Of a stretch of DNA of 64,000 nucleotides, positions 1 to 64,000 are shown in pieces; within the stretch, counting starts at the first letter, position 1; every line of letters starts with the position of its first letter. A model generated the notes under the pieces. That model had not been told where the DNA came from and searched no databases. It worked only from the letters and a program-made list of their open reading frames with translations. This DNA is from Candidatus Binatia bacterium (lineage in GTDB: Bacteria; Desulfobacterota; Binatia; UBA9968; JAJDTQ01), in the NCBI GenBank assembly GCA_963666515.2, contig OY762897.2, forward strand, positions 2,784,001 to 2,848,000, read 5' to 3'. The translations under genes and the position numbers were made by a program.

Positions 1-37
1 CCAAGGCAGCCAACAGCATCTCGAAAAAACTCCTCAT
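1..37 (-). CDS. 5' end of a gene running off the window (MRSFFEMLLAAL..., possible signal peptide)
   Basis: ATG at 37-35 overlaps the TGA of the TPR gene (ATGA coupling), with GAGGAG upstream. Only 12 codons are visible. Confidence 0.4.
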   Translation of the reverse strand, partial: MRSFFEMLLAAL

Positions 38-669
38 TTCCGCTCCTCCATCTCCTCGCTAGTGCATCCAAAGATGGATCGAAAAGCTGCTGCATCTCGT
101 CTGATCCGAAAATCGCCGTCCTGCCTAAGGTATCGGCGCACCTCAGGATCGGCCATCCACTCTGGACACCAGCACGTCATTGAAAGAACGGCTTCCTTCG
201 CCGACTCCCGGTCGCCGCTGCCGTCCCGATCGGTATAGACGCTGATCACCGCCAAGTGAGTCAGTACGAACGCTGGGCAAGTGTCCCGCGCGGCAAGTGC
301 AGCATCTAGCGCATCGTCGTATCTTCCGAGCGATTTGAGGACATTTGCACGATTGATCTGGATGCTTGCCTCGCTGAATCTGACCTTAGCCATGGCCGCA
401 TCCAATACGTTGAGTGCGTTTCTCGGGTCACCGGCCCCGAAGTATGACAGAGCGACCTCGTTCAGGGCGCCCGCATCGCCCGCTACCTCGGAGGGTGGGC
501 GGGCCTCAATCTCGGCGATCGCGGCCTCAAAATTACCGGACCGCCGATAGGCTTTTGACGCTTCGATGACTTCCCGCGGCATGCGGGAAGTATGCCGGAC
601 GGGAAGACCGTTAGTTGAAACTCTAATGCGACGAATTTGGCCCTTGGTGTCACTGAACTGTTTCATCAT
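34..669 (-). CDS. Tetratricopeptide-repeat (TPR) protein
   Basis: TPR-like helices (ALNEVALSYFGAGDPRNAL; IQINRANVLKSLGRYDDALDA). Start moved to ATG 669 because GAGGAGG lies just upstream. Confidence 0.7.
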   Translation of the reverse strand: MMKQFSDTKGQIRRIRVSTNGLPVRHTSRMPREVIEASKAYRRSGNFEAAIAEIEARPPSEVAGDAGALNEVALSYFGAGDPRNALNVLDAAMAKVRFSEASIQINRANVLKSLGRYDDALDAALAARDTCPAFVLTHLAVISVYTDRDGSGDRESAKEAVLSMTCWCPEWMADPEVRRYLRQDGDFRIRRDAAAFRSIFGCTSEEMEERK

Positions 670-692
670 CGGTAACCTCCTCGCGGAACTGT

Positions 693-998
693 CTATATGG
701 GCGTAACCGAGCAAGTCGCCAAACAGGCACCGCAAGCTACCCCACCACTAAGGTCGAAGAAACAGACCGGTATGCAGACTACGCAATCGAGGCCGACGAC
801 TTGCTGGCCTCCCTTAACACAGGACTTGGCGGGGATACGCTGCTCGCTGCCCCCGTCGCTACTGTCGTTGTCCTCCATGACGGCCACGAGGTCATCACCA
901 ACGGGGTTCACCCTACCCTCAACATTCCACGCTGCCAGCAAGCTCAACGCCAGCACCGCGATTGCCTTCGCGAGTATCATATACGTCGCCGCTTTCAT
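693..998 (-). CDS. Small secreted Cys-rich protein (signal peptide, acidic spacer, CxxCxxxC...CxxCxxxC core)
   Basis: Strong RBS (AAAGGAGGAG) before ATG, hydrophobic N-terminus, acidic segment (EDNDSSD), 7 Cys in the last ~42 aa. Confidence 0.65.
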   Translation of the reverse strand: MKAATYMILAKAIAVLALSLLAAWNVEGRVNPVGDDLVAVMEDNDSSDGGSEQRIPAKSCVKGGQQVVGLDCVVCIPVCFFDLSGGVACGACLATCSVTPI

Positions 999-1121
999 AT
1001 GCTCCTCCTTTTCCTTTACGTTCGGTTTTACTGAGGTGATCCTGGATACAGCTGAACGGGCACCCGGTCTCGGCGGTCAGTGTACCGTGCCGCCGTGACG
1101 GTTGTTGACCCTCTTACGTTG

Positions 1122-1310
1122 CTACGGCGTGGGAAGCCACGCGATGACCGCCGCGGCTACGGAAGCGGTCACCGCCACCGCGGGCATTGCTGGTGCAGCC
1201 GCCACAGCAACGCCGATCAATGCGAGGCCAGCCAGGGGACCAGCAAGAGCAGCGGCCGGAACCGCTACTACGCAAAAGGCACCGAGCATCAGACTCAATA
1301 GCAATTTCAT
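1122..1310 (-). CDS. Small secreted hydrophobic Ala/Val-rich peptide (62 aa)
   Basis: RBS AAAGGAG before ATG 1310. MKLLL... signal peptide with ALA|GP cleavage site; mature part has no charged residues and ends WLPTP. Confidence 0.6.
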   Translation of the reverse strand: MKLLLSLMLGAFCVVAVPAAALAGPLAGLALIGVAVAAAPAMPAVAVTASVAAAVIAWLPTP

Positions 1311-1409
1311 GGCGATTTCTCCTTTATGCAGGTTAACGACTTGGTTTTCCAGGATCACCTCTCACAGTGGTTAAGCGGTGCCCGTTGACATCGCAGATTT
1401 CGCCTGAAC

Positions 1410-2267
1410 CTAGGGCTTGCGACAAAGGTTTCCATCTGATACTCGCCCGAGCGCTTGTACTGTAGCGAAAAGATCACGGCGGCACGTCTCCTTCGACACT
1501 CCTAGCGTATCCTTAATCGCCTTTTCTGCTGCACGGAGCTCTGTACGAATTGTTTCCACTGACACGTCGAGAGTCTTCGCGACGGTCTTTGCGGCGACGC
1601 GACAACCAACCTCAAAACCAAGACGACTAATCTCGTCCGCAGTCCCACGATCTAGCAACTCCGTGGAAACTCCCTTGCGCAAGATCAGGACAACGAGTCG
1701 GCGCTGCGGCATGGATCGAAGTACGCTCCGAATCCTCCGCCGAAGCTCCCTCTGAATCCGCGGATCATGCCGTTTGTATTCTTCCCGTTCGATGTGCACG
1801 TCCTCAGGCGAAGCAGTCTTCAACTTGTCAACCGCCTCGGCTTGAATCGGCACCATCCGACCCTGATTTCTGAGGACGCCGGCTACGATTCCTGGACCTG
1901 TCGGGCTTCCCAACAGCGCTTTCAGGCCACCAGCAAGGCCAGGGCCAGCTTGAAAGGTGAACTTCGGCAACGGCCGAGACAGACCGAGTTCCTCCACATC
2001 GCCTCCCGAGGCTGCGTGTACAATCCCCCAAGCCAGGTAGATTGCGTCGCTAACGACTTCGTCAGGGTCGGCGACGCCAAACCTCCTAGCATTTTCGACG
2101 AGCTTGGGCCGCTCTCGTTCCACGATCTTGTCAAAGAGCTTCCAGAGCCGCATCCGCTCTCCCTGCCGAAGAGTACTTGCCTTCGAATACAACCGCAGGA
2201 ACTCGTCCTCGTCGCTGCCGGTCGGCCCAGCCTGCACGGCAATCCTACGTTTTGCGATTTCATGCAT
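1410..2267 (-). CDS. Divergent sigma-70 (ECF-like) RNA polymerase sigma factor
   Basis: Region-2-like DPDEVVSDAIY; region-4-like LRSMPQRRLVVLILR...VAKTLDVSVETIRTEL HTH; RBS AGGAGG. Confidence 0.6.
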   Translation of the reverse strand: MHEIAKRRIAVQAGPTGSDEDEFLRLYSKASTLRQGERMRLWKLFDKIVERERPKLVENARRFGVADPDEVVSDAIYLAWGIVHAASGGDVEELGLSRPLPKFTFQAGPGLAGGLKALLGSPTGPGIVAGVLRNQGRMVPIQAEAVDKLKTASPEDVHIEREEYKRHDPRIQRELRRRIRSVLRSMPQRRLVVLILRKGVSTELLDRGTADEISRLGFEVGCRVAAKTVAKTLDVSVETIRTELRAAEKAIKDTLGVSKETCRRDLFATVQALGRVSDGNLCRKP

Positions 2268-2702
2268 CAGGCTCCCTCCTTTTCAGATTTCGCGGAAGAT
2301 TGTGGCACAGTAGGTGTGAAATGAGTGTGACCACGATGGGTACATCGGTGACACTCGCGGCATTGGTCCGTGCCGAAGCTGTGCCGGGAGTTGAAGGCGT
2401 TCCGAAGCCGGGCTACGAGGCGCATGCTCGAAGGGAACATTCACCACGGGAGCGAAGACGGTCGTTGGCGTTGGGGCCGCATCGCGGAGATGCGACGGGC
2501 CGAGTTCAGTTGCCTAGGAGTCTGCCCCGTAGAAAAGCCGACATGGGAGGGGGCATTAAGAGAGGAGAGAGAAGGCAAGGCGAGGAAGGAGGGGGGAGTG
2601 CCGACGAGCTAGCGAGCGTATGAACCTGGACAGACTGAGGTGGTCCCGGAAAATCGGACAGGTTGCTAAGGTGTATTCCACCGACGGAAGGAGGGATACG
2701 CG

Positions 2703-2984
2703 ATGAGCACACGGAGACGGTTCAGCGGGGACTTCAAGGCGAAGGTAGCCCTGGAGGCGCTGAGGGGGGACAAGACGATCCAGGAGATCGCGACCCGGCA
2801 CAAGGTCCACCCGAACCAGGTGAGCGCCTGGAAACAGCGGGCGGTGGAAGGGATGAAGGAGGTCTTCAGCAAGGGGACGGAGCGGACTCGTGGGGACCAC
2901 GAGACGGAGATCCGCGACCAGCACGCGAAGATCGGGGAGTTGACGGTGGAGCGGGATTTTTTAGCCAGAGGGCTCAAGTGGTGA
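2703..2984 (+). CDS. IS3-family transposase OrfA (HTH)
   Basis: RRRFSGDFKAKVALEAL...IATRHKVHPNQVSAWK typical of IS3 OrfA; RBS GGAGG. Confidence 0.9.
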   Translation: MSTRRRFSGDFKAKVALEALRGDKTIQEIATRHKVHPNQVSAWKQRAVEGMKEVFSKGTERTRGDHETEIRDQHAKIGELTVERDFLARGLKW

Positions 2985-3371
2985 GCCGGGAGGAGCGCCG
3001 GGCGATGATCGAGCCCGGCCATCCCAAGCTCAGCTTGAGCCGTCAATGCCGCCTGCTTCGCGTGAGCCGTTCGTCTGTGTACCACACCCCCAAGGGCGAG
3101 AGCGCGGAGAATCTGGCGCTGATGCGGCGGATCGATGAGTTGTTTCTCAACTACCCGTTCTACGGCAGCCGCCAGATGGCCCGTCATCTGTGGCGGGAAG
3201 GCGTGCGGGTGGGGCGTCACCGGGTGCGGCGTCTGATGCGCTTGATGGGCCTACAGGCCATCTACCAAGCGCCCCGGACCACTACCCGCCATTCCTCAGC
3301 ACCGGGTCTGTCCCTACCTTCTCAAGGGGCTTGCCATCGAACGGCCCAATCACGTGTGGTGCGCCGACATC
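2981..3371 (+). pseudogene. IS3 element A OrfB, 5' exon (frameshifted near 3293)
   Basis: LSLSRQCRLL...YPFYGSRQM, then a frame change to PYLLKGLAIERPNHVWCADI, which ends exactly at the intron insertion. Confidence 0.85.
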
Positions 3372-5499
3372 GAGCGCCACGAGGCGTTCTTGAACCTTGC
3401 GGTGGTGAGAGACCACCGCCGTCAGCCTGTCGCAGCAGGCTGAATGAAGCTGAGGGCAGCCCGACCCGAGGGACATCGGCAAGGGTGGAAGCAGCCCTGA
3501 CAACGACGGGACGCGCCAGCACTGTCAGATGGCGTGGGTCCGGCAAGCGAGACGGAAAGGTGTACGCGAGGAACCAGCGGCGGAAAGCCCCTAAAGCGCG
3601 AACCACCAGCTCCAACCTGACAGATAAGGGCTGGGTTGCAACGCACACCCGACGGGTCTGGCCGGTCGGGGAACTCCTGGGCTGGTAGATGTCGCCAGCA
3701 GGGAGGCCATGGTGAAGGACTGCGGCGTAGCCGTGGCGAAGTTGCAGGGGCATAGCTGGGCACCGACCCCGTTGAAGGGTTCGAGAGTGAACGTGGGAAC
3801 CACTCCGTTGGTCCCTGCCAACTTGGTGGGGAAGACCTGTCGCCGGTTGATGTCGGCGGAGTGGGGCGGAGGACCCGTAGTAGTCTGGGCACGGGAAAGC
3901 CGTGTACATGGCGAAGGGGTCCAGTGTGCTCACGGCTTCAACGCAAAACGAGGAGGACGCTGGTGAATACCGGTGCTTCATGGCTTGGTCCGATCGAGGC
4001 TGAGTCACGAGTACTTGCGATGCAGACGAAGCTGAACCGTTGGGCGGCAGCCGATCCCGGCCGTCGCTTCGATGACCTGTACAACCTCGTCTATGATCCG
4101 GCGTTTCTCGTTACGGCGTGGCGTCGGGTGCGGGGAAACAAGGGCGCACGAACCGCTGGCGTCGATGGAGTAGCACCGCGGTCCATCGGCTCCGGTACGA
4201 AGACACTGCTGGCTGGGTTGAGAGAAATACTCAAGGCCCGCCGGTTTGTGCCGCAACGGGTGCGGGAGAAGACGATCCCGAAGGCGGGCGACAAAGTCCG
4301 CTCGCTGGGTATTCCGACGACCGCAGACCGGGTCGTGCAAGCTTCCTTGAAGCTGGTGCTCGAGCCTATCTTCGAGGCGGACTTCAAGCCGTGTTCCTAT
4401 GGCTTCCGTCCGAAGCGCCGTGCAAAGGACGCCATCGCCGAGATTCACTACCTCGCCTCACCAACCCGGAATTATCACTGGGTCTTCGAGGCGGACATCA
4501 AGGCGTGCTTCGATGAGATCGACCACACGGGCCGGATGGAACGGGTGCGACATCGAATCGCGGACAAGCGTATCCTGAGCTTGGTCAAGGCGTTTCTCAA
4601 GGCCGGCGTCCTCTGTGAGGACCAAACCAGCCGCGAAACGATCACCGGCACTCCCCAAGGCGGAATCCTCTCACCGCTACTCGCCAACATCGCCTTGTCC
4701 ATCCTGGACGAGCACTTTACCCGGAGGTGGGATTCCCTCGGTCCGTCATGGACCCGCATCAAGCGTCGTCGCGCCGGAGAACCGGTGATGCGGCTCGTCC
4801 GCTATGCGGATGACTTCGTGGTCCTGGTCCACGGGACCCGACAAGACGCCGAAGCGCTCTGGAATGAGGTGACGGCGGTTCTCGCTCCGATCAGTCTACG
4901 GCTGTCGGAAGAGAAAACGAGAGTCTGTCACGTAGACGAGGGGTTCGACTTCCTCGGCTGGCGTATCCAGCGCCGGAACCGCAGGGGGCAACATGGCAGG
5001 AAGGCTATCTACACCTACCCGTCGAAAAAGGCGCTTGTCTCGATCATCGGGAGGGTCCGCAAGCTGACCCGCCGTGCATCTCATCGAACGCTTGCAGCCC
5101 TGTTGCGCCGGCTCAACCCGGTGTTGCGAGGCTGGTGCAACTATTTCCGGCACGGGGTGTCGTCACGGACGTTCAACTACGTCGACCATTTCGCCTTCTG
5201 GCGTATCGTCGGCTGGCTCCGGAAACGACATCTCGGGCTGAGCATGCATACCTTGGTGAGACGCTTTCTTCCTGGCTGGACGATTCGTGAAGGCGGTGTC
5301 AAGCTGCTTCGCCCGTCCAAAATTGCCGTTGAACGCTATCGGTTCCGGGGCAACCGGATCCCAACACCTTGGCCAAGCACTCCGACGGCATGAGCACATG
5401 GAGAGCCGGATGCGGTGAGAGTCGCACGTCCGGTTCGGAGGGCGGGCCGGAGAAACCCATCGCTCGAAAGACGACAGGGCGCTCCCGTCCGACCCCTAC
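3372..5499 (+). mobile_element. Group II intron (ribozyme plus RT/maturase ORF)
   Basis: Interrupts the WCADI|TY codons. 5' end GAGCG. EBS1 GATGTCG in a hairpin loop (3688-3694) is complementary to exon CGACATC. Domain V GAGCCGGATGCGGTGAGAGTCGCACGTCCGGTTC near 5403; domain VI ends ...CCCTAC. Confidence 0.9.
3963..5393 (+). CDS. ltrA: Group II intron reverse transcriptase/maturase (no En domain)
   Basis: GARTAGVDG, LGIPTTADRVVQ, SYGFRP, EADIKACFD, GTPQGGILSPLLANI, RYADDF, FDFLG, and maturase LNPVLRGWCNYF. GTG start at 3963 follows AGGAGG. Confidence 0.95.
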   Translation: MNTGASWLGPIEAESRVLAMQTKLNRWAAADPGRRFDDLYNLVYDPAFLVTAWRRVRGNKGARTAGVDGVAPRSIGSGTKTLLAGLREILKARRFVPQRVREKTIPKAGDKVRSLGIPTTADRVVQASLKLVLEPIFEADFKPCSYGFRPKRRAKDAIAEIHYLASPTRNYHWVFEADIKACFDEIDHTGRMERVRHRIADKRILSLVKAFLKAGVLCEDQTSRETITGTPQGGILSPLLANIALSILDEHFTRRWDSLGPSWTRIKRRRAGEPVMRLVRYADDFVVLVHGTRQDAEALWNEVTAVLAPISLRLSEEKTRVCHVDEGFDFLGWRIQRRNRRGQHGRKAIYTYPSKKALVSIIGRVRKLTRRASHRTLAALLRRLNPVLRGWCNYFRHGVSSRTFNYVDHFAFWRIVGWLRKRHLGLSMHTLVRRFLPGWTIREGGVKLLRPSKIAVERYRFRGNRIPTPWPSTPTA

Positions 5500-6158
5500 A
5501 CGTACGTGCCGACCTGGACGGGGTTCGTGTACTTGGCCATGGTGCTCGACGTGTTCAGCCGCAAGGTCGTGGGGTGGGCCATGGCTGGTCATCTTCGTAC
5601 CGAACTGGTGCTCGCAGCGCTCAACATGGCCATCGGACAGCGCCGCCCCACAGAGGTGGTCCATCATTCCGACAAGGGCTCCCAGTACACCTCGCTGGCC
5701 TTCGGCAAGCGCTGCCGCCAGATGGGAGTGCTGACCTCCACCGGGTCGGCCGGGGATTGCTACGACAACGCCATGGCCAAGAGCTTCTTCGCCACCCTGG
5801 AGTGCGAGCTGATCAAGCGGCAGGCGTTCCACACCCAGGCTGAGGCACGCATGGCCGTCTTCCAGTTCATCGAGGGCTGGTACAACACCCGACGCCGGCA
5901 CTCCGCCCTGGGCTACCTGAGCCCCAACGACTTTGAGCGCGCCGCTGCGGCGGCTGGGGCGCGTCCTGAGGGCGACAGTGGCCCGGACCAGGAGACCGAC
6001 CCTGTCGTCTTCCTGATCCCCGAGCCGGATGTCCATGACCGCCCTCCGGGGCTACCCTATCCCTCGGCAATGGGGAACGCTATGTTTCCAACGGCTGTCG
6101 CGCACCTCAGTGCTGGTGCACACAGCCCTCAACTGTCCACTGAAATGGGGTAACGCCA
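5500..6158 (+). pseudogene. 3' half of a second IS3-family element B (integrase core plus right IR)
   Basis: TYVPTWTGFVYLAMVLDVFSRKVVGW...HSDKGSQY...DNAMAKSFF (catalytic E replaced by K). Stop at 6153. IRR CTGTCCACTGAAATGGGGTAACGCCA ends at 6158. OrfA and IRL are missing. Confidence 0.85.
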
Positions 6159-6340
6159 GGGAGGCATTCGAGCGAATCAAGCAAGAGAATCCGTTGCCGC
6201 GCCCGAAGCTGAGGCTGTCCTATACGGAGCTTCAGCGATGCGCGGTGCTGTGAATCAATCTCTGAAGAGCGCCGTGCGGGAAATCCGCATGCGGCGTTCT
6301 GTGGGAGCCGGAGGCGGGCGACCGCCTTCGGCGACCCGGT
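6159..6340 (+). mobile_element. 3' remnant of a second, different group II intron (IEP C-terminus plus DV/DVI)
   Basis: EAFERIKQENPLPRPKLRLSY...* resembles an IEP C-terminus. DV-like GAGCGCCGTGCGGGAAATCCGCATGCGGCGTTC; DVI CCGGAGGCGGGCGACCGCCTTCGG; ends CGACCCGGT. Confidence 0.75.
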
Positions 6341-6395
6341 GGCCGGAGAAACCCATCGCTCGAAAGACGACAGGGCGCTCCGGTCCGACCCCTAC
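6341..6395 (+). repeat. Second copy of domain VI/3' end of the first intron
   Basis: 55 nt identical to 5445-5499 except for one base. Confidence 0.9.
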
Positions 6396-6940
6396 ACCTA
6401 CATCCCCGTCCAGAAGGGCTTCCTGTACCGGGTGGCCATCATGGACTGGGCCACCCGCCGGGTGCTCTCTTGGCGGCTGTCCAACACTCTCGATGCCGGC
6501 TTCTGCACAGAGGCCCTCTTAGACTTAGAAGCCCCGGAGCGCTACGGCCGGCCCGAAATCTTCAACATCGACCAGGGCAGCCAGTTCACCAGCCTGGAGT
6601 TCACCTCCGTGCTCAAAGACTCAGGGGTTGCCATCTCCATGGATGGCAGGGCCGCTGCCTGGACAACACCTTCATCGAGCGCCTGTGGCGTTCGCTCAAG
6701 TACGAGGCCGTCTACCTCCACGAACTCTCTGACGGATTCCAGGCCAAGCGGGTGACCTCAAGCTGGGTCGCCTTTTACAATTCCGAGCGTCCTCACTCTG
6801 CCCTGGCCGGTTTCACCCCTGCCGAGGCATACGACCACGGACTGCCCACCGAGACCCGGACCAAGCCTCACCGCCCACCCGCGTCTCTCCCGGCTCCACC
6901 GGAACACCAGGACGTGTTAAACAGGACTCTGGCGGCATGA
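6396..6940 (+). pseudogene. IS3 element A OrfB, 3' exon (frameshifted near 6650)
   Basis: Resumes TYIPVQKGFLY...DWATRRVLSWRLSN...DQGSQF...MDG, then a frame change to RCLDNTFIERLWRSLKYE. Confidence 0.85.
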
Positions 6941-7133
6941 TCTTATGTTCGGGTATACACCTTATTTCTGCCGCCTCCCTGTCCTACAAACCAGGACCAC
7001 ATCAAGGACCTGTCACAGAAAAGGGCCGCGGAGTCACAGATTTATCACAGTTCTTGTGATTAAATTTGTTGGGTGGGTTGTCTTGCTGGACCGATTGACA
7101 ACCGTTAAGGCGTTGATGGAGGACATTGACAGT

Positions 7134-7274
7134 ATGAAACCTATCACCAGTGTTCTTGGATTGGTGCTGTTGTCCGTCACCGTGACTTTGGCAGCATGGG
7201 CCCATCCGGGGCCCACCAATAGCGACGGTTGTCACGTGGACCCTGAGACCGGGCATTATCATTGCCACCCTTGA
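7134..7274 (+). CDS. Small secreted YHYH-type His/Cys peptide (46 aa)
   Basis: Signal peptide (AWA|H) followed by HPGPTNSDGCH...GHYHCH, matching the YHYH motif; GGAGG upstream. Confidence 0.7.
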   Translation: MKPITSVLGLVLLSVTVTLAAWAHPGPTNSDGCHVDPETGHYHCHP

Positions 7275-7286
7275 GGACCGCGCGTC

Positions 7287-8078
7287 ATGAGTAACACCTA
7301 CCGCGTATTTTACTTCGAAGACGACGAGACCGTGGCGAACCCTCTCACGGCCTTCCTGGAAAAGCCGGTGCATGGCCCAACCCTAAAAGTGATCCACCAC
7401 GCCGACGCTACGCGTGCCAAAATTGCAATTGATCAGTGGAGTGACCCCCACCCTCCTCATGTGGTGCTTCTCGATCGCCACCAGAATGGCTACACGAATG
7501 CGGGAATCGACATCTGCAAGAAGGTCAAGACGAAATGGCCATCGACTCCTGTTGTCTTTCTCAGTGACCTCGCGGGGATACATGAACAGATCGAGGGCTT
7601 CGAGGTGCAAGCGAACGTCTACCTGCCAAAAGCTGCTCTGCTCAACGAACCCGACCACAAAGAACTCATACAAAAAGTTCTTCTCGCACAGATAATCAGG
7701 GACCCGGAGCCAAACCCGTCCGAGTATATGAACGGGAGCTTGCGTGTCAACAAAGGACGTCCGGCATTGTGGTGGCGCGATAAGGAACTCAACCTGAGTC
7801 CAGATAACATAGCCATCGTCGACGAATTGGCGAGTCTAAAGAAAAGGGGAGACACACGCATGTACATGGATTTAGCCATCGCCGGAGATCTCCGGGGGGA
7901 CGATGCGTATCTCAGGGACAATCTGAGAAAGCATATCCAGAATATACGGAGAGCTTTTCAGGAGGTTGACGAGGATTTCACTCAAGCCTGCAAGGACAAA
8001 CGCCACGGCATCATCGCAGTGCCGCAAAGAGGTTATAAGTGGGTAACCGACATATTATCTGAAGCCGCCGATGAGTGA
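7287..8078 (+). CDS. Response regulator (REC plus OmpR-like winged helix)
   Basis: YFEDD, VVLLD, PVVFLS and YLPK receiver motifs; C-terminal HIQNIRR...IIAVPQRGYKW. Confidence 0.85.
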   Translation: MSNTYRVFYFEDDETVANPLTAFLEKPVHGPTLKVIHHADATRAKIAIDQWSDPHPPHVVLLDRHQNGYTNAGIDICKKVKTKWPSTPVVFLSDLAGIHEQIEGFEVQANVYLPKAALLNEPDHKELIQKVLLAQIIRDPEPNPSEYMNGSLRVNKGRPALWWRDKELNLSPDNIAIVDELASLKKRGDTRMYMDLAIAGDLRGDDAYLRDNLRKHIQNIRRAFQEVDEDFTQACKDKRHGIIAVPQRGYKWVTDILSEAADE

Positions 8079-10198
8079 CGTCCTGCGTCAGCAGCACTCA
8101 TTGTCACAGGGAGTCTGAAAATAAACTTAACCCCTGTATTGTCAGGTAGGTTTTCGAGTTGACATGTGCCGCCATAGGCCATCACGATCTTTCTCGTAAG
8201 GAAAAGCCCCAAGCCCTGGTGTTCCTTGTCCCGTTCTCCCGCATTGCGGCGTAAGCTGTTTTCGCCGGCGCTATCATAGCTTGTACCGAGGTCGAAGACC
8301 TGAGCTAGCTTCTCGGTTTCAACCGTTTGTCCGCTATTGGACACCGTAAGAACCGCCTGCGGTGACCCGCTATCCTCGCCAACAACATCCAGCCGTACAA
8401 CTATTTTGCTATTTTTCGGATCTCGTCGCTCCCCGGCATTTGCAATAACTTTCTCCAAAGCTTGTCTGAAATAGTGGTCCGGGTTGTTTGGGAGACCTGT
8501 CGCGCCTAGAAACGGGCGACTGTCTCCCCCGTGACAGATACGGAAGTCAATGTTCTCCACCACATTCTCGTGTTCGTCGTTGTCCGAGAAGAACTCCACC
8601 ACCTCCGCGACGGAATCCGACAGGTCAAAGCTAGCTGGCCTGTGGTACTCGATTTCCTTGCGAACAACCTTATCGTAATTAAATGTCTCCCCCGACGTCC
8701 ACAAGCGTTGCATAACGTCTTCGACGCATTTTTCTATTTGACTGAGTCGCGTCCCATCACCTTCGGAGAGTCGACGAGCATCTGCAGGTATGCGACCCAG
8801 TGTACGCCTTGCTTCGTGTTGGAAGGTGTCGGCATACGAGTTAATATCCTTATTGGTCTGTTCGAGCCTCTCGTTGGTCCTCTCTAGGCTGTCGTTCACT
8901 TCTTGAAGACTCCTGCTGGCACGTCTTCGGCGTCGCTCCACATAGTAGACCAGGGAAGCCAGCAAAATAATTACGCCCATGACTACGACGGAGTCCTTGC
9001 CAAAGAGGATCGGAATCGGTTCTTCCACAACCACAGCAACAGGAACGTTTGTCCCGACCATCAAAATTTCTCTGTGTATCCGTAAGCGGTATACCCCTCC
9101 AACACCGAGAAAACACATACCCGGCCCCTCTTGACACTCGTCAATTCCAGCGAAATAGAACGCGGAGGAATAAAGAGGCGACAGCAGTAAAGCCCACGGG
9201 CTACTCACAACCGTAACTGTCCTGTTCTTTGGTTTTCTGGTCCTTGACAACACGTAGTTGCCGCGTCGGATCTCATAGTACCAAAAAAGATAACGCAGAT
9301 ACTTAACGATCGGATATGAGTCGATCTCGTCAAACAGCGGCAGCGGCCTGCCGGTTCCAATCCGGTTAGTGGCAGTCTCCGTTCCTATTGACACAACCAA
9401 CTCAACAGCGTCGGCCGGACACTTCTGGACGGCTAGCTCAAGAAACCAATCCTTTTCTGACTGGTCAAGTCTCCACCACCTTCCATTCACAACTGCGTCG
9501 CCACACACAGTGGCTTTCCGACGCTCACGGTCGGTATCTTCGTCGGCCCAGTAATCGGGGTTAAGTAGCTTAAAATCCCCATTGTCCTGAAACAAGAGGC
9601 GAAAGGTCTTCTCTTCCAACTGGTCATTGTGCACCGTCAACCTCATGACGACATGGTCACGAGGGTTCGGCGTCATCACTAAATGGCCCAGGATGTAAAG
9701 GGGGCCTGCATTGCGGTCATTGGCGAACCGCAATCTGAAATCAGGCCTGACATCAAATACGTCGCTTAGTGACGCACTATCGTAGAAACTCAGCGTGTTG
9801 GCCAAATAAGGCGTGACAGCTGTACCATATGACGGCTCCTCATATTTAAAGTTATCGTAGAGCCAGGATCCGGGATTCTCGTCATCATGACTAACTATTA
9901 ATTTCTTTTGCCCCACGGCATGGTCATGCATCTTCTTCCAATCCGCCACGGACATGTCGCCGACATCGATCCTGAAGGGCTTCGGATCGTAGACAAACAG
10001 AAAAGTCCGAACAACTCTGTGTTTGAGGGCGTTCGTATTCTCAACAAGCTTCTGCAGCGTGTTCGCTCTGTCTTCCACTCGTTGTCTTGTATTCGAAACG
10101 GAATTCGTCGTCGCCCAAAGAAACGTCATCATCGCGCTCGCGAAGAGCACCGCCGTAACCATGAACGGATTCCTCGTCACCGACTTTATCAACAACAC
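8033..10198 (-). CDS. Membrane sensor histidine kinase with a large extracytoplasmic domain
   Basis: Two TM segments; H-box FQHEARR, N-box KVIANA, SNSG, VFD, GLGLFL. Likely start is GTG 10198 after GGAGG; the upstream part of the track ORF is a shadow over the CPA2 gene. Confidence 0.85.
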   Translation of the reverse strand: MLLIKSVTRNPFMVTAVLFASAMMTFLWATTNSVSNTRQRVEDRANTLQKLVENTNALKHRVVRTFLFVYDPKPFRIDVGDMSVADWKKMHDHAVGQKKLIVSHDDENPGSWLYDNFKYEEPSYGTAVTPYLANTLSFYDSASLSDVFDVRPDFRLRFANDRNAGPLYILGHLVMTPNPRDHVVMRLTVHNDQLEEKTFRLLFQDNGDFKLLNPDYWADEDTDRERRKATVCGDAVVNGRWWRLDQSEKDWFLELAVQKCPADAVELVVSIGTETATNRIGTGRPLPLFDEIDSYPIVKYLRYLFWYYEIRRGNYVLSRTRKPKNRTVTVVSSPWALLLSPLYSSAFYFAGIDECQEGPGMCFLGVGGVYRLRIHREILMVGTNVPVAVVVEEPIPILFGKDSVVVMGVIILLASLVYYVERRRRRASRSLQEVNDSLERTNERLEQTNKDINSYADTFQHEARRTLGRIPADARRLSEGDGTRLSQIEKCVEDVMQRLWTSGETFNYDKVVRKEIEYHRPASFDLSDSVAEVVEFFSDNDEHENVVENIDFRICHGGDSRPFLGATGLPNNPDHYFRQALEKVIANAGERRDPKNSKIVVRLDVVGEDSGSPQAVLTVSNSGQTVETEKLAQVFDLGTSYDSAGENSLRRNAGERDKEHQGLGLFLTRKIVMAYGGTCQLENLPDNTGVKFIFRLPVTMSAADAGRHSSAASDNMSVTHL

Positions 10199-12222
10199 TC
10201 GGTCCTCCCTCTTTTCTGGTCTTCTTCCCCGTCCGGGGGCGGCGCCGTGAGGAGCTGCACGGCCCGGTCCAGGTCGGCGTGGCTGCCGAGCAGGACGAGG
10301 ATGTCGTTCGGCTGCAGCCGGTAGTCCATGGGCGGGCTCTCCACCGAGACGCCGTACCGGACCAGCGCCAGCACGCTGGTCCTTCCCTGGAAGTGATCCT
10401 TCAGGTCGCCGATGGTGTAGTGCGCCCCGGGCGCATCCTCCTGCACCAGGAACGTGTCCGCGGTGGCGCCGGTGAGGAACTGGTTGAAACGGGCCAGGCT
10501 CTTGCCTTCCAGCCTCAGCCCGCGCAACATGCTGTAGCCTTCCCGGCGCACCAGCTCCACCTGCATGGTGATGACGTTGCGCGGCACGTGGTACTCCTGC
10601 AGGACCCGCGCGAAGATCTCCACCGAAGTCTCGAACTCCTCCGGTATGACCTCGTTGGCGCCCAGGCGCGTCAACCGCGCGATCTCGGCCACGTATCGTG
10701 TCCGGACGATGATGTAGAGGTCGGGATTGAGCCTCCGGGCGTGCGCGACCACGCGCGACGTCGCCGCCGGGTCGCTGATGGCCGCCACCAGCACGCGCGC
10801 CCGCGCCACCCCCGCGGCGGCGAGAACCGCCGGACGGGTGGCGTCGCCGAACTCGACCGGCTCGCCTTCGTCCTCGACCTGCCGCGAAACATCCGGGTTC
10901 AGGTCCAGTATCCGGTGAGGGATGTCCACCTCCCGCAGCACCCGGGCCAGGTTCCGCCCGTTGACCCCGTAGCCCACGATGATGACGTGCCCGGTCATCT
11001 CGCCGGCGGACGGCCCTTCGGCCTTGCCGCCGCGGTCCAGCGCGAACCCCAGGCGCCCTCCGCCGAGGATCAGCAAGGGGGTCACCAGCATGCTGAGAAT
11101 GGCGGTTGCGAGGAAGAGCTGCTCCTGGTCCGGCGACAGGATCTCGAAAGCGCTGCCCATGCGCGCGAGGATGAGCGAGAACTCGCCCACCTGGGCCAGC
11201 GTCAGGCCCAGCAGCAGGCCGAGACGGAACGAACGCTGCAGAAACGAGAAGATGGCGGTGACCAGGCCTCCCTTGATGAGCACCAGCAACAGCCACGCCG
11301 CGCCGATCAGGGTAAATTGCTCGCCCACGAAGCCGACTTCCACCTGCATTCCCAGGGAGATGAAGAAGATGCCGGCAAAGCTGTCCCTCAGCGGGAGGAT
11401 GTCGGCGATCACCTGGTGGCTGTACTCCGAATCGGAGATCAGCAGACCGGCAACGAACGCCCCCAGGGCGAGCGAGATGCCGGACTGGAACGCCAGCCAA
11501 GCGGTGCCGAGACAGATGAGCAGCACGCAGAGGAGAAAGATCTCCTGATTCCGCAGGCGGGCCACCTGGTGGAGGAACCACGGCACGACGAAACGCGCCG
11601 CCACGAAGATCAGGGCCACCGCCAGCACCGCTTTTCCCAGCGTGAGCCCCACCACCTGGAGGGAGAACGCCTCGGTCTCCCCTAGCACCGGCACCGACAG
11701 CATCATGGGCACGGCGACGATGTCCTGGAGCAGCAGCGTGCCCACCGCGAGCCGGCCGTGAAGGGACGACAGTTCGTCGCGGTCGCTCAGGATCTTGAGC
11801 ACGATGGCGGTGCTGCTGAGGGACGCCAGCAGCCCGAAGAAGAAGCTGAGGCCGGGGGAAAACCCCAGGTAGAGGCCAATCGCGGTCACCACAAAGACGG
11901 TGAGGCCGACCTGCAGCAGGCCGCCGGTGATGATCAACCCCCTTACCGCCATGAACCGCTCGAAGGAGAATTCCAGGCCGATGGAGAAGAGCAGCAGCAC
12001 GATGCCGATCTCCGCGAGGATCTCCAGCTCGTGCCCGTGGCCGATGACGCTGAAGCCGTGCGGCCCCATGATGACGCCCACCGCAAGAAAGCCGATGACC
12101 GTGGGGAGCCGCAGCTTGTGGAAGGCGAAGACCGTGGCCACCGTGAGGGCCAGGACGGTCACGAGACTCGTGAGGACGTTGAGCATGCCGCGTTCCGAAA
12201 GGGAAACCGCGCGGTGTTTCAC
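10189..12222 (-). CDS. CPA2-family cation:proton antiporter (KefC/YbaL-like) with TrkA-N and TrkA-C domains
   Basis: LAEIGIVLLLFSIGLEFS, SLSSTAIV, LLLQD, QVGEFS and the KTN motif IIVGYGVNG. Alternative start ATG 12186. Confidence 0.92.
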   Translation of the reverse strand: MKHRAVSLSERGMLNVLTSLVTVLALTVATVFAFHKLRLPTVIGFLAVGVIMGPHGFSVIGHGHELEILAEIGIVLLLFSIGLEFSFERFMAVRGLIITGGLLQVGLTVFVVTAIGLYLGFSPGLSFFFGLLASLSSTAIVLKILSDRDELSSLHGRLAVGTLLLQDIVAVPMMLSVPVLGETEAFSLQVVGLTLGKAVLAVALIFVAARFVVPWFLHQVARLRNQEIFLLCVLLICLGTAWLAFQSGISLALGAFVAGLLISDSEYSHQVIADILPLRDSFAGIFFISLGMQVEVGFVGEQFTLIGAAWLLLVLIKGGLVTAIFSFLQRSFRLGLLLGLTLAQVGEFSLILARMGSAFEILSPDQEQLFLATAILSMLVTPLLILGGGRLGFALDRGGKAEGPSAGEMTGHVIIVGYGVNGRNLARVLREVDIPHRILDLNPDVSRQVEDEGEPVEFGDATRPAVLAAAGVARARVLVAAISDPAATSRVVAHARRLNPDLYIIVRTRYVAEIARLTRLGANEVIPEEFETSVEIFARVLQEYHVPRNVITMQVELVRREGYSMLRGLRLEGKSLARFNQFLTGATADTFLVQEDAPGAHYTIGDLKDHFQGRTSVLALVRYGVSVESPPMDYRLQPNDILVLLGSHADLDRAVQLLTAPPPDGEEDQKRGRTECC

Positions 12223-12297
12223 GCGTGGTTCAATGATGATAGACGATTAAGGACTCCATGAATACAGGAACGGGCGCATGCGGCAACCGAGGAGACG

Positions 12298-13047
12298 ATG
12301 AACGGAGAAAACACGGTCATGGGCATCGACATCGGCGGCACCGGGGTCAAGGCGGCGCTGGTGGACACCGGGGGCGGAAGGATGACGACGGAGCGCGTGC
12401 GGCTGCCCACGCCCCAGCCGGCGACGCCGGCGGCGGTCATGGAGGCCATCCAGTCGCTGCAGCGGCAACTGGAGTGGCAGGGACCGGTGGGCTGCGGCTT
12501 CCCGGGCCTGGTCAAGCGGGGCCGGGTCGAGTGCGCCCCGAACCTCGATTCATCCTGGATCGGCTATGACCTCGCCGGCCAGCTCCAGGCCCAACTGGGG
12601 GCGCCGCTGGTAGGCATCGGCAACGACGCCGATGCCGCGGGACTGGCGGAGTTCCGGTTCGGCGCCGGACGGGAGGTGGGCGGCACCGTGATGGTGGTCA
12701 CCCTGGGGACCGGCATCGGTTCTGCGATCTTCCGTGACGGCGTGCTCCTGCCCGACACCGAGCTGGGCCATCTCGAAATACGCGGCAAGTCGGCGCAGAA
12801 GCGGGCCGCGGCCAGCGTGCGCGCAAGCCGTCGCCTGAGCTGGAAGAAATGGGGGAAACGGCTCAACGACTACCTGGTCCACGCGGAGTACCTTCTCGGA
12901 GTCGACCTGTTCATCATCGGCGGAGGGGTCAGCAAGAAGCCCGAGAAGTTCTTCCCCTACCTTCAGGACGTCGGCTGCCGGGTGGAAGCCGCGCAGCTCG
13001 GGAACGCCGCCGGCATCATCGGCGCCGCCCTGTTCCCCGCCCGCTAG
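12298..13047 (+). CDS. ppgK: Polyphosphate glucokinase (ROK family)
   Basis: GIDIGGTGVKAA, RLPTPQPATP, NDADAAGLAE, TLGTGIGSA, TELGHL, IGGGVSK, NAAGIIGAA. Confidence 0.88.
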   Translation: MNGENTVMGIDIGGTGVKAALVDTGGGRMTTERVRLPTPQPATPAAVMEAIQSLQRQLEWQGPVGCGFPGLVKRGRVECAPNLDSSWIGYDLAGQLQAQLGAPLVGIGNDADAAGLAEFRFGAGREVGGTVMVVTLGTGIGSAIFRDGVLLPDTELGHLEIRGKSAQKRAAASVRASRRLSWKKWGKRLNDYLVHAEYLLGVDLFIIGGGVSKKPEKFFPYLQDVGCRVEAAQLGNAAGIIGAALFPAR

Positions 13048-14639
13048 CCGTCCTGCAAACGGCGCAGCCAGGGCAGCAGCAGCGTGTAGGGGGGATCGGT
13101 TTCCCGGAGGCTTTGACTGAACTGGGCAAACAGCTCCGGGACCTTTGCGCACGCCAGCTCCCGCTGGATCCGCATGCGCGACACCAGCACCTCGGCCGCG
13201 GGCAGCGCGCGGCCGTCCTCGGCCGCGGGCAGCGCGCGGCCGTCCCCGGCCGCGGACGCGGCCTGGGCGAAATCCCGGGTCCGCGCCTCGTGCACGGTGA
13301 GATCCTGGATCGTGCCCAACGCGTCCTGGAGCTTCTTCAGGCGTGGCACGACGCTCCTGGCCTCGGGCATCAGATCCCCGAGGACCTCCATGAGGTAGCG
13401 AAGCTGCTTGCACTCGATGCGGAGGGAATGGAAGGCATCGGGCGCCGCCCCGCCGCCGAGCCGATACCCCTCCTGCAGGACGGCCCGGCACTTCTTCGCC
13501 ACGCGCTCGCCGGCCAGCCGCAGGATGGGCTCGGAGCCTCGCCGGCCGGAGCCCAGCGCGCACCCGTCCTCGACGCATTCCCGCCATTGTTCCAGCGCTT
13601 CGCCATAGGCGCGTGAACCCATGACCTCCGCCAGCTCCCGGCAAGCCGCTTTCCGCTCGCCGGCAGCGAAATCGAACAGCGGGGCCAGGTCGTCCGCCAG
13701 CGCTCCCGTCAGCATGCCCCGGTAGTCCGCCTGCTGCAGCAGGTACACGTCCAGGTCTCTCAGGACGTTGGTGGATTTGCCCAGCCACGCCAAGCGCTTC
13801 CTGAGCTTGGCCGCGGGCTCCGGCGCAAACACGTCCCGGAGTTGTCCCAGGTAGGACCGGGCGCGCCGGACGGCCACCCGGAAGTCGTGCAGGAACTCCG
13901 TGTCCACGTCGTTGAGGACGCCCTCCTCGTTGACGCGCGCCACCCGGTACTGGGCGCCGAGCATGGCGCGGACCGCGCCGGCCGCGCCCATGGAGGCGGC
14001 AAGCTCCACCCTGGACACGGACGCCGCGCGCAGGGGATCCAGGTCCAGGGCCTCGACGGCCTCACGATAGCGGGAGCCGCCCTCGGGCCGGGCGCCCCGT
14101 TCCTCCCACCACCCGCACACCTGCCGGAAAACCTTGTTGTAGCCCCTTACCTGCCGGACCACCACGCGGGGGGCCAGCGGCGCCGTCCGTTTCCCGTCCG
14201 ACGCCTCGTCGTCCGCCAACGACACGCGCAGGACGGTCTTCCGGTCGCGGTTCCGGCAACTCCAGGTCCGAACCTCCGACCGCACGGTGAACAGCCTGAG
14301 CAACGCCCGGTCCCTGGTCAGCGTCACCAACTCGTCTCTCAACTCTCCCCGCGGCAGCCCGGCGGCGAAGACCGGAAGGCCGTCGAGACTCATGCGCCGC
14401 TCCTCGTCCGGCCGGTCGAGGCGCTCCAGATGGAGCGCCCCCTCACGACTCCACAGCGCCCGCGAGCGGGCGAAGAGCCGACCGTCGAAAGTGTCGAGAT
14501 AGACGGTCTCACGGCTTCGGCGCGGGTCTTCGCGAAGCCCGTGGAGGCGGATCAACCGGCCCAGCAGCAACCGTCCGGGCCGCCCCCGCGGAATGCCGAA
14601 CGTCAGCTCGGCATCCGCCGATGTGCGCACGGACTTCAT
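13044..14639 (-). CDS. CHAD-domain protein with N-terminal CYTH-like region (polyphosphate-binding)
   Basis: YLDTFDGRL; CHAD motifs EFLHDFRVAVRRAR, LRDLDV, HSLRIECKQLRY, LQDALGTIQD. Confidence 0.88.
   Translation of the reverse strand: MKSVRTSADAELTFGIPRGRPGRLLLGRLIRLHGLREDPRRSRETVYLDTFDGRLFARSRALWSREGALHLERLDRPDEERRMSLDGLPVFAAGLPRGELRDELVTLTRDRALLRLFTVRSEVRTWSCRNRDRKTVLRVSLADDEASDGKRTAPLAPRVVVRQVRGYNKVFRQVCGWWEERGARPEGGSRYREAVEALDLDPLRAASVSRVELAASMGAAGAVRAMLGAQYRVARVNEEGVLNDVDTEFLHDFRVAVRRARSYLGQLRDVFAPEPAAKLRKRLAWLGKSTNVLRDLDVYLLQQADYRGMLTGALADDLAPLFDFAAGERKAACRELAEVMGSRAYGEALEQWRECVEDGCALGSGRRGSEPILRLAGERVAKKCRAVLQEGYRLGGGAAPDAFHSLRIECKQLRYLMEVLGDLMPEARSVVPRLKKLQDALGTIQDLTVHEARTRDFAQAASAAGDGRALPAAEDGRALPAAEVLVSRMRIQRELACAKVPELFAQFSQSLRETDPPYTLLLPWLRRLQDG
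13190..13255. repeat. 27-bp in-frame tandem duplication in the CHAD gene (DGRALPAAE x2)
   Basis: CCTCGGCCGCGGGCAGCGCGCGGCCGT twice plus a partial third copy. Confidence 0.85.
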
Positions 14640-14672
14640 GGCATGGATGGAACCTTGAGGCGGGTTTCAAGC

Positions 14673-14699
14673 GGTTTTCGTGGTTTTCGTGGTTTTCGT
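14673..14699. repeat. 9-bp tandem repeat GGTTTTCGT x3 upstream of the CHAD gene
   Basis: Read directly from the sequence. Confidence 0.8.
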
Positions 14700-14813
14700 T
14701 CGGTCACGGATGATGAAGCCTCCGGAGTGACGGAGTAGCATGGTATCACCCGTTGAGAGTCCGGCGCCAGTGCTTTCGGAGGCGGAGAAGGACGCCAGGA
14801 TTCAGGCTGTTCG

Positions 14814-17800
14814 CTACAATGCGAAGCGGGCGTTCAGCACGACCTCGTATTCCGGCTCGCCCTCGTGCGGCAGGGTCTGCTCGCCCGACAGGCTCAGCTC
14901 GAACCCGTTGTCCGTGTCCAGAACCCCGCCCACGCGCACCCGGTGCGACCCGCCGTCCTCCATCCCGAACCCGGCCTGGAGCGTGAACACCCCGCGCCCC
15001 TCCAGCGCCGGCAGCCCGTAGCCCAACTCCGTGTCCAGCCGAGCACCCGTCCGGCTTCCGGCCAGGCTCCCGCCTTCCGCAGCTCCCTCGTCCCACAGGC
15101 TCTCCACACCGCTCTCCGGCTCTCCCCACGACGGCTGCACCCGCAACGACAGCCCCAGACGGTCCGACCCTGGATCCAGAACCACGGACCCGCTCGCTCC
15201 CCAAACCTCGTACCCATTCACTTCGTGCGCAACCATGCCGCGGCCCCGGGCCTCCACCGTCAGCCCCCGCGCCACGTCCTCGTAGCGAACCCGTGCGTTC
15301 ACCTCCAACCCGAACCCCGTCTCCGCGTCCCCCGCGTCGTGGCGAACTCCCGCCTCCAGCGACGGCGTCAGCACTCCTCCACTCCCCACGTTGAACCCCC
15401 GGCTCCCCTCCAGCAACAGCCGAAGGTGGCGCGTCTCCGTCCGGGTCTCCTGCAACCGCCCCGCTACCGCGTCCGAGTTCATCCACACGAACATCCCGTC
15501 CGCGCGCAACGCCAACTCCACTCCCCCAGGCGCAGGCGCCAGCGTCTGCCGTGCTCCCACCCCCGCCATGTTCATCCCCATGTCCGTCCGAACCGTCTCA
15601 TCCCCCTCCCCCGGAGCCACCGCGTACTCTCCCTGGCCGTGACCCACCAAACCCCACACCGACAGTCGCTCGTTCTGCCAGCGAACGTACGGGTGCGCGC
15701 TCGTCAGCGTGCTCCAGGTCTTGCCGCTCCTGCCGCTCTTGGCGTCGTCATACGTGCCCCGGCCGTCGTTGTACGCCAACGCCATCCCCGCAGTCCAAGG
15801 ACCCCACTCCGCGTCCACACCCAGCGTCATCCCCACCACCTCACCGTCCAGCGACACCGAACGCTCCCGTCCGTCGAAGCGCGTCGCCGCGCCGCTCCCC
15901 CAACTCGTCCACCGCAGGCCCGAACCCGAGCCTTCCTCCGACGCTCCCAGCCGCCAACGGAACGCGCTGCTCGCCAACAACTCCCGCGTCGTCATCTCCT
16001 TCGTACCCGTGCCGAACCCCACTGCGCCGAACCCTAACGCTCCGTCCCCCTGAGGCCCTGGCCAGCCCGCTCCCTTCCGTTCCGAACCGCCTCTTGCCAA
16101 GCCCTCCCATTCCCCGGCCTCCGAAAGCCCGAACGACCCCATCGGCCGCCTCCCCTCGCCCTCCTCAGGCTTCTCCGCCGTCACTCCCCCCACCGTCAGG
16201 TGTGAGCCCGTCGCATCCCCGTGCAGCCGGGCGTCAATCGCCCCCATCACGTGTTCCCCTACCGTCCGTCCGAACCGCGCCAGCCACGCCTTCGGCAACG
16301 GGTCGTCGTTCGTGATCGTCCCCGTCCCCGCAGGGTCCGTCAGCTTCGCGTTCACACCATCGCTCAGCCGCAGCTCCATCGTCTCCGAACCCTCGTCGAA
16401 CTCGTCGTCCAACGTCGCCACCTCGACCGTCTTCTCCGTCTCCCCAGCCGCGAACGTGAACGTGCCCGAAACCGCAGTGTAGTCCTGTCCTGCATGGGCC
16501 GTGCCGTCTCGCGTCGCGTACCGAAGGATCACGATGTTGTCCGGCACCGCCTGCGCCAGGCTCACCGTGAACACCAGCGGCGAGCCCTCCTCAACGCTCA
16601 CGTCCGTCACCCGCACCTCGACCCCTTCGCCCCGACGGTCGTCGTCCTCAACCGTGCCCGTCCCCTCCGAGCCGCTCACACCCGCCGGCGCGTCCGTCAC
16701 GCCCACCCTCAACGTGAACGTCTCGTCCCCTTCCACCAACCCGTCCTCTAAGCTCGACACCGCTATCTCCTGGCTCTCTCCCGCCGTCCCCGCAAACGTC
16801 AGCGCCGTCACGTTCTCCGTGTAATCCGTCCCTTCCAACGCCGTCCCGTCCGCGTAGCTCGGCGTCACCGTCAGACCCCCCACCACCGCGTTCTCCAGCG
16901 TCACCGTGAAAACCAACTCCTCCCCTTCCTCCGCACGCGCCTCCGAAACCCTCACCACCGTCTCCGTCCCGTCCTCGATCGTCCCCGTCCCCGCCGCCCC
17001 CGTCTGTAACCCCCCCGGCCCCTCCGTCAGGTCCATGCTCACCGTGAACTCCTCGTTGTACTCCACCACCGCGTCCTCAAGGCTCATCACCTCGAACGTA
17101 CGGCTCTCTCCCGCCACGCCCGAAAACTCCAGCGCCGGACGGTTCTCCGTGTAGTCCAACCCTTCCTCCGCACTCCCGTCCGTAAACACCGGCCGCACCG
17201 TGAAGCCCGACTGTACCGCATTGTCCAGCGTCACCGTGAAAACCAGCGCTTCTCCCTCCTTCGCGCTCGCGTCCGAAATCGTCAGAACCGCCTCGTCGTC
17301 GTCCTCGATCACTCCTGCCCCGCTCACAACCTGCACCCCCGCAGGAACCTCCGTCGTGTCCAGACCCACCGTGAAGTCCTCGTCGTACTCCACAACACCG
17401 TCCTCCAGGCTCGTGACCTCGAACGTATGGCTCTCTCCCGCCACGCCCGAAAACTCCAGCGCCGAACGGTTCTCCCGGTAGTCCGACCCTTCCTCCGCGC
17501 TTCCGTCCGTGAAAACCGGCCGCACCGTGAAGCCCGACTGGACCGCGTTGTCCAGCGTCACCGTGAATACCAGCCCTTCTCCCTCCTCCCCACGCGCATC
17601 CGATACCGTCAACACCGCCTCATCGTCGTCCTCGATCACTCCAACCCCAGCTCCTACACGCAACCCCCCCGGCGCCCCCGATATCGAAAGCCCTATGTTG
17701 AACCACTCCTCGGGCTCCACAACACCGTCCTCAAGGCTCGGAACCGTCACCGACCGGCTCTCTCCGGACGTCCCCGAAAACTCCAACGTCGGTCGGTTCC

Positions 17801-20800
17801 CCTGGTAGTCCGATCCTTCAACCGCGGTCCCGTCCATGAAAACCGGCCGCGCCTTGAATCCTCCCGATACCGCGTTGCTCAACGTCATCGTGAACGTCAG
17901 TGAATCCCCCTCCTCCGCACGAGCGTTGCTTATCTTCAACCTCGCCACGTCGTTGTCCACGATCAATCCCAAAGCCGAATCCGGCACCCCGCTCACACGT
18001 GTGTCCGATACCTCGAAGCTCACCGTCACCGTCTCCTCGTGCTCCACCACACGGTCGTCGATGGTCGTGACCGTGAACGTCTGCTGCTCCCCAGCCGTGC
18101 CCGCGAACACCAGCAGCGACGGACTCAACTCCGTCTTGTAGTCCTGCCCCGACGTCGCCGTCCCCCCGGTGATCACCGGCGTCACCTCGAACCCGTTCTT
18201 CACCCCGTTGTTCAGCGTCACCGTGAACGTCAGCGGCTCCCCCTCCACCGCCTCGGCGTCCGCAAAGGTCGCCGCCGACGAAATGTCGAAATCGTCGTCC
18301 GCCAGCGTCACGCTGGTCCCGTTGACCGTCAGGCCGGTGGACGCGCCCGCTACCGTGATCGTCTCGTCACCCTCGATCTCCGTGTCGTTCGTCGGCGTCA
18401 GCGTGAACGTCCCCGTCCCGCTCGTCTGGCCCGCGGTGATCGTGATGGTGAAATCGCTCACCGCCGTGTAGTCCGTGCCCGAATCCGCGCTGTCGCCGCT
18501 CTCGCCCACGCTCACCGTCACCGTGCGGGCGGTCTTGAACGTGTCCCCGTCGGTCTCGGCCGTCACCGTCACCGCCGTCGCCGTCGCGTTCTCATCCACG
18601 TTCGCGGGTTTCGCAGTCAGCGTAAACTCCGTGCTGTCGTCGTCCGTGATCGTCCCCGTGCCCGTGTCGGTGGATGTCACGCCGGAGGGCGCGCCTGAGA
18701 CGCTCAAGCCCACCGTGAAGGTCTCGTCCCCCTCCACCACCGCGTCCTCCGTGGTCGAGACCGTGAACGTCTTCTTCTCCCCCGCCGTGCCGGTGAAGGT
18801 CAGCGCCGCCGTGTTCTCCGTGTAGTCCGCGCTCTTGTCCGTCGTAACGTCCGTGAAGCTCGGCGTCACCGTCAGACCGCCCTGCACCGCCTTGTCCAGC
18901 GTCACCGTGAAGGTCATGGACTCGCCTTCGCCCGCGTTCGCGTCGCTCACCGTCACCGTCGTGCCGTCGTCGTTATTGATCGTGCCCGTGCCCGTGTCGG
19001 TGGACGTCACGCCCGAGGGCGCGTCCGAGACACTCAACCCCACCGTGAAGGTCTCGTTGCCCTCCAGCGCCGTGTCTTCGGTAGTCGAGACCGTGAACGT
19101 CCGGGTCTCGTTGGCCGTGCCGCTGAAGGTCAGCGCCGCCGTGTTCTCCGTGTAGTCCGTGCTCTTGTCCGTCGTAACGTCCGTGAAACTCGGCGTCACC
19201 TTCAGCCCGCCCTGCACCGCCTTGGACAGCGTCACCGTGAAGGTCATGCTGCTGCCTTCGTCCGCGCTCGCGTCGTTCACCGTCACCGTCGCGCCGTCGT
19301 CGTTGTTGATCGTGCCCGTGCCCGTGTCGGCGGACGTCACGCCCGAGGGCGCGTCCGAGACGCTCAACCCCACCGTGAAGGTCTCGTTGCCCTCCAGCGC
19401 CGTGTCTTCGGTGGTGGAAACCGTGAACGTCCGGGTCTCGTTGGCCGTACCGCTGAAGGTCAGCGCCGCCGTGTTCTCCGTGTAGTCCGCGCTCTTGTCC
19501 GTCGTAACGTCCGTGAAGCTCGGCGTCACCTTCAGCCCGCCCTGAACCGCCTTGGACAGCGTCACCGTGAAGGTCATGCTGCTGCCTTCGTCCGCGCTCG
19601 CGTCGTTCACCGTCACCGTCGCGCCGTCGTCGTTGTTGATCGTCCCCGTGCCCGTGTCGGCGGACGTCACGCCCGAGGGCGCGTCCGAGACGCTCAAGCC
19701 CACCGTGAAGGTCTCGTTGCCCTCCAGCACCGCGTCCTCGGTGGTGGAAACCGTGAACGTCCGGGTCTCGTTGGCCGTGCCGCTGAAGGTCAGCGCCGCC
19801 GTGTTCTCCGTGTAGTCCGCGCTCTTGTCCGTCGTAACGTCCGTGAAGCTCGGCGTCACCTTCAGCCCGCCCTGCACCGCCTTGGACAGCGTCACCGTGA
19901 AGGTCATGGACTCGCCCTCGGAGGCGCTCGCGTCGTTCACCGTCACCGCGGTGCTGTCGTCGTCGTTGATGGTGCCGGTGCCGGTGTCGGTCGCCGTCAC
20001 GGTCGTGCCCGCGGGCGCGTCGGACGCCGCCAGGCCCACCGTGAAGGTCTCGGCGGCCTCCAGAACCGCGTCCTCGGTGGTGGAAACCGTGAACGTCTGC
20101 GTCTCTCCCTTCGTGCCCGTAAAGGTCAGCGCCGTCGTGTTCTCGTCGTAGTCCGTGCCCTTCACCGCGATCACGTCCGTGAACGACGGCGTGACCTCGA
20201 GCCCGCCCTGCACCGCCTCCGACAGCGTCACCGTGAAGGTCATGGACTCGCCTTCGTCCGCGCTCGCGTCGTTCACCGTCACTGCGGCCGAGTCGTCGTT
20301 GTTGACCGTGCCGGTCCCGGTGTCCGTCGCGGTCACGGTCGTGCCCGCGGGCGCGTCGGACGCCGCCAGGCTCACCGTGAAGGTCTCGTTCGCCTCCAGA
20401 ACCGAGTCCTCGGTGGTGTCCACCGTGAACGTCTGCGTCTCACCCTTCGTGCCCGTAAAGGTCAGCGCCGTCGTGTTCTCGTCGTAGTCCGTGCCCTCCA
20501 CCGCGCTCACGTCCGTGAACGACGGCGTGACCTTGAGGCCGCCCTGCACCGCCTCCGACAGCGTCACCGTGAAGGTGATGTCATCGCCCTCGGAGGCGCT
20601 CGCGTCGTTCACCGTCACCGCGGCGCTGTCGTCGTTGTTGATGGTGCCCGTGCCCGTGTCGGTGGAGGTGATGTTGTTCGTGAGATTCGTGCCCGAGACG
20701 CTCATACCCACGGTGAAGGTCTCGTTCGCCTCCAGAACCGCGTCCTCGGTGGTCGAAACCGTGAATGTCTCCGTCTCCCCTTTCGTGCCGCTGAAGGTCA

Positions 20801-23800
20801 GCGCCGTCGTGTTCGCCGTGTAGTCGCCGCTGGCCGCGGTGCCGTTGGTGTAGCTGGGCGTCACCGTCAGGCCCCCCTGCACCGCCTCGGACAGCGTCAC
20901 GGTGAAGGTCATGCTGCTGCCCTCGGAGGCGCTGGCGTCGTTGATGGTCAGGGTCGCGGTGTCCTGGTCGCCCCCGGTACCGGATTGGATGGTGCCCGTG
21001 CCCGTGTCGGTGTCGGTGATGCTGCCCGTGAGCGTCGTGCCGGAGACGCTCAGGCCCACGGTGAAGGTCTCGTTGGCCTCGACCACGTCGTCCTGCGTGG
21101 TGGAGACGGTGAAGGTCTTGGTTTCGTTGGCGTTGCCCGTGAACGTCAGTGCCGTGGTGTTCTCGTCGTAGTCCGTGCCCTCGGTGGCCGTGACGTCGGT
21201 GAAATCCGGCGTCACCGTCAGACCCCCCGCAACCTGGGTGTCCAGGGTCACCGTGAAGGTCATGCTGCTGCCCTCGGCCGCGCTGGCGTCGTCGACGGTC
21301 ACCGTGGCGCTGTCGTTGTCGGTCAGCGTCAGCGTCGTCCCGGTCACCGTCGTGCTCAGGCTCGTGCCGGCCACGCCGATGGTCTCGCTGGCCTCGACCG
21401 TGGAGTCATCGGCCGGCGTGAGCGTGAACGTGCCCGTGCCGGTGGTCGCGTTCGCCGCGATCTTGATGATGAAGTCCGACACCGCGGTGTAGTCCGTGTC
21501 GGAGGTGGCCGTGCCGCTACCGCCCACCGAGACGGTCACCTCGCGCGACGACCCGATGGCCGACGCCGCGGTCGCCGTTACGGTCACCGAGGTGGCGCCG
21601 GCCCCTTCGCTCACGCTCGACGGGTTCGCGGTCAGCGTCACCGCCGGATAGTTGGACGAGTCGTGGATCGACAGCGAGGTGTCCGTCACGGGGATCGAGG
21701 TGTTCGCGGCGTTCGCGCCGAAGGCATTGACCCCGCCGCCCCCCGACGATGTCGTGCCGCTGATCGTGACGCTCTCGAAGCCTTCGTAGGCCGTGTCGGT
21801 CTTGGGCTTGAACGTGAACGTGCCCGTGCCGCTCGTCGCGTTCGCCGCGATGGTGATCGTGAAGTCCGACACCGCCTCGTAGTCGGTGCCCGAGGTCGCC
21901 TCGTCGCCGGATTCGCCCACCGACACCGTCACCGCCGTCGCCGAGCTGCGCGCCGCGTTGATGGTCGCGGTCACCGTGACCGTCTCGCTGGCCTTGCTCT
22001 CGCTCACGGACGACGGACTCGCGGACAGGGTGATGGCGTGGGTGTCGTCGTCGGTCAGCGTCACCGTGGTGGACGTCACGGTCGAGGACGCGCTCGCGCC
22101 GGCCACGCCGATGGTCTCGCTGCCTTCCACCGCGGTGTCCTGGGTCGGCGTCAGGGTGAACGTCCCCGTGCCGCTCGTGGCGTTGGCGGCGATGGTGATG
22201 GTGAAGTCCGCGACCGTGGCGTAGTCCGTGCCGCTGGACGCGGTGCCGCTGCCGCCCACCGACACGTTCACCTTGCGCGCCGACGAAATCGCCGAGGCGG
22301 CGCTGGCCGTCACCGTCACCGACGTGGCGGACGCCCCTTCGCTCACGCTCGACGGGTTGGCCGACAGGGTGATCGCCGGATAGCTGTCGTCGTCGGCGAG
22401 TGTCATCGTAGTCCCCGTCACGGTCGAGTTGGGGCTGGCGCCCTCCATGCCGATGGTCTCGTTGCCCTCCACCGACGTGTCTTGGGTCGGGGTCAGGGTG
22501 AACGTGCCCGTGCCGGTCTTCGCATTTGCGGCGATCGTGATGGTGAAGTCCGACACGGCCGCGTAGTCCGTTCCGGAGGTGGCCGTGCCGCTGTCCCCCA
22601 CTTGGACCCTCACCGTGCGCGCCGAGGACGTCGCGGCCTTGGCGGTGGCCGTCACCGTCACCGACGTGGCGCTCGCCCCCTCGCCCACGCTCGACGGGCT
22701 TGCCGACAGCGCGATGGCGTGTTTGTCGTCGTCGGTCAGCGTGACGGAGGTGCCGGTCACCGTGTGGCCGCCGCTGCTGCTGCCCGACACCGAGATCGCC
22801 TCGTTGCCCTCCACCAGGGTGTCCTGCACCGGCGTCAGCTCGAACGAGGCCTCGGCCGTGGACTGGCCCTTCGGGATCGTGATCGTGCGGACGTTCGACG
22901 TCGTGTAGTCCGTGGTCTTGGTCGCGCTGTCGCCGCCCGCGCCGACGGCCAGCGTCACCGTCGTCTCGGCCTTCATCGCCGCCGCCGCGGTCGCCCGCAC
23001 GGTCACTGACTTGAGCCCCGCGCCCTCGGCCACGGCGACGTACGACGGCACGGTGCTGAGCGCGATCGTCGGCAGGTCGTCGTCGGTCAGCGTCAGGGTG
23101 GTTCTCGATATCGTCGCGGCCTCGCTGCTCGTGCCGGTCACGTGGATGGTCTCGTCGCCCTCAAGGGCGGTGTCGTCCGTCGGGGTCAGGGTGAAGGAGC
23201 CCGTGCCGCTCGTCGCGTTCGCCGCGATCGTGATCGTGAAGTCGGAAACGGCCGCGTAGTCCGTGCCCGAGGTCGCCGTGCCGCTGTCGCCCACCGACAC
23301 CGTCACCGTGCGCGCCGTGGCAAGAGCCTCCGCCGCGGTCGCCGTCACCGTCACCGACGTGGCGCTCGCCGCTTCGCTGATGCTCGACGGCGCCGCCGAG
23401 AGGGTCACCGCGGGATCCGTGTCGGTCAGGGTCAGCGTCGTCGGGTGCACGTAGGCGACCGTGCTCGATCCCGACACGCCGATGGTCTCGTCGCCCTCGG
23501 CGGCGCTGTCCTTGGTCGGCCTCAGGGTGAAGACGTTCGTGGCGCCCGTCTTGTTCGCGGGAATCACGATGTCGAAGTCCGACACCGCCGCGTAGTCCGT
23601 GCCGGAGGTCGCCGTCCCGGTGTCCCCCACCGACACCGTCACCGTGCGCGGCGTCGACACCGTCCCCGTCGCCGTGGCCGTCACCGCCACCTGCGTCCCC
23701 GCCGCCCCCTCACTGACGCTCGACGGGTGTACCGAGAGTGCGATGGGCTGGGCGTCGGTCAGTTTAATCGACGTTCCTTGGCCCGCATAAAAATTAAAAT

Positions 23801-26800
23801 GGGAACCACTCCCGTTGATGTTGATCGTCTCGTCGCTCTCGAGCAGCGCGTCCTGGGTCGGCGTCAGGGTGAAGGTGCCCGTGGCGCTCGAAGCCTTGTT
23901 GGGAATCGTGATCGTGAAGTTCGACACCGCCGCGTAGTCCGTGCCCGACGTTGCGGTGCCGCCGCCGACCGACACCGTCACGTACACGTTTCCGTACACC
24001 GTGGGGTGGATGTGTGCCGTCACCGTCACCGTCGTGGCGCCGTCGTGCTCGCTCACGCTCGACACGTCCGTCGTCAGTCCTATCGTCGCGTACCATTCAA
24101 AGATCCCTACCCCATTGGATACGCCGTTCACCTTGTAGCCGGTCGCGAGGCCCTCGATCGAGAACCTCTCATTGTTGTCGGCAACGAAGTCCCGTATCCC
24201 CGCTACGCTGAAGCCCTTTGACGCTGAGGTCTGGCCCGCGGGTATCGTGATCGTGTAGTCGGCCACCTCCGTGTAGTCCACGCCCTCGGTCGCGCCGTCG
24301 GTGCCCGCGCCGACCACTACCGTTACGTCGACCGCCGACGTCGTCGCGCCGGTGCGTGTTGCCGTAACGTCGATGGTCCCACTCCAACTCTCGGAAAAGG
24401 CTGCCGTGCCGGCCGAAAGCGAGATCGTGGGCTGGTCGTCATCGACCAGCGTCAGCGTCGTTCCCGTCACCGTTGCGAGCGAGTTGGTGCCCGCGATGCC
24501 GATGGTCTCGTTGCCTTCGTTGGTGGTGTCCTGGGTCGGGGTCAGGGTGAACGAGCCCGTGCCGCTCGTCGCGTCCGCCGCGATCGTGATGTCGAAGTCC
24601 GACACCGCCGCGTAGTCCGTGCCCGAGGTCGCCGTCCCGGTTCCCCCCACGGACACCGTCACCGTGCGCGCCACCGCGATCGCCGTCGCCGCGGTGGCCG
24701 TCACTGTCACCGACGTTCCGGACGCCTCCTCGCCCAGCACCTTCCGGTTCAGCGACAAGGTCACCGCATCCTTGTCGTCGTCGGTGAGCGTGATCGTGGC
24801 GTTCGTCATCGTCGTGTTCGGGCTGCTGCCGTCCACGCCGATCGTCTCGTTGTACTCGACCAGGGTGTCCTGGGTCGGGGTCAGGGTGAACGTCCCAGTC
24901 CCGCTCGTCGCGTTCGCCGCGATGGTGATCGTGAAGTCCGTCACCGCCGCATAGTCCGACCCGGAAGCCGCGGTGCCGGTCTGACCCACCGACACGGTCA
25001 CCGTGCGTGCGGACGAAATCGCGGATGCGGCCGTGGCCGTCACCGTGATCGAGGTGGCCGACGCCCCCTCACTCACGCTCGACGTGCTCGTCGAGAGGGT
25101 GATCGCCGGCAGGGTGTCGTCGTCGGTGAGCGCCAAGGTCGTTCCCGTCACCGTCGTGGCGGTGCTGCTGCCGGACACGCCGATGGTCTCGCCGCCCTCG
25201 ACCGTCGTGTCCTGGGTCGGCGTCAGCGTGAACGTGCCCGTGCCGCTCGTGGCGTTCGCCGCGAGCGTGACCGTGAAGTCCGACACCGCCGCGTAGTCCG
25301 TGCCCGAGGTCGCCGTGCCGCTGCCGCCCACCTTCACCGACACCGTGCGCGCCGAGGCAATCGCGGACGCGGCCGTGGCCGTCACGGTGACCGAGGTGGC
25401 GGACGCACTCTCGAGAACGCTCGACGGGCTCACCGACAGCGTGACCGCGGGATTGATGTCGTCGTCGGCGAGCGTCACCGTGGTTCCCGTCACCGTCGTG
25501 TTCAGGCTGCTGCCGGCCACGCCGATGGTCTCGTTCCCCTCGTTGGTGGTGTCCTGGATCGGCTTCAGGCTGAAGGTGCCCGTGCCGCTCAGCGCGTTCG
25601 CCGCGATGGTGATGTCGAAGTTCGACACCGCGGCGTAATCCGTGCCCGAGGCCGCGGAGCCGGTGCCCCCCACCGACACCGTCAGGGTGCGCGCCCACGC
25701 GACCGTCGAGGCGGCCGTGGCCTTCACCCTCACCGAGGTGGCCAGCGCCGCTTCGGCCACGCTCGACGGCGTCGCCGTGAGGGTCACCGCCGGCTGGGCG
25801 TCGTCGTCGGCCAGCGTCATCGCCGTTCCGCCCACCGTGAAGACCACGCCGCGGTCTTCCGGCATCCCGTCGATCGAGATCGATTCGGCATCCTCCACCG
25901 ACGTGTCGTTGGTCGGGGTCAGACTGAACGCGCCCGTGGCGGTCTTCGCGTTCGCCGGGATGGTGATGTTGAAGGCCGGCACCACCGTGTAGTCCGTGCC
26001 CGGGGTCGCGGTGTCCTTCTGCCTGTTGCCCACCGCCACCAGCACCGTGCGGGCCTTGACGGCCGCGGTCGGCGAGGACGCCGTGACCGTCACCGTCTTG
26101 GCGCCGCCGTTCTCGCTCACGCTGGCCGGGCTCACCGACAGCGTGACGTCCAGCGCCGGCTCGTCGTCGGTCAGCGTCAGGGTGGTTCCGGTCAGTTTCG
26201 CGGCCACGCCCTCGACATTCCCCGCGAGGGCGATGGTCTCGTCGCCCTCCGCCAGCGTGTCCTGGGTCGGCGTCAGCGTGAAGGTGCCGGTGGCGCTGGT
26301 GGCGTTCTTCGCGAGGGTGATGTCGAAGTTCGACACTGCGGCGTAGTCCGTGCCCGACGCCGCGGTGCCGCTGCCCCCCACCGACACCGTCACCGTGCGG
26401 GAGGCCGAGTGCGCGGCCGAAGCCGCGGTGACCGTCACCGTGGTGGCGCCGTCCGCCTCGCTCAGCTTCGACGGGTTCGCCGACAGCGTGACCTGCGGCC
26501 CGCTGTAGGGCCGGTCGCCCTCGTCGGTCAGGGTCAGGGTGGCTGACTGCGCGCCGTCGGCGCCCGAGGCATGGATCGTGATCGTCTCGTCGCCTTCCCA
26601 GTCGGTGTCCCCGATCGGCTCCAGGTTGAAGGAGTTGCTGCCCGACCGCCGGCCGGCCTTGATGGTGATCCTGAACTTGGAGACCGCCTTGTAGTCCGTG
26701 CCCGAGACGGCGCCGTCGCCGCCCTTGCCCACCGTCACCTCGTAGCTGAGATCGCTGGACGAAGTGCCCCACTCCGACACTTCCGCGGTCACCGTCACAA

Positions 26801-26981
26801 GCTGCTTGCCGCCGTTCTCCGACACGGAGCCCGGCGAGAGGGACAACCTGGCGCCGTACCACCACTGGGCTCTGACTTCGGCGCCTGCCGGCGACGCGGA
26901 GGCGCAGACCAGAGCTGCCAGTATTACTGTGGCCCCGGCAGAGGGGCCGAGGGAGCGGATTACGCGCTTCATTGACGGCAT
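14814..26981 (-). CDS. Giant Calx-beta repeat surface protein with C-terminal autotransporter-like beta-barrel (paralog 1, ~4055 aa)
   Basis: Signal peptide (SPAGA|E); dozens of ~110-aa Calx-beta-like repeats (GTATSGTDY..., DD..E..ETFTV); AWLARFGRTV linker and amphipathic beta strands. ATG 26981 follows AAGGA. Confidence 0.88.
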   Translation of the reverse strand: MPSMKRVIRSLGPSAGATVILAALVCASASPAGAEVRAQWWYGARLSLSPGSVSENGGKQLVTVTAEVSEWGTSSSDLSYEVTVGKGGDGAVSGTDYKAVSKFRITIKAGRRSGSNSFNLEPIGDTDWEGDETITIHASGADGAQSATLTLTDEGDRPYSGPQVTLSANPSKLSEADGATTVTVTAASAAHSASRTVTVSVGGSGTAASGTDYAAVSNFDITLAKNATSATGTFTLTPTQDTLAEGDETIALAGNVEGVAAKLTGTTLTLTDDEPALDVTLSVSPASVSENGGAKTVTVTASSPTAAVKARTVLVAVGNRQKDTATPGTDYTVVPAFNITIPANAKTATGAFSLTPTNDTSVEDAESISIDGMPEDRGVVFTVGGTAMTLADDDAQPAVTLTATPSSVAEAALATSVRVKATAASTVAWARTLTVSVGGTGSAASGTDYAAVSNFDITIAANALSGTGTFSLKPIQDTTNEGNETIGVAGSSLNTTVTGTTVTLADDDINPAVTLSVSPSSVLESASATSVTVTATAASAIASARTVSVKVGGSGTATSGTDYAAVSDFTVTLAANATSGTGTFTLTPTQDTTVEGGETIGVSGSSTATTVTGTTLALTDDDTLPAITLSTSTSSVSEGASATSITVTATAASAISSARTVTVSVGQTGTAASGSDYAAVTDFTITIAANATSGTGTFTLTPTQDTLVEYNETIGVDGSSPNTTMTNATITLTDDDKDAVTLSLNRKVLGEEASGTSVTVTATAATAIAVARTVTVSVGGTGTATSGTDYAAVSDFDITIAADATSGTGSFTLTPTQDTTNEGNETIGIAGTNSLATVTGTTLTLVDDDQPTISLSAGTAAFSESWSGTIDVTATRTGATTSAVDVTVVVGAGTDGATEGVDYTEVADYTITIPAGQTSASKGFSVAGIRDFVADNNERFSIEGLATGYKVNGVSNGVGIFEWYATIGLTTDVSSVSEHDGATTVTVTAHIHPTVYGNVYVTVSVGGGTATSGTDYAAVSNFTITIPNKASSATGTFTLTPTQDALLESDETININGSGSHFNFYAGQGTSIKLTDAQPIALSVHPSSVSEGAAGTQVAVTATATGTVSTPRTVTVSVGDTGTATSGTDYAAVSDFDIVIPANKTGATNVFTLRPTKDSAAEGDETIGVSGSSTVAYVHPTTLTLTDTDPAVTLSAAPSSISEAASATSVTVTATAAEALATARTVTVSVGDSGTATSGTDYAAVSDFTITIAANATSGTGSFTLTPTDDTALEGDETIHVTGTSSEAATISRTTLTLTDDDLPTIALSTVPSYVAVAEGAGLKSVTVRATAAAAMKAETTVTLAVGAGGDSATKTTDYTTSNVRTITIPKGQSTAEASFELTPVQDTLVEGNEAISVSGSSSGGHTVTGTSVTLTDDDKHAIALSASPSSVGEGASATSVTVTATAKAATSSARTVRVQVGDSGTATSGTDYAAVSDFTITIAANAKTGTGTFTLTPTQDTSVEGNETIGMEGASPNSTVTGTTMTLADDDSYPAITLSANPSSVSEGASATSVTVTASAASAISSARKVNVSVGGSGTASSGTDYATVADFTITIAANATSGTGTFTLTPTQDTAVEGSETIGVAGASASSTVTSTTVTLTDDDTHAITLSASPSSVSESKASETVTVTATINAARSSATAVTVSVGESGDEATSGTDYEAVSDFTITIAANATSGTGTFTFKPKTDTAYEGFESVTISGTTSSGGGGVNAFGANAANTSIPVTDTSLSIHDSSNYPAVTLTANPSSVSEGAGATSVTVTATAASAIGSSREVTVSVGGSGTATSDTDYTAVSDFIIKIAANATTGTGTFTLTPADDSTVEASETIGVAGTSLSTTVTGTTLTLTDNDSATVTVDDASAAEGSSMTFTVTLDTQVAGGLTVTPDFTDVTATEGTDYDENTTALTFTGNANETKTFTVSTTQDDVVEANETFTVGLSVSGTTLTGSITDTDTGTGTIQSGTGGDQDTATLTINDASASEGSSMTFTVTLSEAVQGGLTVTPSYTNGTAASGDYTANTTALTFSGTKGETETFTVSTTEDAVLEANETFTVGMSVSGTNLTNNITSTDTGTGTINNDDSAAVTVNDASASEGDDITFTVTLSEAVQGGLKVTPSFTDVSAVEGTDYDENTTALTFTGTKGETQTFTVDTTEDSVLEANETFTVSLAASDAPAGTTVTATDTGTGTVNNDDSAAVTVNDASADEGESMTFTVTLSEAVQGGLEVTPSFTDVIAVKGTDYDENTTALTFTGTKGETQTFTVSTTEDAVLEAAETFTVGLAASDAPAGTTVTATDTGTGTINDDDSTAVTVNDASASEGESMTFTVTLSKAVQGGLKVTPSFTDVTTDKSADYTENTAALTFSGTANETRTFTVSTTEDAVLEGNETFTVGLSVSDAPSGVTSADTGTGTINNDDGATVTVNDASADEGSSMTFTVTLSKAVQGGLKVTPSFTDVTTDKSADYTENTAALTFSGTANETRTFTVSTTEDTALEGNETFTVGLSVSDAPSGVTSADTGTGTINNDDGATVTVNDASADEGSSMTFTVTLSKAVQGGLKVTPSFTDVTTDKSTDYTENTAALTFSGTANETRTFTVSTTEDTALEGNETFTVGLSVSDAPSGVTSTDTGTGTINNDDGTTVTVSDANAGEGESMTFTVTLDKAVQGGLTVTPSFTDVTTDKSADYTENTAALTFTGTAGEKKTFTVSTTEDAVVEGDETFTVGLSVSGAPSGVTSTDTGTGTITDDDSTEFTLTAKPANVDENATATAVTVTAETDGDTFKTARTVTVSVGESGDSADSGTDYTAVSDFTITITAGQTSGTGTFTLTPTNDTEIEGDETITVAGASTGLTVNGTSVTLADDDFDISSAATFADAEAVEGEPLTFTVTLNNGVKNGFEVTPVITGGTATSGQDYKTELSPSLLVFAGTAGEQQTFTVTTIDDRVVEHEETVTVSFEVSDTRVSGVPDSALGLIVDNDVARLKISNARAEEGDSLTFTMTLSNAVSGGFKARPVFMDGTAVEGSDYQGNRPTLEFSGTSGESRSVTVPSLEDGVVEPEEWFNIGLSISGAPGGLRVGAGVGVIEDDDEAVLTVSDARGEEGEGLVFTVTLDNAVQSGFTVRPVFTDGSAEEGSDYRENRSALEFSGVAGESHTFEVTSLEDGVVEYDEDFTVGLDTTEVPAGVQVVSGAGVIEDDDEAVLTISDASAKEGEALVFTVTLDNAVQSGFTVRPVFTDGSAEEGLDYTENRPALEFSGVAGESRTFEVMSLEDAVVEYNEEFTVSMDLTEGPGGLQTGAAGTGTIEDGTETVVRVSEARAEEGEELVFTVTLENAVVGGLTVTPSYADGTALEGTDYTENVTALTFAGTAGESQEIAVSSLEDGLVEGDETFTLRVGVTDAPAGVSGSEGTGTVEDDDRRGEGVEVRVTDVSVEEGSPLVFTVSLAQAVPDNIVILRYATRDGTAHAGQDYTAVSGTFTFAAGETEKTVEVATLDDEFDEGSETMELRLSDGVNAKLTDPAGTGTITNDDPLPKAWLARFGRTVGEHVMGAIDARLHGDATGSHLTVGGVTAEKPEEGEGRRPMGSFGLSEAGEWEGLARGGSERKGAGWPGPQGDGALGFGAVGFGTGTKEMTTRELLASSAFRWRLGASEEGSGSGLRWTSWGSGAATRFDGRERSVSLDGEVVGMTLGVDAEWGPWTAGMALAYNDGRGTYDDAKSGRSGKTWSTLTSAHPYVRWQNERLSVWGLVGHGQGEYAVAPGEGDETVRTDMGMNMAGVGARQTLAPAPGGVELALRADGMFVWMNSDAVAGRLQETRTETRHLRLLLEGSRGFNVGSGGVLTPSLEAGVRHDAGDAETGFGLEVNARVRYEDVARGLTVEARGRGMVAHEVNGYEVWGASGSVVLDPGSDRLGLSLRVQPSWGEPESGVESLWDEGAAEGGSLAGSRTGARLDTELGYGLPALEGRGVFTLQAGFGMEDGGSHRVRVGGVLDTDNGFELSLSGEQTLPHEGEPEYEVVLNARFAL

Positions 26982-27032
26982 GAGACTATCCTTTCCACGC
27001 CTGCCCAAGTCAGTGGCACTGGCTCTCTATAA

Positions 27033-27275
27033 AGCAACCAGCGTGCCAACGTGCGCGAAATCATGTAACCTATTGATATTAAAGGGATTTTAGCGATCGG
27101 GTGAATCGAGCGTATTCGCTCATTGTCGCAAAATGCGACAGGAAGGCCCCTGCCATACTGAGAATATTATTGATTTATGGTCATATATTCTCAATAATCC
27201 TGAATAGTTATGGATAAAACTTACAGCTATAGGGGATAATTTCGCATTTCGAGACGTGATTCTCACTTTGAGACA
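27033..27275 (-). promoter_or_regulatory. sigma54 promoter with IHF site and enhancer-type inverted repeats (paralog 1)
   Basis: Minus strand TGGCACG-CTGG-TTGCT (27048-27033); IHF consensus TATCAA-TAGG-TTA (27078-27066); palindrome TGTCGCA-AAA-TGCGACA (27124-27140); degenerate pair at 27240-27275. Confidence 0.8.
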
Positions 27276-27304
27276 CTTTTCGGGGCGGAACGGGTGCAAA
27301 ACGG

Positions 27305-27389
27305 CGTCCTTCGACTTCGCTCCGCTACGCTCAGGACGAACGGGTTTGGTAGGTGTGCAGTTTGGCAGGTACTCAGGACGAACGGCTGG
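27305..27389. repeat. REP-like element(s)
   Basis: CGTCCTTCGACTTCGC...CTACGCTCAGGACGAACGG, the same family as 63838-63941, plus a partial copy CTCAGGACGAACGG at 27372. Confidence 0.75.
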
Positions 27390-27467
27390 AGGTGAGGGTC
27401 TCGGCGACTACGAGGTCCTGGCCCGATTATCCTTGCCCCGGACCAGTGGGGTTGCTATGATCGAAGC

Positions 27468-27935
27468 ATGGCCGAAGCCATCGCCTTCGACACTCATCGC
27501 TTCGTCAAGCGCCTGACCGAGAGCGGCTTCACCGAGAAGCAGGCCGAGACCCTCGCCGAAGAGCACGTCGCCCTGCTCAACGCCAACCTCGCCACCAAGG
27601 CCGATATCGCCGCTATCACGGCCGATATCGCCAGGGTCGAGGCCGGCGTGGAGGCCCTGCGGCAGGAGACCAAGGCAGACATCGCCAGGGTCGAGGCCGG
27701 CGTGGAGGCCCTGCGGCAGGAGACCAAGGCAGACATCGCCAGGGTCGAGGCCGGCGTGGAGGCCCTGCGGCAGGAAACCAAGGCAGACATCGCCAGGGTC
27801 GAGGCCGGTATGGAAGCCCTACGGCACGAAACCGGCGCAGCCATCGAGGCGGTGAAGGCCGACCTTCTGAAGTGGATGTTCGGCGCGCTGATCGCCCAAG
27901 GCGGCCTGATCGTCGCCCTCGTCAAGCTTCTCTAG
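27468..27935 (+). CDS. CCDC90/DUF1640-like coiled-coil membrane-anchored protein
   Basis: FDTHRFVKRLTESGFTEKQAE head, ATKADI neck motifs, 18-aa repeats (54 bp x ~4, 27621-27836), C-terminal TM. Confidence 0.85.
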   Translation: MAEAIAFDTHRFVKRLTESGFTEKQAETLAEEHVALLNANLATKADIAAITADIARVEAGVEALRQETKADIARVEAGVEALRQETKADIARVEAGVEALRQETKADIARVEAGMEALRHETGAAIEAVKADLLKWMFGALIAQGGLIVALVKLL

Positions 27936-27991
27936 CCGCGCACTTCTACCAAGTTTGGCAGGTGCTCGGAACGAACGGCTGGGGAGATTCG

Positions 27992-30900
27992 CTACAATGC
28001 GAAGCGGGCGTTCAGCACGACCTCGTATTCCGGCTCGCCCTCGTGCGGCAGGGTCTGCTCGCCCGACAGGCTCAGTTCGAACCCGTTGTCCGTGTCCAGA
28101 ACCCCGCCCACGCGCACCCGGTGCGACCCGCCGTCCTCCATCCCGAACCCGGCCTGGAGCGTGAACACCCCGCGCCCCTCCAGCAGCGCAGGCAGCCCGT
28201 AGCCCAACTCCGTGTCCAGCCGAGCCCCCCGTCCCGCCTCCGGCCGGGCGCCCTGATCCCACAGGCTCTCCACACCGCTCTCCGGCTCACCCCACGACGG
28301 CGCTACTCGCAATGACAGCCCCAACCGGTCCGACCCAGGATCCAGGACCACAGACCCGCTCGCTCCCCACACCTCGTACCCCTTCACCTCGTGCGCAACC
28401 ATGCCGCGGCCCCGGGCCTCCACCGTCAGCCCACGCGCCACGTCCTCGTAGCGAACCCGAGCGTTCACCTCCAACCCGAAACCCCTCTCCGCGTCCCCAG
28501 CGTCGTGGCGAACTCCCGCCTCCACCGACGGCGTCAGCACTCCTCCACTACCCACGTTGAAACCCCGGCTCCCCTCCAGCAGCAGCCGAAGGTGACGCGT
28601 CTCCGTCCGGGTCTCCTGCAACCGCCCTGCTACCGCGTCCGAGTTCATCCACACGAACATCCCGTCCGCGCGCAACGCCAGCTCCACGCCCCCAGGCGCA
28701 GGCGCCAGCGTCTGCCGCGCGCCCACTCCCGCCATGTTCATCCCCATGTCCGTCCGAACCGTCTCCTCCCCCTCGCCCGGGGCCACCGCGTACTCCCCTT
28801 GGCCGTGACCCACCAGACCCCACACCGACAGCCCCTCCTTCTGCCAGCGCAGGTACGGGTGCGCGCTCGTCAGCGTGCTCCAGGTCTTGCCGCTCTTGCC
28901 GCTCTTGGCATCGTCATACGTGCCCCGACCGTCGTTGTACGCCAGCGCCATCCCCGCAGTCCAAGGACCCCATTCCGCGTCCACACCCAGCGTCATCCCC
29001 ACCACCTCGCCGTCCAGAGACACCGAGCGCTCCCGTCCGTCGAAGCGCGTCGCCGCCCCGCTCCCCCAACTCGTCCACTGCATGCCAGAACCCGAGCCTT
29101 CCTCCGACCCGCCCAGCCGCCAGCGAAACGCGCTGCTCGCCAGCAACTCCCGCGCCGTCATATCCTTCGCTCCAGGGCCGAACCCGGCTGCACCGGACCC
29201 GAACGCTCCGTCCCCCAGAGGCCCCGGCCAGCCCGCTCCCTTCCCTTCCGAAGCGCTCCTTGCCAGGCCCTCCCATTCCCCGGCCTCCGACAGCCCGAAC
29301 GACCCCATCGGCCGCCGGCCCTCGCCATCCTCAGGCTTCTCCGCCGTCACTCCCCCCACCGTCAGGTGTGAGCCCGTCGAGTCCCCGTGCAGCCGCGCGT
29401 CAATCGCCCCCATCACGTGTTCCCCTACCGTCCGTCCGAACCGCGCCAGCCACGCCGTCGGCAACGGATCGTCGTTCGTGATCGTCCCCGTCCCCGCAGG
29501 GTCCGTCAGCTTCCCGTTCACACCGTCGCTCAGCCGCAACTCCATCGTCTCCGAACCCTCGTCGAACTCGTCGTCCAACGTCGCAACCTCGACCGTCTTC
29601 TCCGTCTCCCCAGCCGCAAACGTGAACGTGCCCGAAACCGCAGTGTAGTCCTGTCCTGCATGGGCCGTGCCGTCATGCGTCGCGTACCGAAGGATCACGA
29701 TGTTGTCCGGCACCGCCTGCGCTAGGCTCACCGTGAACACCAGCGGCGAGCCCTCCTCAACGCTCACGTCCGTCACCCGCACCTCGACCCCCTCCCCTTT
29801 TCGGTCGTCGTCCTCAACCGTCCCCGTCGCCTCCGAACCGCTCACCCCCGCAGGCGCCTCCGTCACGCTCACCCTCAACGTGAACGTCTCGTCCCCTTCC
29901 ACCAACCCGTCCTCCACGCTCGACACCGCTATCTCCTGGCTCTCTCCCGCCGTCCCCGCAAACGTCAGCGCCGTCACGTTCTCCGTGTAATCCGTCCCTT
30001 CCAACGCCGTCCCGTCCGCGTAGCTCGGCGTCACCGTCAGACCCCCCACCACCGCGTTCTCCAGCGTCACCGTGAAAACCAACTCCTCCCCTTCCTCCGC
30101 ACGCGCCTCCGAAACCCTCACCACCGTCTCCGTCCCGTCCTCGATCGTCCCCGTCCCCGCCGCCCCCGTCTGTAACCCCCCCGGCCCCTCCGTCAGGTCC
30201 ATGCTCACCGTGAACTCCTCGTTGTACTCCACCACCGCGTCCTCAAGGCTCATCACCTCGAACGTACGGCTCTCTCCCGCCACGCCCGAAAACTCCAGCG
30301 CCGGACGGTTCTCCGTGTAGTCCAACCCTTCCTCCGCACTCCCGTCCGTAAACACCGGCCGCACCGTGAAGCCCGACTGTACCGCATTGTCCAGCGTCAC
30401 CGTGAAAACCAGCGCTTCTCCCTCCTTCGCGCTCGCGTCCGAAATCGTCAGAACCGCCTCGTCGTCGTCCTCGATCACTCCTGCCCCGCTCACAACCTGC
30501 ACCCCCGCAGGAACCTCCGTCGTGTCCAGACCCACCGTGAAGTCCTCGTCGTACTCCACAACACCGTCCTCCAGGCTCATCACCTCGAACCGGTGCGCCT
30601 CTCCCGCCGTCCCCGCAAACTCCAACGCCGGACGGTTCTCCCGGTAGTCCGACCCTTCCTCCGCACTCCCGTCCGTGAACACCGGCCGCACCGTGAAGCC
30701 CGACTGGACCTCGTTGTCCAGCGTCACCGTGAATACCAGCCCTTCTCCCTCCTCCCCACGCGCATCCGATACCGTCAGAACCGCCTCGTCGTCGTCCTCG
30801 ATCACTCCTACCCCCGCTCCTACACGCAAACCCGCAGGAGCACCCGATACCGAAAGCCCCACGTTGAACCACTCCTCGGGCTCCACAACACCGTCCTCAA

Positions 30901-33900
30901 GGCTCGGAACCGTCACCGACCGGCTCTCTCCGGACGTCCCCGAAAACTCCAGCGTCGGTCGGTTCCCCTGGTAGTCCGACCCCTCAACCGCAGTCCCGTC
31001 CATGAAAACCGGCCGCGCCTTGAATCCTCCCGATACCGTGTTGCTCAACGTCATCGTGAACGTCAGTGAATCCCCCTCCTCCGCACGAGCGTTGCTTATC
31101 TTCAACCTCGCCACGTCGTTGTCCACGATCAATCCCAAAGCCGAATCCGGCACCCCGCTCACACGTGTGTCCGATACCTCGAAGCTCACCGTCACCGTCT
31201 CCTCGTGCTCCACCACACGGTCGTCGATGGTCGTGACCGTGAACGTCTGCTGCTCCCCAGCCGTGCCCGCGAACACCAGCAGCGACGGACTCAACTCCGT
31301 CTTGTAGTCCTGCCCCGACGTCGCCGTCCCCCCGGTGATCACCGGCGTCACCTCGAACCCGTTCTTCACCCCGTTGTTCAGCGTCACCGTGAACGTCAGC
31401 GCCTCCCCCTCCACCGCCTCGGCGTCCGCAAAGGTCGCCGCCGCCGAAATGTCGAAATCGTCGTCCTCCAGCGTCACGCTGGTCCCGTTGACCGTCAGGC
31501 CGGTGGACGTGCCCGCTACCGTGATCGCCTCGTCACCCTCGATCTCCGTGTCGTTCGTCGGGGTCAGCGTGAACGTCCCCGTCCCGCTCGTCTCCCCCGC
31601 GGTGATGGTGATGGTGATGTCGCTCACCGCCGTGTAGTCCGTGCCCGAATCAGCGCTGTCGCCGCTCTCGCCCACGCTCACCGTCACCGTCCGATCCGTC
31701 TTGAACGTGTCCCCGTCGGTCTCGGCCGTCACCGTCACCGCCGTCGCCCCGGCGTTCTCATCCACGCTCGCCGGATTCGCAGTCAGCGTCAGGTCGGTGC
31801 TGTCGTCGTCGGTGATCGTCCCGGTGCCGGAAACCCCCGTCACCCCGCTCACCCCGGTGGACAGCCCGGAAATGGCCGGCGCCACCGTGAAGGTCTCGGC
31901 GCCCTCCACCACCGCGTCTTCCGTGGTCGAGACCGTGAACGTCTTCTTCTCCCCCGCCGTGCCCGTGAAGGTCAGCGCGGCCGTGTTCTCGTCGTAGTCC
32001 GTGCCCTCCACCGCGGTTCCGTCCGTGAAATCCGGCGTCACCGTCAGACCGCCCTGCACCGCCGCGGACAGCGTCACCGTGAACGTCATGCTCGCGCCTT
32101 CGGTGGCGCCGGCGTCGTTCACCGTCACGGTCGCGCCGTCGTCGTTGTTGATCGTGCCCGTGCCCGTGTCGGTGGCCGTGATCCCGCTCGGCGCGTTCGA
32201 CACACTCAGGCTCACCGTGAAGGTCTCGTTGGCTTCAATCACATCGTCTTCGGTGGTCGAGACCGTAAAGCTCTGGGTCTCGTTGGCCGTGCCGGTGAAC
32301 GTCAGCGCGGCCGTGTTCTCGTCGTAGTCCGTGCCCTCGACGGCGGTTCCGTCCGTGAAACCCGGCGTCACCGTCAGCCCGCCCTGCACCGCCGCGGACA
32401 GCGTCACCGTGAACGTCATGCTCGCGCCTTCGGTGGCACTGGCGTCGTTCACCGTCACGGTCGCGCCGTCGTCGTTGTTGATCGTGCCCGTGCCCGTGTC
32501 GGTGGCCGTGATCCCGTTCGGCGCGTTCGACACACTCAGGCTCACCGTGAAGGTCTCGTTGGCTTCAATCACCGCGTCTTCGGTAGTCGAGACCGTAAAG
32601 CTCTGGGTCTCGTTGGCCGTGCCGGTGAACGTCAGCGCGGCCGTGTTCTCGTCGTAGTCCGTGCCCTCGACGGCGGTTCCGTCCGTGAAACCCGGCGTCA
32701 CCGTCAGCCCGCCCTGCACCGCCGTGTCCAGCGTGACGGTGAAGGAGATGTTGTCGCCCTCGTCGGCGTTGGCATCGGCGATGGTCACCGTCGCGCTGTC
32801 GTCGTTGTTGATCGTGCCCGTGCCCGTGTCGGTGGATGTCACGCCGGAGGGCGCGTCGGAGACCGTCAGGCCCACCGTGAAGGTCTCGTTGGCTTCAGTC
32901 ACATCGTCTTCGGTGGTCGAGACCGTGAAGCTCCGGGTCTCGTTGGCCGTGCCGGTGAACGTCAGCGTGGCCGTGTTCGTCGTGTAATCGGCGTCCGCGG
33001 TGGTCACGTTGGTATAGCTCGGCGTCACCTTCAGGCCGCCTTGCACCGCCTTGCCCAGCGTCACCGTGAAGGTCATGCTGCTGCCTTCGGACGCGCTGGC
33101 GTCGTTCACCGTCACCGTCGCGCCGTCGTCGTTGTTGATCGTGCCCGTGCCCGTGTCGGTGGCCGTGACCCCGCTCGGCGCGTTCGACACACTCAGGCCC
33201 ACCGTGAAGGTCTCGTTGGCTTCAATCACCGCGTCTTCGGTGGTCGAGACCGTGAAGCTCTGGGTCTCGTTGGCCGTGCCGGTGAACGTCAGCGCGGCCG
33301 TGTTCTCGTCGTAGTCCGTGCCCTCGACGGCGGTTCCGTCCGTGAAATCCGGCGTCACCGTCAGCCCGCCCTGCACCGCCGTGTCCAGCGTGACGGTGAA
33401 GGAGATGCCGTCGCCCTCGTCGGCGTTGGCATCGGCGATGGTCACCGTCGCGCTGTCGTCGTTGTTGATCGTGCCCGTGCCCGTGTCGGTGGATGTCACG
33501 CCGGAGGGCGCGTCGGAGACGCTCAACCCCACGGTGAAGGTCTCGGTGGCTTCAACCACTTCGTCGTCAACGGTCGATACCGTGAAGGTATGGGTCTCGT
33601 TGGCCGTGCCGGTGAAGGTCAGCGCCGCCGTGTTCGCCGTGTAATCGGCGTCCGCGGCGGTCACGTTGGTATAGCTCGGTGTCACCTTCAGCCCGCCCTG
33701 CACCGCCTTGGAGAGCGTCACCGTGAAGGTCATGCTGCCGCCCTCGGCCGCGCTGGCGTCGTTGACCGTCACCGTGGCGCTGTCGTCGTCGGTCAGCGTC
33801 AGCGTCGTCCCGGTCACCGTCAGGTCCGTCGCCGTGCCGGCCACGCCGACCGTCTCGCCGCCCTCGACTACCGTGTCCGAGGTCGGCGTCAGGGTGAACG

Positions 33901-36900
33901 TCGCCGTGCCGCTCTTCTGGCCCTTGGCGATGGTCACGTCGAAGCCCGTCACCGCCGCGTAGTCCGTGCCGGAGGTGGCCGTGCCGCTGCCGCCCACCGA
34001 GACCGTCACCGTCGTGTCCGACGCATAGGTGCTGCTGTTGGAGAACTCCGCCGTCACCGTCACCGATGTCCCCGACGCGCCCTCGCCGACGCTCGACGGG
34101 TTCAGCGACAGGCTCACGGACGGCACGCTGTCGTCGTCCGTAATCGTCACGGTCGCCGCCGTCACCGTCGAGTTCGAGATGGTCGCGTCCACGATGACCG
34201 TCTCGTCGCCCTCCACCAGGGTGTCCTGCGTGGGGGTGAGGGTGAACGTGCCCGTCCCGCTCGTCGCGTTCGCCGCGATCGTGATCGTGAAGTCAGACAC
34301 CGCCGCGTAGTCCACGCCGGAGGTGGCCGTGCCGCTGTCGCCCACCGAGACCGTCACCGTCCGCGCCGACGTAATCGACGACGCCGATGTCGCCGTCACC
34401 GTCACCGACGTCGCCCCCGCTCCCTCGCTCACGGTCACGTTGGACTGCGCCACCGTCAGTGCCACCGAGGGATGGTCGTCGTTCGTGATCGTCCCGGTCG
34501 CCGTATCGGTCGCCGTCACGGACGCCGCGGTATCGGAGACGGACAGGCTCACCGTAAAGGTTTCGTCCGCCTCCAGAGCCTTGTCCTCGGTGGTCGCCAC
34601 GGTGAAGGTCTGCGTCTCGTTCGCCGTGCCGGAGAAGGTGAGGCCGGTGGTGTTCTCGGTGTAGTCCGTGCCCTCGGTGGCCGTGCCGTCGGAGAAGCTC
34701 GGCGTCACCGTCAACCCGCCGGGCACCGACTTGTCCAGCGTCACCGTGAAGGAGATGGAGTCGCCCTCGGAGGCCGAGGCGTCGGCAATCGTCACCGCCG
34801 CGCTGCCGTCGTCGTTGGTGATCGTCCCGGTCGCCGTATCGCTCGCCGTGACGGACGCCGAGGTATCCGAGACGGTCAGGCTCACCGTGAAGGTCTCGTC
34901 CGGCTCGACGTGGGCGTCCTCGGTGGTCGCCACGGTGAAGGTCTGCGTCTCGTTCGCCGTGCCGGAGAAGGTGAGGCCGGTGGTGTTCTCGGTGTAGTCC
35001 GTGCCCTCGGTGGCCGTGCCGCCGGAGAAGCTCGGCGTCACCGTCAACCCGCCCGACACCGCCGTGTCCAGCGTCACGGTGAAGGAGATGGAATCGCCCT
35101 CGGAGGCCGAGGCGTCGGCAATCGTCACCTCCGCGCTGTCGTTGTCGGTCAGGGTCACGGTCGCCGCCGTCACCGTCGAGTTCGCGCTCGTCCCCGCCAC
35201 GCCGATCGTCTCGCTGCCCTCGGCCACGGAGTCGTCCGTCGGCGTCAGCGTGAACGTTCCGGTTCCGCTCGTCGCGTCGGCGGCGATGGTGATCGTGAAG
35301 TCAGTCACCGCCGCGTAGTCCGTTCCGGAGGCGGCCGTGCCGCTGCCGCCCACCGAGACCCTCACCGTCCGCGCCGCCGTATGCGCCGACGCTGCCGTCG
35401 CCGTGACCGTCACCGATGTCCCCGAGGCTCCCTCGCTCACGCTCGAAGGGGCCGCCGAGAGGGTCACCGCCGGAAGGTCGTCGTTCGTGATCGTCCCGGT
35501 CGCCGTATCGGTCGCCGTCAAAGCCGACGGGGAGTCGGAGACGGTGAGGCTCACCGTGAAGGTCTCGTCCGCCTCGCGATCCGTATCCTCGGTGGTCGTC
35601 ACGGTCAGGGTCTGCGTCTCGCCCGCCGTGCCGGTGAAGTTGATCTTCTCTTCGGTCTCGGTGTAGTCCGTGCCCCCGGTGGCCGTGACGTCGGTGAAGC
35701 TCGGCGTCAACGTCGCCCCGCCCGACACCGCCCTGTCCAGTGTCAGCGTGAAAGAGATGGAGTCACCCTCGGAGGCCGAGGCGTCGGCGATCGTCACCGT
35801 CCCGCTGTCGTTGTCGTCCAGCGTCACGTTCGCGTCCGTCACCGTCAGGCTGGTGCCCTGGCCCCACACGTTGATCGTCTCGTCGTGCTCCACGATCGCG
35901 TCGTCCGTCGGCGTGAGGGTGAACGTGCCGGTTCCGGTCGTCGCGTTCGCCGCGATCGTGATAGAAAAGTTCCCGACGGCGGCATAGTCCGTGTTCCACG
36001 TCGCGCTGCCGCCGCTCACCGAGACCTGCACCGTCCGCAACGACGAAATCGCCGTCGCCGTCGCCGTCACGGTAATCGAGGTCGCGCCGGCGTCTTCGTC
36101 CACCTCCGAAGGGTTCACCGACAGGGTCACCGAGTAGGTGTCGTCGTCGTCCAGCGTCACCGTGGTCCCGGTCACGGTCGCCAGCGAGGTGGTCCCGGCC
36201 ACGCCGATGGTCTCGTCGCCCTCCACCGTGGTATCGTCCGTTGGCGTCAGTGTGAACGTGCCGGTTCCGGTCGTCGCGTTGGCGGCGATGGTGATGTCGA
36301 AGTTCGACACCGCCGTGTAGTCGGTGCCCGAAGTCGCCGTGCCGCTGCCGCCCACCGATACCGTCACCGTCCGCGCCGCCGTATGCGCCGCCGCCGCCGT
36401 CGCCGTCACCGTCACCGACGTCGCGCCGTCGTCCTCGTCCACCTCCGAAGGGTTCACCGACAGGGTCACCGCCGGCAGGTCGTTGTCGGTCAGCGTCACG
36501 GTGGTTCCCGTCACCTGCGTGCTCGTGCTGGTCCCCGACACCCCGATGGTCTCGTCGCCTTCCACGGACGTGTCGTCCGTCGGCGTCAGCGTGAACGTGC
36601 CGGTTCCGGTCGTCGCGTTGGCGGCGATGGTGATGTCGAAGTCCGCCACGGCCGAGTAGTCCGTGCCCGAGGTCGCCGTGCCGCTGCCGCCCACCGAGAC
36701 CGTCACCGTCCGCGCCGCCGTGATGGACGACGCCGACGTCGCCGTGACCGTCACCGACGTTGCCGACGCGCCCTCGCTCACGCTCGAAGGGGCCGCCGAC
36801 AGCGTCACCGCCGGGTAGAAGTCGTTGTCGGTCAGCGTGATCGTCGCGGTTTCCGACCTGCCGCCCGACGCCGTGGCGGTCACGGTGATCGTCTCGTTGC

Positions 36901-37324
36901 CCTCGATCAGGCTGTCGTCCGTGGGCGTCAGCGTGAACGAGCCGGTGCCGTAGGCGGCGTGTTCCGCGATGCTGATGTCGAAGTTCGTCACCGCCGCGTA
37001 GTCGGTGCCGGAGGTTGCCGAGCCGCCGCCCACCGAAATCGTTGCGGTGATGGGGTAAGTCGTTATGTTGAACCGGTTGACGGTCACGTTAATGGTCTTC
37101 GCCCCGCCGTTCTCGGTCACGTTCGACGGGCTTACGCTGAGCGAGATGACTTGATTCTGCGCACCCGCCTCCGGGGGCGACAGCATCAGGAAGGCCGCCG
37201 CGAGCAGGCAAGCCATCGCCGTGCCGGCGCGCGCCCTGGCCCAGGCATGCAAAGCCCCCGGGAGCTTGCGGCGCGGTGACCGACCGGCAAGCCTTGCGAC
37301 GCCTGTCAAAAATCCAAGACGCAT
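27992..37324 (-). CDS. Giant Calx-beta repeat surface protein with C-terminal autotransporter-like beta-barrel (paralog 2, 3110 aa)
   Basis: RBS AAGGAG; extended signal peptide (EAGA|Q); Calx-beta-like repeats; C-terminal ~1270 aa nearly identical to paralog 1. Confidence 0.88.
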   Translation of the reverse strand: MRLGFLTGVARLAGRSPRRKLPGALHAWARARAGTAMACLLAAAFLMLSPPEAGAQNQVISLSVSPSNVTENGGAKTINVTVNRFNITTYPITATISVGGGSATSGTDYAAVTNFDISIAEHAAYGTGSFTLTPTDDSLIEGNETITVTATASGGRSETATITLTDNDFYPAVTLSAAPSSVSEGASATSVTVTATSASSITAARTVTVSVGGSGTATSGTDYSAVADFDITIAANATTGTGTFTLTPTDDTSVEGDETIGVSGTSTSTQVTGTTVTLTDNDLPAVTLSVNPSEVDEDDGATSVTVTATAAAAHTAARTVTVSVGGSGTATSGTDYTAVSNFDITIAANATTGTGTFTLTPTDDTTVEGDETIGVAGTTSLATVTGTTVTLDDDDTYSVTLSVNPSEVDEDAGATSITVTATATAISSLRTVQVSVSGGSATWNTDYAAVGNFSITIAANATTGTGTFTLTPTDDAIVEHDETINVWGQGTSLTVTDANVTLDDNDSGTVTIADASASEGDSISFTLTLDRAVSGGATLTPSFTDVTATGGTDYTETEEKINFTGTAGETQTLTVTTTEDTDREADETFTVSLTVSDSPSALTATDTATGTITNDDLPAVTLSAAPSSVSEGASGTSVTVTATAASAHTAARTVRVSVGGSGTAASGTDYAAVTDFTITIAADATSGTGTFTLTPTDDSVAEGSETIGVAGTSANSTVTAATVTLTDNDSAEVTIADASASEGDSISFTVTLDTAVSGGLTVTPSFSGGTATEGTDYTENTTGLTFSGTANETQTFTVATTEDAHVEPDETFTVSLTVSDTSASVTASDTATGTITNDDGSAAVTIADASASEGDSISFTVTLDKSVPGGLTVTPSFSDGTATEGTDYTENTTGLTFSGTANETQTFTVATTEDKALEADETFTVSLSVSDTAASVTATDTATGTITNDDHPSVALTVAQSNVTVSEGAGATSVTVTATSASSITSARTVTVSVGDSGTATSGVDYAAVSDFTITIAANATSGTGTFTLTPTQDTLVEGDETVIVDATISNSTVTAATVTITDDDSVPSVSLSLNPSSVGEGASGTSVTVTAEFSNSSTYASDTTVTVSVGGSGTATSGTDYAAVTGFDVTIAKGQKSGTATFTLTPTSDTVVEGGETVGVAGTATDLTVTGTTLTLTDDDSATVTVNDASAAEGGSMTFTVTLSKAVQGGLKVTPSYTNVTAADADYTANTAALTFTGTANETHTFTVSTVDDEVVEATETFTVGLSVSDAPSGVTSTDTGTGTINNDDSATVTIADANADEGDGISFTVTLDTAVQGGLTVTPDFTDGTAVEGTDYDENTAALTFTGTANETQSFTVSTTEDAVIEANETFTVGLSVSNAPSGVTATDTGTGTINNDDGATVTVNDASASEGSSMTFTVTLGKAVQGGLKVTPSYTNVTTADADYTTNTATLTFTGTANETRSFTVSTTEDDVTEANETFTVGLTVSDAPSGVTSTDTGTGTINNDDSATVTIADANADEGDNISFTVTLDTAVQGGLTVTPGFTDGTAVEGTDYDENTAALTFTGTANETQSFTVSTTEDAVIEANETFTVSLSVSNAPNGITATDTGTGTINNDDGATVTVNDASATEGASMTFTVTLSAAVQGGLTVTPGFTDGTAVEGTDYDENTAALTFTGTANETQSFTVSTTEDDVIEANETFTVSLSVSNAPSGITATDTGTGTINNDDGATVTVNDAGATEGASMTFTVTLSAAVQGGLTVTPDFTDGTAVEGTDYDENTAALTFTGTAGEKKTFTVSTTEDAVVEGAETFTVAPAISGLSTGVSGVTGVSGTGTITDDDSTDLTLTANPASVDENAGATAVTVTAETDGDTFKTDRTVTVSVGESGDSADSGTDYTAVSDITITITAGETSGTGTFTLTPTNDTEIEGDEAITVAGTSTGLTVNGTSVTLEDDDFDISAAATFADAEAVEGEALTFTVTLNNGVKNGFEVTPVITGGTATSGQDYKTELSPSLLVFAGTAGEQQTFTVTTIDDRVVEHEETVTVSFEVSDTRVSGVPDSALGLIVDNDVARLKISNARAEEGDSLTFTMTLSNTVSGGFKARPVFMDGTAVEGSDYQGNRPTLEFSGTSGESRSVTVPSLEDGVVEPEEWFNVGLSVSGAPAGLRVGAGVGVIEDDDEAVLTVSDARGEEGEGLVFTVTLDNEVQSGFTVRPVFTDGSAEEGSDYRENRPALEFAGTAGEAHRFEVMSLEDGVVEYDEDFTVGLDTTEVPAGVQVVSGAGVIEDDDEAVLTISDASAKEGEALVFTVTLDNAVQSGFTVRPVFTDGSAEEGLDYTENRPALEFSGVAGESRTFEVMSLEDAVVEYNEEFTVSMDLTEGPGGLQTGAAGTGTIEDGTETVVRVSEARAEEGEELVFTVTLENAVVGGLTVTPSYADGTALEGTDYTENVTALTFAGTAGESQEIAVSSVEDGLVEGDETFTLRVSVTEAPAGVSGSEATGTVEDDDRKGEGVEVRVTDVSVEEGSPLVFTVSLAQAVPDNIVILRYATHDGTAHAGQDYTAVSGTFTFAAGETEKTVEVATLDDEFDEGSETMELRLSDGVNGKLTDPAGTGTITNDDPLPTAWLARFGRTVGEHVMGAIDARLHGDSTGSHLTVGGVTAEKPEDGEGRRPMGSFGLSEAGEWEGLARSASEGKGAGWPGPLGDGAFGSGAAGFGPGAKDMTARELLASSAFRWRLGGSEEGSGSGMQWTSWGSGAATRFDGRERSVSLDGEVVGMTLGVDAEWGPWTAGMALAYNDGRGTYDDAKSGKSGKTWSTLTSAHPYLRWQKEGLSVWGLVGHGQGEYAVAPGEGEETVRTDMGMNMAGVGARQTLAPAPGGVELALRADGMFVWMNSDAVAGRLQETRTETRHLRLLLEGSRGFNVGSGGVLTPSVEAGVRHDAGDAERGFGLEVNARVRYEDVARGLTVEARGRGMVAHEVKGYEVWGASGSVVLDPGSDRLGLSLRVAPSWGEPESGVESLWDQGARPEAGRGARLDTELGYGLPALLEGRGVFTLQAGFGMEDGGSHRVRVGGVLDTDNGFELSLSGEQTLPHEGEPEYEVVLNARFAL

Positions 37325-37427
37325 TGCCTAACTCCTTGTTACGCAATCGGCTCCAGGTGAAGGAGTTGCTGCCCGACCGCCTGCCGGACTTGAGTGTAAT
37401 TAGCATGTACAATCGCATAACTAGTAA

Positions 37428-37650
37428 AGCAATTTCCGCGCCAAAGTGCATCAAATCACATAACCTATTGATATTAAAAGACTTTTACCGATTGCGTGAA
37501 TCGAGCGCACCCACCCCTATGTCGCAGAATGAGACGCACATACCCCCGTCCGACACCGGGGTCGGGACACATTTCTGCTTTAATTTCAGTTAGTTATCTG
37601 CTTTCAGGGAAGAGAGTCGCAATTTGCGACAAGATTCGCATTATGCGACA
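37428..37650 (-). promoter_or_regulatory. sigma54 promoter with IHF site and enhancer-type inverted repeats (paralog 2)
   Basis: Minus strand TGGCGCG-GAAA-TTGCT (37443-37428); identical IHF site TATCAATAGGTTA (37473-37461); TGTCGCAGAATGAGAC (37520); GTCGCAATTTGCGAC (37616-37630); TCGCATTATGCGA (37636-37648). Confidence 0.78.
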
Positions 37651-37651
37651 C

Positions 37652-38431
37652 TCAACGCGTGTTCCGGCAGCGCAGCAGCGCGGCCACCTCTTGCCACAGC
37701 TCCCGGTAGCGCTTCGTAGCAGTGGCCGCGGGCAGGAACGCGGGGAGCGGCGCCCTGGCCAGGCCCATGCTCTCCACGTCGGCGCTGTAGGGGACCGTGG
37801 CCTGCAGCCACCGCGGAAACTGCTCCTTCATGGCCGCCATGGTGGCCCGGTGCATCTTCTTGCGCGCCTCCACCATGGAGAAGAAGGCGCATATCCTGCC
37901 CTCGTCATAGCCTTCGCGCCTGATGAAGTGCCGGAGGTTGGCATAGGCGCGGGCCGCCAGCGTCGACGGGACCACCGGGACCAGGAGCAGGTCCGCGGCG
38001 ACGAAGATGCTCTCGGCCAGCAAGGCCGCGGTGGCCGGGCTGTCGAGCACGATCAGGTCGTACTCGTCGCGGAACGGACCGAGTATCTCCCGCAGCCGGC
38101 TCCTGGAACGCTTGAGGCGGCCCAGCGCGGACGCCAGGTGGCGGTGCGACCAGTCCGCCGGCAACAGGTCCAGCCCGTCGTAGTCGGTTCCCTTGATGTT
38201 GCGGGAAATCCGCGCCCGCCCCTTGAGGAAGACCTTTCGGGCCTTCCTGAGCCGGGGCTTCACGCGAAAGTAGTAGGTGGCCGAACTCTGCGGGTCGAGG
38301 TCACAGACGAGCGTCCTGAGTCCGGACGCCGCGCTGAGGTAGGCGAGGTTGACGGCGGTGGCGGTCTTGCCGACGCCGCCTTTCAGGTGATAGACGGCCA
38401 TCACCCTTCCCCGTTCGGACTTGTCCCCCAT
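37652..38431 (-). CDS. ParA/MinD-family ATPase (orphan, no parB)
   Basis: Deviant Walker A KGGVGKT, DLDPQ, IVLDSP. Confidence 0.9.
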   Translation of the reverse strand: MGDKSERGRVMAVYHLKGGVGKTATAVNLAYLSAASGLRTLVCDLDPQSSATYYFRVKPRLRKARKVFLKGRARISRNIKGTDYDGLDLLPADWSHRHLASALGRLKRSRSRLREILGPFRDEYDLIVLDSPATAALLAESIFVAADLLLVPVVPSTLAARAYANLRHFIRREGYDEGRICAFFSMVEARKKMHRATMAAMKEQFPRWLQATVPYSADVESMGLARAPLPAFLPAATATKRYRELWQEVAALLRCRNTR

Positions 38432-38511
38432 CGTTCAGACGTCTGCCAAGTCCGACGGGCTGCGGTAGAGGCCGGAGGCCGCTTCTCTCACGGCCTCCGA
38501 CCCTGCGCGCT

Positions 38512-38820
38512 TCAAGCCTTGGGTTTTCTGGGAGGGACGATGGCGTCTTTGCAGGCCTTGGCGATACGGAACTTGACGACCCTCTTCGCGGGAATCTTGA
38601 TCGCCTGCCCCGTAGCCGGGTTGCGCCCCATGCGGGCCTTGCGGTTGGTTTTCACGAGCCGGCCGATGCCCGGTACGATGAAGACCCCGGTCTTCTTCAC
38701 CTCCTTCACGGCAAGAGCGGCCAGGTTGTCCAGAAAGTCTTTCGCGACAGTTTTGTGGAGGTCGCACTTGGCTGCCAGATCGGCCACGATCTGGGCCTGG
38801 GTCATTTTTGTTGCTGCCAT
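38512..38820 (-). CDS. hup: HU-family DNA-binding protein
   Basis: PGIGRL, RKARMGRNPATGQAIKIPAKRVVKFR. Confidence 0.93.
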   Translation of the reverse strand: MAATKMTQAQIVADLAAKCDLHKTVAKDFLDNLAALAVKEVKKTGVFIVPGIGRLVKTNRKARMGRNPATGQAIKIPAKRVVKFRIAKACKDAIVPPRKPKA

Positions 38821-38963
38821 GCCTCTCCCTTCCACGCCCTGCGTTCCGGCGGGCGCAAATTCAAGAACTCCCTAGTTCAATACGCGTGTTTCACGAAATT
38901 GTAAAGAACAAAGGCGGCGAACACGGCTCCTTTACGCCGGCAAGCCGCCCGGCCGCGCCCTCC

Positions 38964-40433
38964 CTACGGGCCGCCGGCGCCCCCACGCCAGTCGGGCAAC
39001 TGCGGATGCGGCCGGCGAAAAGCGTGAATGATGTCGCTGTGCGTCAGGTTGTCGTACCGGAACGACGGCAGATCGGAACTGATTCTGGAGTGGTATCTCA
39101 TCAGGATCAGGTACCGTTTGACCAGCTCCGGCAGCAGGAAGTTCCGGCGGACGTGCTCCCGCCCCTGGCGGCCGAGGACCGCGGCGGCCTCGCCGTCGTC
39201 CAGGATGGCCGCCATGCGCGAGGCGATAGCGTCGGTGTCCAGCGGGTCCACCAGGTAACCGGTCACGCCGTCGATGACCTGGCGCTTGATGCCGCCCACC
39301 CGCGAGCCGATCACCGGCGCGCCCTGCCAGAGGGCTTCGGTCACCACCAGCCCGAACCCTTCCCGGGTCGACACGTGCACGAACCCCCGGGCGATGCGCA
39401 TCAACGCGCCCACCACCCGGTCGTTGTCCTCCACGTTGACCCAGAACCGGACGTCCGGGTCGTCGCCGGCCTGCCGTCTCAGTCCGTTCAGCACTTCCTC
39501 CCCCTCGGGGTCGTCGGAAGCCGTGTTGCCGATGAACAGCAGGCAGGGCTTGGGGTCCCAGCGCCGCGCCTCGCACAGCCGCTGGAAAGCCTTCAGTATC
39601 GTGCCCTGGTTCTTGTGAAGGTCGTAGCGGGAGATGGCGGCGAACAGGGGCCGTTCGGGGTCCACGTCGTGGGCCTTGAACAACGGCTGCAGGATGTCCA
39701 GCGCCTCGGTCCGGGTGTACTGGCGGTTCTTCTCCGCCAGCGGGTCGATGCACGGCATGATCTCGTAGACCGGAATCTTGAGCCCCGGGCCGACGAACTC
39801 GCGCATGGTGAAGACCGCGCCGTCGCAATGGTTGACGTACGGCAGGAGGAAACGCCAGACGGTCTTGTCGGGCACCGACGTATCGATGTGACAGCGCCAG
39901 ATCACGTTGCCGAGAATCGGCGCGTTCATGATCATGGCCGCCGGCTGCGGATCGTGGATGACGGTCAGGTCGGAGGCGATGAAGGTGTTGCTGGCGTTCT
40001 CGTCGATGGTGTCGAGGTAGGCGCCGAAGATCTCTTCAAGGGAAACGGGGGACCCCGCTCCCTGGAGCAGGTTGTGGAACTTCTTGGTGACCTGGAAGAA
40101 CTCGCGGTTGCCGCGGATGGTGCACCACCGGGCATCGATGCCCAACAGCCGGGCGAAGGGAACGGCGCTGCGGAGCATCTCGGCCACCCCGCCGCCCACG
40201 GCCGTGGAATTGACGTTCACCCAGCCGTGGCCCGTCAGCGGCTCGGCCAGACGCCTCAACTCGTCCATCTGCGGCCTGCCCGTTACCGCCTCGTAGTCGG
40301 CGAGGTCGAAAGAGCCCTCGGGCCGGTGTTCCTCCAGGCCGACGACGGTCTCGTCCCGGCCGTTCCCGTTGCCGGCTTCGGGCGGGAGCGAGGTAGATTC
40401 CAGAGCTTCGGCGGCATCGTTCAACAAGGTCAA
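38964..40433 (-). CDS. treT: GT4 glycosyltransferase, trehalose synthase TreT-like
   Basis: VNSTAVGGGVAEML, FFQVTKKFHNLLQG, IHDPQP, WRCHID, STREGFGLVVTEALW; TTG start after AGGAGG. Confidence 0.85.
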   Translation of the reverse strand: MTLLNDAAEALESTSLPPEAGNGNGRDETVVGLEEHRPEGSFDLADYEAVTGRPQMDELRRLAEPLTGHGWVNVNSTAVGGGVAEMLRSAVPFARLLGIDARWCTIRGNREFFQVTKKFHNLLQGAGSPVSLEEIFGAYLDTIDENASNTFIASDLTVIHDPQPAAMIMNAPILGNVIWRCHIDTSVPDKTVWRFLLPYVNHCDGAVFTMREFVGPGLKIPVYEIMPCIDPLAEKNRQYTRTEALDILQPLFKAHDVDPERPLFAAISRYDLHKNQGTILKAFQRLCEARRWDPKPCLLFIGNTASDDPEGEEVLNGLRRQAGDDPDVRFWVNVEDNDRVVGALMRIARGFVHVSTREGFGLVVTEALWQGAPVIGSRVGGIKRQVIDGVTGYLVDPLDTDAIASRMAAILDDGEAAAVLGRQGREHVRRNFLLPELVKRYLILMRYHSRISSDLPSFRYDNLTHSDIIHAFRRPHPQLPDWRGGAGGP

Positions 40434-40597
40434 GGCATCCCCTCCTGTGCTGTGGAAATGGGCAGCAATTCGCGAGACTTTAGAATGAGTTACCGGCGAA
40501 AGTCAACCACGGCGCCGGGACCGGTGAGAGACCCCTTGCGAGAGGGAAGGGGTTCACGTATTCTCTGACCACACGCTCACGCAACCGACCCTCGACC

Positions 40598-41275
40598 ATG
40601 CAAGCCAGGAAGCCTCATTTTCTGCGAAACACGATGATCACGGGGCTTCTGATCCTGATCCCGCTGTTCGTCACCTACATCCTCATCGCGTTCCTGTTCA
40701 ACCTGCTGGGCAACGCGGGCACGCCGATCATCCGCGGCCTGCTGTCCTTCCTCGACCTGGACGAGATCCGCTGGTTGATGCCGCTGGTTCCGGTCATCAA
40801 CCTGCTCATCGTCCTGTCGCTGATCTTCTCGATAGGGCTGTTCGGCACCAACATCGTCGGCCGGCGTATCCTGGCGGCGCTCAACCAACTGGTCATGCGC
40901 TTGCCGCTGGTGAGCACCGTCTACGGCGCCGTCAAGCAGGTGGTGGAGACGCTCCAGGGCCCTCAGGGAAGCTTCCAGCGCGTAGTGCTGCTGGAATACC
41001 CCAAGAACGGCGTGTGGATGATGGGGCTGGTTGCAACCCGCAGGGCCGATACCTTCAACCTCTCCCCGTCCGACACGCTGCTGTCCGTCTTCGTGCCCAC
41101 CACGCCGAACCCCACCTCCGGCTTTCTCGTCCTGGTGCCGGAGGAAGCGGTCATCGAAACCGACTACACCGTCGAGGAAGCCTTCAAGTTCATCGTCTCG
41201 TCCGGCATCGTCGGCAGGGAATTCACCACCCCCAGCAGTTCTGTACCAAGCCTTCCGACCGAAAAGGCCGGCTAG
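40598..41275 (+). CDS. DUF502 family membrane protein
   Basis: Two TM helices; YGAVKQ, VLLEYP, VFVPTTPNPTSGF, AFKFIVSSG. Confidence 0.9.
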   Translation: MQARKPHFLRNTMITGLLILIPLFVTYILIAFLFNLLGNAGTPIIRGLLSFLDLDEIRWLMPLVPVINLLIVLSLIFSIGLFGTNIVGRRILAALNQLVMRLPLVSTVYGAVKQVVETLQGPQGSFQRVVLLEYPKNGVWMMGLVATRRADTFNLSPSDTLLSVFVPTTPNPTSGFLVLVPEEAVIETDYTVEEAFKFIVSSGIVGREFTTPSSSVPSLPTEKAG

Positions 41276-41403
41276 CGTCCCGTCCTGCGTCACATCAGCT
41301 CCGACTCGTGGAACTATGCCCGGCTCCCGGGTGAGGTGGTCCACATCCACACCTTCACGCCCAGGTTCGAGTTCTGCATGACCGTCCCGGGTAGATTTTT
41401 ATT

Positions 41404-41428
41404 GATAATGATTTTACCTTATCATTAT
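41404..41428. promoter_or_regulatory. AT-rich inverted repeat with Fur-box-like half sites upstream of the giant FN3/LRR gene
   Basis: ATAATGAT-N8-ATCATTAT perfect inverted repeat. Confidence 0.45.
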
Positions 41429-41459
41429 ACTCACCCAGGTTGTTTGATCGTTGAGCTCG

Positions 41460-44400
41460 ATGAGGCTACGGGTGCCAACCAACACGCATCAACCATACGA
41501 TCACCTCTCGGGCCGTGGGCCGGCGGGAGTCCGTGCGGAGCATGCAGCGTCCGCTTTTCGCCGGAGCCGCGGACTGAGTACGGCGGCGCTCCTCGTCCTC
41601 GTCCTGCTGCTGGCCGCAGGGGCCGCTTCGGCCCGGGAGCCGACCGAGCCGGCGGCCGAGACGCTCACCGCCGGCAGCATCGAGGCGACCACCGCGACCC
41701 TGACAATCTCCAACCACAGCGGCGACTGGTACTACCAATACGCCGCGCCCACCGGCGGCACGTGCTCGTCCGCGGTGACCACGACCTCGACCACGGTGTC
41801 GGACCTGAGCGCCAACACCAGCTACACCTTCAAGGCCTACAGTGACAGTTCGTGCAAAACCGAACTGGCGGCCGCGGCGGCGTTCCCGACCCTGCCGCCC
41901 AAGCCGTCGACGCCCGCGACCACAGCGGGCACGGACGACGGCACGCTGATTCTGTCCTCCTCGGTGACCGGCAGCGCACCGCTGACCAAGTGGCAGTACC
42001 GGCAGAAGGCGGGCGCCGGCAAGTACGGCGCCTGGACGGACGTCTCCAGCACCTCGACGAGCCTCAGCCACCTGCTCACCGGCCTGACCGACGGCGCCGA
42101 CTACCGGTTCAAGGTGCGCGCGGTGAACGCCTCGGGCGCCGGCGCGGCGTCGGACGCCTCTGTGGTGACGCCCGAATCGGACGAGGTGACGGTGGCCGCG
42201 GCGCCGGGCACGCCGACGAAGCCGGGCGCATATTCGTACAACGCCGCAGTGGGTCTGTCCAGCCAGACCAGCGACGGCGGCGCGTGGATCACCAGGTGGC
42301 AGTACCGGTACAAGTCCAAGCCTGCCGGCGGGAGCTACGGCAATTACAGCGGCTGGATCAACGTGCAGCTAACGGGTAGTCGGTTTGGCCTATACTTGAC
42401 AGGCCTGACCAACGGCACGGAGTACACGTTCAAGGTGCGCGCGGTGAACGCGGACGGCGCCGGCCCGGAATCGCCGGAGTCGTACCCGGTGAAGCCAGGC
42501 TACCCGGTGGCGCCGCCCAAGCCAACCGCCGCCGCCGCCAACGCCAGCGTCTCGCTGGGCACTTTCGTTCGCTACGACGGCGGCTTTTCGATCATCAGGT
42601 GGCAATACCAATACAAGTCCAAGCCTGCGGGCGGGAACTACGGCAATTACGGCAACTGGGTCAACGTGCAGCAAGCGGGGAGGCGTATGCAGACGACCGT
42701 GTCGAGCCTGACCAACGGCACGGAGTACACGTTCAAGGTGCGCGCGGTGAACGCGAACGGCAACGGTTACGAATCTCCGGAGTCGGATGCGGTGACGCCC
42801 ACCGCAGTGGTAACGCTGGTCTGCAACCGCACCGCGCAGGTGCGCACCGCGATCATCGCAGCGGTTTCGGGCAGATCGACCTGCGGGGCCATCACGGCCA
42901 CGGACCTGGCGGGGATTACCGGCGAGTTGAACTTGGAAAGCAAGGGCATCGCCTCCTTGAAGGCTGGTGACTTCGAGGGCCTGACCAGCGTGACGACGCT
43001 GGATCTGAGTGATAACGATCTACCCAGCCTGCCTGCAGGCATATTCGACCAGCTGACCAGCCTGACGCGACTGGAGCTGAAGCGTACCGGTCTGAACCAG
43101 CTGCGCGCGGGCGTATTCGACCAGCTGAGCAACCTGACGCGCCTTGAGCTGGGTGCATACGGTGGGGACTCCGACAACGGAAACCCTCTGACCAGCCTGC
43201 CTGCAGGCGTGTTCGACCGGCTGAGCAACCTGACGCGCCTGGGTCTGCAGGGGAACGATCTGACCAGCCTGCCTGTGGGCGTGTTCGACCAGTTGACCAA
43301 CCTGACGAATCTGCTCCTGAGCTTCAACGATCTGACCAGTCTGCCTGTGGGCGTGTTCGACCGGCTGACCAACCTGACGAATCTGTTTCTGAGCAACAAC
43401 GATCTGACCAGTCTGCCTGTGGGCGTGTTCGACCAGTTGACCAGCCTGACGTATCTGAATCTGAGCAACAACGATCTGACCAGTCTGCCTGTGGGCGTGT
43501 TCGACCAGCTGACCAACCTGACGAGTCTGGGTCTGCGCAACAACGATCTGACCAGCCTGCCTGCAGGCGTGTTCGACAAGCTGACCAGCCTGACGTATCT
43601 GAGTCTGTATGCCAACGATCTGACCAGCCTGCCTGCAGGCGTGTTCGACAAGCTGACCAACCTGCCGCTTCTGTATCTGGGCAACAACGATCTGACCAGC
43701 CTGCCTGCAGGCGTGTTCGACAAGCTGACCAGCCTGACGACCCTAGACCTAGGGCACAACGATCTGACCAGCCTGCCTGCGGGCGTGTTCGACAAGCTGA
43801 CCAACCTGACGAATCTGTTTCTGAGTGGCACCAGCCTGACCTGCTTGCCCGGCATTCCCACCTCAGTGACGACGCTGTTCTTGCAAAAGGCCGAGAGCAC
43901 CTACGCCGCCTGCGGCGGCGCGGTGACGGTGAGCAAGTCCAGCCTGACGGTGTTGCCGACTGCCACGGCGACCTACACCGTCGTGCTGGACGCGGAGCCG
44001 AACCGTTACGCCAACAGCGGCACCGTCACCGTGACGCCCGCGAGCAGCGACACGAGCAAGGCCACGGTGTCGGGCGCGCTCACCTTCACCTCCGGCAACT
44101 GGAGCACGCCGCAGACGGTCACCGTCACCGGCAAGGCCGTGGGCTCGGCGACGATTTCGCACACCGTCAGCGACACCGGCGGCTACGACGACGCCACCGC
44201 CCCCAACGTGGCGGCGACGGTGGCCGGCAAGGTGCTGACGGCGTCGTCCATCACCACGAGCGGGGCGACGCTGACCATCGCCGGCCACACGGGCAACTGG
44301 TACTACCAGTACACCGCGCCCACCGGCGGCACCTGCTCGTCGACGGCGGTCACCGGGAACTCCACCACGGTGTCGGACCTCACCGCGAACACCTCCTACA

Positions 44401-47400
44401 CCTTCAAGGCGTACTCGGACGCCGGCTGCGCCACGGAACTCGTCGCCGCGGACGCGTTCCCGACGCTGCCGCCCAAGCCGGCGAAGCCCACGGCCACGGC
44501 GGGCGCGGGCAGCGGCACCCTGACCCTGGCCTCATCGGTGACCGGCACGGCGGCGCTGACCCAGTGGCAGTACAAGCAGAAGGAAGGCACCGGCAACTAC
44601 GATGCGGACTGGACCGACATCGACAGCACCTCGACGAGCCTGAGTTACACCCTGACCGGGCTGACCAACGGCACCAATTACCAGTACAAGGTGCGCGCGA
44701 AGAACGCGTCCGGCAACAGCGCGGACTCGGACGCCTCCACCGCGGCCCAGCCGGGGGCCGTGACCCTGACCGCCGGCTCGGTGGAGGCGGCCACCGCGAC
44801 GCTGACCCTCGGCAACTGGACCGGCAACTGGTGGCTGAAGCGCACGACGCCGGCGGACACCACCTGCAAGTCCAAGGGCACGACCGCGACCGAGGACCTG
44901 ACGACCCTGTCGTCCAACACCAGCTACACCTACACGGCCTACAGCGACAGTACCTGCGCGACCGAACTGGCGAGCGAAACCTTCCTCACCAAGCCGGGCA
45001 AGCCGACCACGCCGCAGGCCGCGTCGGGCGCCGGCAGCGGCACGCTGGTCGTCTCCGCGTCGGTAACCGGCAGCGGCACGATCGCCAAGTGGCAGTACAA
45101 GCAGAAGGAAGGCGCCGGCAACTTCGATGCGGACTGGACCGACATTGACAGCACCGCGACCGTGCTGAGCCACACCCTCACCGGGCTGACCAACGGCACC
45201 GACTACCAGTACAAGGTGCGCGCGGAGAACGCCTCGGGTGCCGGCGCGGACTCGGACGCCTCCACCGCGGCCCAGCCGGGGGCCGTGACCCTGACCGCCG
45301 GCTCGGTGGAGGCGGCCACCGCGACGCTGACCCTCGGCAACTGGACCGGCAACTGGTGGCTGAAGCGCACGACGCCCGCGGACACCACCTGCAAGTCCAA
45401 GGGCACGACCGCGACCGAAGACCTGACGACCCTGTCGACCAACACCAGCTACACCTACACCGCCTACGGCGACAGTACCTGCGCTACCCAACTGACGAGC
45501 GAGACCTTCCTGACCAAGCCGGGCAAGCCGACCAAGCCCACGGCCACGGCCGGCGCGGGCAGCGGCAAGCTGACCCTGTCGGCCTCGGTGAGCGGCGACG
45601 GCGCGCTCACCAAGTGGCAGTACAAGCAGAAGGAGGGCGCCGGCAACTACGACGCCGACTGGACCGACGTCTCCGGCACCTCGACGAGCCTGACCCACGT
45701 GATCAGCGGGCTGACCGACGGCACCAACTACCAGTACAAGGTGCGCGCGGAGAACGCCTCGGGCGCCGGCGCGGACTCGGACGCCTCCACCGCGGCCCAG
45801 CCGGGGGACAAGACGCTGAAGGCGAGCGCGGTGGAGGCGACCACCGCGACCCTGACCCTCGGCAACCACGCCGGCAACTGGTGGCTGAAGCGCACGACGC
45901 CGGCGGACACCACCTGCAAGTCCAAGGGCACGACCGCGACCGAGTCCCTGACGACCCTGTCGTCCAACACCAGCTACACCTACAAGGCCTACAGCAACAG
46001 CACCTGCGCGACCGAACTGGCGACCGCGATCTTCCTGACCAAGCCGGGCAAGCCCACCAAGCCCACCGCCGCGGCGGGCGCGGGCAGCGGCGCCCTGACC
46101 CTGTCGGCCTCGGTGACCGGCAACGGCACGCCGACCAAGTGGCAGTACCAGCAGAAGGAGGGCATCGGCGGCTACGGCGCCTGGAAGGACATCGTGTCCA
46201 CCTCGACCTCGCTGAGCCACGTGGTCAGGGAGCTGACCGACGGCACCAACTACCAGTTCAAGGTGCGCGCGGAGAACGCCACCGGCGCCGGCGCCGAGTC
46301 GGACGCCTCGGATGCGGCGACGCCGACGGACGAGACCCTGACCGCGTCGTCCATCACCGCCACCGGGGCGACCCTGACCATCGGCAGCTACACGGGGAGT
46401 TGGTACTACCAGTACACCGCGCCCACCGGCGGCACGTGCTCCTCGGAAATCACCGGGACCTCCGCCACGGTGTCGGACCTCACCGCGAACACCTCCTACA
46501 CCTTCAAGGCCTATAGCGACTACACGTGCACGACCGAACTGGCCGCGGCGTCGGCGTTCACGACGCTGCCGCCCAAACCCGCCAAGCCCACGGTCACCGC
46601 GGGCACGGTTGCCGACACGCTGGTCCTGGCATCCTCGGTGACCGGCACCGCGGCGCTGGTCAAGTGGCAGTACAAGCAGAAGGCAGGCACCGGCAACTTC
46701 GATACGGACTGGACCGACATCTCGTCCACCTCGAAGAGCCTGAGCCACACGGTGACCGGCCTGACCAGCGGCACCAACTACCAGTACAAGGTGCGCGCGG
46801 AGAACGCCTCGGGCTCCGGCGCCGAGTCGGACGCCTCCACCGCGGTGCAGCCGCCGGACGAGACCCTGACCGCCAGCTCGGTGGCGGCGACCACCGCGAC
46901 CCTGACCCTCGGCAAGCACAGCGGCAACTGGTGGCTGAAGCGCACGACGCCCGCGGACACCAACTGCAAGTCCAAGGGCACGACCGCGACCGAGGACCTG
47001 ACCAGCCTGTCGACCAACACCAGCTACACCTACAAGGCCTACGGCAACAATACCTGCACGACCGAACTGGCGAGCGAGACGTTCCTGACCAAGCCGGGCA
47101 AGCCCACCACGCCCACGGCCACCGCGGGCGCGGGCAGCGGGAAGCTGACCCTGGCGGCCTCGGTGACCGGCGGCGGCACGCTCACCAAGTGGCAGTACAA
47201 GCAGAAGGAAGGCACCAACAACTACGACGACGACTGGACCGACATCAACAGCACCTCGACGAGCCTGAGCTACACGGTGACCGGGCTGACCGACGGCACC
47301 AACTACCAGTACAAGGTGCGCGCGGAGAACGCCACGGGCACCGGCGCGACGTCGGACGCCTCGGTGGCGGCGCAGCCCCTGGACGAGACCCTGACCGCGA

Positions 47401-50400
47401 GTTCGGTGGAGGCGACCACCGCGACCCTGACCATCGGCAACTATACGGGGAACTGGTACTACCAGTACACGTCCCCGAGCGGCGGCACCTGCTCCACCAG
47501 CGCGGTGACCACCCCGGCGGTAGACCTGGATGACCTGTCGTCCAACACCAGCTACACCTACAAGGCCTACGGCAACGATACCTGCGCGACCGAACTGGCG
47601 AGCGAGACGTTCCTGACCAAGCCGGGCAAGCCCACCAAGCCCACGGCCACGGCCGGCGCCGGCAGCGGCAAGCTGACCCTCACCGCGTCGGTGACGGGCA
47701 GCGGCACGCTGACGAAGTGGCAGTACAAGCAGAAGGAAGGCACCGGCAACTTCGACGACGACTGGACGGATATCGACAGCACCTCGACGAACCTGAGTTA
47801 CACCCTGACCGGGCTTACCGACGACACCGACTACCAGTACAAGGTGCGCGCGAGGAACGCCACCGGCGCCGGCGCCGAGTCGGACGCCTCCACCGCGGCG
47901 CAACCGACCGACGAGACCCTGACCGCGAGCAACGTGGAGGCGACCACCGCCACCCTGACCCTCGGCAACTACGCCGGCAACTGGTGGCTGAAGCGCACGA
48001 CGCCGGCGGACACCAACTGCAAGTCCAAGGGCACGACCGCAACCGAGGACCTGTCGGACCTGTCGTCCAACACCAGCTACACCTACAAGGCCTACAGCGA
48101 CAGTTCGTGCGCGAACGAACTGGTGCCGGCGACGCTGTTGACCAAGCCGGGCAAGCCCACCAAGCCCACGGCCACGGCCGGCAGCGGCAGCGGCAGGCTG
48201 ACCCTCGCCGCGTCGGTGACCGGCAGCGGCACGCTCATCAAGTGGCAGTACAAGCAGAAGAAAGGCGCCGGCAACTTCGACGCCGACTGGACCGACATCG
48301 ACAGCACCTCGACGAACCTGAGTTACACCCTGACCGGGCTGACCGACGGCGCCGACTACCAGTACAAGGTGCGCGCGGAGAACGCCACCGGGGCCGGCGC
48401 CGAGTCGGATGCCTCCACCGCGGCCCAGCCCCTGGACGAGACCCTGACCGCGTCGTCCATCACGACGAGCGGGGCGACCCTGACCATCGGCAACCATCCG
48501 GGGAGTTGGTACTACAAGCAGACCGCGCCGACGACCGGGGACTGCTCCACGGAAATCACCGGGACCTCCACCACGGTGTCGGACCTGACCGCGAACACCT
48601 CGTACACCTTCAAGGCGTATAGCGACACCGGTTGCGAGACGGAACTGGCCGCGGCGTCGGCGTTCCCGACCCTGCCGCCCAAGCCGTCCAAACCCACCGC
48701 GACGGCCGGGGTGGGCAGCGGCAAGCTGACCCTGACCGCCTCGGTGACCGGCACCGCGACGCTGACCAGGTGGCAGTACAAGCAGAAGAAAGACAATGGC
48801 AACTACGGGTCCTGGCAGGATATCTCCGGCACCTCGACGAGCCTGAGCCACGTGCTCAGCGGCCTGACCAACAGCAGCGCCTACCAGTACAAGGTGCGCG
48901 CGGAGAACGCCTCGGGCGCCGGCGCCGAGTCGGACGCCTCGGTGGCGGCGAAGCCGGGCACGGTGCCGAAGATGGGGACGCCGACGCTGACCGGCGGCAA
49001 CAAGCGGATTTCGGTGAGCTGGACCCACCCGACCGGGGTGACCGGGCTGCAGGCCTACCGCATCCGCTATCGCAAGAAGGGGACCAGCACGTGGACCTAC
49101 GCCGACGCCAGGTCCGACAACGGCCACCAGAATTACTACGCGAACCAGACCAGCGCCACGCTTCCCGCCCATGAAGACTTCACGATGCAGGACGGCACGA
49201 CCTACCAGGTCGAAATACGGGCCGGCAAGTGGAACGACGGCTATTCGGGCTGGGGCGCGTGGTCCGACACGGCCGAGGCGCTGACGACGAAGCTGACCGC
49301 GAGCGACGTGGAGGCGACCACCGCGACCCTGACCCTCACCGGCCATTCGGGGAACTGGTACTACAAGTACACGTCCCCGAGCGGCGGCACCTGCTCCACC
49401 AGCGCGGTGACCACCCCGGCGAAGGACCTGGCGGATCTGTCGTCCAACACCAGCTACACCTACAAGGCCTACAGTGACTCCGGCTGTAGCAGCAACAAGG
49501 AACTGGCGACCGCGCCGGCGTTCCTGACCAAGCCGGGCAAGCCCACCAAGCCCACGGCCACGGCCGGAGCGGGCAGCGGCAAGCTGACCCTGGCGGCCTC
49601 AGTGACCGGCAGCGGCACGCTCGCCAAGTGGCAGTACAAGCAGAAGAAAGGCAGCGGCAACTACGACGACGACTGGACCGACATCGACAGCACCTCGACG
49701 AACCTGAGTTACACCCTGACCGGCCTGACCGACGGCACCAACTACCAGTACAAGGTGCGCGCCAGGAACGCCACCGGCGCCGGCGCGACGTCGGACGCCT
49801 CCACCGCGGCACAGCCGACCGACGAGACCCTGACCGCCAGCTCGGTGGAGGCGGCCACCGCCACCCTGACCCTCGGCAACTACACGGGCAACTGGTGGCT
49901 GAAGCGCACCACGCCGGCGGACACCACCTGCAAGTCCAAGGGCACGACCGCGACCGAGGACCTGACGACCCTGTCGTCCAACACCAGCTACACCTACAAG
50001 GCCTACAGCGACGATACCTGCGCGACCGAACTGAAAAGCGCGACTTTCCTGACCAAGCCGGGCAAGCCCACCAAGCCCACGGCCACGGCCGGGGCCGGCA
50101 GCGGCAAGCTGACCCTGGCCGCCTCGGTGACCGGCAGCGGCACGCTCGCCAAGTGGCAGTACAAGCAGAAGAAAGGCGGCGGCAACTACGACGACGACTG
50201 GACCGACATCAACAGCACTTCGACGAGCCTGAGTTACACCCTGACCGGCCTGACCGACGGCACCAACTACCAGTACAAGGTGCGCGCCAGGAACGCCACC
50301 GGCGCCGGCGCCGAGTCGGACACCTCCACCGCGGCCCAGCCCCTGGACGAGACCCTGACCGCCAGCTCGGTGGAGGCGGCCACCGCGACCCTGACCCTCG

Positions 50401-53400
50401 GCAACTACACGGGCAACTGGTGGCTGAAGCGCACCACGCCGGCGGACACCACCTGCAAGTCCAAGGGCACGACCGCGACCGAGGACCTGACGACCCTGTC
50501 GTCCAACACCAGCTACACCTACAAGGCCTACAGCAACGATACCTGCGCGACCGAACTGAAAAGCGCGACGTTCCTGACCAAGCCGGGCAAGCCCACCAAG
50601 CCCACGGCGACGGCCGGCGCGGGCAGCGGCAAGCTGACCCTGGCCGCCTCGGTGACCGGCAGCGGCACGCTCGCCAAGTGGCAGTACAAGCAGAAGAAAG
50701 GCAGCGGCAACTACGATGACGACTGGACCGACATCAACAGCACTTCGACGAGCCTGAGCCACGTGGTCACCGGCCTGACCGACGGCACCAACTACCAGTA
50801 CAAGGTGCGCGCGAGGAACGCCACCGGCGCCGGCGCAACGTCGGACGCCTCCACCGCGGCCCAGCCCCTGGACGAGACCCTGACCGCCAGCTCGGTGGAG
50901 GCGGCCACCGCCACCCTGACCCTCGGCAACTACACGGGCAACTGGTGGCTGAAGCGCACGACGCCGGCGGACACCACCTGCAAGTCCAAGGGCACGACCG
51001 CGACCGAGGACCTGACGACCCTGTCCTCCAACACCAGCTACACCTTCAAGGCCTACAGCGACGATACCTGCGCGACCGAACTGAAAAGCGCGACGTTCCT
51101 GACCAAGCCGGGCAAGCCCACCAAGCCCACGGCCACGGCCGGCGCGGGCAGCGGCAAGCTGACCCTCGCCGCCTCGGTGACCGGCAGCGGCACGCTCGCC
51201 AAGTGGCAGTACAAGCAGAAGAAAGGCGGCGGCAACTACGATGACGACTGGACCGACATCAACAGCACCTCGACGAACCTGAGTTACACCCTGACCGGCC
51301 TGACCGACGGCACCAACTACCAGTACAAGGTGCGCGCGAGGAACGCCACCGGCGCCGGCGCAACGTCGGACGCCTCCACCGCGGCCCAGCCCCTGGACGA
51401 GACCCTGACCGCCAGCTCGGTGGAGGCGGCCACCGCCACCCTGACCCTCGGCAACTACACGGGCAACTGGTGGCTGAAGCGCACGACGCCGGCGGACACC
51501 ACCTGCAAGTCCAAGGGCACGACCGCGACCGAGGACCTGACGACCCTGTCGTCCAACACCAGCTACACCTTCAAGGCCTACAGCGACGATACCTGCGCGA
51601 CCGAACTGAAAAGCGCGACGTTCCTGACCAAGCCGGGCAAGCCCACCAAGCCCACGGCCACGGCCGGCGCGGGCAGCGGCAAGCTGACCCTCGCCGCCTC
51701 GGTGACCGGCAGCGGCACGCTCGCCAAGTGGCAGTACAAGCAGAAGAAAGGCGGCGGCAACTACGATGACGACTGGACCGACATCAACAGCACCTCGACG
51801 AACCTGAGTTACACCCTGACCGGCCTGACCGACGGCACCAACTACCAGTACAAGGTGCGCGCCAGGAACGCCACCGGCGCCGGCGCCGAGTCGGACGCCT
51901 CCACCGCGGCCCAGCCCCTGGACGAGACCCTGACCGCCAGCTCGGTGGAGGCGGCCACCGCCACCCTGACCCTCGGCAACTACACGGGCAACTGGTGGCT
52001 GAAGCGCACGACGCCGGCGGACACCACCTGCAAGTCCAAGGGCACGACCGCGACCGAGGACCTGACGACCCTGTCCTCCAACACCAGCTACACCTTCAAG
52101 GCCTACAGCGACAGTAACTGCGCGACCGAGCTGCTGGCGAGCGAGACGTTCCTGACCAAGCCGGGCAAGCCCACCAAGCCCACGGCGACCAGCGGCGCGG
52201 GCAGCGGCAAGCTGACCCTCGCCGCCTCGGTGACCGGCAGCGGCACGCTGAAGAAGTGGCAGTACAAGCAGAAGGAAGGCGGCGGCAACTTCGACGACGA
52301 CTGGACCGACATCGACAGCACCTCGACGAGCCTGAGTTACACCCTCACCGGCCTGACCGACGGCACTGACTACCAGTACAAGGTGCGCGCGGAGAACGCC
52401 ACGGGCGCCGGCGCGACGTCGGACGCCTCAGTGGCGGCGCAGCCGGCGAACGAGACCCTGACCGCCAGCTCGGTGGCGGCGACCACCGCGACCTTGACCA
52501 TCGGCAACTACACGGGGAACTGGTGGCTGAAGCGCACGACGCCGGCGGACACCAACTGCAAGTCCAAGGGCACGACCGCCACCGAGGACCTGACGACCCT
52601 GTCGTCCAACACCAGCTACACCTACAAGGCCTACAGCAACAGTACCTGCGCGACCGAACTGGCGAGCGAGACCTTCCTGACCAAGCCGGGCAAGCCCACC
52701 AAGCCCACGGCGACCAGCGGCGCCGGCAGCGGCAAGCTGACCCTCGCCGCCTCGGTGACCGGCAGCGGCACGCTCGCGAAGTGGCAGTACAAGCAGAAGA
52801 AAGGCGGCGGCAACTTCGACGACGACTGGACCGACATCAACAGCACCTCGACCTCGCTGAGCCACACGATCACCGGACTGACCGACGGCGCCGACTACCA
52901 GTACAAGGTGCGCGCGGAGAACACCACCGGCGCCGGCGCCGAGTCGGACGCCTCCACCGCGGCCCAGCCCCTGGACGAGACCCTGACCGCGAGTTCGGTG
53001 GCGGCGACCACCGCGACCCTGACCATCGGTAACTACGGCGGCGAGTGGTACTACAAGCACACGTCCCCGAGCAGCGGGTCCTGCTCCAGCAGCGCGGTGA
53101 CCACCTCGGCGGTGGACCTGGAGGACTTGTCGTCCAACACCAGCTACACCTACAAGGCCTACAGCAACAATACCTGCACGACCGAACTGGCGGCGGCGCC
53201 GGCGTTCCTGACCAAGCCGGGCAAGCCCACCAAGCCCACGGCCACGGCCGGCGCCGGCAGCGGCAAGCTGACCCTGGCCGCCTCGGTGACCGGCAGCGGC
53301 ACGCTCGCCAAGTGGCAGTACAAGCAGAAGAAAGGCAGCGGCAACTTCGACGACGACTGGACCGACATCTCGTCCACCTCGACCTCGTTGAGCCACACGA

Positions 53401-56400
53401 TCACCGGCCTGACCGACGGCGCCGACTACCAGTACAAGGTGCGCGCGAGGAACGCCACCGGCGCCGGCGCGGACTCGGACGCCTCCACCGCGGCGCAGCC
53501 ACTGGACGAGACCCTGACCGCCAGTTCGGTGGAGGCGGCCACCGCGACCCTGACCCTCGGCAACTACACGGGGAACTGGTGGCTGAAGCGCACGACGCCG
53601 GCGGACACCACCTGCAAGTCCAAGGGCACGACCGCCACCGAGGACCTGACGACCCTGTCGTCCAACACCAGCTACACCTACAAGGCCTACAGCGACGATA
53701 CCTGCGCGACCGAACTGGCGGCCGAGACCTTCCTGACCAAGCCGGGCAAGCCCACCAAGCCCACGGCCACGGCCGGCGCCGGCAGCGGCAAGCTGACCCT
53801 GGCGGCCTCGGTGACCGGCAGCGGCACGCTCGCGAAGTGGCAGTACAAGCAGAAGAAAGGCGGCGGCAACTTCGACGACGACTGGACCGACATCAACAGC
53901 ACTTCGACGAGCCTGAGTTACACCCTCACCGGGCTGACCGGCGGCGCCAACTACCAGTACAAAGTGCGCGCGGAGAACGCCACCGGCGCCGGCGCCGAGT
54001 CGGACGCCTCCGTGGCGGCGCAGCCGGCGAACGAAACCTTGACGGCGAGTTCGGTGGAGGCGGCCACCGCGACCCTGACCCTCGGCAACTACACGGGCAA
54101 CTGGTGGCTGAAGCGCACGACGCCGGCGGACACCAACTGCAAGTCCAAGGGCACGACCGCCACCGAGTCCCTGACGACCCTGTCATCCAACACCAGCTAC
54201 ACCTACAAGGCCTACAGCGACAATACCTGCGCGACCGAACTGGCGAGCGAGACCTTCCTGACCAAGCCGGGCAAGCCCACCAAGCCCACGGCGACCAGCG
54301 GCGCCGGCAGCGGCAAGCTGACCCTCGCCGCCTCGGTGACCGGCAACGGCACGCTCGCGAAGTGGCAGTACAAGCAGAAGAAAGGCGGCGGCAACTTCGA
54401 CGACGACTGGACCGACATCGACAGCACCTCGACGAACCTGAGCCACACCCTCACCGGGCTGACCGGCGGCACCAACTACCAGTACAAAGTGCGCGCGGAG
54501 AACGCCACCGGCGCCGGCGCCGAGTCGGACGCCTCCGTGGCGGCGCAGCCGGCGAACGAGACCCTGACGGCGAGCTCGGTGGAGGCGGCCACCGCGACCC
54601 TGACCCTCGGCAACTACACGGGCAACTGGTGGCTGAAGCGCACGACGCCGGCGGACACCAACTGCAAGTCCAAGGGCACGACCGCCACCGAGTCCCTGTC
54701 GGACCTGTCGTCCAACACCAGCTACACCTACAAGGCCTACAGCAACAATACCTGCGCGACCGAACTGGCGGCCGAGACCTTCCTGACCAAGCCGGGCAAG
54801 CCCACCAAGCCCACGGCGACCAGCGGCGCCGGCAGCGGCAAGCTGACCCTCGCCGCCTCGGTGACCGGCAGCGGCACGCTCGCGAAGTGGCAGTACAAGC
54901 AGAAGAAAGGCGGCGGCAACTTCGACGACGACTGGACCGACATCGACAGCACCTCGACGAACCTGAGCCACACCCTGACCGGGCTGACCGACGGCACCAA
55001 CTACCAGTACAAAGTGCGCGCGGAGAACGCCACCGGCGCCGGCGCCGAGTCGGACGCCTCCGTGGCGGCGCAGCCGGCGAACGAGACCCTGACCGCCAGC
55101 TCGGTGACGGCGACCACCGCGACCCTGACCCTCGGCAACTACACGGGCAACTGGTGGCTGAAGCGCACGACGCCGGCGGACACCAACTGCAAGTCCAAGG
55201 GCACGACCGCCACCGAGTCCCTGACGACCCTGTCGTCCAACACCAGCTACACCTACAAGGCCTACGGCAACAGTACCTGCGCGACCGAACTGGCGGCCGA
55301 GACCTTCCTGACCAAGCCGGGCAAGCCCACCAAGCCCACGGCCACGGCCGGGGCCGGCAGCGGCAAGCTGACCCTCGCCGCCTCGGTGACCGGCAGCAGC
55401 ACGCTGAAGAAGTGGCAGTACAAGCAGAAGAAAGGCGGCGGCAACTTCGACGACGACTGGACCGACATCAACAGCACCTCGACCTCGCTGAGCCACACGA
55501 TCACCGGACTGACCGACGGCGCCGACTACCAGTACAAGGTGCGCACGGAGAACGCCACCGGCGCCGGCGCCGAGTCGGACGCCTCCACCGCGGCCCAGCC
55601 AGGGGCCGTGACGCTGACGGCAAGTTCGGTGGAGGCGGCCATCGCGACCCTGACCATCGGCAAACACAGCGGCAACTGGTGGCTGAAGCGCACCACGCCG
55701 GCAGACACCAACTGCAAGTCCAAAGGCACGACCGCGACCGAGGACCTGACGACCCTGTCGTCCAACACCAACTACACCTACAAGGCCTACAGCAACAGTA
55801 CCTGCGCGACCGAACTGGCGGCCGAGACCTTCCTGACCAAGCCGGGCAAGCCCGCCAAGCCCACGGCGACCAGCGGCGCCGGCAGCGGCAAGCTGACCCT
55901 CGCCGCCTCGGTGACCGGCAGCGGCACGCTCGCGAAGTGGCAGTACAAGCAGAAGAAAGACGGCGGCAACTTCGACGACGACTGGACCGACATCAACAGC
56001 ACCTCGACCTCGTTGAGCCACACGATCACCGGCCTGACCGACGGCGCCGACTACCAGTACAAGGTGCGTGCGGAGAACGCCACCGGCAACGGCGCCGAGT
56101 CGGACGCCTCGGTGGCGGCGCAGCCGGCGAACGAGACCCTGACGGCGAGCTCGGTGGAGGCGGCCACCGCGACCCTGACCCTCGGCAACTACACGGGCAA
56201 CTGGTGGCTGAAGCGCACGACGCCGGCGGACACCAACTGCAAGTCCAAGGGCACGACCGCCACCGAGGACCTGTCGGACCTGTCGTCCAACACCAGCTAC
56301 ACCTACAAGGCCTACAGCAACAATACCTGCGCGACCGAACTGGCGGCCGAGACCTTCCTGACCAAGCCGGGCAAGCCCACCAAGCCCACGGCGACCAGCG

Positions 56401-59400
56401 GCGCCGGCAGCGGCAAGCTGACCCTCGCCGCCTCGGTGACCGGCAGCGGCACGCTCGCGAAGTGGCAGTACAAGCAGAAGAAAGGCGGCGGCAACTTCGA
56501 CGACGACTGGACCGACATCAACAGCACTTCGACGAACCTGAGTTACACCCTCACCGGGCTGACCGGCGGCACCAACTACCAGTACAAAGTGCGCGCGGAG
56601 AACGCCACCGGCGCCGGCGCCGAGTCGGACGCCTCAGTGGCGGCGCAGCCGGCAAACGAGACCCTGACGGCGAGCTCGGTGGAGGCGGCCACCGCGACCC
56701 TGACCCTCGGCAACTACACGGGCAACTGGTGGCTGAAGCGCACGACGCCGGCGGACACCAACTGCAAGTCCAAGGGCACGACCGCCACCGAGTCCCTGTC
56801 GGACCTGTCGTCCAACACCAGCTACACCTACAAGGCCTACAGCAACAATACCTGCGCGACCGAACTGGCGGCCGAGACCTTCCTGACCAAGCCGGGCAAG
56901 CCCACCAAGCCCACGGCGACCAGCGGCGCCGGCAGCGGCAAGCTGACCCTCGCCGCCTCGGTGACCGGCAGCGGCACGCTCGCGAAGTGGCAGTACAAGC
57001 AGAAGAAAGGCGGCGGCAACTTCGACGACGACTGGACCGACATCAACAGCACTTCGACGAACCTGAGTTACACCCTCACCGGGCTGACCGGCGGCGCCAA
57101 CTACCAGTACAAAGTGCGCGCGGAGAACGCCACCGGCGCCGGCGCCGAGTCGGACGCCTCGGTGGCGGCGCAGCCGGCAAACGAGACCCTGACGGCGAGC
57201 TCGGTGGAGGCGGCCACCGCGACCCTGACCCTCGGCAACTACACGGGCAACTGGTGGCTGAAGCGCACGACGCCGGCGGACACCAACTGCAAGTCCAAGG
57301 GCACGACCGCCACCGAGTCCCTGTCGGACCTGTCGTCCAACACCAGCTACACCTACAAGGCCTACAGCAACAATACCTGCGCGACCGAACTGGCGGCCGA
57401 GACCTTCCTGACCAAGCCGGGCAAGCCCACCAAGCCCACGGCGACCAGCGGCGCCGGCAGCGGCAAGCTGACCCTCGCCGCCTCGGTGACCGGCAGCGGC
57501 ACGCTCGCGAAGTGGCAGTACAAGCAGAAGAAAGGCGGCGGCAACTTCGACGACGACTGGACCGACATCTCGTCCACCTCGACCTCGTTGAGCCATACGA
57601 TCACCGGCCTGACCGACGGCGCCGACTACCAGTACAAGGTGCGCGCGGAGAACGCCACCGGCGCCGGCGCCGAGTCGGACGCCTCGGATGCAGAGCAGCC
57701 GTCCTCCGTCCTCAGGGGCTTCACGTTCTCGTCCACGGCCGTGACGGTGCCGGAGAAGTCGACGGCCACCTACACGGTGAAGCTGGCGACCAAGCCGACC
57801 GCGGACGTGACCGTCACCGTCGCGCGCAAGACCGGCAGCGGGCACGACACCGACCTGACGGTGGACACCGACATCGACACCCCCGGCAACCAGAGCACGC
57901 TGACCTTCACCACCACCAACTGGAACACGGCCCAGACCGTCACCCTGGCTGCGGCCGAGGACGCCGACATCGTGCACGGCACTGCGACCATCGGGCACAC
58001 CGCCACCGGCGGCGGCTATGCCAACGTGACCGGTGAGGTCGTGGCCACCGAGTTGGATGCTTCTGGGAACAGAGAGGAGACGCAGCAGCCGGTGACGCGG
58101 GAGCCGGAAGCGCCGTCGATGCCGACAGTGACGGCGAAGCACGAGAGCCTGGCGGTGTCCTGGACCGCGCCCCCAACGAACGGCTTCGCGATCACGGGCT
58201 ACGCCGTGCAGTACCGTGCATGCACGGCGACCGACAGGACCTGCGCGTCGAACCCGACCTGGGGCGACTGGACTTCGCTTACCCATACCGGGACCGCTAC
58301 GACGGCAACCATCGGCTCGCTGACCAACGGCACGGCCTACCAGGTGCATGTGAGGGCGAAGAGCGCAGCCGGTGACTCCGGCTGGTCCGCACCCGGGCAG
58401 GCGGTGCCGGAAGTGCAGGAGCCGGAGGCGCCGTCGATGCCGACGGTGACGGCGAAGCACGAGAGCTTGGCGGTGTCGTGGACCGCGCCCCCGACCAACG
58501 GCTCGGCGATCACCGGCTACGCCGTGCAGTACCGGGCATACACGGCGACCGGCAGAATCCGCGCGTCGAACTCGACCTGGGGCGACTGGACTTCGCTTAC
58601 CCATACCGGGACCGCTACGACGGCAACCATCGACTCGCTGACCAACGGCACGGCCTACCAGGTGCGGGTGAGGGCGGAGAGCGCGGCCGGCGACTCCCGC
58701 TGGTCCGCCTCCGGACAAGCGGTGCCGGAAGTGCAGGAGCCGGAGGCGCCGTCGATGCCGACGGTGACGGCGAAGCACGAGAGCCTGGCGGTGTCGTGGA
58801 CGGCGCCCCCGACCAACGGCTCGGCGATCACCGGCTACGCCGTGCAGTACCGGGCATACACGGCGACCGGCAGAATCCGCGCGTCGAACCCGACCTGGGG
58901 CGACTGGACGTCACTCACCCATACCGGGACCGCTACGACGGCAACCATCGGCTCGCTGACCAACGGCACGGCCTACCAGGTGCGGGTAAGGGCAGAGAGC
59001 GCGGCCGGCAACTCCCGCTGGTCCGCACCCGTACATGCGGTGCCGGAGGCGCAGGAGCCGGAGGCGCCGTCGATGCCGACGGTGACGGCGAAGCACGAGA
59101 GCCTGGCGGTGTCGTGGACGGCGCCCCCGACCAACGGCTCGGCGATCACCGGCTACGCCGTGCAGTACCGGGCATGCACGGCGACCGGCAGGATCTGCGC
59201 GTCGAACCCGACCTGGGGCGACTGGACGTCACTCACCCATACCGGGACCGCTACGACGGCAACCATCGGCTCGCTGACCAACGGCACGGCCTACCAGGTG
59301 CGGGTAAGGGCGGAGAGCGCGGCTGGCGACTCCGGCTGGTCCGCACCCAGACAGGCGGTACCGGAGGCGGTGAAGCTGACCGTAAGCGCGGTGGAGGCCA

Positions 59401-61295
59401 CGACGGCGACCCTGACCATCATCGCCAACCCCGGCGGCGCCTGGTACTACAAGGCGAACAAATCCCCGGACGACACCTGCAAGCTGGGCGGCGAGGAAAC
59501 GTCGGACACGAAGAACCTGACCGGCCTCACGCCGGCTACCAACTACACCTACAAGACGTACAGCGACAGCAACTGTTCCGCGGAGTTGCCCACGACGGCT
59601 GTGTTCCTGACCAAACCGGGTCAGGTGACGGGGGTGACGGTGACGGCTGCGCACCAGAGCCTGGGCGTGTCCTGGACGGCACTGTCAGGGACGGTGACGG
59701 GCTACAAGGTGCAGTGGAAGTCGGGCAACCACGACTACGACACGACAGAACAGAACACGGTGACGACGGGGACGACGACATCGATCACCGGGCTGTCCAA
59801 CGACGTGCAGTACACGGTGCGGGTGACGGCGTACAACGCCAGTGGCGACGGCGCACCCTCGGCCGAGGCCACCGGGGCGCCGTCGCCACTGGCGATCGCG
59901 GCGCCGGCGTGGATGGCGCGCTTCGGACGCACGGTGGCGGAGCAGGTGCTGGATGCGGTGGAGAGCCGGATGCGGACGCCGCCAGCGCTCCGGGGGGAAC
60001 TGATTCTGGCCGGCCATGGGGTCGGCGGGGACCCGGTTGCGGACGAGGAGGCCGCCCGGCTGGCGGCGTCGGTGCGGCGCCTGGCGGACCCGACGCGCCA
60101 CGAGAACGATCCGGCGGGGCGGGAGCCGGTCTCGCTGACGGAGCGGGATCTCCTGACCAGGAGCTCGTTCACGCTGGCGGGCGGCGCAGAGGGTGGACCC
60201 GCCTACGGTCTGTGGGGCCGCGCTGCGGTGTCGCGCTTCGACGGTTGGGACGGCGACCTGTCGGTCGAGGGCGACGTGACGAGCGCCCTGCTGGGGGCGG
60301 ACTGGAGGCATGGAGCGCTGACCGCCGGGCTGGTGGCGGCCCACAGCGAGGGCGACGGCGCCTACCGTGCGTCCTCGAGCAACGGCGAGGTGTCGGCGTC
60401 GCTGACGGGGTTCTATCCCTGGGGCCGGTATGCGCCGAGCGAGCGGCTGTCGCTGTGGGGGGTGGCGGGCTATGGCAGGGGCACGCAGAGGCTCAAGCCG
60501 GAAGAACGGCCCGCGGTGCGGACCGACCTCGACCTGCTGATGGCGGCCGCGGGCCTGCGCGGGACGCTGGCCGCGGCACCACGGACCGGCGGCTTCGGAC
60601 TCGCGCTGAAGACGGACGCTTTCCTGGTTCGAACGACCTCGGACAAGGCCGAAGGCGTGGCCGCGGTCAGAGCCGACGCGAACCGTCTGCGGCTGCTCCT
60701 CGAAGCATCCCGGCCGTTCAGCCTGGACCGTGTCGTGCTGATCCCGAGAGTGGAGTTGGGTCTGCGTCTCGACGGTGGAGACGCCGAGAGCGGGACGGGC
60801 GTCGAGGTCGGCGCCGGCATGGGCTACTCGGGAGAACGGGTCACCGTCGAGGGCTCGGTGCGCGGCACCGTGGCGCACGAGGACTCCGGTTACGAGAAAT
60901 GGGGCGCCAGCCTGTCCGTGCGCGTCGATCCAGGTCCGGGCGGCCGGGGGCTCTCCCTCACCCTCACCCCCTCCATGGGCGACGCCGCCAGCGGCACGGA
61001 TCGGCTGTGGTCGCAGACCGACCGCGGGACGCTCGCGCCGGACGGAGCGTTGGACGCAGGCGTTGGACGCAGGGGGCGGCTGGAGGCCGAGGTCGGCTAC
61101 GGGTTCGGCGCGCCGCGCGGTCTCGGGGTGGTGACGCCGTATGCGGGACTCGGACTCGCCGGCCAGCGGTCCTGGAAGGCCGGCGCGCGCTGGAAGGTGA
61201 GCCCGAACACGAGCCTGAGCTTCGAAGGCACGCTCCGAGAGGCGGCGGACGCGCCGGAACACGGACTGGCGCTACGGGCACAGCTACGCTGGTAG
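41460..61295 (+). CDS. Giant LRR/fibronectin type III repeat surface protein with C-terminal autotransporter-like beta-barrel (~6610 aa)
   Basis: Extended signal peptide (AASA|R); FN3 motifs (LTNGTEYTFKVRAVN); LRR array; ~25 tandem 175-aa repeats; AWMARFGRTV linker; barrel ending in W. Start codon uncertain (41451 or 41460). Confidence 0.9.
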   Translation: MRLRVPTNTHQPYDHLSGRGPAGVRAEHAASAFRRSRGLSTAALLVLVLLLAAGAASAREPTEPAAETLTAGSIEATTATLTISNHSGDWYYQYAAPTGGTCSSAVTTTSTTVSDLSANTSYTFKAYSDSSCKTELAAAAAFPTLPPKPSTPATTAGTDDGTLILSSSVTGSAPLTKWQYRQKAGAGKYGAWTDVSSTSTSLSHLLTGLTDGADYRFKVRAVNASGAGAASDASVVTPESDEVTVAAAPGTPTKPGAYSYNAAVGLSSQTSDGGAWITRWQYRYKSKPAGGSYGNYSGWINVQLTGSRFGLYLTGLTNGTEYTFKVRAVNADGAGPESPESYPVKPGYPVAPPKPTAAAANASVSLGTFVRYDGGFSIIRWQYQYKSKPAGGNYGNYGNWVNVQQAGRRMQTTVSSLTNGTEYTFKVRAVNANGNGYESPESDAVTPTAVVTLVCNRTAQVRTAIIAAVSGRSTCGAITATDLAGITGELNLESKGIASLKAGDFEGLTSVTTLDLSDNDLPSLPAGIFDQLTSLTRLELKRTGLNQLRAGVFDQLSNLTRLELGAYGGDSDNGNPLTSLPAGVFDRLSNLTRLGLQGNDLTSLPVGVFDQLTNLTNLLLSFNDLTSLPVGVFDRLTNLTNLFLSNNDLTSLPVGVFDQLTSLTYLNLSNNDLTSLPVGVFDQLTNLTSLGLRNNDLTSLPAGVFDKLTSLTYLSLYANDLTSLPAGVFDKLTNLPLLYLGNNDLTSLPAGVFDKLTSLTTLDLGHNDLTSLPAGVFDKLTNLTNLFLSGTSLTCLPGIPTSVTTLFLQKAESTYAACGGAVTVSKSSLTVLPTATATYTVVLDAEPNRYANSGTVTVTPASSDTSKATVSGALTFTSGNWSTPQTVTVTGKAVGSATISHTVSDTGGYDDATAPNVAATVAGKVLTASSITTSGATLTIAGHTGNWYYQYTAPTGGTCSSTAVTGNSTTVSDLTANTSYTFKAYSDAGCATELVAADAFPTLPPKPAKPTATAGAGSGTLTLASSVTGTAALTQWQYKQKEGTGNYDADWTDIDSTSTSLSYTLTGLTNGTNYQYKVRAKNASGNSADSDASTAAQPGAVTLTAGSVEAATATLTLGNWTGNWWLKRTTPADTTCKSKGTTATEDLTTLSSNTSYTYTAYSDSTCATELASETFLTKPGKPTTPQAASGAGSGTLVVSASVTGSGTIAKWQYKQKEGAGNFDADWTDIDSTATVLSHTLTGLTNGTDYQYKVRAENASGAGADSDASTAAQPGAVTLTAGSVEAATATLTLGNWTGNWWLKRTTPADTTCKSKGTTATEDLTTLSTNTSYTYTAYGDSTCATQLTSETFLTKPGKPTKPTATAGAGSGKLTLSASVSGDGALTKWQYKQKEGAGNYDADWTDVSGTSTSLTHVISGLTDGTNYQYKVRAENASGAGADSDASTAAQPGDKTLKASAVEATTATLTLGNHAGNWWLKRTTPADTTCKSKGTTATESLTTLSSNTSYTYKAYSNSTCATELATAIFLTKPGKPTKPTAAAGAGSGALTLSASVTGNGTPTKWQYQQKEGIGGYGAWKDIVSTSTSLSHVVRELTDGTNYQFKVRAENATGAGAESDASDAATPTDETLTASSITATGATLTIGSYTGSWYYQYTAPTGGTCSSEITGTSATVSDLTANTSYTFKAYSDYTCTTELAAASAFTTLPPKPAKPTVTAGTVADTLVLASSVTGTAALVKWQYKQKAGTGNFDTDWTDISSTSKSLSHTVTGLTSGTNYQYKVRAENASGSGAESDASTAVQPPDETLTASSVAATTATLTLGKHSGNWWLKRTTPADTNCKSKGTTATEDLTSLSTNTSYTYKAYGNNTCTTELASETFLTKPGKPTTPTATAGAGSGKLTLAASVTGGGTLTKWQYKQKEGTNNYDDDWTDINSTSTSLSYTVTGLTDGTNYQYKVRAENATGTGATSDASVAAQPLDETLTASSVEATTATLTIGNYTGNWYYQYTSPSGGTCSTSAVTTPAVDLDDLSSNTSYTYKAYGNDTCATELASETFLTKPGKPTKPTATAGAGSGKLTLTASVTGSGTLTKWQYKQKEGTGNFDDDWTDIDSTSTNLSYTLTGLTDDTDYQYKVRARNATGAGAESDASTAAQPTDETLTASNVEATTATLTLGNYAGNWWLKRTTPADTNCKSKGTTATEDLSDLSSNTSYTYKAYSDSSCANELVPATLLTKPGKPTKPTATAGSGSGRLTLAASVTGSGTLIKWQYKQKKGAGNFDADWTDIDSTSTNLSYTLTGLTDGADYQYKVRAENATGAGAESDASTAAQPLDETLTASSITTSGATLTIGNHPGSWYYKQTAPTTGDCSTEITGTSTTVSDLTANTSYTFKAYSDTGCETELAAASAFPTLPPKPSKPTATAGVGSGKLTLTASVTGTATLTRWQYKQKKDNGNYGSWQDISGTSTSLSHVLSGLTNSSAYQYKVRAENASGAGAESDASVAAKPGTVPKMGTPTLTGGNKRISVSWTHPTGVTGLQAYRIRYRKKGTSTWTYADARSDNGHQNYYANQTSATLPAHEDFTMQDGTTYQVEIRAGKWNDGYSGWGAWSDTAEALTTKLTASDVEATTATLTLTGHSGNWYYKYTSPSGGTCSTSAVTTPAKDLADLSSNTSYTYKAYSDSGCSSNKELATAPAFLTKPGKPTKPTATAGAGSGKLTLAASVTGSGTLAKWQYKQKKGSGNYDDDWTDIDSTSTNLSYTLTGLTDGTNYQYKVRARNATGAGATSDASTAAQPTDETLTASSVEAATATLTLGNYTGNWWLKRTTPADTTCKSKGTTATEDLTTLSSNTSYTYKAYSDDTCATELKSATFLTKPGKPTKPTATAGAGSGKLTLAASVTGSGTLAKWQYKQKKGGGNYDDDWTDINSTSTSLSYTLTGLTDGTNYQYKVRARNATGAGAESDTSTAAQPLDETLTASSVEAATATLTLGNYTGNWWLKRTTPADTTCKSKGTTATEDLTTLSSNTSYTYKAYSNDTCATELKSATFLTKPGKPTKPTATAGAGSGKLTLAASVTGSGTLAKWQYKQKKGSGNYDDDWTDINSTSTSLSHVVTGLTDGTNYQYKVRARNATGAGATSDASTAAQPLDETLTASSVEAATATLTLGNYTGNWWLKRTTPADTTCKSKGTTATEDLTTLSSNTSYTFKAYSDDTCATELKSATFLTKPGKPTKPTATAGAGSGKLTLAASVTGSGTLAKWQYKQKKGGGNYDDDWTDINSTSTNLSYTLTGLTDGTNYQYKVRARNATGAGATSDASTAAQPLDETLTASSVEAATATLTLGNYTGNWWLKRTTPADTTCKSKGTTATEDLTTLSSNTSYTFKAYSDDTCATELKSATFLTKPGKPTKPTATAGAGSGKLTLAASVTGSGTLAKWQYKQKKGGGNYDDDWTDINSTSTNLSYTLTGLTDGTNYQYKVRARNATGAGAESDASTAAQPLDETLTASSVEAATATLTLGNYTGNWWLKRTTPADTTCKSKGTTATEDLTTLSSNTSYTFKAYSDSNCATELLASETFLTKPGKPTKPTATSGAGSGKLTLAASVTGSGTLKKWQYKQKEGGGNFDDDWTDIDSTSTSLSYTLTGLTDGTDYQYKVRAENATGAGATSDASVAAQPANETLTASSVAATTATLTIGNYTGNWWLKRTTPADTNCKSKGTTATEDLTTLSSNTSYTYKAYSNSTCATELASETFLTKPGKPTKPTATSGAGSGKLTLAASVTGSGTLAKWQYKQKKGGGNFDDDWTDINSTSTSLSHTITGLTDGADYQYKVRAENTTGAGAESDASTAAQPLDETLTASSVAATTATLTIGNYGGEWYYKHTSPSSGSCSSSAVTTSAVDLEDLSSNTSYTYKAYSNNTCTTELAAAPAFLTKPGKPTKPTATAGAGSGKLTLAASVTGSGTLAKWQYKQKKGSGNFDDDWTDISSTSTSLSHTITGLTDGADYQYKVRARNATGAGADSDASTAAQPLDETLTASSVEAATATLTLGNYTGNWWLKRTTPADTTCKSKGTTATEDLTTLSSNTSYTYKAYSDDTCATELAAETFLTKPGKPTKPTATAGAGSGKLTLAASVTGSGTLAKWQYKQKKGGGNFDDDWTDINSTSTSLSYTLTGLTGGANYQYKVRAENATGAGAESDASVAAQPANETLTASSVEAATATLTLGNYTGNWWLKRTTPADTNCKSKGTTATESLTTLSSNTSYTYKAYSDNTCATELASETFLTKPGKPTKPTATSGAGSGKLTLAASVTGNGTLAKWQYKQKKGGGNFDDDWTDIDSTSTNLSHTLTGLTGGTNYQYKVRAENATGAGAESDASVAAQPANETLTASSVEAATATLTLGNYTGNWWLKRTTPADTNCKSKGTTATESLSDLSSNTSYTYKAYSNNTCATELAAETFLTKPGKPTKPTATSGAGSGKLTLAASVTGSGTLAKWQYKQKKGGGNFDDDWTDIDSTSTNLSHTLTGLTDGTNYQYKVRAENATGAGAESDASVAAQPANETLTASSVTATTATLTLGNYTGNWWLKRTTPADTNCKSKGTTATESLTTLSSNTSYTYKAYGNSTCATELAAETFLTKPGKPTKPTATAGAGSGKLTLAASVTGSSTLKKWQYKQKKGGGNFDDDWTDINSTSTSLSHTITGLTDGADYQYKVRTENATGAGAESDASTAAQPGAVTLTASSVEAAIATLTIGKHSGNWWLKRTTPADTNCKSKGTTATEDLTTLSSNTNYTYKAYSNSTCATELAAETFLTKPGKPAKPTATSGAGSGKLTLAASVTGSGTLAKWQYKQKKDGGNFDDDWTDINSTSTSLSHTITGLTDGADYQYKVRAENATGNGAESDASVAAQPANETLTASSVEAATATLTLGNYTGNWWLKRTTPADTNCKSKGTTATEDLSDLSSNTSYTYKAYSNNTCATELAAETFLTKPGKPTKPTATSGAGSGKLTLAASVTGSGTLAKWQYKQKKGGGNFDDDWTDINSTSTNLSYTLTGLTGGTNYQYKVRAENATGAGAESDASVAAQPANETLTASSVEAATATLTLGNYTGNWWLKRTTPADTNCKSKGTTATESLSDLSSNTSYTYKAYSNNTCATELAAETFLTKPGKPTKPTATSGAGSGKLTLAASVTGSGTLAKWQYKQKKGGGNFDDDWTDINSTSTNLSYTLTGLTGGANYQYKVRAENATGAGAESDASVAAQPANETLTASSVEAATATLTLGNYTGNWWLKRTTPADTNCKSKGTTATESLSDLSSNTSYTYKAYSNNTCATELAAETFLTKPGKPTKPTATSGAGSGKLTLAASVTGSGTLAKWQYKQKKGGGNFDDDWTDISSTSTSLSHTITGLTDGADYQYKVRAENATGAGAESDASDAEQPSSVLRGFTFSSTAVTVPEKSTATYTVKLATKPTADVTVTVARKTGSGHDTDLTVDTDIDTPGNQSTLTFTTTNWNTAQTVTLAAAEDADIVHGTATIGHTATGGGYANVTGEVVATELDASGNREETQQPVTREPEAPSMPTVTAKHESLAVSWTAPPTNGFAITGYAVQYRACTATDRTCASNPTWGDWTSLTHTGTATTATIGSLTNGTAYQVHVRAKSAAGDSGWSAPGQAVPEVQEPEAPSMPTVTAKHESLAVSWTAPPTNGSAITGYAVQYRAYTATGRIRASNSTWGDWTSLTHTGTATTATIDSLTNGTAYQVRVRAESAAGDSRWSASGQAVPEVQEPEAPSMPTVTAKHESLAVSWTAPPTNGSAITGYAVQYRAYTATGRIRASNPTWGDWTSLTHTGTATTATIGSLTNGTAYQVRVRAESAAGNSRWSAPVHAVPEAQEPEAPSMPTVTAKHESLAVSWTAPPTNGSAITGYAVQYRACTATGRICASNPTWGDWTSLTHTGTATTATIGSLTNGTAYQVRVRAESAAGDSGWSAPRQAVPEAVKLTVSAVEATTATLTIIANPGGAWYYKANKSPDDTCKLGGEETSDTKNLTGLTPATNYTYKTYSDSNCSAELPTTAVFLTKPGQVTGVTVTAAHQSLGVSWTALSGTVTGYKVQWKSGNHDYDTTEQNTVTTGTTTSITGLSNDVQYTVRVTAYNASGDGAPSAEATGAPSPLAIAAPAWMARFGRTVAEQVLDAVESRMRTPPALRGELILAGHGVGGDPVADEEAARLAASVRRLADPTRHENDPAGREPVSLTERDLLTRSSFTLAGGAEGGPAYGLWGRAAVSRFDGWDGDLSVEGDVTSALLGADWRHGALTAGLVAAHSEGDGAYRASSSNGEVSASLTGFYPWGRYAPSERLSLWGVAGYGRGTQRLKPEERPAVRTDLDLLMAAAGLRGTLAAAPRTGGFGLALKTDAFLVRTTSDKAEGVAAVRADANRLRLLLEASRPFSLDRVVLIPRVELGLRLDGGDAESGTGVEVGAGMGYSGERVTVEGSVRGTVAHEDSGYEKWGASLSVRVDPGPGGRGLSLTLTPSMGDAASGTDRLWSQTDRGTLAPDGALDAGVGRRGRLEAEVGYGFGAPRGLGVVTPYAGLGLAGQRSWKAGARWKVSPNTSLSFEGTLREAADAPEHGLALRAQLRW
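42981..43860 (+). repeat. 72-bp tandem repeats encoding ~12 24-aa LRRs (LTxLTxLxLxxNDLTSLPAGVFDK)
   Basis: Near-identical DNA framework AACGATCTGACCAGCCTGCCTGCAGGCGTGTTCGAC repeated every 72 bp. Confidence 0.93.
44236..57700 (+). repeat. ~25 tandem ~525-bp repeats (Cys-pair module plus FN3 module)
   Basis: 175-aa periodicity in the translation and ~525-bp spacing of the shadow ORFs; interrupted once at ~48960-49290. Confidence 0.9.
58100..59370 (+). repeat. Four tandem 318-bp FN3 repeats
   Basis: EPEAPSMPTVTAKHESLAVSW begins at ~58100, 58418, 58736 and 59054. Confidence 0.9.
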
Positions 61296-62777
61296 CCGAG
61301 CGGGCGGGTCGCCGTCCGGCGGCGAGGTTGCCGGGCTCCCGCCGGGGCTGGCGAAGCGGTCGTTCAAGGCCTGGACGTAGCCGTTGGCCTCGGTGATCAC
61401 CTGGGAGAGCTGCCGGCGCGTGCTCTGGTTCCAGCCGGCAGGATGGCCCGCGAACACGTTCCGCCACGGGCTCGTGTTCCTGCGGAACCCGGCCGTGAGA
61501 GCGGCCAGCACCTCGGTGTCGCGGGCCTCTCCCAGTTCCCGTCCGAGCCGTCTCACCACCCGGTTGGCGACGAGCCGGCGGAAGGAGTGATGGAGGTAGC
61601 CCGCGGCCAGCGCGGCCACCGCCAGCGCGGCGTACCGCCATACCGGCTCCGTCCACAGCCCGGACCAGAAGGGATGGGTGAGCCGCAGGCCGTTCCATTC
61701 GCCGGTCCACAGGGTCCATGCCGCCAGGGCGGCCAGGACCGCGCCGAAGGCGATGCCGTCCAGCCGCCGGACCCGGCGGCGCCACTCCGTGATCATCGCC
61801 TGCAGGCGGGGGACCAGCCGCAGCTCGATGTCGCGGGCGCCGTGCTCCAGCACTCCCATGACGCGGTAGGCGCGGTCCACTTCCACCTGGCGGATGCGGC
61901 CGTGTATCTCGGCCAGGTCGAAGTCGCGCTTCTGCTCGAAGCGCGCGCGCACGCCCTCGTCCTCGATGGCGATGGCCGCTCCCGGACTGTAGATGCAGTA
62001 GAACCGTCCGGCGGTGAGTCCCTTCTGCGCCAGCGCCCGCTGCCACGAACCCACGATGTCTTCCGGGTTGTTCTCCCGCGAGGTGTGGTCCATCTGGTTC
62101 AGCACGTAGAGGAACTTGCTGGAGTCGGTCCGGTGAATGGTCTCCGCCACCAGGTGCTGCAGGGTGTCCTGCATGGTGCCGGGCTCGGGGTGCCTGGCGT
62201 CGAAGAACACCAGCACCAGATCCGACAGGTCGATGATGCGGTCGGTGACCCGCAACGTCGCCGTGCGCTGCTGATCGGCGTCGAAGCCGGGCGAGTCGAT
62301 GAAGATCCTGCCCCGCAGGGCCTCGCTGGAGCAGGTCTTGAGCTGGAGGTAGGCGTCGATGCGGCTTCCCTCGCCGGCGCTGATCTCCTCGATGGCCCGG
62401 CTCATCTTGTAGAACGGAAAGCGCGGGTCGGCGTCCAGGGCCACCCCGGGAAGCACGCGCACGTCGTCCTCCTTGCCGAAGCAGAGGACCGTGAACCGGT
62501 CGTCCACGGCCTGGTTGCCGGTGGGCTGCAACGCCTGCCCCAGGAAATCGTTGATGAAGGTGGACTTGCCCGACGAGTAGGTCCCCAGCACCGCCACCAG
62601 CGGCCACCACGGGATGCGCGTGGCGTGGGATTCGTCAGCGCCCAGGAACCCCAGCCGGCGCGAGATGGCGTCGAGCTTGCGGAAGCTGCCGACCGCGCTC
62701 AGGAGAACGGGGTTCTCCGTGCGGAGGTGGTCCTCCAGGCTCCTGAGCCTCGCTTCCAGTTCAGCGGGTACCGCCAT
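61284..62777 (-). CDS. Dynamin/EHD-like P-loop GTPase with C-terminal membrane helices
   Basis: G1 GTYSSGKS, G2-region TGNQAVDDRFT, G3 IDSPG, G4-like LNQMD; two hydrophobic segments near the C-terminus. Confidence 0.8.
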   Translation of the reverse strand: MAVPAELEARLRSLEDHLRTENPVLLSAVGSFRKLDAISRRLGFLGADESHATRIPWWPLVAVLGTYSSGKSTFINDFLGQALQPTGNQAVDDRFTVLCFGKEDDVRVLPGVALDADPRFPFYKMSRAIEEISAGEGSRIDAYLQLKTCSSEALRGRIFIDSPGFDADQQRTATLRVTDRIIDLSDLVLVFFDARHPEPGTMQDTLQHLVAETIHRTDSSKFLYVLNQMDHTSRENNPEDIVGSWQRALAQKGLTAGRFYCIYSPGAAIAIEDEGVRARFEQKRDFDLAEIHGRIRQVEVDRAYRVMGVLEHGARDIELRLVPRLQAMITEWRRRVRRLDGIAFGAVLAALAAWTLWTGEWNGLRLTHPFWSGLWTEPVWRYAALAVAALAAGYLHHSFRRLVANRVVRRLGRELGEARDTEVLAALTAGFRRNTSPWRNVFAGHPAGWNQSTRRQLSQVITEANGYVQALNDRFASPGGSPATSPPDGDPPARLPA

Positions 62778-62798
62778 GGCTTCCCCTTCCGGCCTCGC

Positions 62799-63809
62799 CT
62801 ACGCGCCGGGCGCGTCCGCGCCGGCGGCGGCCAGCCGCTGCAACGCGCGCGTGACGTAGACGCGGGTCATGCGTTTCCGATACCAGTAGTCCATGTCGGC
62901 GTTGTCCAGCGGATGGGACACGCGCATGGCCAGTTCCGCGGCCTCCTCAATGGAAGGGGCGTCCACGGGCTTGCCGCACAGCACCCCGGGCGCGTCCTCC
63001 ACCACCTTGGGCGCCGACGCCACCGCGGTGAGGACGACCTTGGCGCCCTCGCAGGCCCCGGACGCGCCGATCCGCAGCGCCGCGGCCACCCCCAGCACGG
63101 GGAAGTCGAAGGAGCCCCGGCGGCGCAGCTTGAGGTAGACGTTGCGCCAGCCGAAGGAGGCCTCCGGGATCCATACGCCCTGGAGCAACTCCGCGGGCCG
63201 TTTGGTGAGGTAGTCGATGCCGTCGTCGCGGTACAGGGTGTCCAGCGGGACCCGGCGGCTGCCCTCCGCGCTCACCAGGACGGCCTCGGCCCCCAGGCTG
63301 CTGAGCACCGGCGCGGTGTCCGACGAGCAGATGGCCAGGCAGACCCGGCTCTTGGGCGCCACCAGGCAGATGTCGCCGTCCTTCTTGAGGCAGAAGCCCA
63401 CGGCTTGGCGCCAGAAGAACGACTGGTCGTAGTAGTTGCAGCGGGTGTCCACGAACAGGTTGCCGCCGATGGTGCCGGCGTTGCGGAGCTGGAGCGTCGA
63501 GACCAGTCCGGCCGCGTCGGACAGCGCGGGGAAGGCCCGGCGCACCGTCTCGTGGCCGGCCACCGCGCTCAGGGTCTCGCCGGCGCCGATCCACAGCCCG
63601 CGGCCCTGCTCCCGGCGGATGCCCCGGTGCTCCTCGACACGGCCCAGCGACACCAGGTAGCGCGGCGTGAACTGCCCCCGCTTCATCTTGGGATAGACGT
63701 CGGTGCCGCCGGCCACGGCCATGGCCTCCGGACCCAATTCCCCCAGCACCCTCGACGCCTCCGCCAGGGTGCGGGGCCTGACATAGGTGAAATCCGGCAG
63801 TCGCAGCAT
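62799..63809 (-). CDS. hcrB: Xanthine-dehydrogenase-family FAD subunit with [4Fe-4S] insert (4-hydroxybenzoyl-CoA reductase beta-like)
   Basis: VAGGTD, QLRNAGTIGGNL, Cys cluster RCNYY...FCLKKDGDIC...VC, YLKLRRRGSFDFP. Confidence 0.75.
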   Translation of the reverse strand: MLRLPDFTYVRPRTLAEASRVLGELGPEAMAVAGGTDVYPKMKRGQFTPRYLVSLGRVEEHRGIRREQGRGLWIGAGETLSAVAGHETVRRAFPALSDAAGLVSTLQLRNAGTIGGNLFVDTRCNYYDQSFFWRQAVGFCLKKDGDICLVAPKSRVCLAICSSDTAPVLSSLGAEAVLVSAEGSRRVPLDTLYRDDGIDYLTKRPAELLQGVWIPEASFGWRNVYLKLRRRGSFDFPVLGVAAALRIGASGACEGAKVVLTAVASAPKVVEDAPGVLCGKPVDAPSIEEAAELAMRVSHPLDNADMDYWYRKRMTRVYVTRALQRLAAAGADAPGA

Positions 63810-63837
63810 CAATTCGTCTCGTAACGAGGAATCGAAC

Positions 63838-63941
63838 CGTCCTTCGACTTCGCGACGCTTCGCGTCGCTACGCTCAGGACGAACGGAGAAAGACTATCAC
63901 AACCGTTCGTCCTGAGCGTAGCGTAGCGAAGTCGAAGGACG
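63838..63941. repeat. Inverted pair of REP-like elements (REPIN-like hairpin)
   Basis: CGTCCTTCGACTTCG...CTACGCTCAGGACGAACGG (63838-63886) and the inverted copy CCGTTCGTCCTGAGCGTAG...CGAAGTCGAAGGACG (63903-63941). Confidence 0.85.
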
Positions 63942-63945
63942 CCGC

Positions 63946-64000
63946 CTAGCTCTTCTGCGGCACCTCGACCCCTTCGCCGGGAGCCCAGCGGATGGGCGTG
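63946..64000 (-). CDS. 3' end of the upstream gene (possibly the molybdopterin subunit of the same enzyme)
   Basis: Frame ...TPIRWAPGEGVEVPQKS* ends at TAG 63948-63946. Identity is inferred from context only. Confidence 0.35.
   Translation of the reverse strand, partial: TPIRWAPGEGVEVPQKS

Follow-up and report, generated by a model that had tools for sequence, protein, structure and literature searches.

The variable lymphocyte receptors (VLRs) of lampreys and hagfish are built from LRRV modules with the 24-residue consensus xLxxLxLxxNxLxxLPxGVFDxLxx, with variability at the x positions of the concave face, as in the bacterial array described here, and their caps hold four Cys residues. Among bacteria, Altae-Tran et al. 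(2020, PMC10392669), who describe hypervariable cell-surface LRR proteins in Flavobacterium psychrophilum and other 'hypervariable repeat proteins', themselves liken such proteins to VLRs. In the accessible text of two papers on DGRs (PMC5006420; bioRxiv 10.1101/2024.11.15.621889), the known variable regions are C-terminal, adopt C-type-lectin folds and have a proximal template that is ~90% identical.

We analysed a 64,000-nucleotide stretch of DNA (the window) from a Candidatus Binatia bacterium whose RpoB is near those of MAGs labelled 'Deltaproteobacteria bacterium' (92-93%) and 'Candidatus Binatia' (80%). A first-pass annotation of the window had described an LRR array displayed on a very long stalk and diversified either by repeat shuffling with positive selection or by adenine mutagenesis of the DGR kind. 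The array lies at aa 580-795 of a 6614-residue protein and amounts to 648 bp of LRR. The features are as follows.

41451..61295, + strand, giant ORF of 6614 aa that holds the LRR array in frame
42816..43019, + strand, LRR N-terminal cap (C458, C478; modelled as helical) together with the first irregular repeats, aa 456-523
43020..43187, + strand, two older, more diverged LRR units, aa 524-579, with an 8-residue insertion in the second
43188..43835, + strand, nine near-identical 72-bp LRR units, aa 580-795, with hypervariable codons 17, 19, 21 and 22 (L-T-x-L-x-L-x-x-N)
43836..43916, + strand, LRR C-terminal cap, aa 796-822, with C798 and C821; an in-genome paralog has the same cap
43917..60050, + strand, stalk of one Big_2-like domain followed by ~60 FN3-like modules
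60201..61292, + strand, predicted C-terminal outer-membrane beta-barrel, ~18 strands in the model, with autotransporter-like position and language-model features
3861..5499, + strand, group II intron RT/maturase and intron domain V-VI, separate from the LRR feature and the sole RT of the window

The true start of the giant ORF is likely a few codons inside it, at the ATG of codon 4 or the GTG of codon 8, and a hydrophobic, signal-like stretch (...RRSRGLSTAALLVLVLLLAAGAASA) is contained in residues 37-61, as judged by sequence reading alone. The FN3 part of the stalk is made up of ~25 tandem two-module units of ~175 aa followed by four 106-aa FN3 repeats. The 'very long stalk' was thus described correctly, as the LRR domain is close to the N-terminal end of a very long series of FN3 modules, with the predicted outer-membrane beta-barrel at the opposite end. 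The ORFs flanking the giant gene (37496-38875, 38808-40568, 40577-41350 and 61443-63824) were searched for Pfam families at E<=1e-5 and none was found.

When the C-terminal region was modelled from an 18-sequence alignment (pLDDT 75.2, pTM 0.70), it was all-beta from residue 51 with ~18 strands. Structural matches (VIA) were CdiB (Z 16.5), BcsC (15.2), EstA (13.9) and AIDA-I (13.1), with autotransporters at Z 12-14; the best of these matches are 16-strand barrels, compared with the ~18 strands modelled. PF03797 clusters made up 29 of 30 Atlas feature matches of the barrel (score 0.96). Comparison of the C-terminal 464 aa with Pfam and NCBIfam returned no family: PF03797 was not matched, and the sole match at E<=1 was a chance match to SPAN. 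Similarly, a profile of 18 barrel relatives had no match among PDB sequences. The barrel belongs to an uncharacterised family that is strongly expanded across this genus, and a C-terminal outer-membrane beta-barrel, as the model predicts here, is one feature of type Va autotransporters. We consider it probable that the segment encodes the LRR domain with which a giant surface adhesin, anchored in the outer membrane, would bind its ligand, and that it went through recent tandem amplification with diversifying selection. We infer surface display of the giant protein and, likewise, a ligand and a selective agent.

The LRR domain matched LRR_8 with E=2.3e-57 and 191 bits (cut-off 27), as a 'typical' bacterial surface LRR domain does. 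Its structure model (pLDDT 92.4, pTM 0.90) contains 13 LRR strands and one cap strand, and the best Foldseek match was 5a5c (1.7e-22, TM 0.63-0.76). Sites 1 and 2, the first two of the four hypervariable codons, are on the beta-strand of each repeat in the model, which supports the earlier prediction of a binding domain with its variation on concave-face positions. The same annotation had counted ~12 LRRs on a nearly invariant framework; the count is fair given the 13 modelled strands, whereas the framework is near-invariant in nine units only. Its Cys-containing caps are present, with two Cys each (C458/C478 and C798/C821), and the N-cap motif C-[ND]-R-T-x-Q-V-R-x-A-I ... C is common to many bacterial LRR proteins as well as to the in-genome paralog. 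Resemblance to VLRs is real at the level of the 24-residue LRRV-type consensus, which the units carry: phmmer matched VLRA 2o6q at E=4e-48 and VLRB 2o6s at E=2.9e-41, and lamprey VLRE was among the database matches (55% identity over 60% of the query). However, consensus-engineered LRRTM2 (the best solved match), designed LRRs, LRRC15, Leptospira LIC proteins and SHOC2 all scored above the VLRs, and the likeness is therefore to the class of 'typical' 24-residue LRRs rather than to VLRs specifically. The LRRNT and LRRCT caps (PF01462, PF01463) gave no match at E<=0.01. Thus the array differs from VLRs in its 2+2 Cys caps, helical N-cap and lack of LRRNT/LRRCT, and also in being part of a germline bacterial gene with no flanking cassettes or somatic assembly.

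The near-identical units number nine, each exactly 72 bp long, and have their starts at aa 580, 604 ... 772 (window 43188-43835). Tandem Repeats Finder reported a period of 72 with 8.9 copies and 86% match, as well as 2.4 more diverged copies upstream. Variation is concentrated in four codons per repeat, as had been noticed: mismatches to the unit consensus occupied 45 of 108 cells (42%) in the variable codons and 30 of 540 (5.6%) in the framework. All 36 variable codons quoted in the earlier reading were correct when the array was re-read in frame, and its counts of pyrimidine endings (33/36) and of T endings at sites 1-2 (14/18) were reproduced. At the variable sites the consensus reads AAT, AGC and AAC. 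Mismatches to it fall mostly on the first two bases (20/36 for the first base, 16/36 for the second and 9/36 for the third), with the third kept to give NNT/NNC; at site 4 the codon is C-ending in 8/9 units.

The framework itself records the descent of the units. All 20 of its T-ending codons are in three columns, CCT in 9/9, GAT in 8/9 and AGT in 3/9 units, although in the rest of the gene CCT accounts for 2 of 240 Pro codons and GAT for 27 of 321 Asp codons. The rare CCT and GAT codons run through entire framework columns, which marks the nine 72-bp units as recent copies of a single unit. Framework variants are also block-structured, with P-V and Q or R in units 604-676 and P-A and K in units 700-772; of 60 framework nt, 1-3 differ within the first block and 2-8 within the second (2-4 without the degenerate terminal unit 772). 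The Nei-Gojobori method applied to the 36 unit pairs gave dN 1.19 for the variable codons against dS 0.14 and dN 0.074 for the framework, a contrast between units inside one gene that does not separate selection from gene conversion. Together with the block structure, these values favour repeat duplication with positive selection, one of the two origins proposed at the outset. We regard recent tandem amplification, with point mutation under diversifying selection on an adhesin LRR head, as the probable explanation of the array. A single 24-residue unit would have given rise to nine tandem copies so recently that they still have even rare synonymous codons in common. During or after amplification, amino-acid changes would have accumulated almost only at four solvent-exposed concave-face positions, through ordinary point mutation, with diversifying selection favouring a new or broader binding surface. 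In the ancestral unit, sites 1 and 2 probably carried T-ending codons (of the AAT, GAT or TAT kind), and sites 3 and 4 the C-ending AGC and AAC. Selected changes would then have struck the first two codon positions while the silent third base was passed on, with the NNY/NNT pattern as a by-product, and 'A positions' would predominate because the ancestral Asn and Ser codons are A-rich at positions 1 and 2.

The T-ending codons had been noted as part of a DGR-like bias in a gene that is mostly G/C-ending. The description of the gene is accurate, as only 173 of 6247 codons (2.8%) outside the LRR domain end in T (AAT 12/260, TAT 11/269, TTT 3/71 and GGT 17/604). Given the amino acids, 0.7-1.5 T-ending codons were expected among the 18 codons of sites 1-2, and the probability of 14 or more was ~1e-13 to 1e-17 if codons are independent; they are not, because the units are copies of one another. 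Counted instead as columns, 4 of 24 per unit are T-ending (P=0.31 against the background of 8/68 in the domain's N-cap, P=0.004-0.05 against the gene or genome). The T bias therefore loses weight once shared descent is allowed for, and it is mostly inheritance. Early diverged repeats also carry A/T-ending codons at 7/12 variable sites, and descent is therefore only part of the story. Across 10 loci, of which nine belong to genus relatives and one is the in-genome paralog, 34 distinct LRR units (not independent of one another) had A/T-ending codons at 42/136 variable sites compared with 79/680 framework positions (Fisher p=1e-7). A/T endings at variable sites are thus a general tendency rather than the mark of a special mechanism. 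Two other sources of the T bias were considered and rejected. Neighbouring-codon context does not account for it, as genome-wide NNY codons before CTG are T-ending in 7-19% and CTG-NNN-CTG in 3.7%, and AID-like C-to-T deamination was set aside, since in most units the framework AAC and AGC codons, which have the same type of motif, still end in C.

A counterpoint to selection on recent copies is that up to 11-12 of 12 variable nt have changed beside 2-8 framework differences; units 700 and 748, for example, differ at 2/60 framework nt and 11/12 variable nt. For point mutation and selection by themselves, variable codons this close to saturation are an extreme outcome. Concerted evolution would account for it if the units were old, with conversion homogenising the 54-nt framework and selection preserving old, diverged binding-face patches. 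The framework differs by just 1-9/60 nt, neighbouring units have framework variants in common, and units 628 and 772, which differ at 3/12 patch nt but are of different framework types from each other, could be a conversion mosaic. However, old patches would be expected to drift to G/C-ending usage (3-6% of codons in the genome are T-ending), whereas T was kept at sites 1-2 in 14/18 and C at site 4 in 8/9 cases. This retention of third bases indicates that the patches themselves share a recent ancestor. In addition, conversion tracts would need to end before reaching an 18-nt patch, once in every 72 nt. On balance, we consider concerted evolution an unlikely origin of the array and retain recent amplification under diversifying selection.

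No orthologous array was found in another strain or species. A protein search of 41 genomes of the genus gave matches in 8, including the source genome; none of these was orthologous to the array, and the best relative had 60% identity over part of the domain. The best non-self match in a DNA search of 28 genomes was 68% identical. The genome itself holds a paralogous LRR gene with the same caps. Outside the genus, the nearest relatives of the domain are from MAGs of Poribacteria, Gemmatimonadota, Dehalococcoidia and Latescibacterota, and 374 giant proteins (3.6-11.6 thousand aa) matched the LRR part. The closest full-length, cap-bearing relatives come from lower-GC MAGs of other phyla, namely Poribacteria (53% and 49% identity, locus GC 48% and 44%) and Gemmatimonadota (45% identity, 56% GC), in which AAT, TAT and AGT are normal at variable sites. 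An LRR module acquired from a lower-GC donor, with T-ending codons that have yet to ameliorate, would fit these relatives and also the usage across the LRR domain, where 11-25% of codons are A/T-ending compared with 5.9% in the rest of the gene. This origin is compatible with the selection reading but is itself improbable. The framework is already ~86% G/C-ending, so that just two codon columns would need to have escaped amelioration. Raised A/T-ending use (12-16%) is also seen upstream of the LRR, in the FN3 modules of aa 251-450. Furthermore, the same-cap paralog and the cap-bearing LRR domains of genus relatives indicate that the LRR module is no newcomer to the lineage.

The other origin first proposed for the array was DGR adenine mutagenesis, in cis or in trans, in which an AAY template is reverse-transcribed with A-to-N errors and copied into the array. 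Its attraction is the codon pattern, with AAT, AGC and AAC as the consensus and the third base largely preserved, as in the DGR variable proteins Mtd, TvpA and AvpA, whose NNY codons keep the third base according to the available text of PMC5006420. The parts of a DGR are absent. The whole genome (98.35% complete, two contigs) has two RTs by PF00078, neither of the DGR type. One is a group II intron maturase with RVT_1 and GIIM (TIGR04416, 370 bits, cut-off 300) and an Intron_gpII RNA just downstream; the other is a Drt1a defence RT (PADLOC E=2e-207). The statement that the window has no DGR RT holds, as the RT at 3861-5393 is the group II intron type, but the presence of this RT had been overlooked. 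Avd (PF05635) had 0 matches in the genome and 0/6 candidates scored, whereas the Bacteroides thetaiotaomicron control gave a match. The search of the genome for framework copies or silent cassettes that had been suggested, run as blastn at word size 7, yielded only the array and the paralogous LRR gene at 67-82% identity. No template- or cassette-like copy was found in 27 other species of the genus, and framework DNA had 0 and 0 matches in JGI metagenome contigs (two IUPAC patterns) and 0 matches in viral contigs (one IUPAC pattern).

With the unit consensus as a stand-in for the template, framework A cells had changed no more than C cells (8/99 and 14/189, with G 7/153 and T 1/99), 6 of 11 framework A columns never varied, and 9/36 variable codons differed at the third, non-A base. 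The enrichment of framework variants at A positions that had been suggested is thus not seen. The array is also an LRR solenoid at aa 456-822 of 6614, not a C-terminal C-type-lectin or Ig-like fold, and no differences in the variable codons were reported within the contigs of four public sequencing runs. Compared with known DGR variable proteins, then, the locus lacks the DGR RT, template and Avd, has another fold at a non-C-terminal position and contains differences from the unit consensus at non-A bases. The first-pass annotation had named as refuting its proposal a genome without template, RT or cassettes, an invariant array and substitutions not enriched at A positions; we found no template, DGR-type RT or cassette in the genome, no variation in the covered array and no A enrichment. 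An origin by DGR adenine mutagenesis is almost certainly incorrect, and this reading is close to refuted.

The four runs represent at most three samples from one study and may include the genome's own source sample, and they were read as Logan contigs, from which rare variants are lost. Exact-match contig pieces (0 other letters) covered 7/9 variable patches in two to four of the four runs, at a depth like that of the flanks; the patches of units 604 and 628 had no cover by listed pieces, and bins 43311-43404 were uncovered in three of the four runs. In some contigs of the same runs, framework-like stretches of 21-41 nt are linked to variable patches that the genome does not contain, and one of these contigs had a depth of 30.3, close to that of the source organism in its run. 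Four inserts from the run contigs were sought in the genome and not found. These contigs raise the prospect of targeted or templated diversification other than by a DGR, either patch replacement from community LRR cassettes or local hypermutation. The extreme contrast in divergence between patch and framework would suit it, and the available text of PMC10392669 documents recombination-driven turnover of surface LRR genes in F. psychrophilum. However, the common stretches are just 21-41 nt at 90% likeness, and such stretches often come from other organisms or repeats; many other LRR genes occur in such communities. The genome has no cassettes, and wherever contigs cover the array, in up to three samples, its reading is unchanged. 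The array's 'skip' joints were not accepted as repeat-number variants, since their sides are only 21-41 letters at the 90% threshold. Diversification of this kind is very improbable, and that the array is the product of an undescribed non-DGR rewriting of LRR binding-face codons in a bacterial population is very improbable indeed. If it were so, symbionts would possess a VLR-like repertoire of surface receptors, and the contigs that join other patches would be alternative alleles.

Recent amplification under diversifying selection remains the reading that we favour, and it has consequences beyond this locus. It removes a tempting false lead, that of a bacterial 'antibody' made by a DGR. A reusable rule also emerges, namely that a codon bias counted over recently amplified repeat copies is pseudo-replicated; diversifying selection on inherited codons shows itself as a third base that stays while the first and second change. 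The LRR head carries a strong signal of adaptive change, and the giant gene is a good candidate for a host- or prey-binding adhesin in an uncultured lineage.

Several known protein kinds resemble this one. Type Va autotransporters and internalin- or LIC-type LRR adhesins likewise have an N-terminal signal, a long passenger and a binding domain far from the barrel. In the internalin- and LIC-type adhesins the binding module is also an LRR solenoid, and the Foldseek matches included Leptospira LIC10831 and InlA. Type Va autotransporters differ in the barrel, which here has no PF03797 match and ~18 modelled strands, compared with the 12-strand barrel of that class. The giant protein also resembles the 'eukaryotic-like' proteins of sponge-symbiont MAGs in its domain make-up, since the available text of PMC12993501 describes LRR, FN3 and ankyrin proteins that include LRR and FN3 in large secreted proteins. 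The hypervariable LRR proteins of F. psychrophilum, as far as the available text of PMC10392669 describes them, share with our array a secreted or surface location, near-identical tandem LRR units, a few variable residues on one face of the solenoid and no DGR. They differ in having repeats of ~22 residues, a type 9 secretion signal and up to 19 tandem gene copies, at loci that are fragment-rich and recombine between strains. In contrast, the array described here is single, with 24-residue 'typical' repeats in one 6614-aa FN3 and barrel protein and no gene fragments or cassettes found. The array is an ordinary, predicted LRR binding domain and another case of a known kind of protein.

The LRR array is carried by a giant open reading frame, near whose N-terminus a signal-like hydrophobic stretch, RRSRGLSTAALLVLVLLLAAGAASA, can be read from the sequence.

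Features of the giant LRR gene
window 41451..61295, + strand: giant open reading frame of 6614 aa holding the LRR array
window 43188-43835, + strand: nine 72-bp units, starting at aa 580, 604 ... 772
window 60201-61292: C-terminal barrel, all-beta in a structure model

Four FN3 modules precede the LRR domain (aa 456-822; Pfam LRR_8, E=2.3e-57, 191 bits against a cut-off of 27), which is followed by a Big_2-like domain and then by a stalk of about 60 FN3-like modules, made up of about 25 tandem two-module units of about 175 aa and then four 106-aa repeats. The last ~365 residues gave no match in Pfam or NCBIfam, and PDB sequence profiles also missed this C-terminal region. A structure model based on the aligned sequences of 18 genus relatives predicted an all-beta barrel of about 18 strands (pLDDT 75.2, pTM 0.70), and comparison with outer-membrane barrels (Foldseek, VIA-align) gave Z values of 16.5 for CdiB, 15.2 for BcsC, 13.9 for EstA, 13.1 for AIDA-I and 12.7 for NalP. 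Of 30 ESM-Atlas feature matches, 29 were Autotransporter (PF03797) clusters. Classical autotransporters have 12 strands, in contrast to the ~18 modelled here, and the barrel may represent a family of anchors or translocators that is so far undescribed and typical of the lineage. This family had 10 matches in the organism's own genome and was matched in 22 of 24 genomes of the genus; the open frames that carry it reach 19,556 aa (in G006, one of the genus genomes). A C-terminal outer-membrane barrel combined with a long stalk would place the LRR domain at the distal end of a very long passenger, and given this topology, predicted by analogy with autotransporters, the earlier image of a head on a long stalk is a fair one. 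Two further giant ORFs, at window 14814-27008 and 27992-37324 (both - strand; 4064 and 3110 aa), carry the same C-terminal barrel domain, such that three of these giant genes lie side by side.

Each unit of the array contains four variable codons (codons 17, 19, 21 and 22, hereafter sites 1-4) within the motif L-T-x-L-x-L-x-x-N. The codons quoted for these sites in the first-pass annotation were exactly right in all nine units, with a pyrimidine as the third base in 33 of 36 and T as the third base in 14 of the 18 at sites 1-2. Mismatches to the unit consensus occupied 45 of 108 cells in the four variable codons, compared with 30 of 540 in the 20 framework codons. Outside of the LRR domain, T-ending codons make up only 2.8% of the gene (173/6247), with AAT accounting for 4.6% of Asn, TAT for 4.1% of Tyr, TTT for 4.2% of Phe and GGT for 2.8% of Gly. 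With amino acids fixed, 0.7-1.5 T-ending codons would be expected among the 18 at sites 1-2, and the probability of at least 14 is 1e-13 to 1e-17 if codons are assumed to be independent. Flanking CTG codons were ruled out as the cause of the T bias because CTG-NNN-CTG is only 3.7% T-ending genome-wide. We also observed that the Asn-Asp-Leu codons (aac gat ctg) contain GATC in eight of the nine units (window 43188-43835), the degenerate terminal unit 772 lacking it. The beta-strand face of an LRR domain is its concave binding face. In a model of the domain (pLDDT 92.4), the short beta-strand of each repeat carries sites 1-2, and sites 3-4 follow immediately, placing the four variable sites on the predicted binding face.

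A diversity-generating retroelement (DGR) had been proposed as one possible source of the codon bias. As described in two accounts (PMC5006420; bioRxiv 10.1101/2024.11.15.621889), a DGR requires a dedicated reverse transcriptase (RT) and a template repeat that shares about 90% identity with the variable region, usually with Avd, and known variable regions are C-type-lectin folds at protein C-termini. The whole genome (4.67 Mb, two contigs, 98.35% complete) contained two RT matches.

RT genes, intron ends and the paralogous LRR gene (C1, genome contig coordinates)
window 3861-5393: RT 1, ORF of 510 aa; RVT_1 and GIIM; TIGR04416, 370 bits (cut-off 300)
window 5401-5499: Rfam Intron_gpII domain V-VI, 62 bits, directly after the RT ORF
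window 6265-6340: second Intron_gpII match, 46 bits, ~770 bp beyond the first and without an RT ORF of its own
C1:2943506-2947421 (locus L002), - strand: RT 2, Drt1a defence RT, 1305 aa; PADLOC E=2e-207
C1:394936-396015 (locus L011): paralogous LRR domain, carried by a surface protein at least 1100 aa long

The RT within the window is a group II intron maturase, and the second Intron_gpII match may mark another intron end that has degenerated. The Drt1a gene, 100 kb past the window end, adjoins a type I restriction-modification methylase-like ORF, and the two look like a small defence island. Avd (PF05635) had no match in the genome. Except for the paralogous LRR gene (67-82% identity; blastn, word size 7), no copy of the 72-bp unit was found in the genome outside of the array. 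Its framework was not found in 27 other genus species (best identity 68%), and unit framework patterns gave 0 and 0 matches in JGI metagenome contigs and 0 in viral contigs. Framework variants did not favour A positions as had been claimed, since mismatches by consensus base were C 14/189, A 8/99, G 7/153 and T 1/99; 6 of 11 framework A columns were invariant, and a non-A third base differed in 9 of 36 variable codons. Among the variable codons, AAT, AGC and AAC form the consensus, and site 2 has none; with A in five of the six first and second positions of these codons, any replacement change would appear to be A-targeted.

Array stability was examined in contigs assembled from four public runs, representing at most three samples of one study. 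Seven of the nine variable patches were covered by contig pieces with 0 differences, and patch depths equalled those of the flanks (e.g. 14.6-23.5 versus 16.5-17.2 in run X1). The sole minor variant in the LRR domain, 42968 T>C (depth 2.35 of 36.3, one run), lies upstream of the nine-unit array. Because contigs drop rare variants, these data show a dominant stable allele rather than the absence of all variation. The absence of DGR parts from the genome, the lack of A preference and the stability of the covered patches are the findings that the first-pass annotation had itself named as counting against its proposal, and it is now hardly credible that the array is a DGR target.

Contigs of the same runs fuse 21-41-letter framework stretches (window 43008-43803) to other variable patches that are absent from the genome, one of them at a depth of 30.3, near the organism's own depth in that run. 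These contigs may come from other LRR genes, from other strains or from alternative alleles. Such unexplained contigs are the main ground for a targeted or templated mechanism other than a DGR, which we consider very improbable. Just downstream of the LRR domain, at window 44055, A>G was the majority letter in the contigs of three runs out of four and a large minority (9.3 of 25) in run X2; summed depths there are well beyond that of the organism itself, which probably reflects a stacking of similar modules from other genes or organisms at this position.

The silent bases of the framework bear on the origin of the NNT pattern. All 20 T-ending framework codons belong to three columns, namely CCT (9/9 units), GAT (8/9) and AGT (3/9), and CCT accounts for only 2 of 240 Pro codons elsewhere in the gene. 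Silent states as rare as these can be common to the units only through descent, and the units are recent copies; T at sites 1-2 and C at sites 3-4 are likewise inherited by descent. Framework variants are distributed blockwise, with P-V and Q or R in units 604-676 and P-A and K in units 700-772, indicating duplication history rather than scattered mutagenesis. When each ancestral unit is counted once, T-ending codons fill 4 of 24 columns (P=0.31 versus 8/68 in the domain's own N-cap; P=0.004-0.05 versus gene or genome usage), so that the figure of 14 of 18 is pseudo-replicated. Changes in the variable codons affected the first position in 20/36, the second in 16/36 and the third in 9/36. By the Nei-Gojobori method, variable-codon dN was 1.19 versus a framework dS of 0.14 and dN of 0.074, amino-acid change at the variable codons being about eight-fold above the silent background. 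We consider it fairly probable that one unit was recently amplified in tandem, that diversifying selection then acted on the four face codons and that the NNT pattern would be a by-product of inheritance. The binding head, the stalk, and duplication with selection are retained from the earlier interpretation, whereas its DGR component is not. The main alternative, that the patches are old and gene conversion has kept the frameworks identical, seems unlikely, since old patches would have lost the unusual silent base and T is still kept at sites 1-2.

Elevated use of A/T-ending codons at the variable sites is general in the LRRs of this genus. Among 34 distinct units from 10 loci (nine of them in genus relatives, the tenth being the in-genome paralog), such codons made up 42/136 at the four sites versus 79/680 in the framework (Fisher p=1e-7, with units that are not independent). 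Fast-changing codons would mirror AT-biased mutation input more than slow ones. A/T-ending codons constitute 11-25% of the whole LRR domain versus 5.9% of the rest of the gene. The composition of the module may be partly foreign; the relatives nearest to it over the full domain occur in MAGs from other phyla with lower GC.

The proposed likeness to variable lymphocyte receptors (VLRs) held at the level of the consensus (VLRA 2o6q, E=4e-48), and lamprey VLRE was among the database matches. However, non-VLR proteins matched better, the best being consensus-engineered LRRTM2 5a5c (E=1e-85; Foldseek 1.7e-22), and designed LRRs, LRRC15, Leptospira LIC proteins and SHOC2 also scored above the VLRs. 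The caps contain Cys, as the first-pass annotation had noted, with two in each, but unlike those of VLRs they are not LRRNT or LRRCT: neither had a Pfam match in the LRR domain, and the N-cap is helical. The N-cap motif is common to the matching bacterial proteins and the in-genome paralog. Matching database proteins comprised 1892 shorter and 374 giant ones, with identities of up to 60% and 57%, respectively, among the matches listed, and those with a named source were mostly bacterial or MAG-derived.

The paralog contains a signal peptide, two FN3 modules, an N-cap and C-cap as in the array protein (two Cys), and then FN3 and repeated ~100-aa modules. Its repeats are heterogeneous and its caps the same as those of the array, thereby showing the form that an unamplified version of the array takes. 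The organism's RpoB shares 92-93% identity with MAG proteins that carry the label 'Deltaproteobacteria bacterium' and 80% with 'Candidatus Binatia', and the LRR domain has its closest relatives in MAGs named as Poribacteria, Gemmatimonadota, Dehalococcoidia and Latescibacterota. One report counts LRR and FN3 domains among the 'eukaryotic-like proteins' of sponge-associated Latescibacterota MAGs (PMC12993501). The closest precedent for the array is the surface LRR proteins of Flavobacterium psychrophilum, which are reported to have near-identical repeats with a few hypervariable face residues and to undergo recombination-driven turnover, and which were likened to VLRs (PMC10392669).
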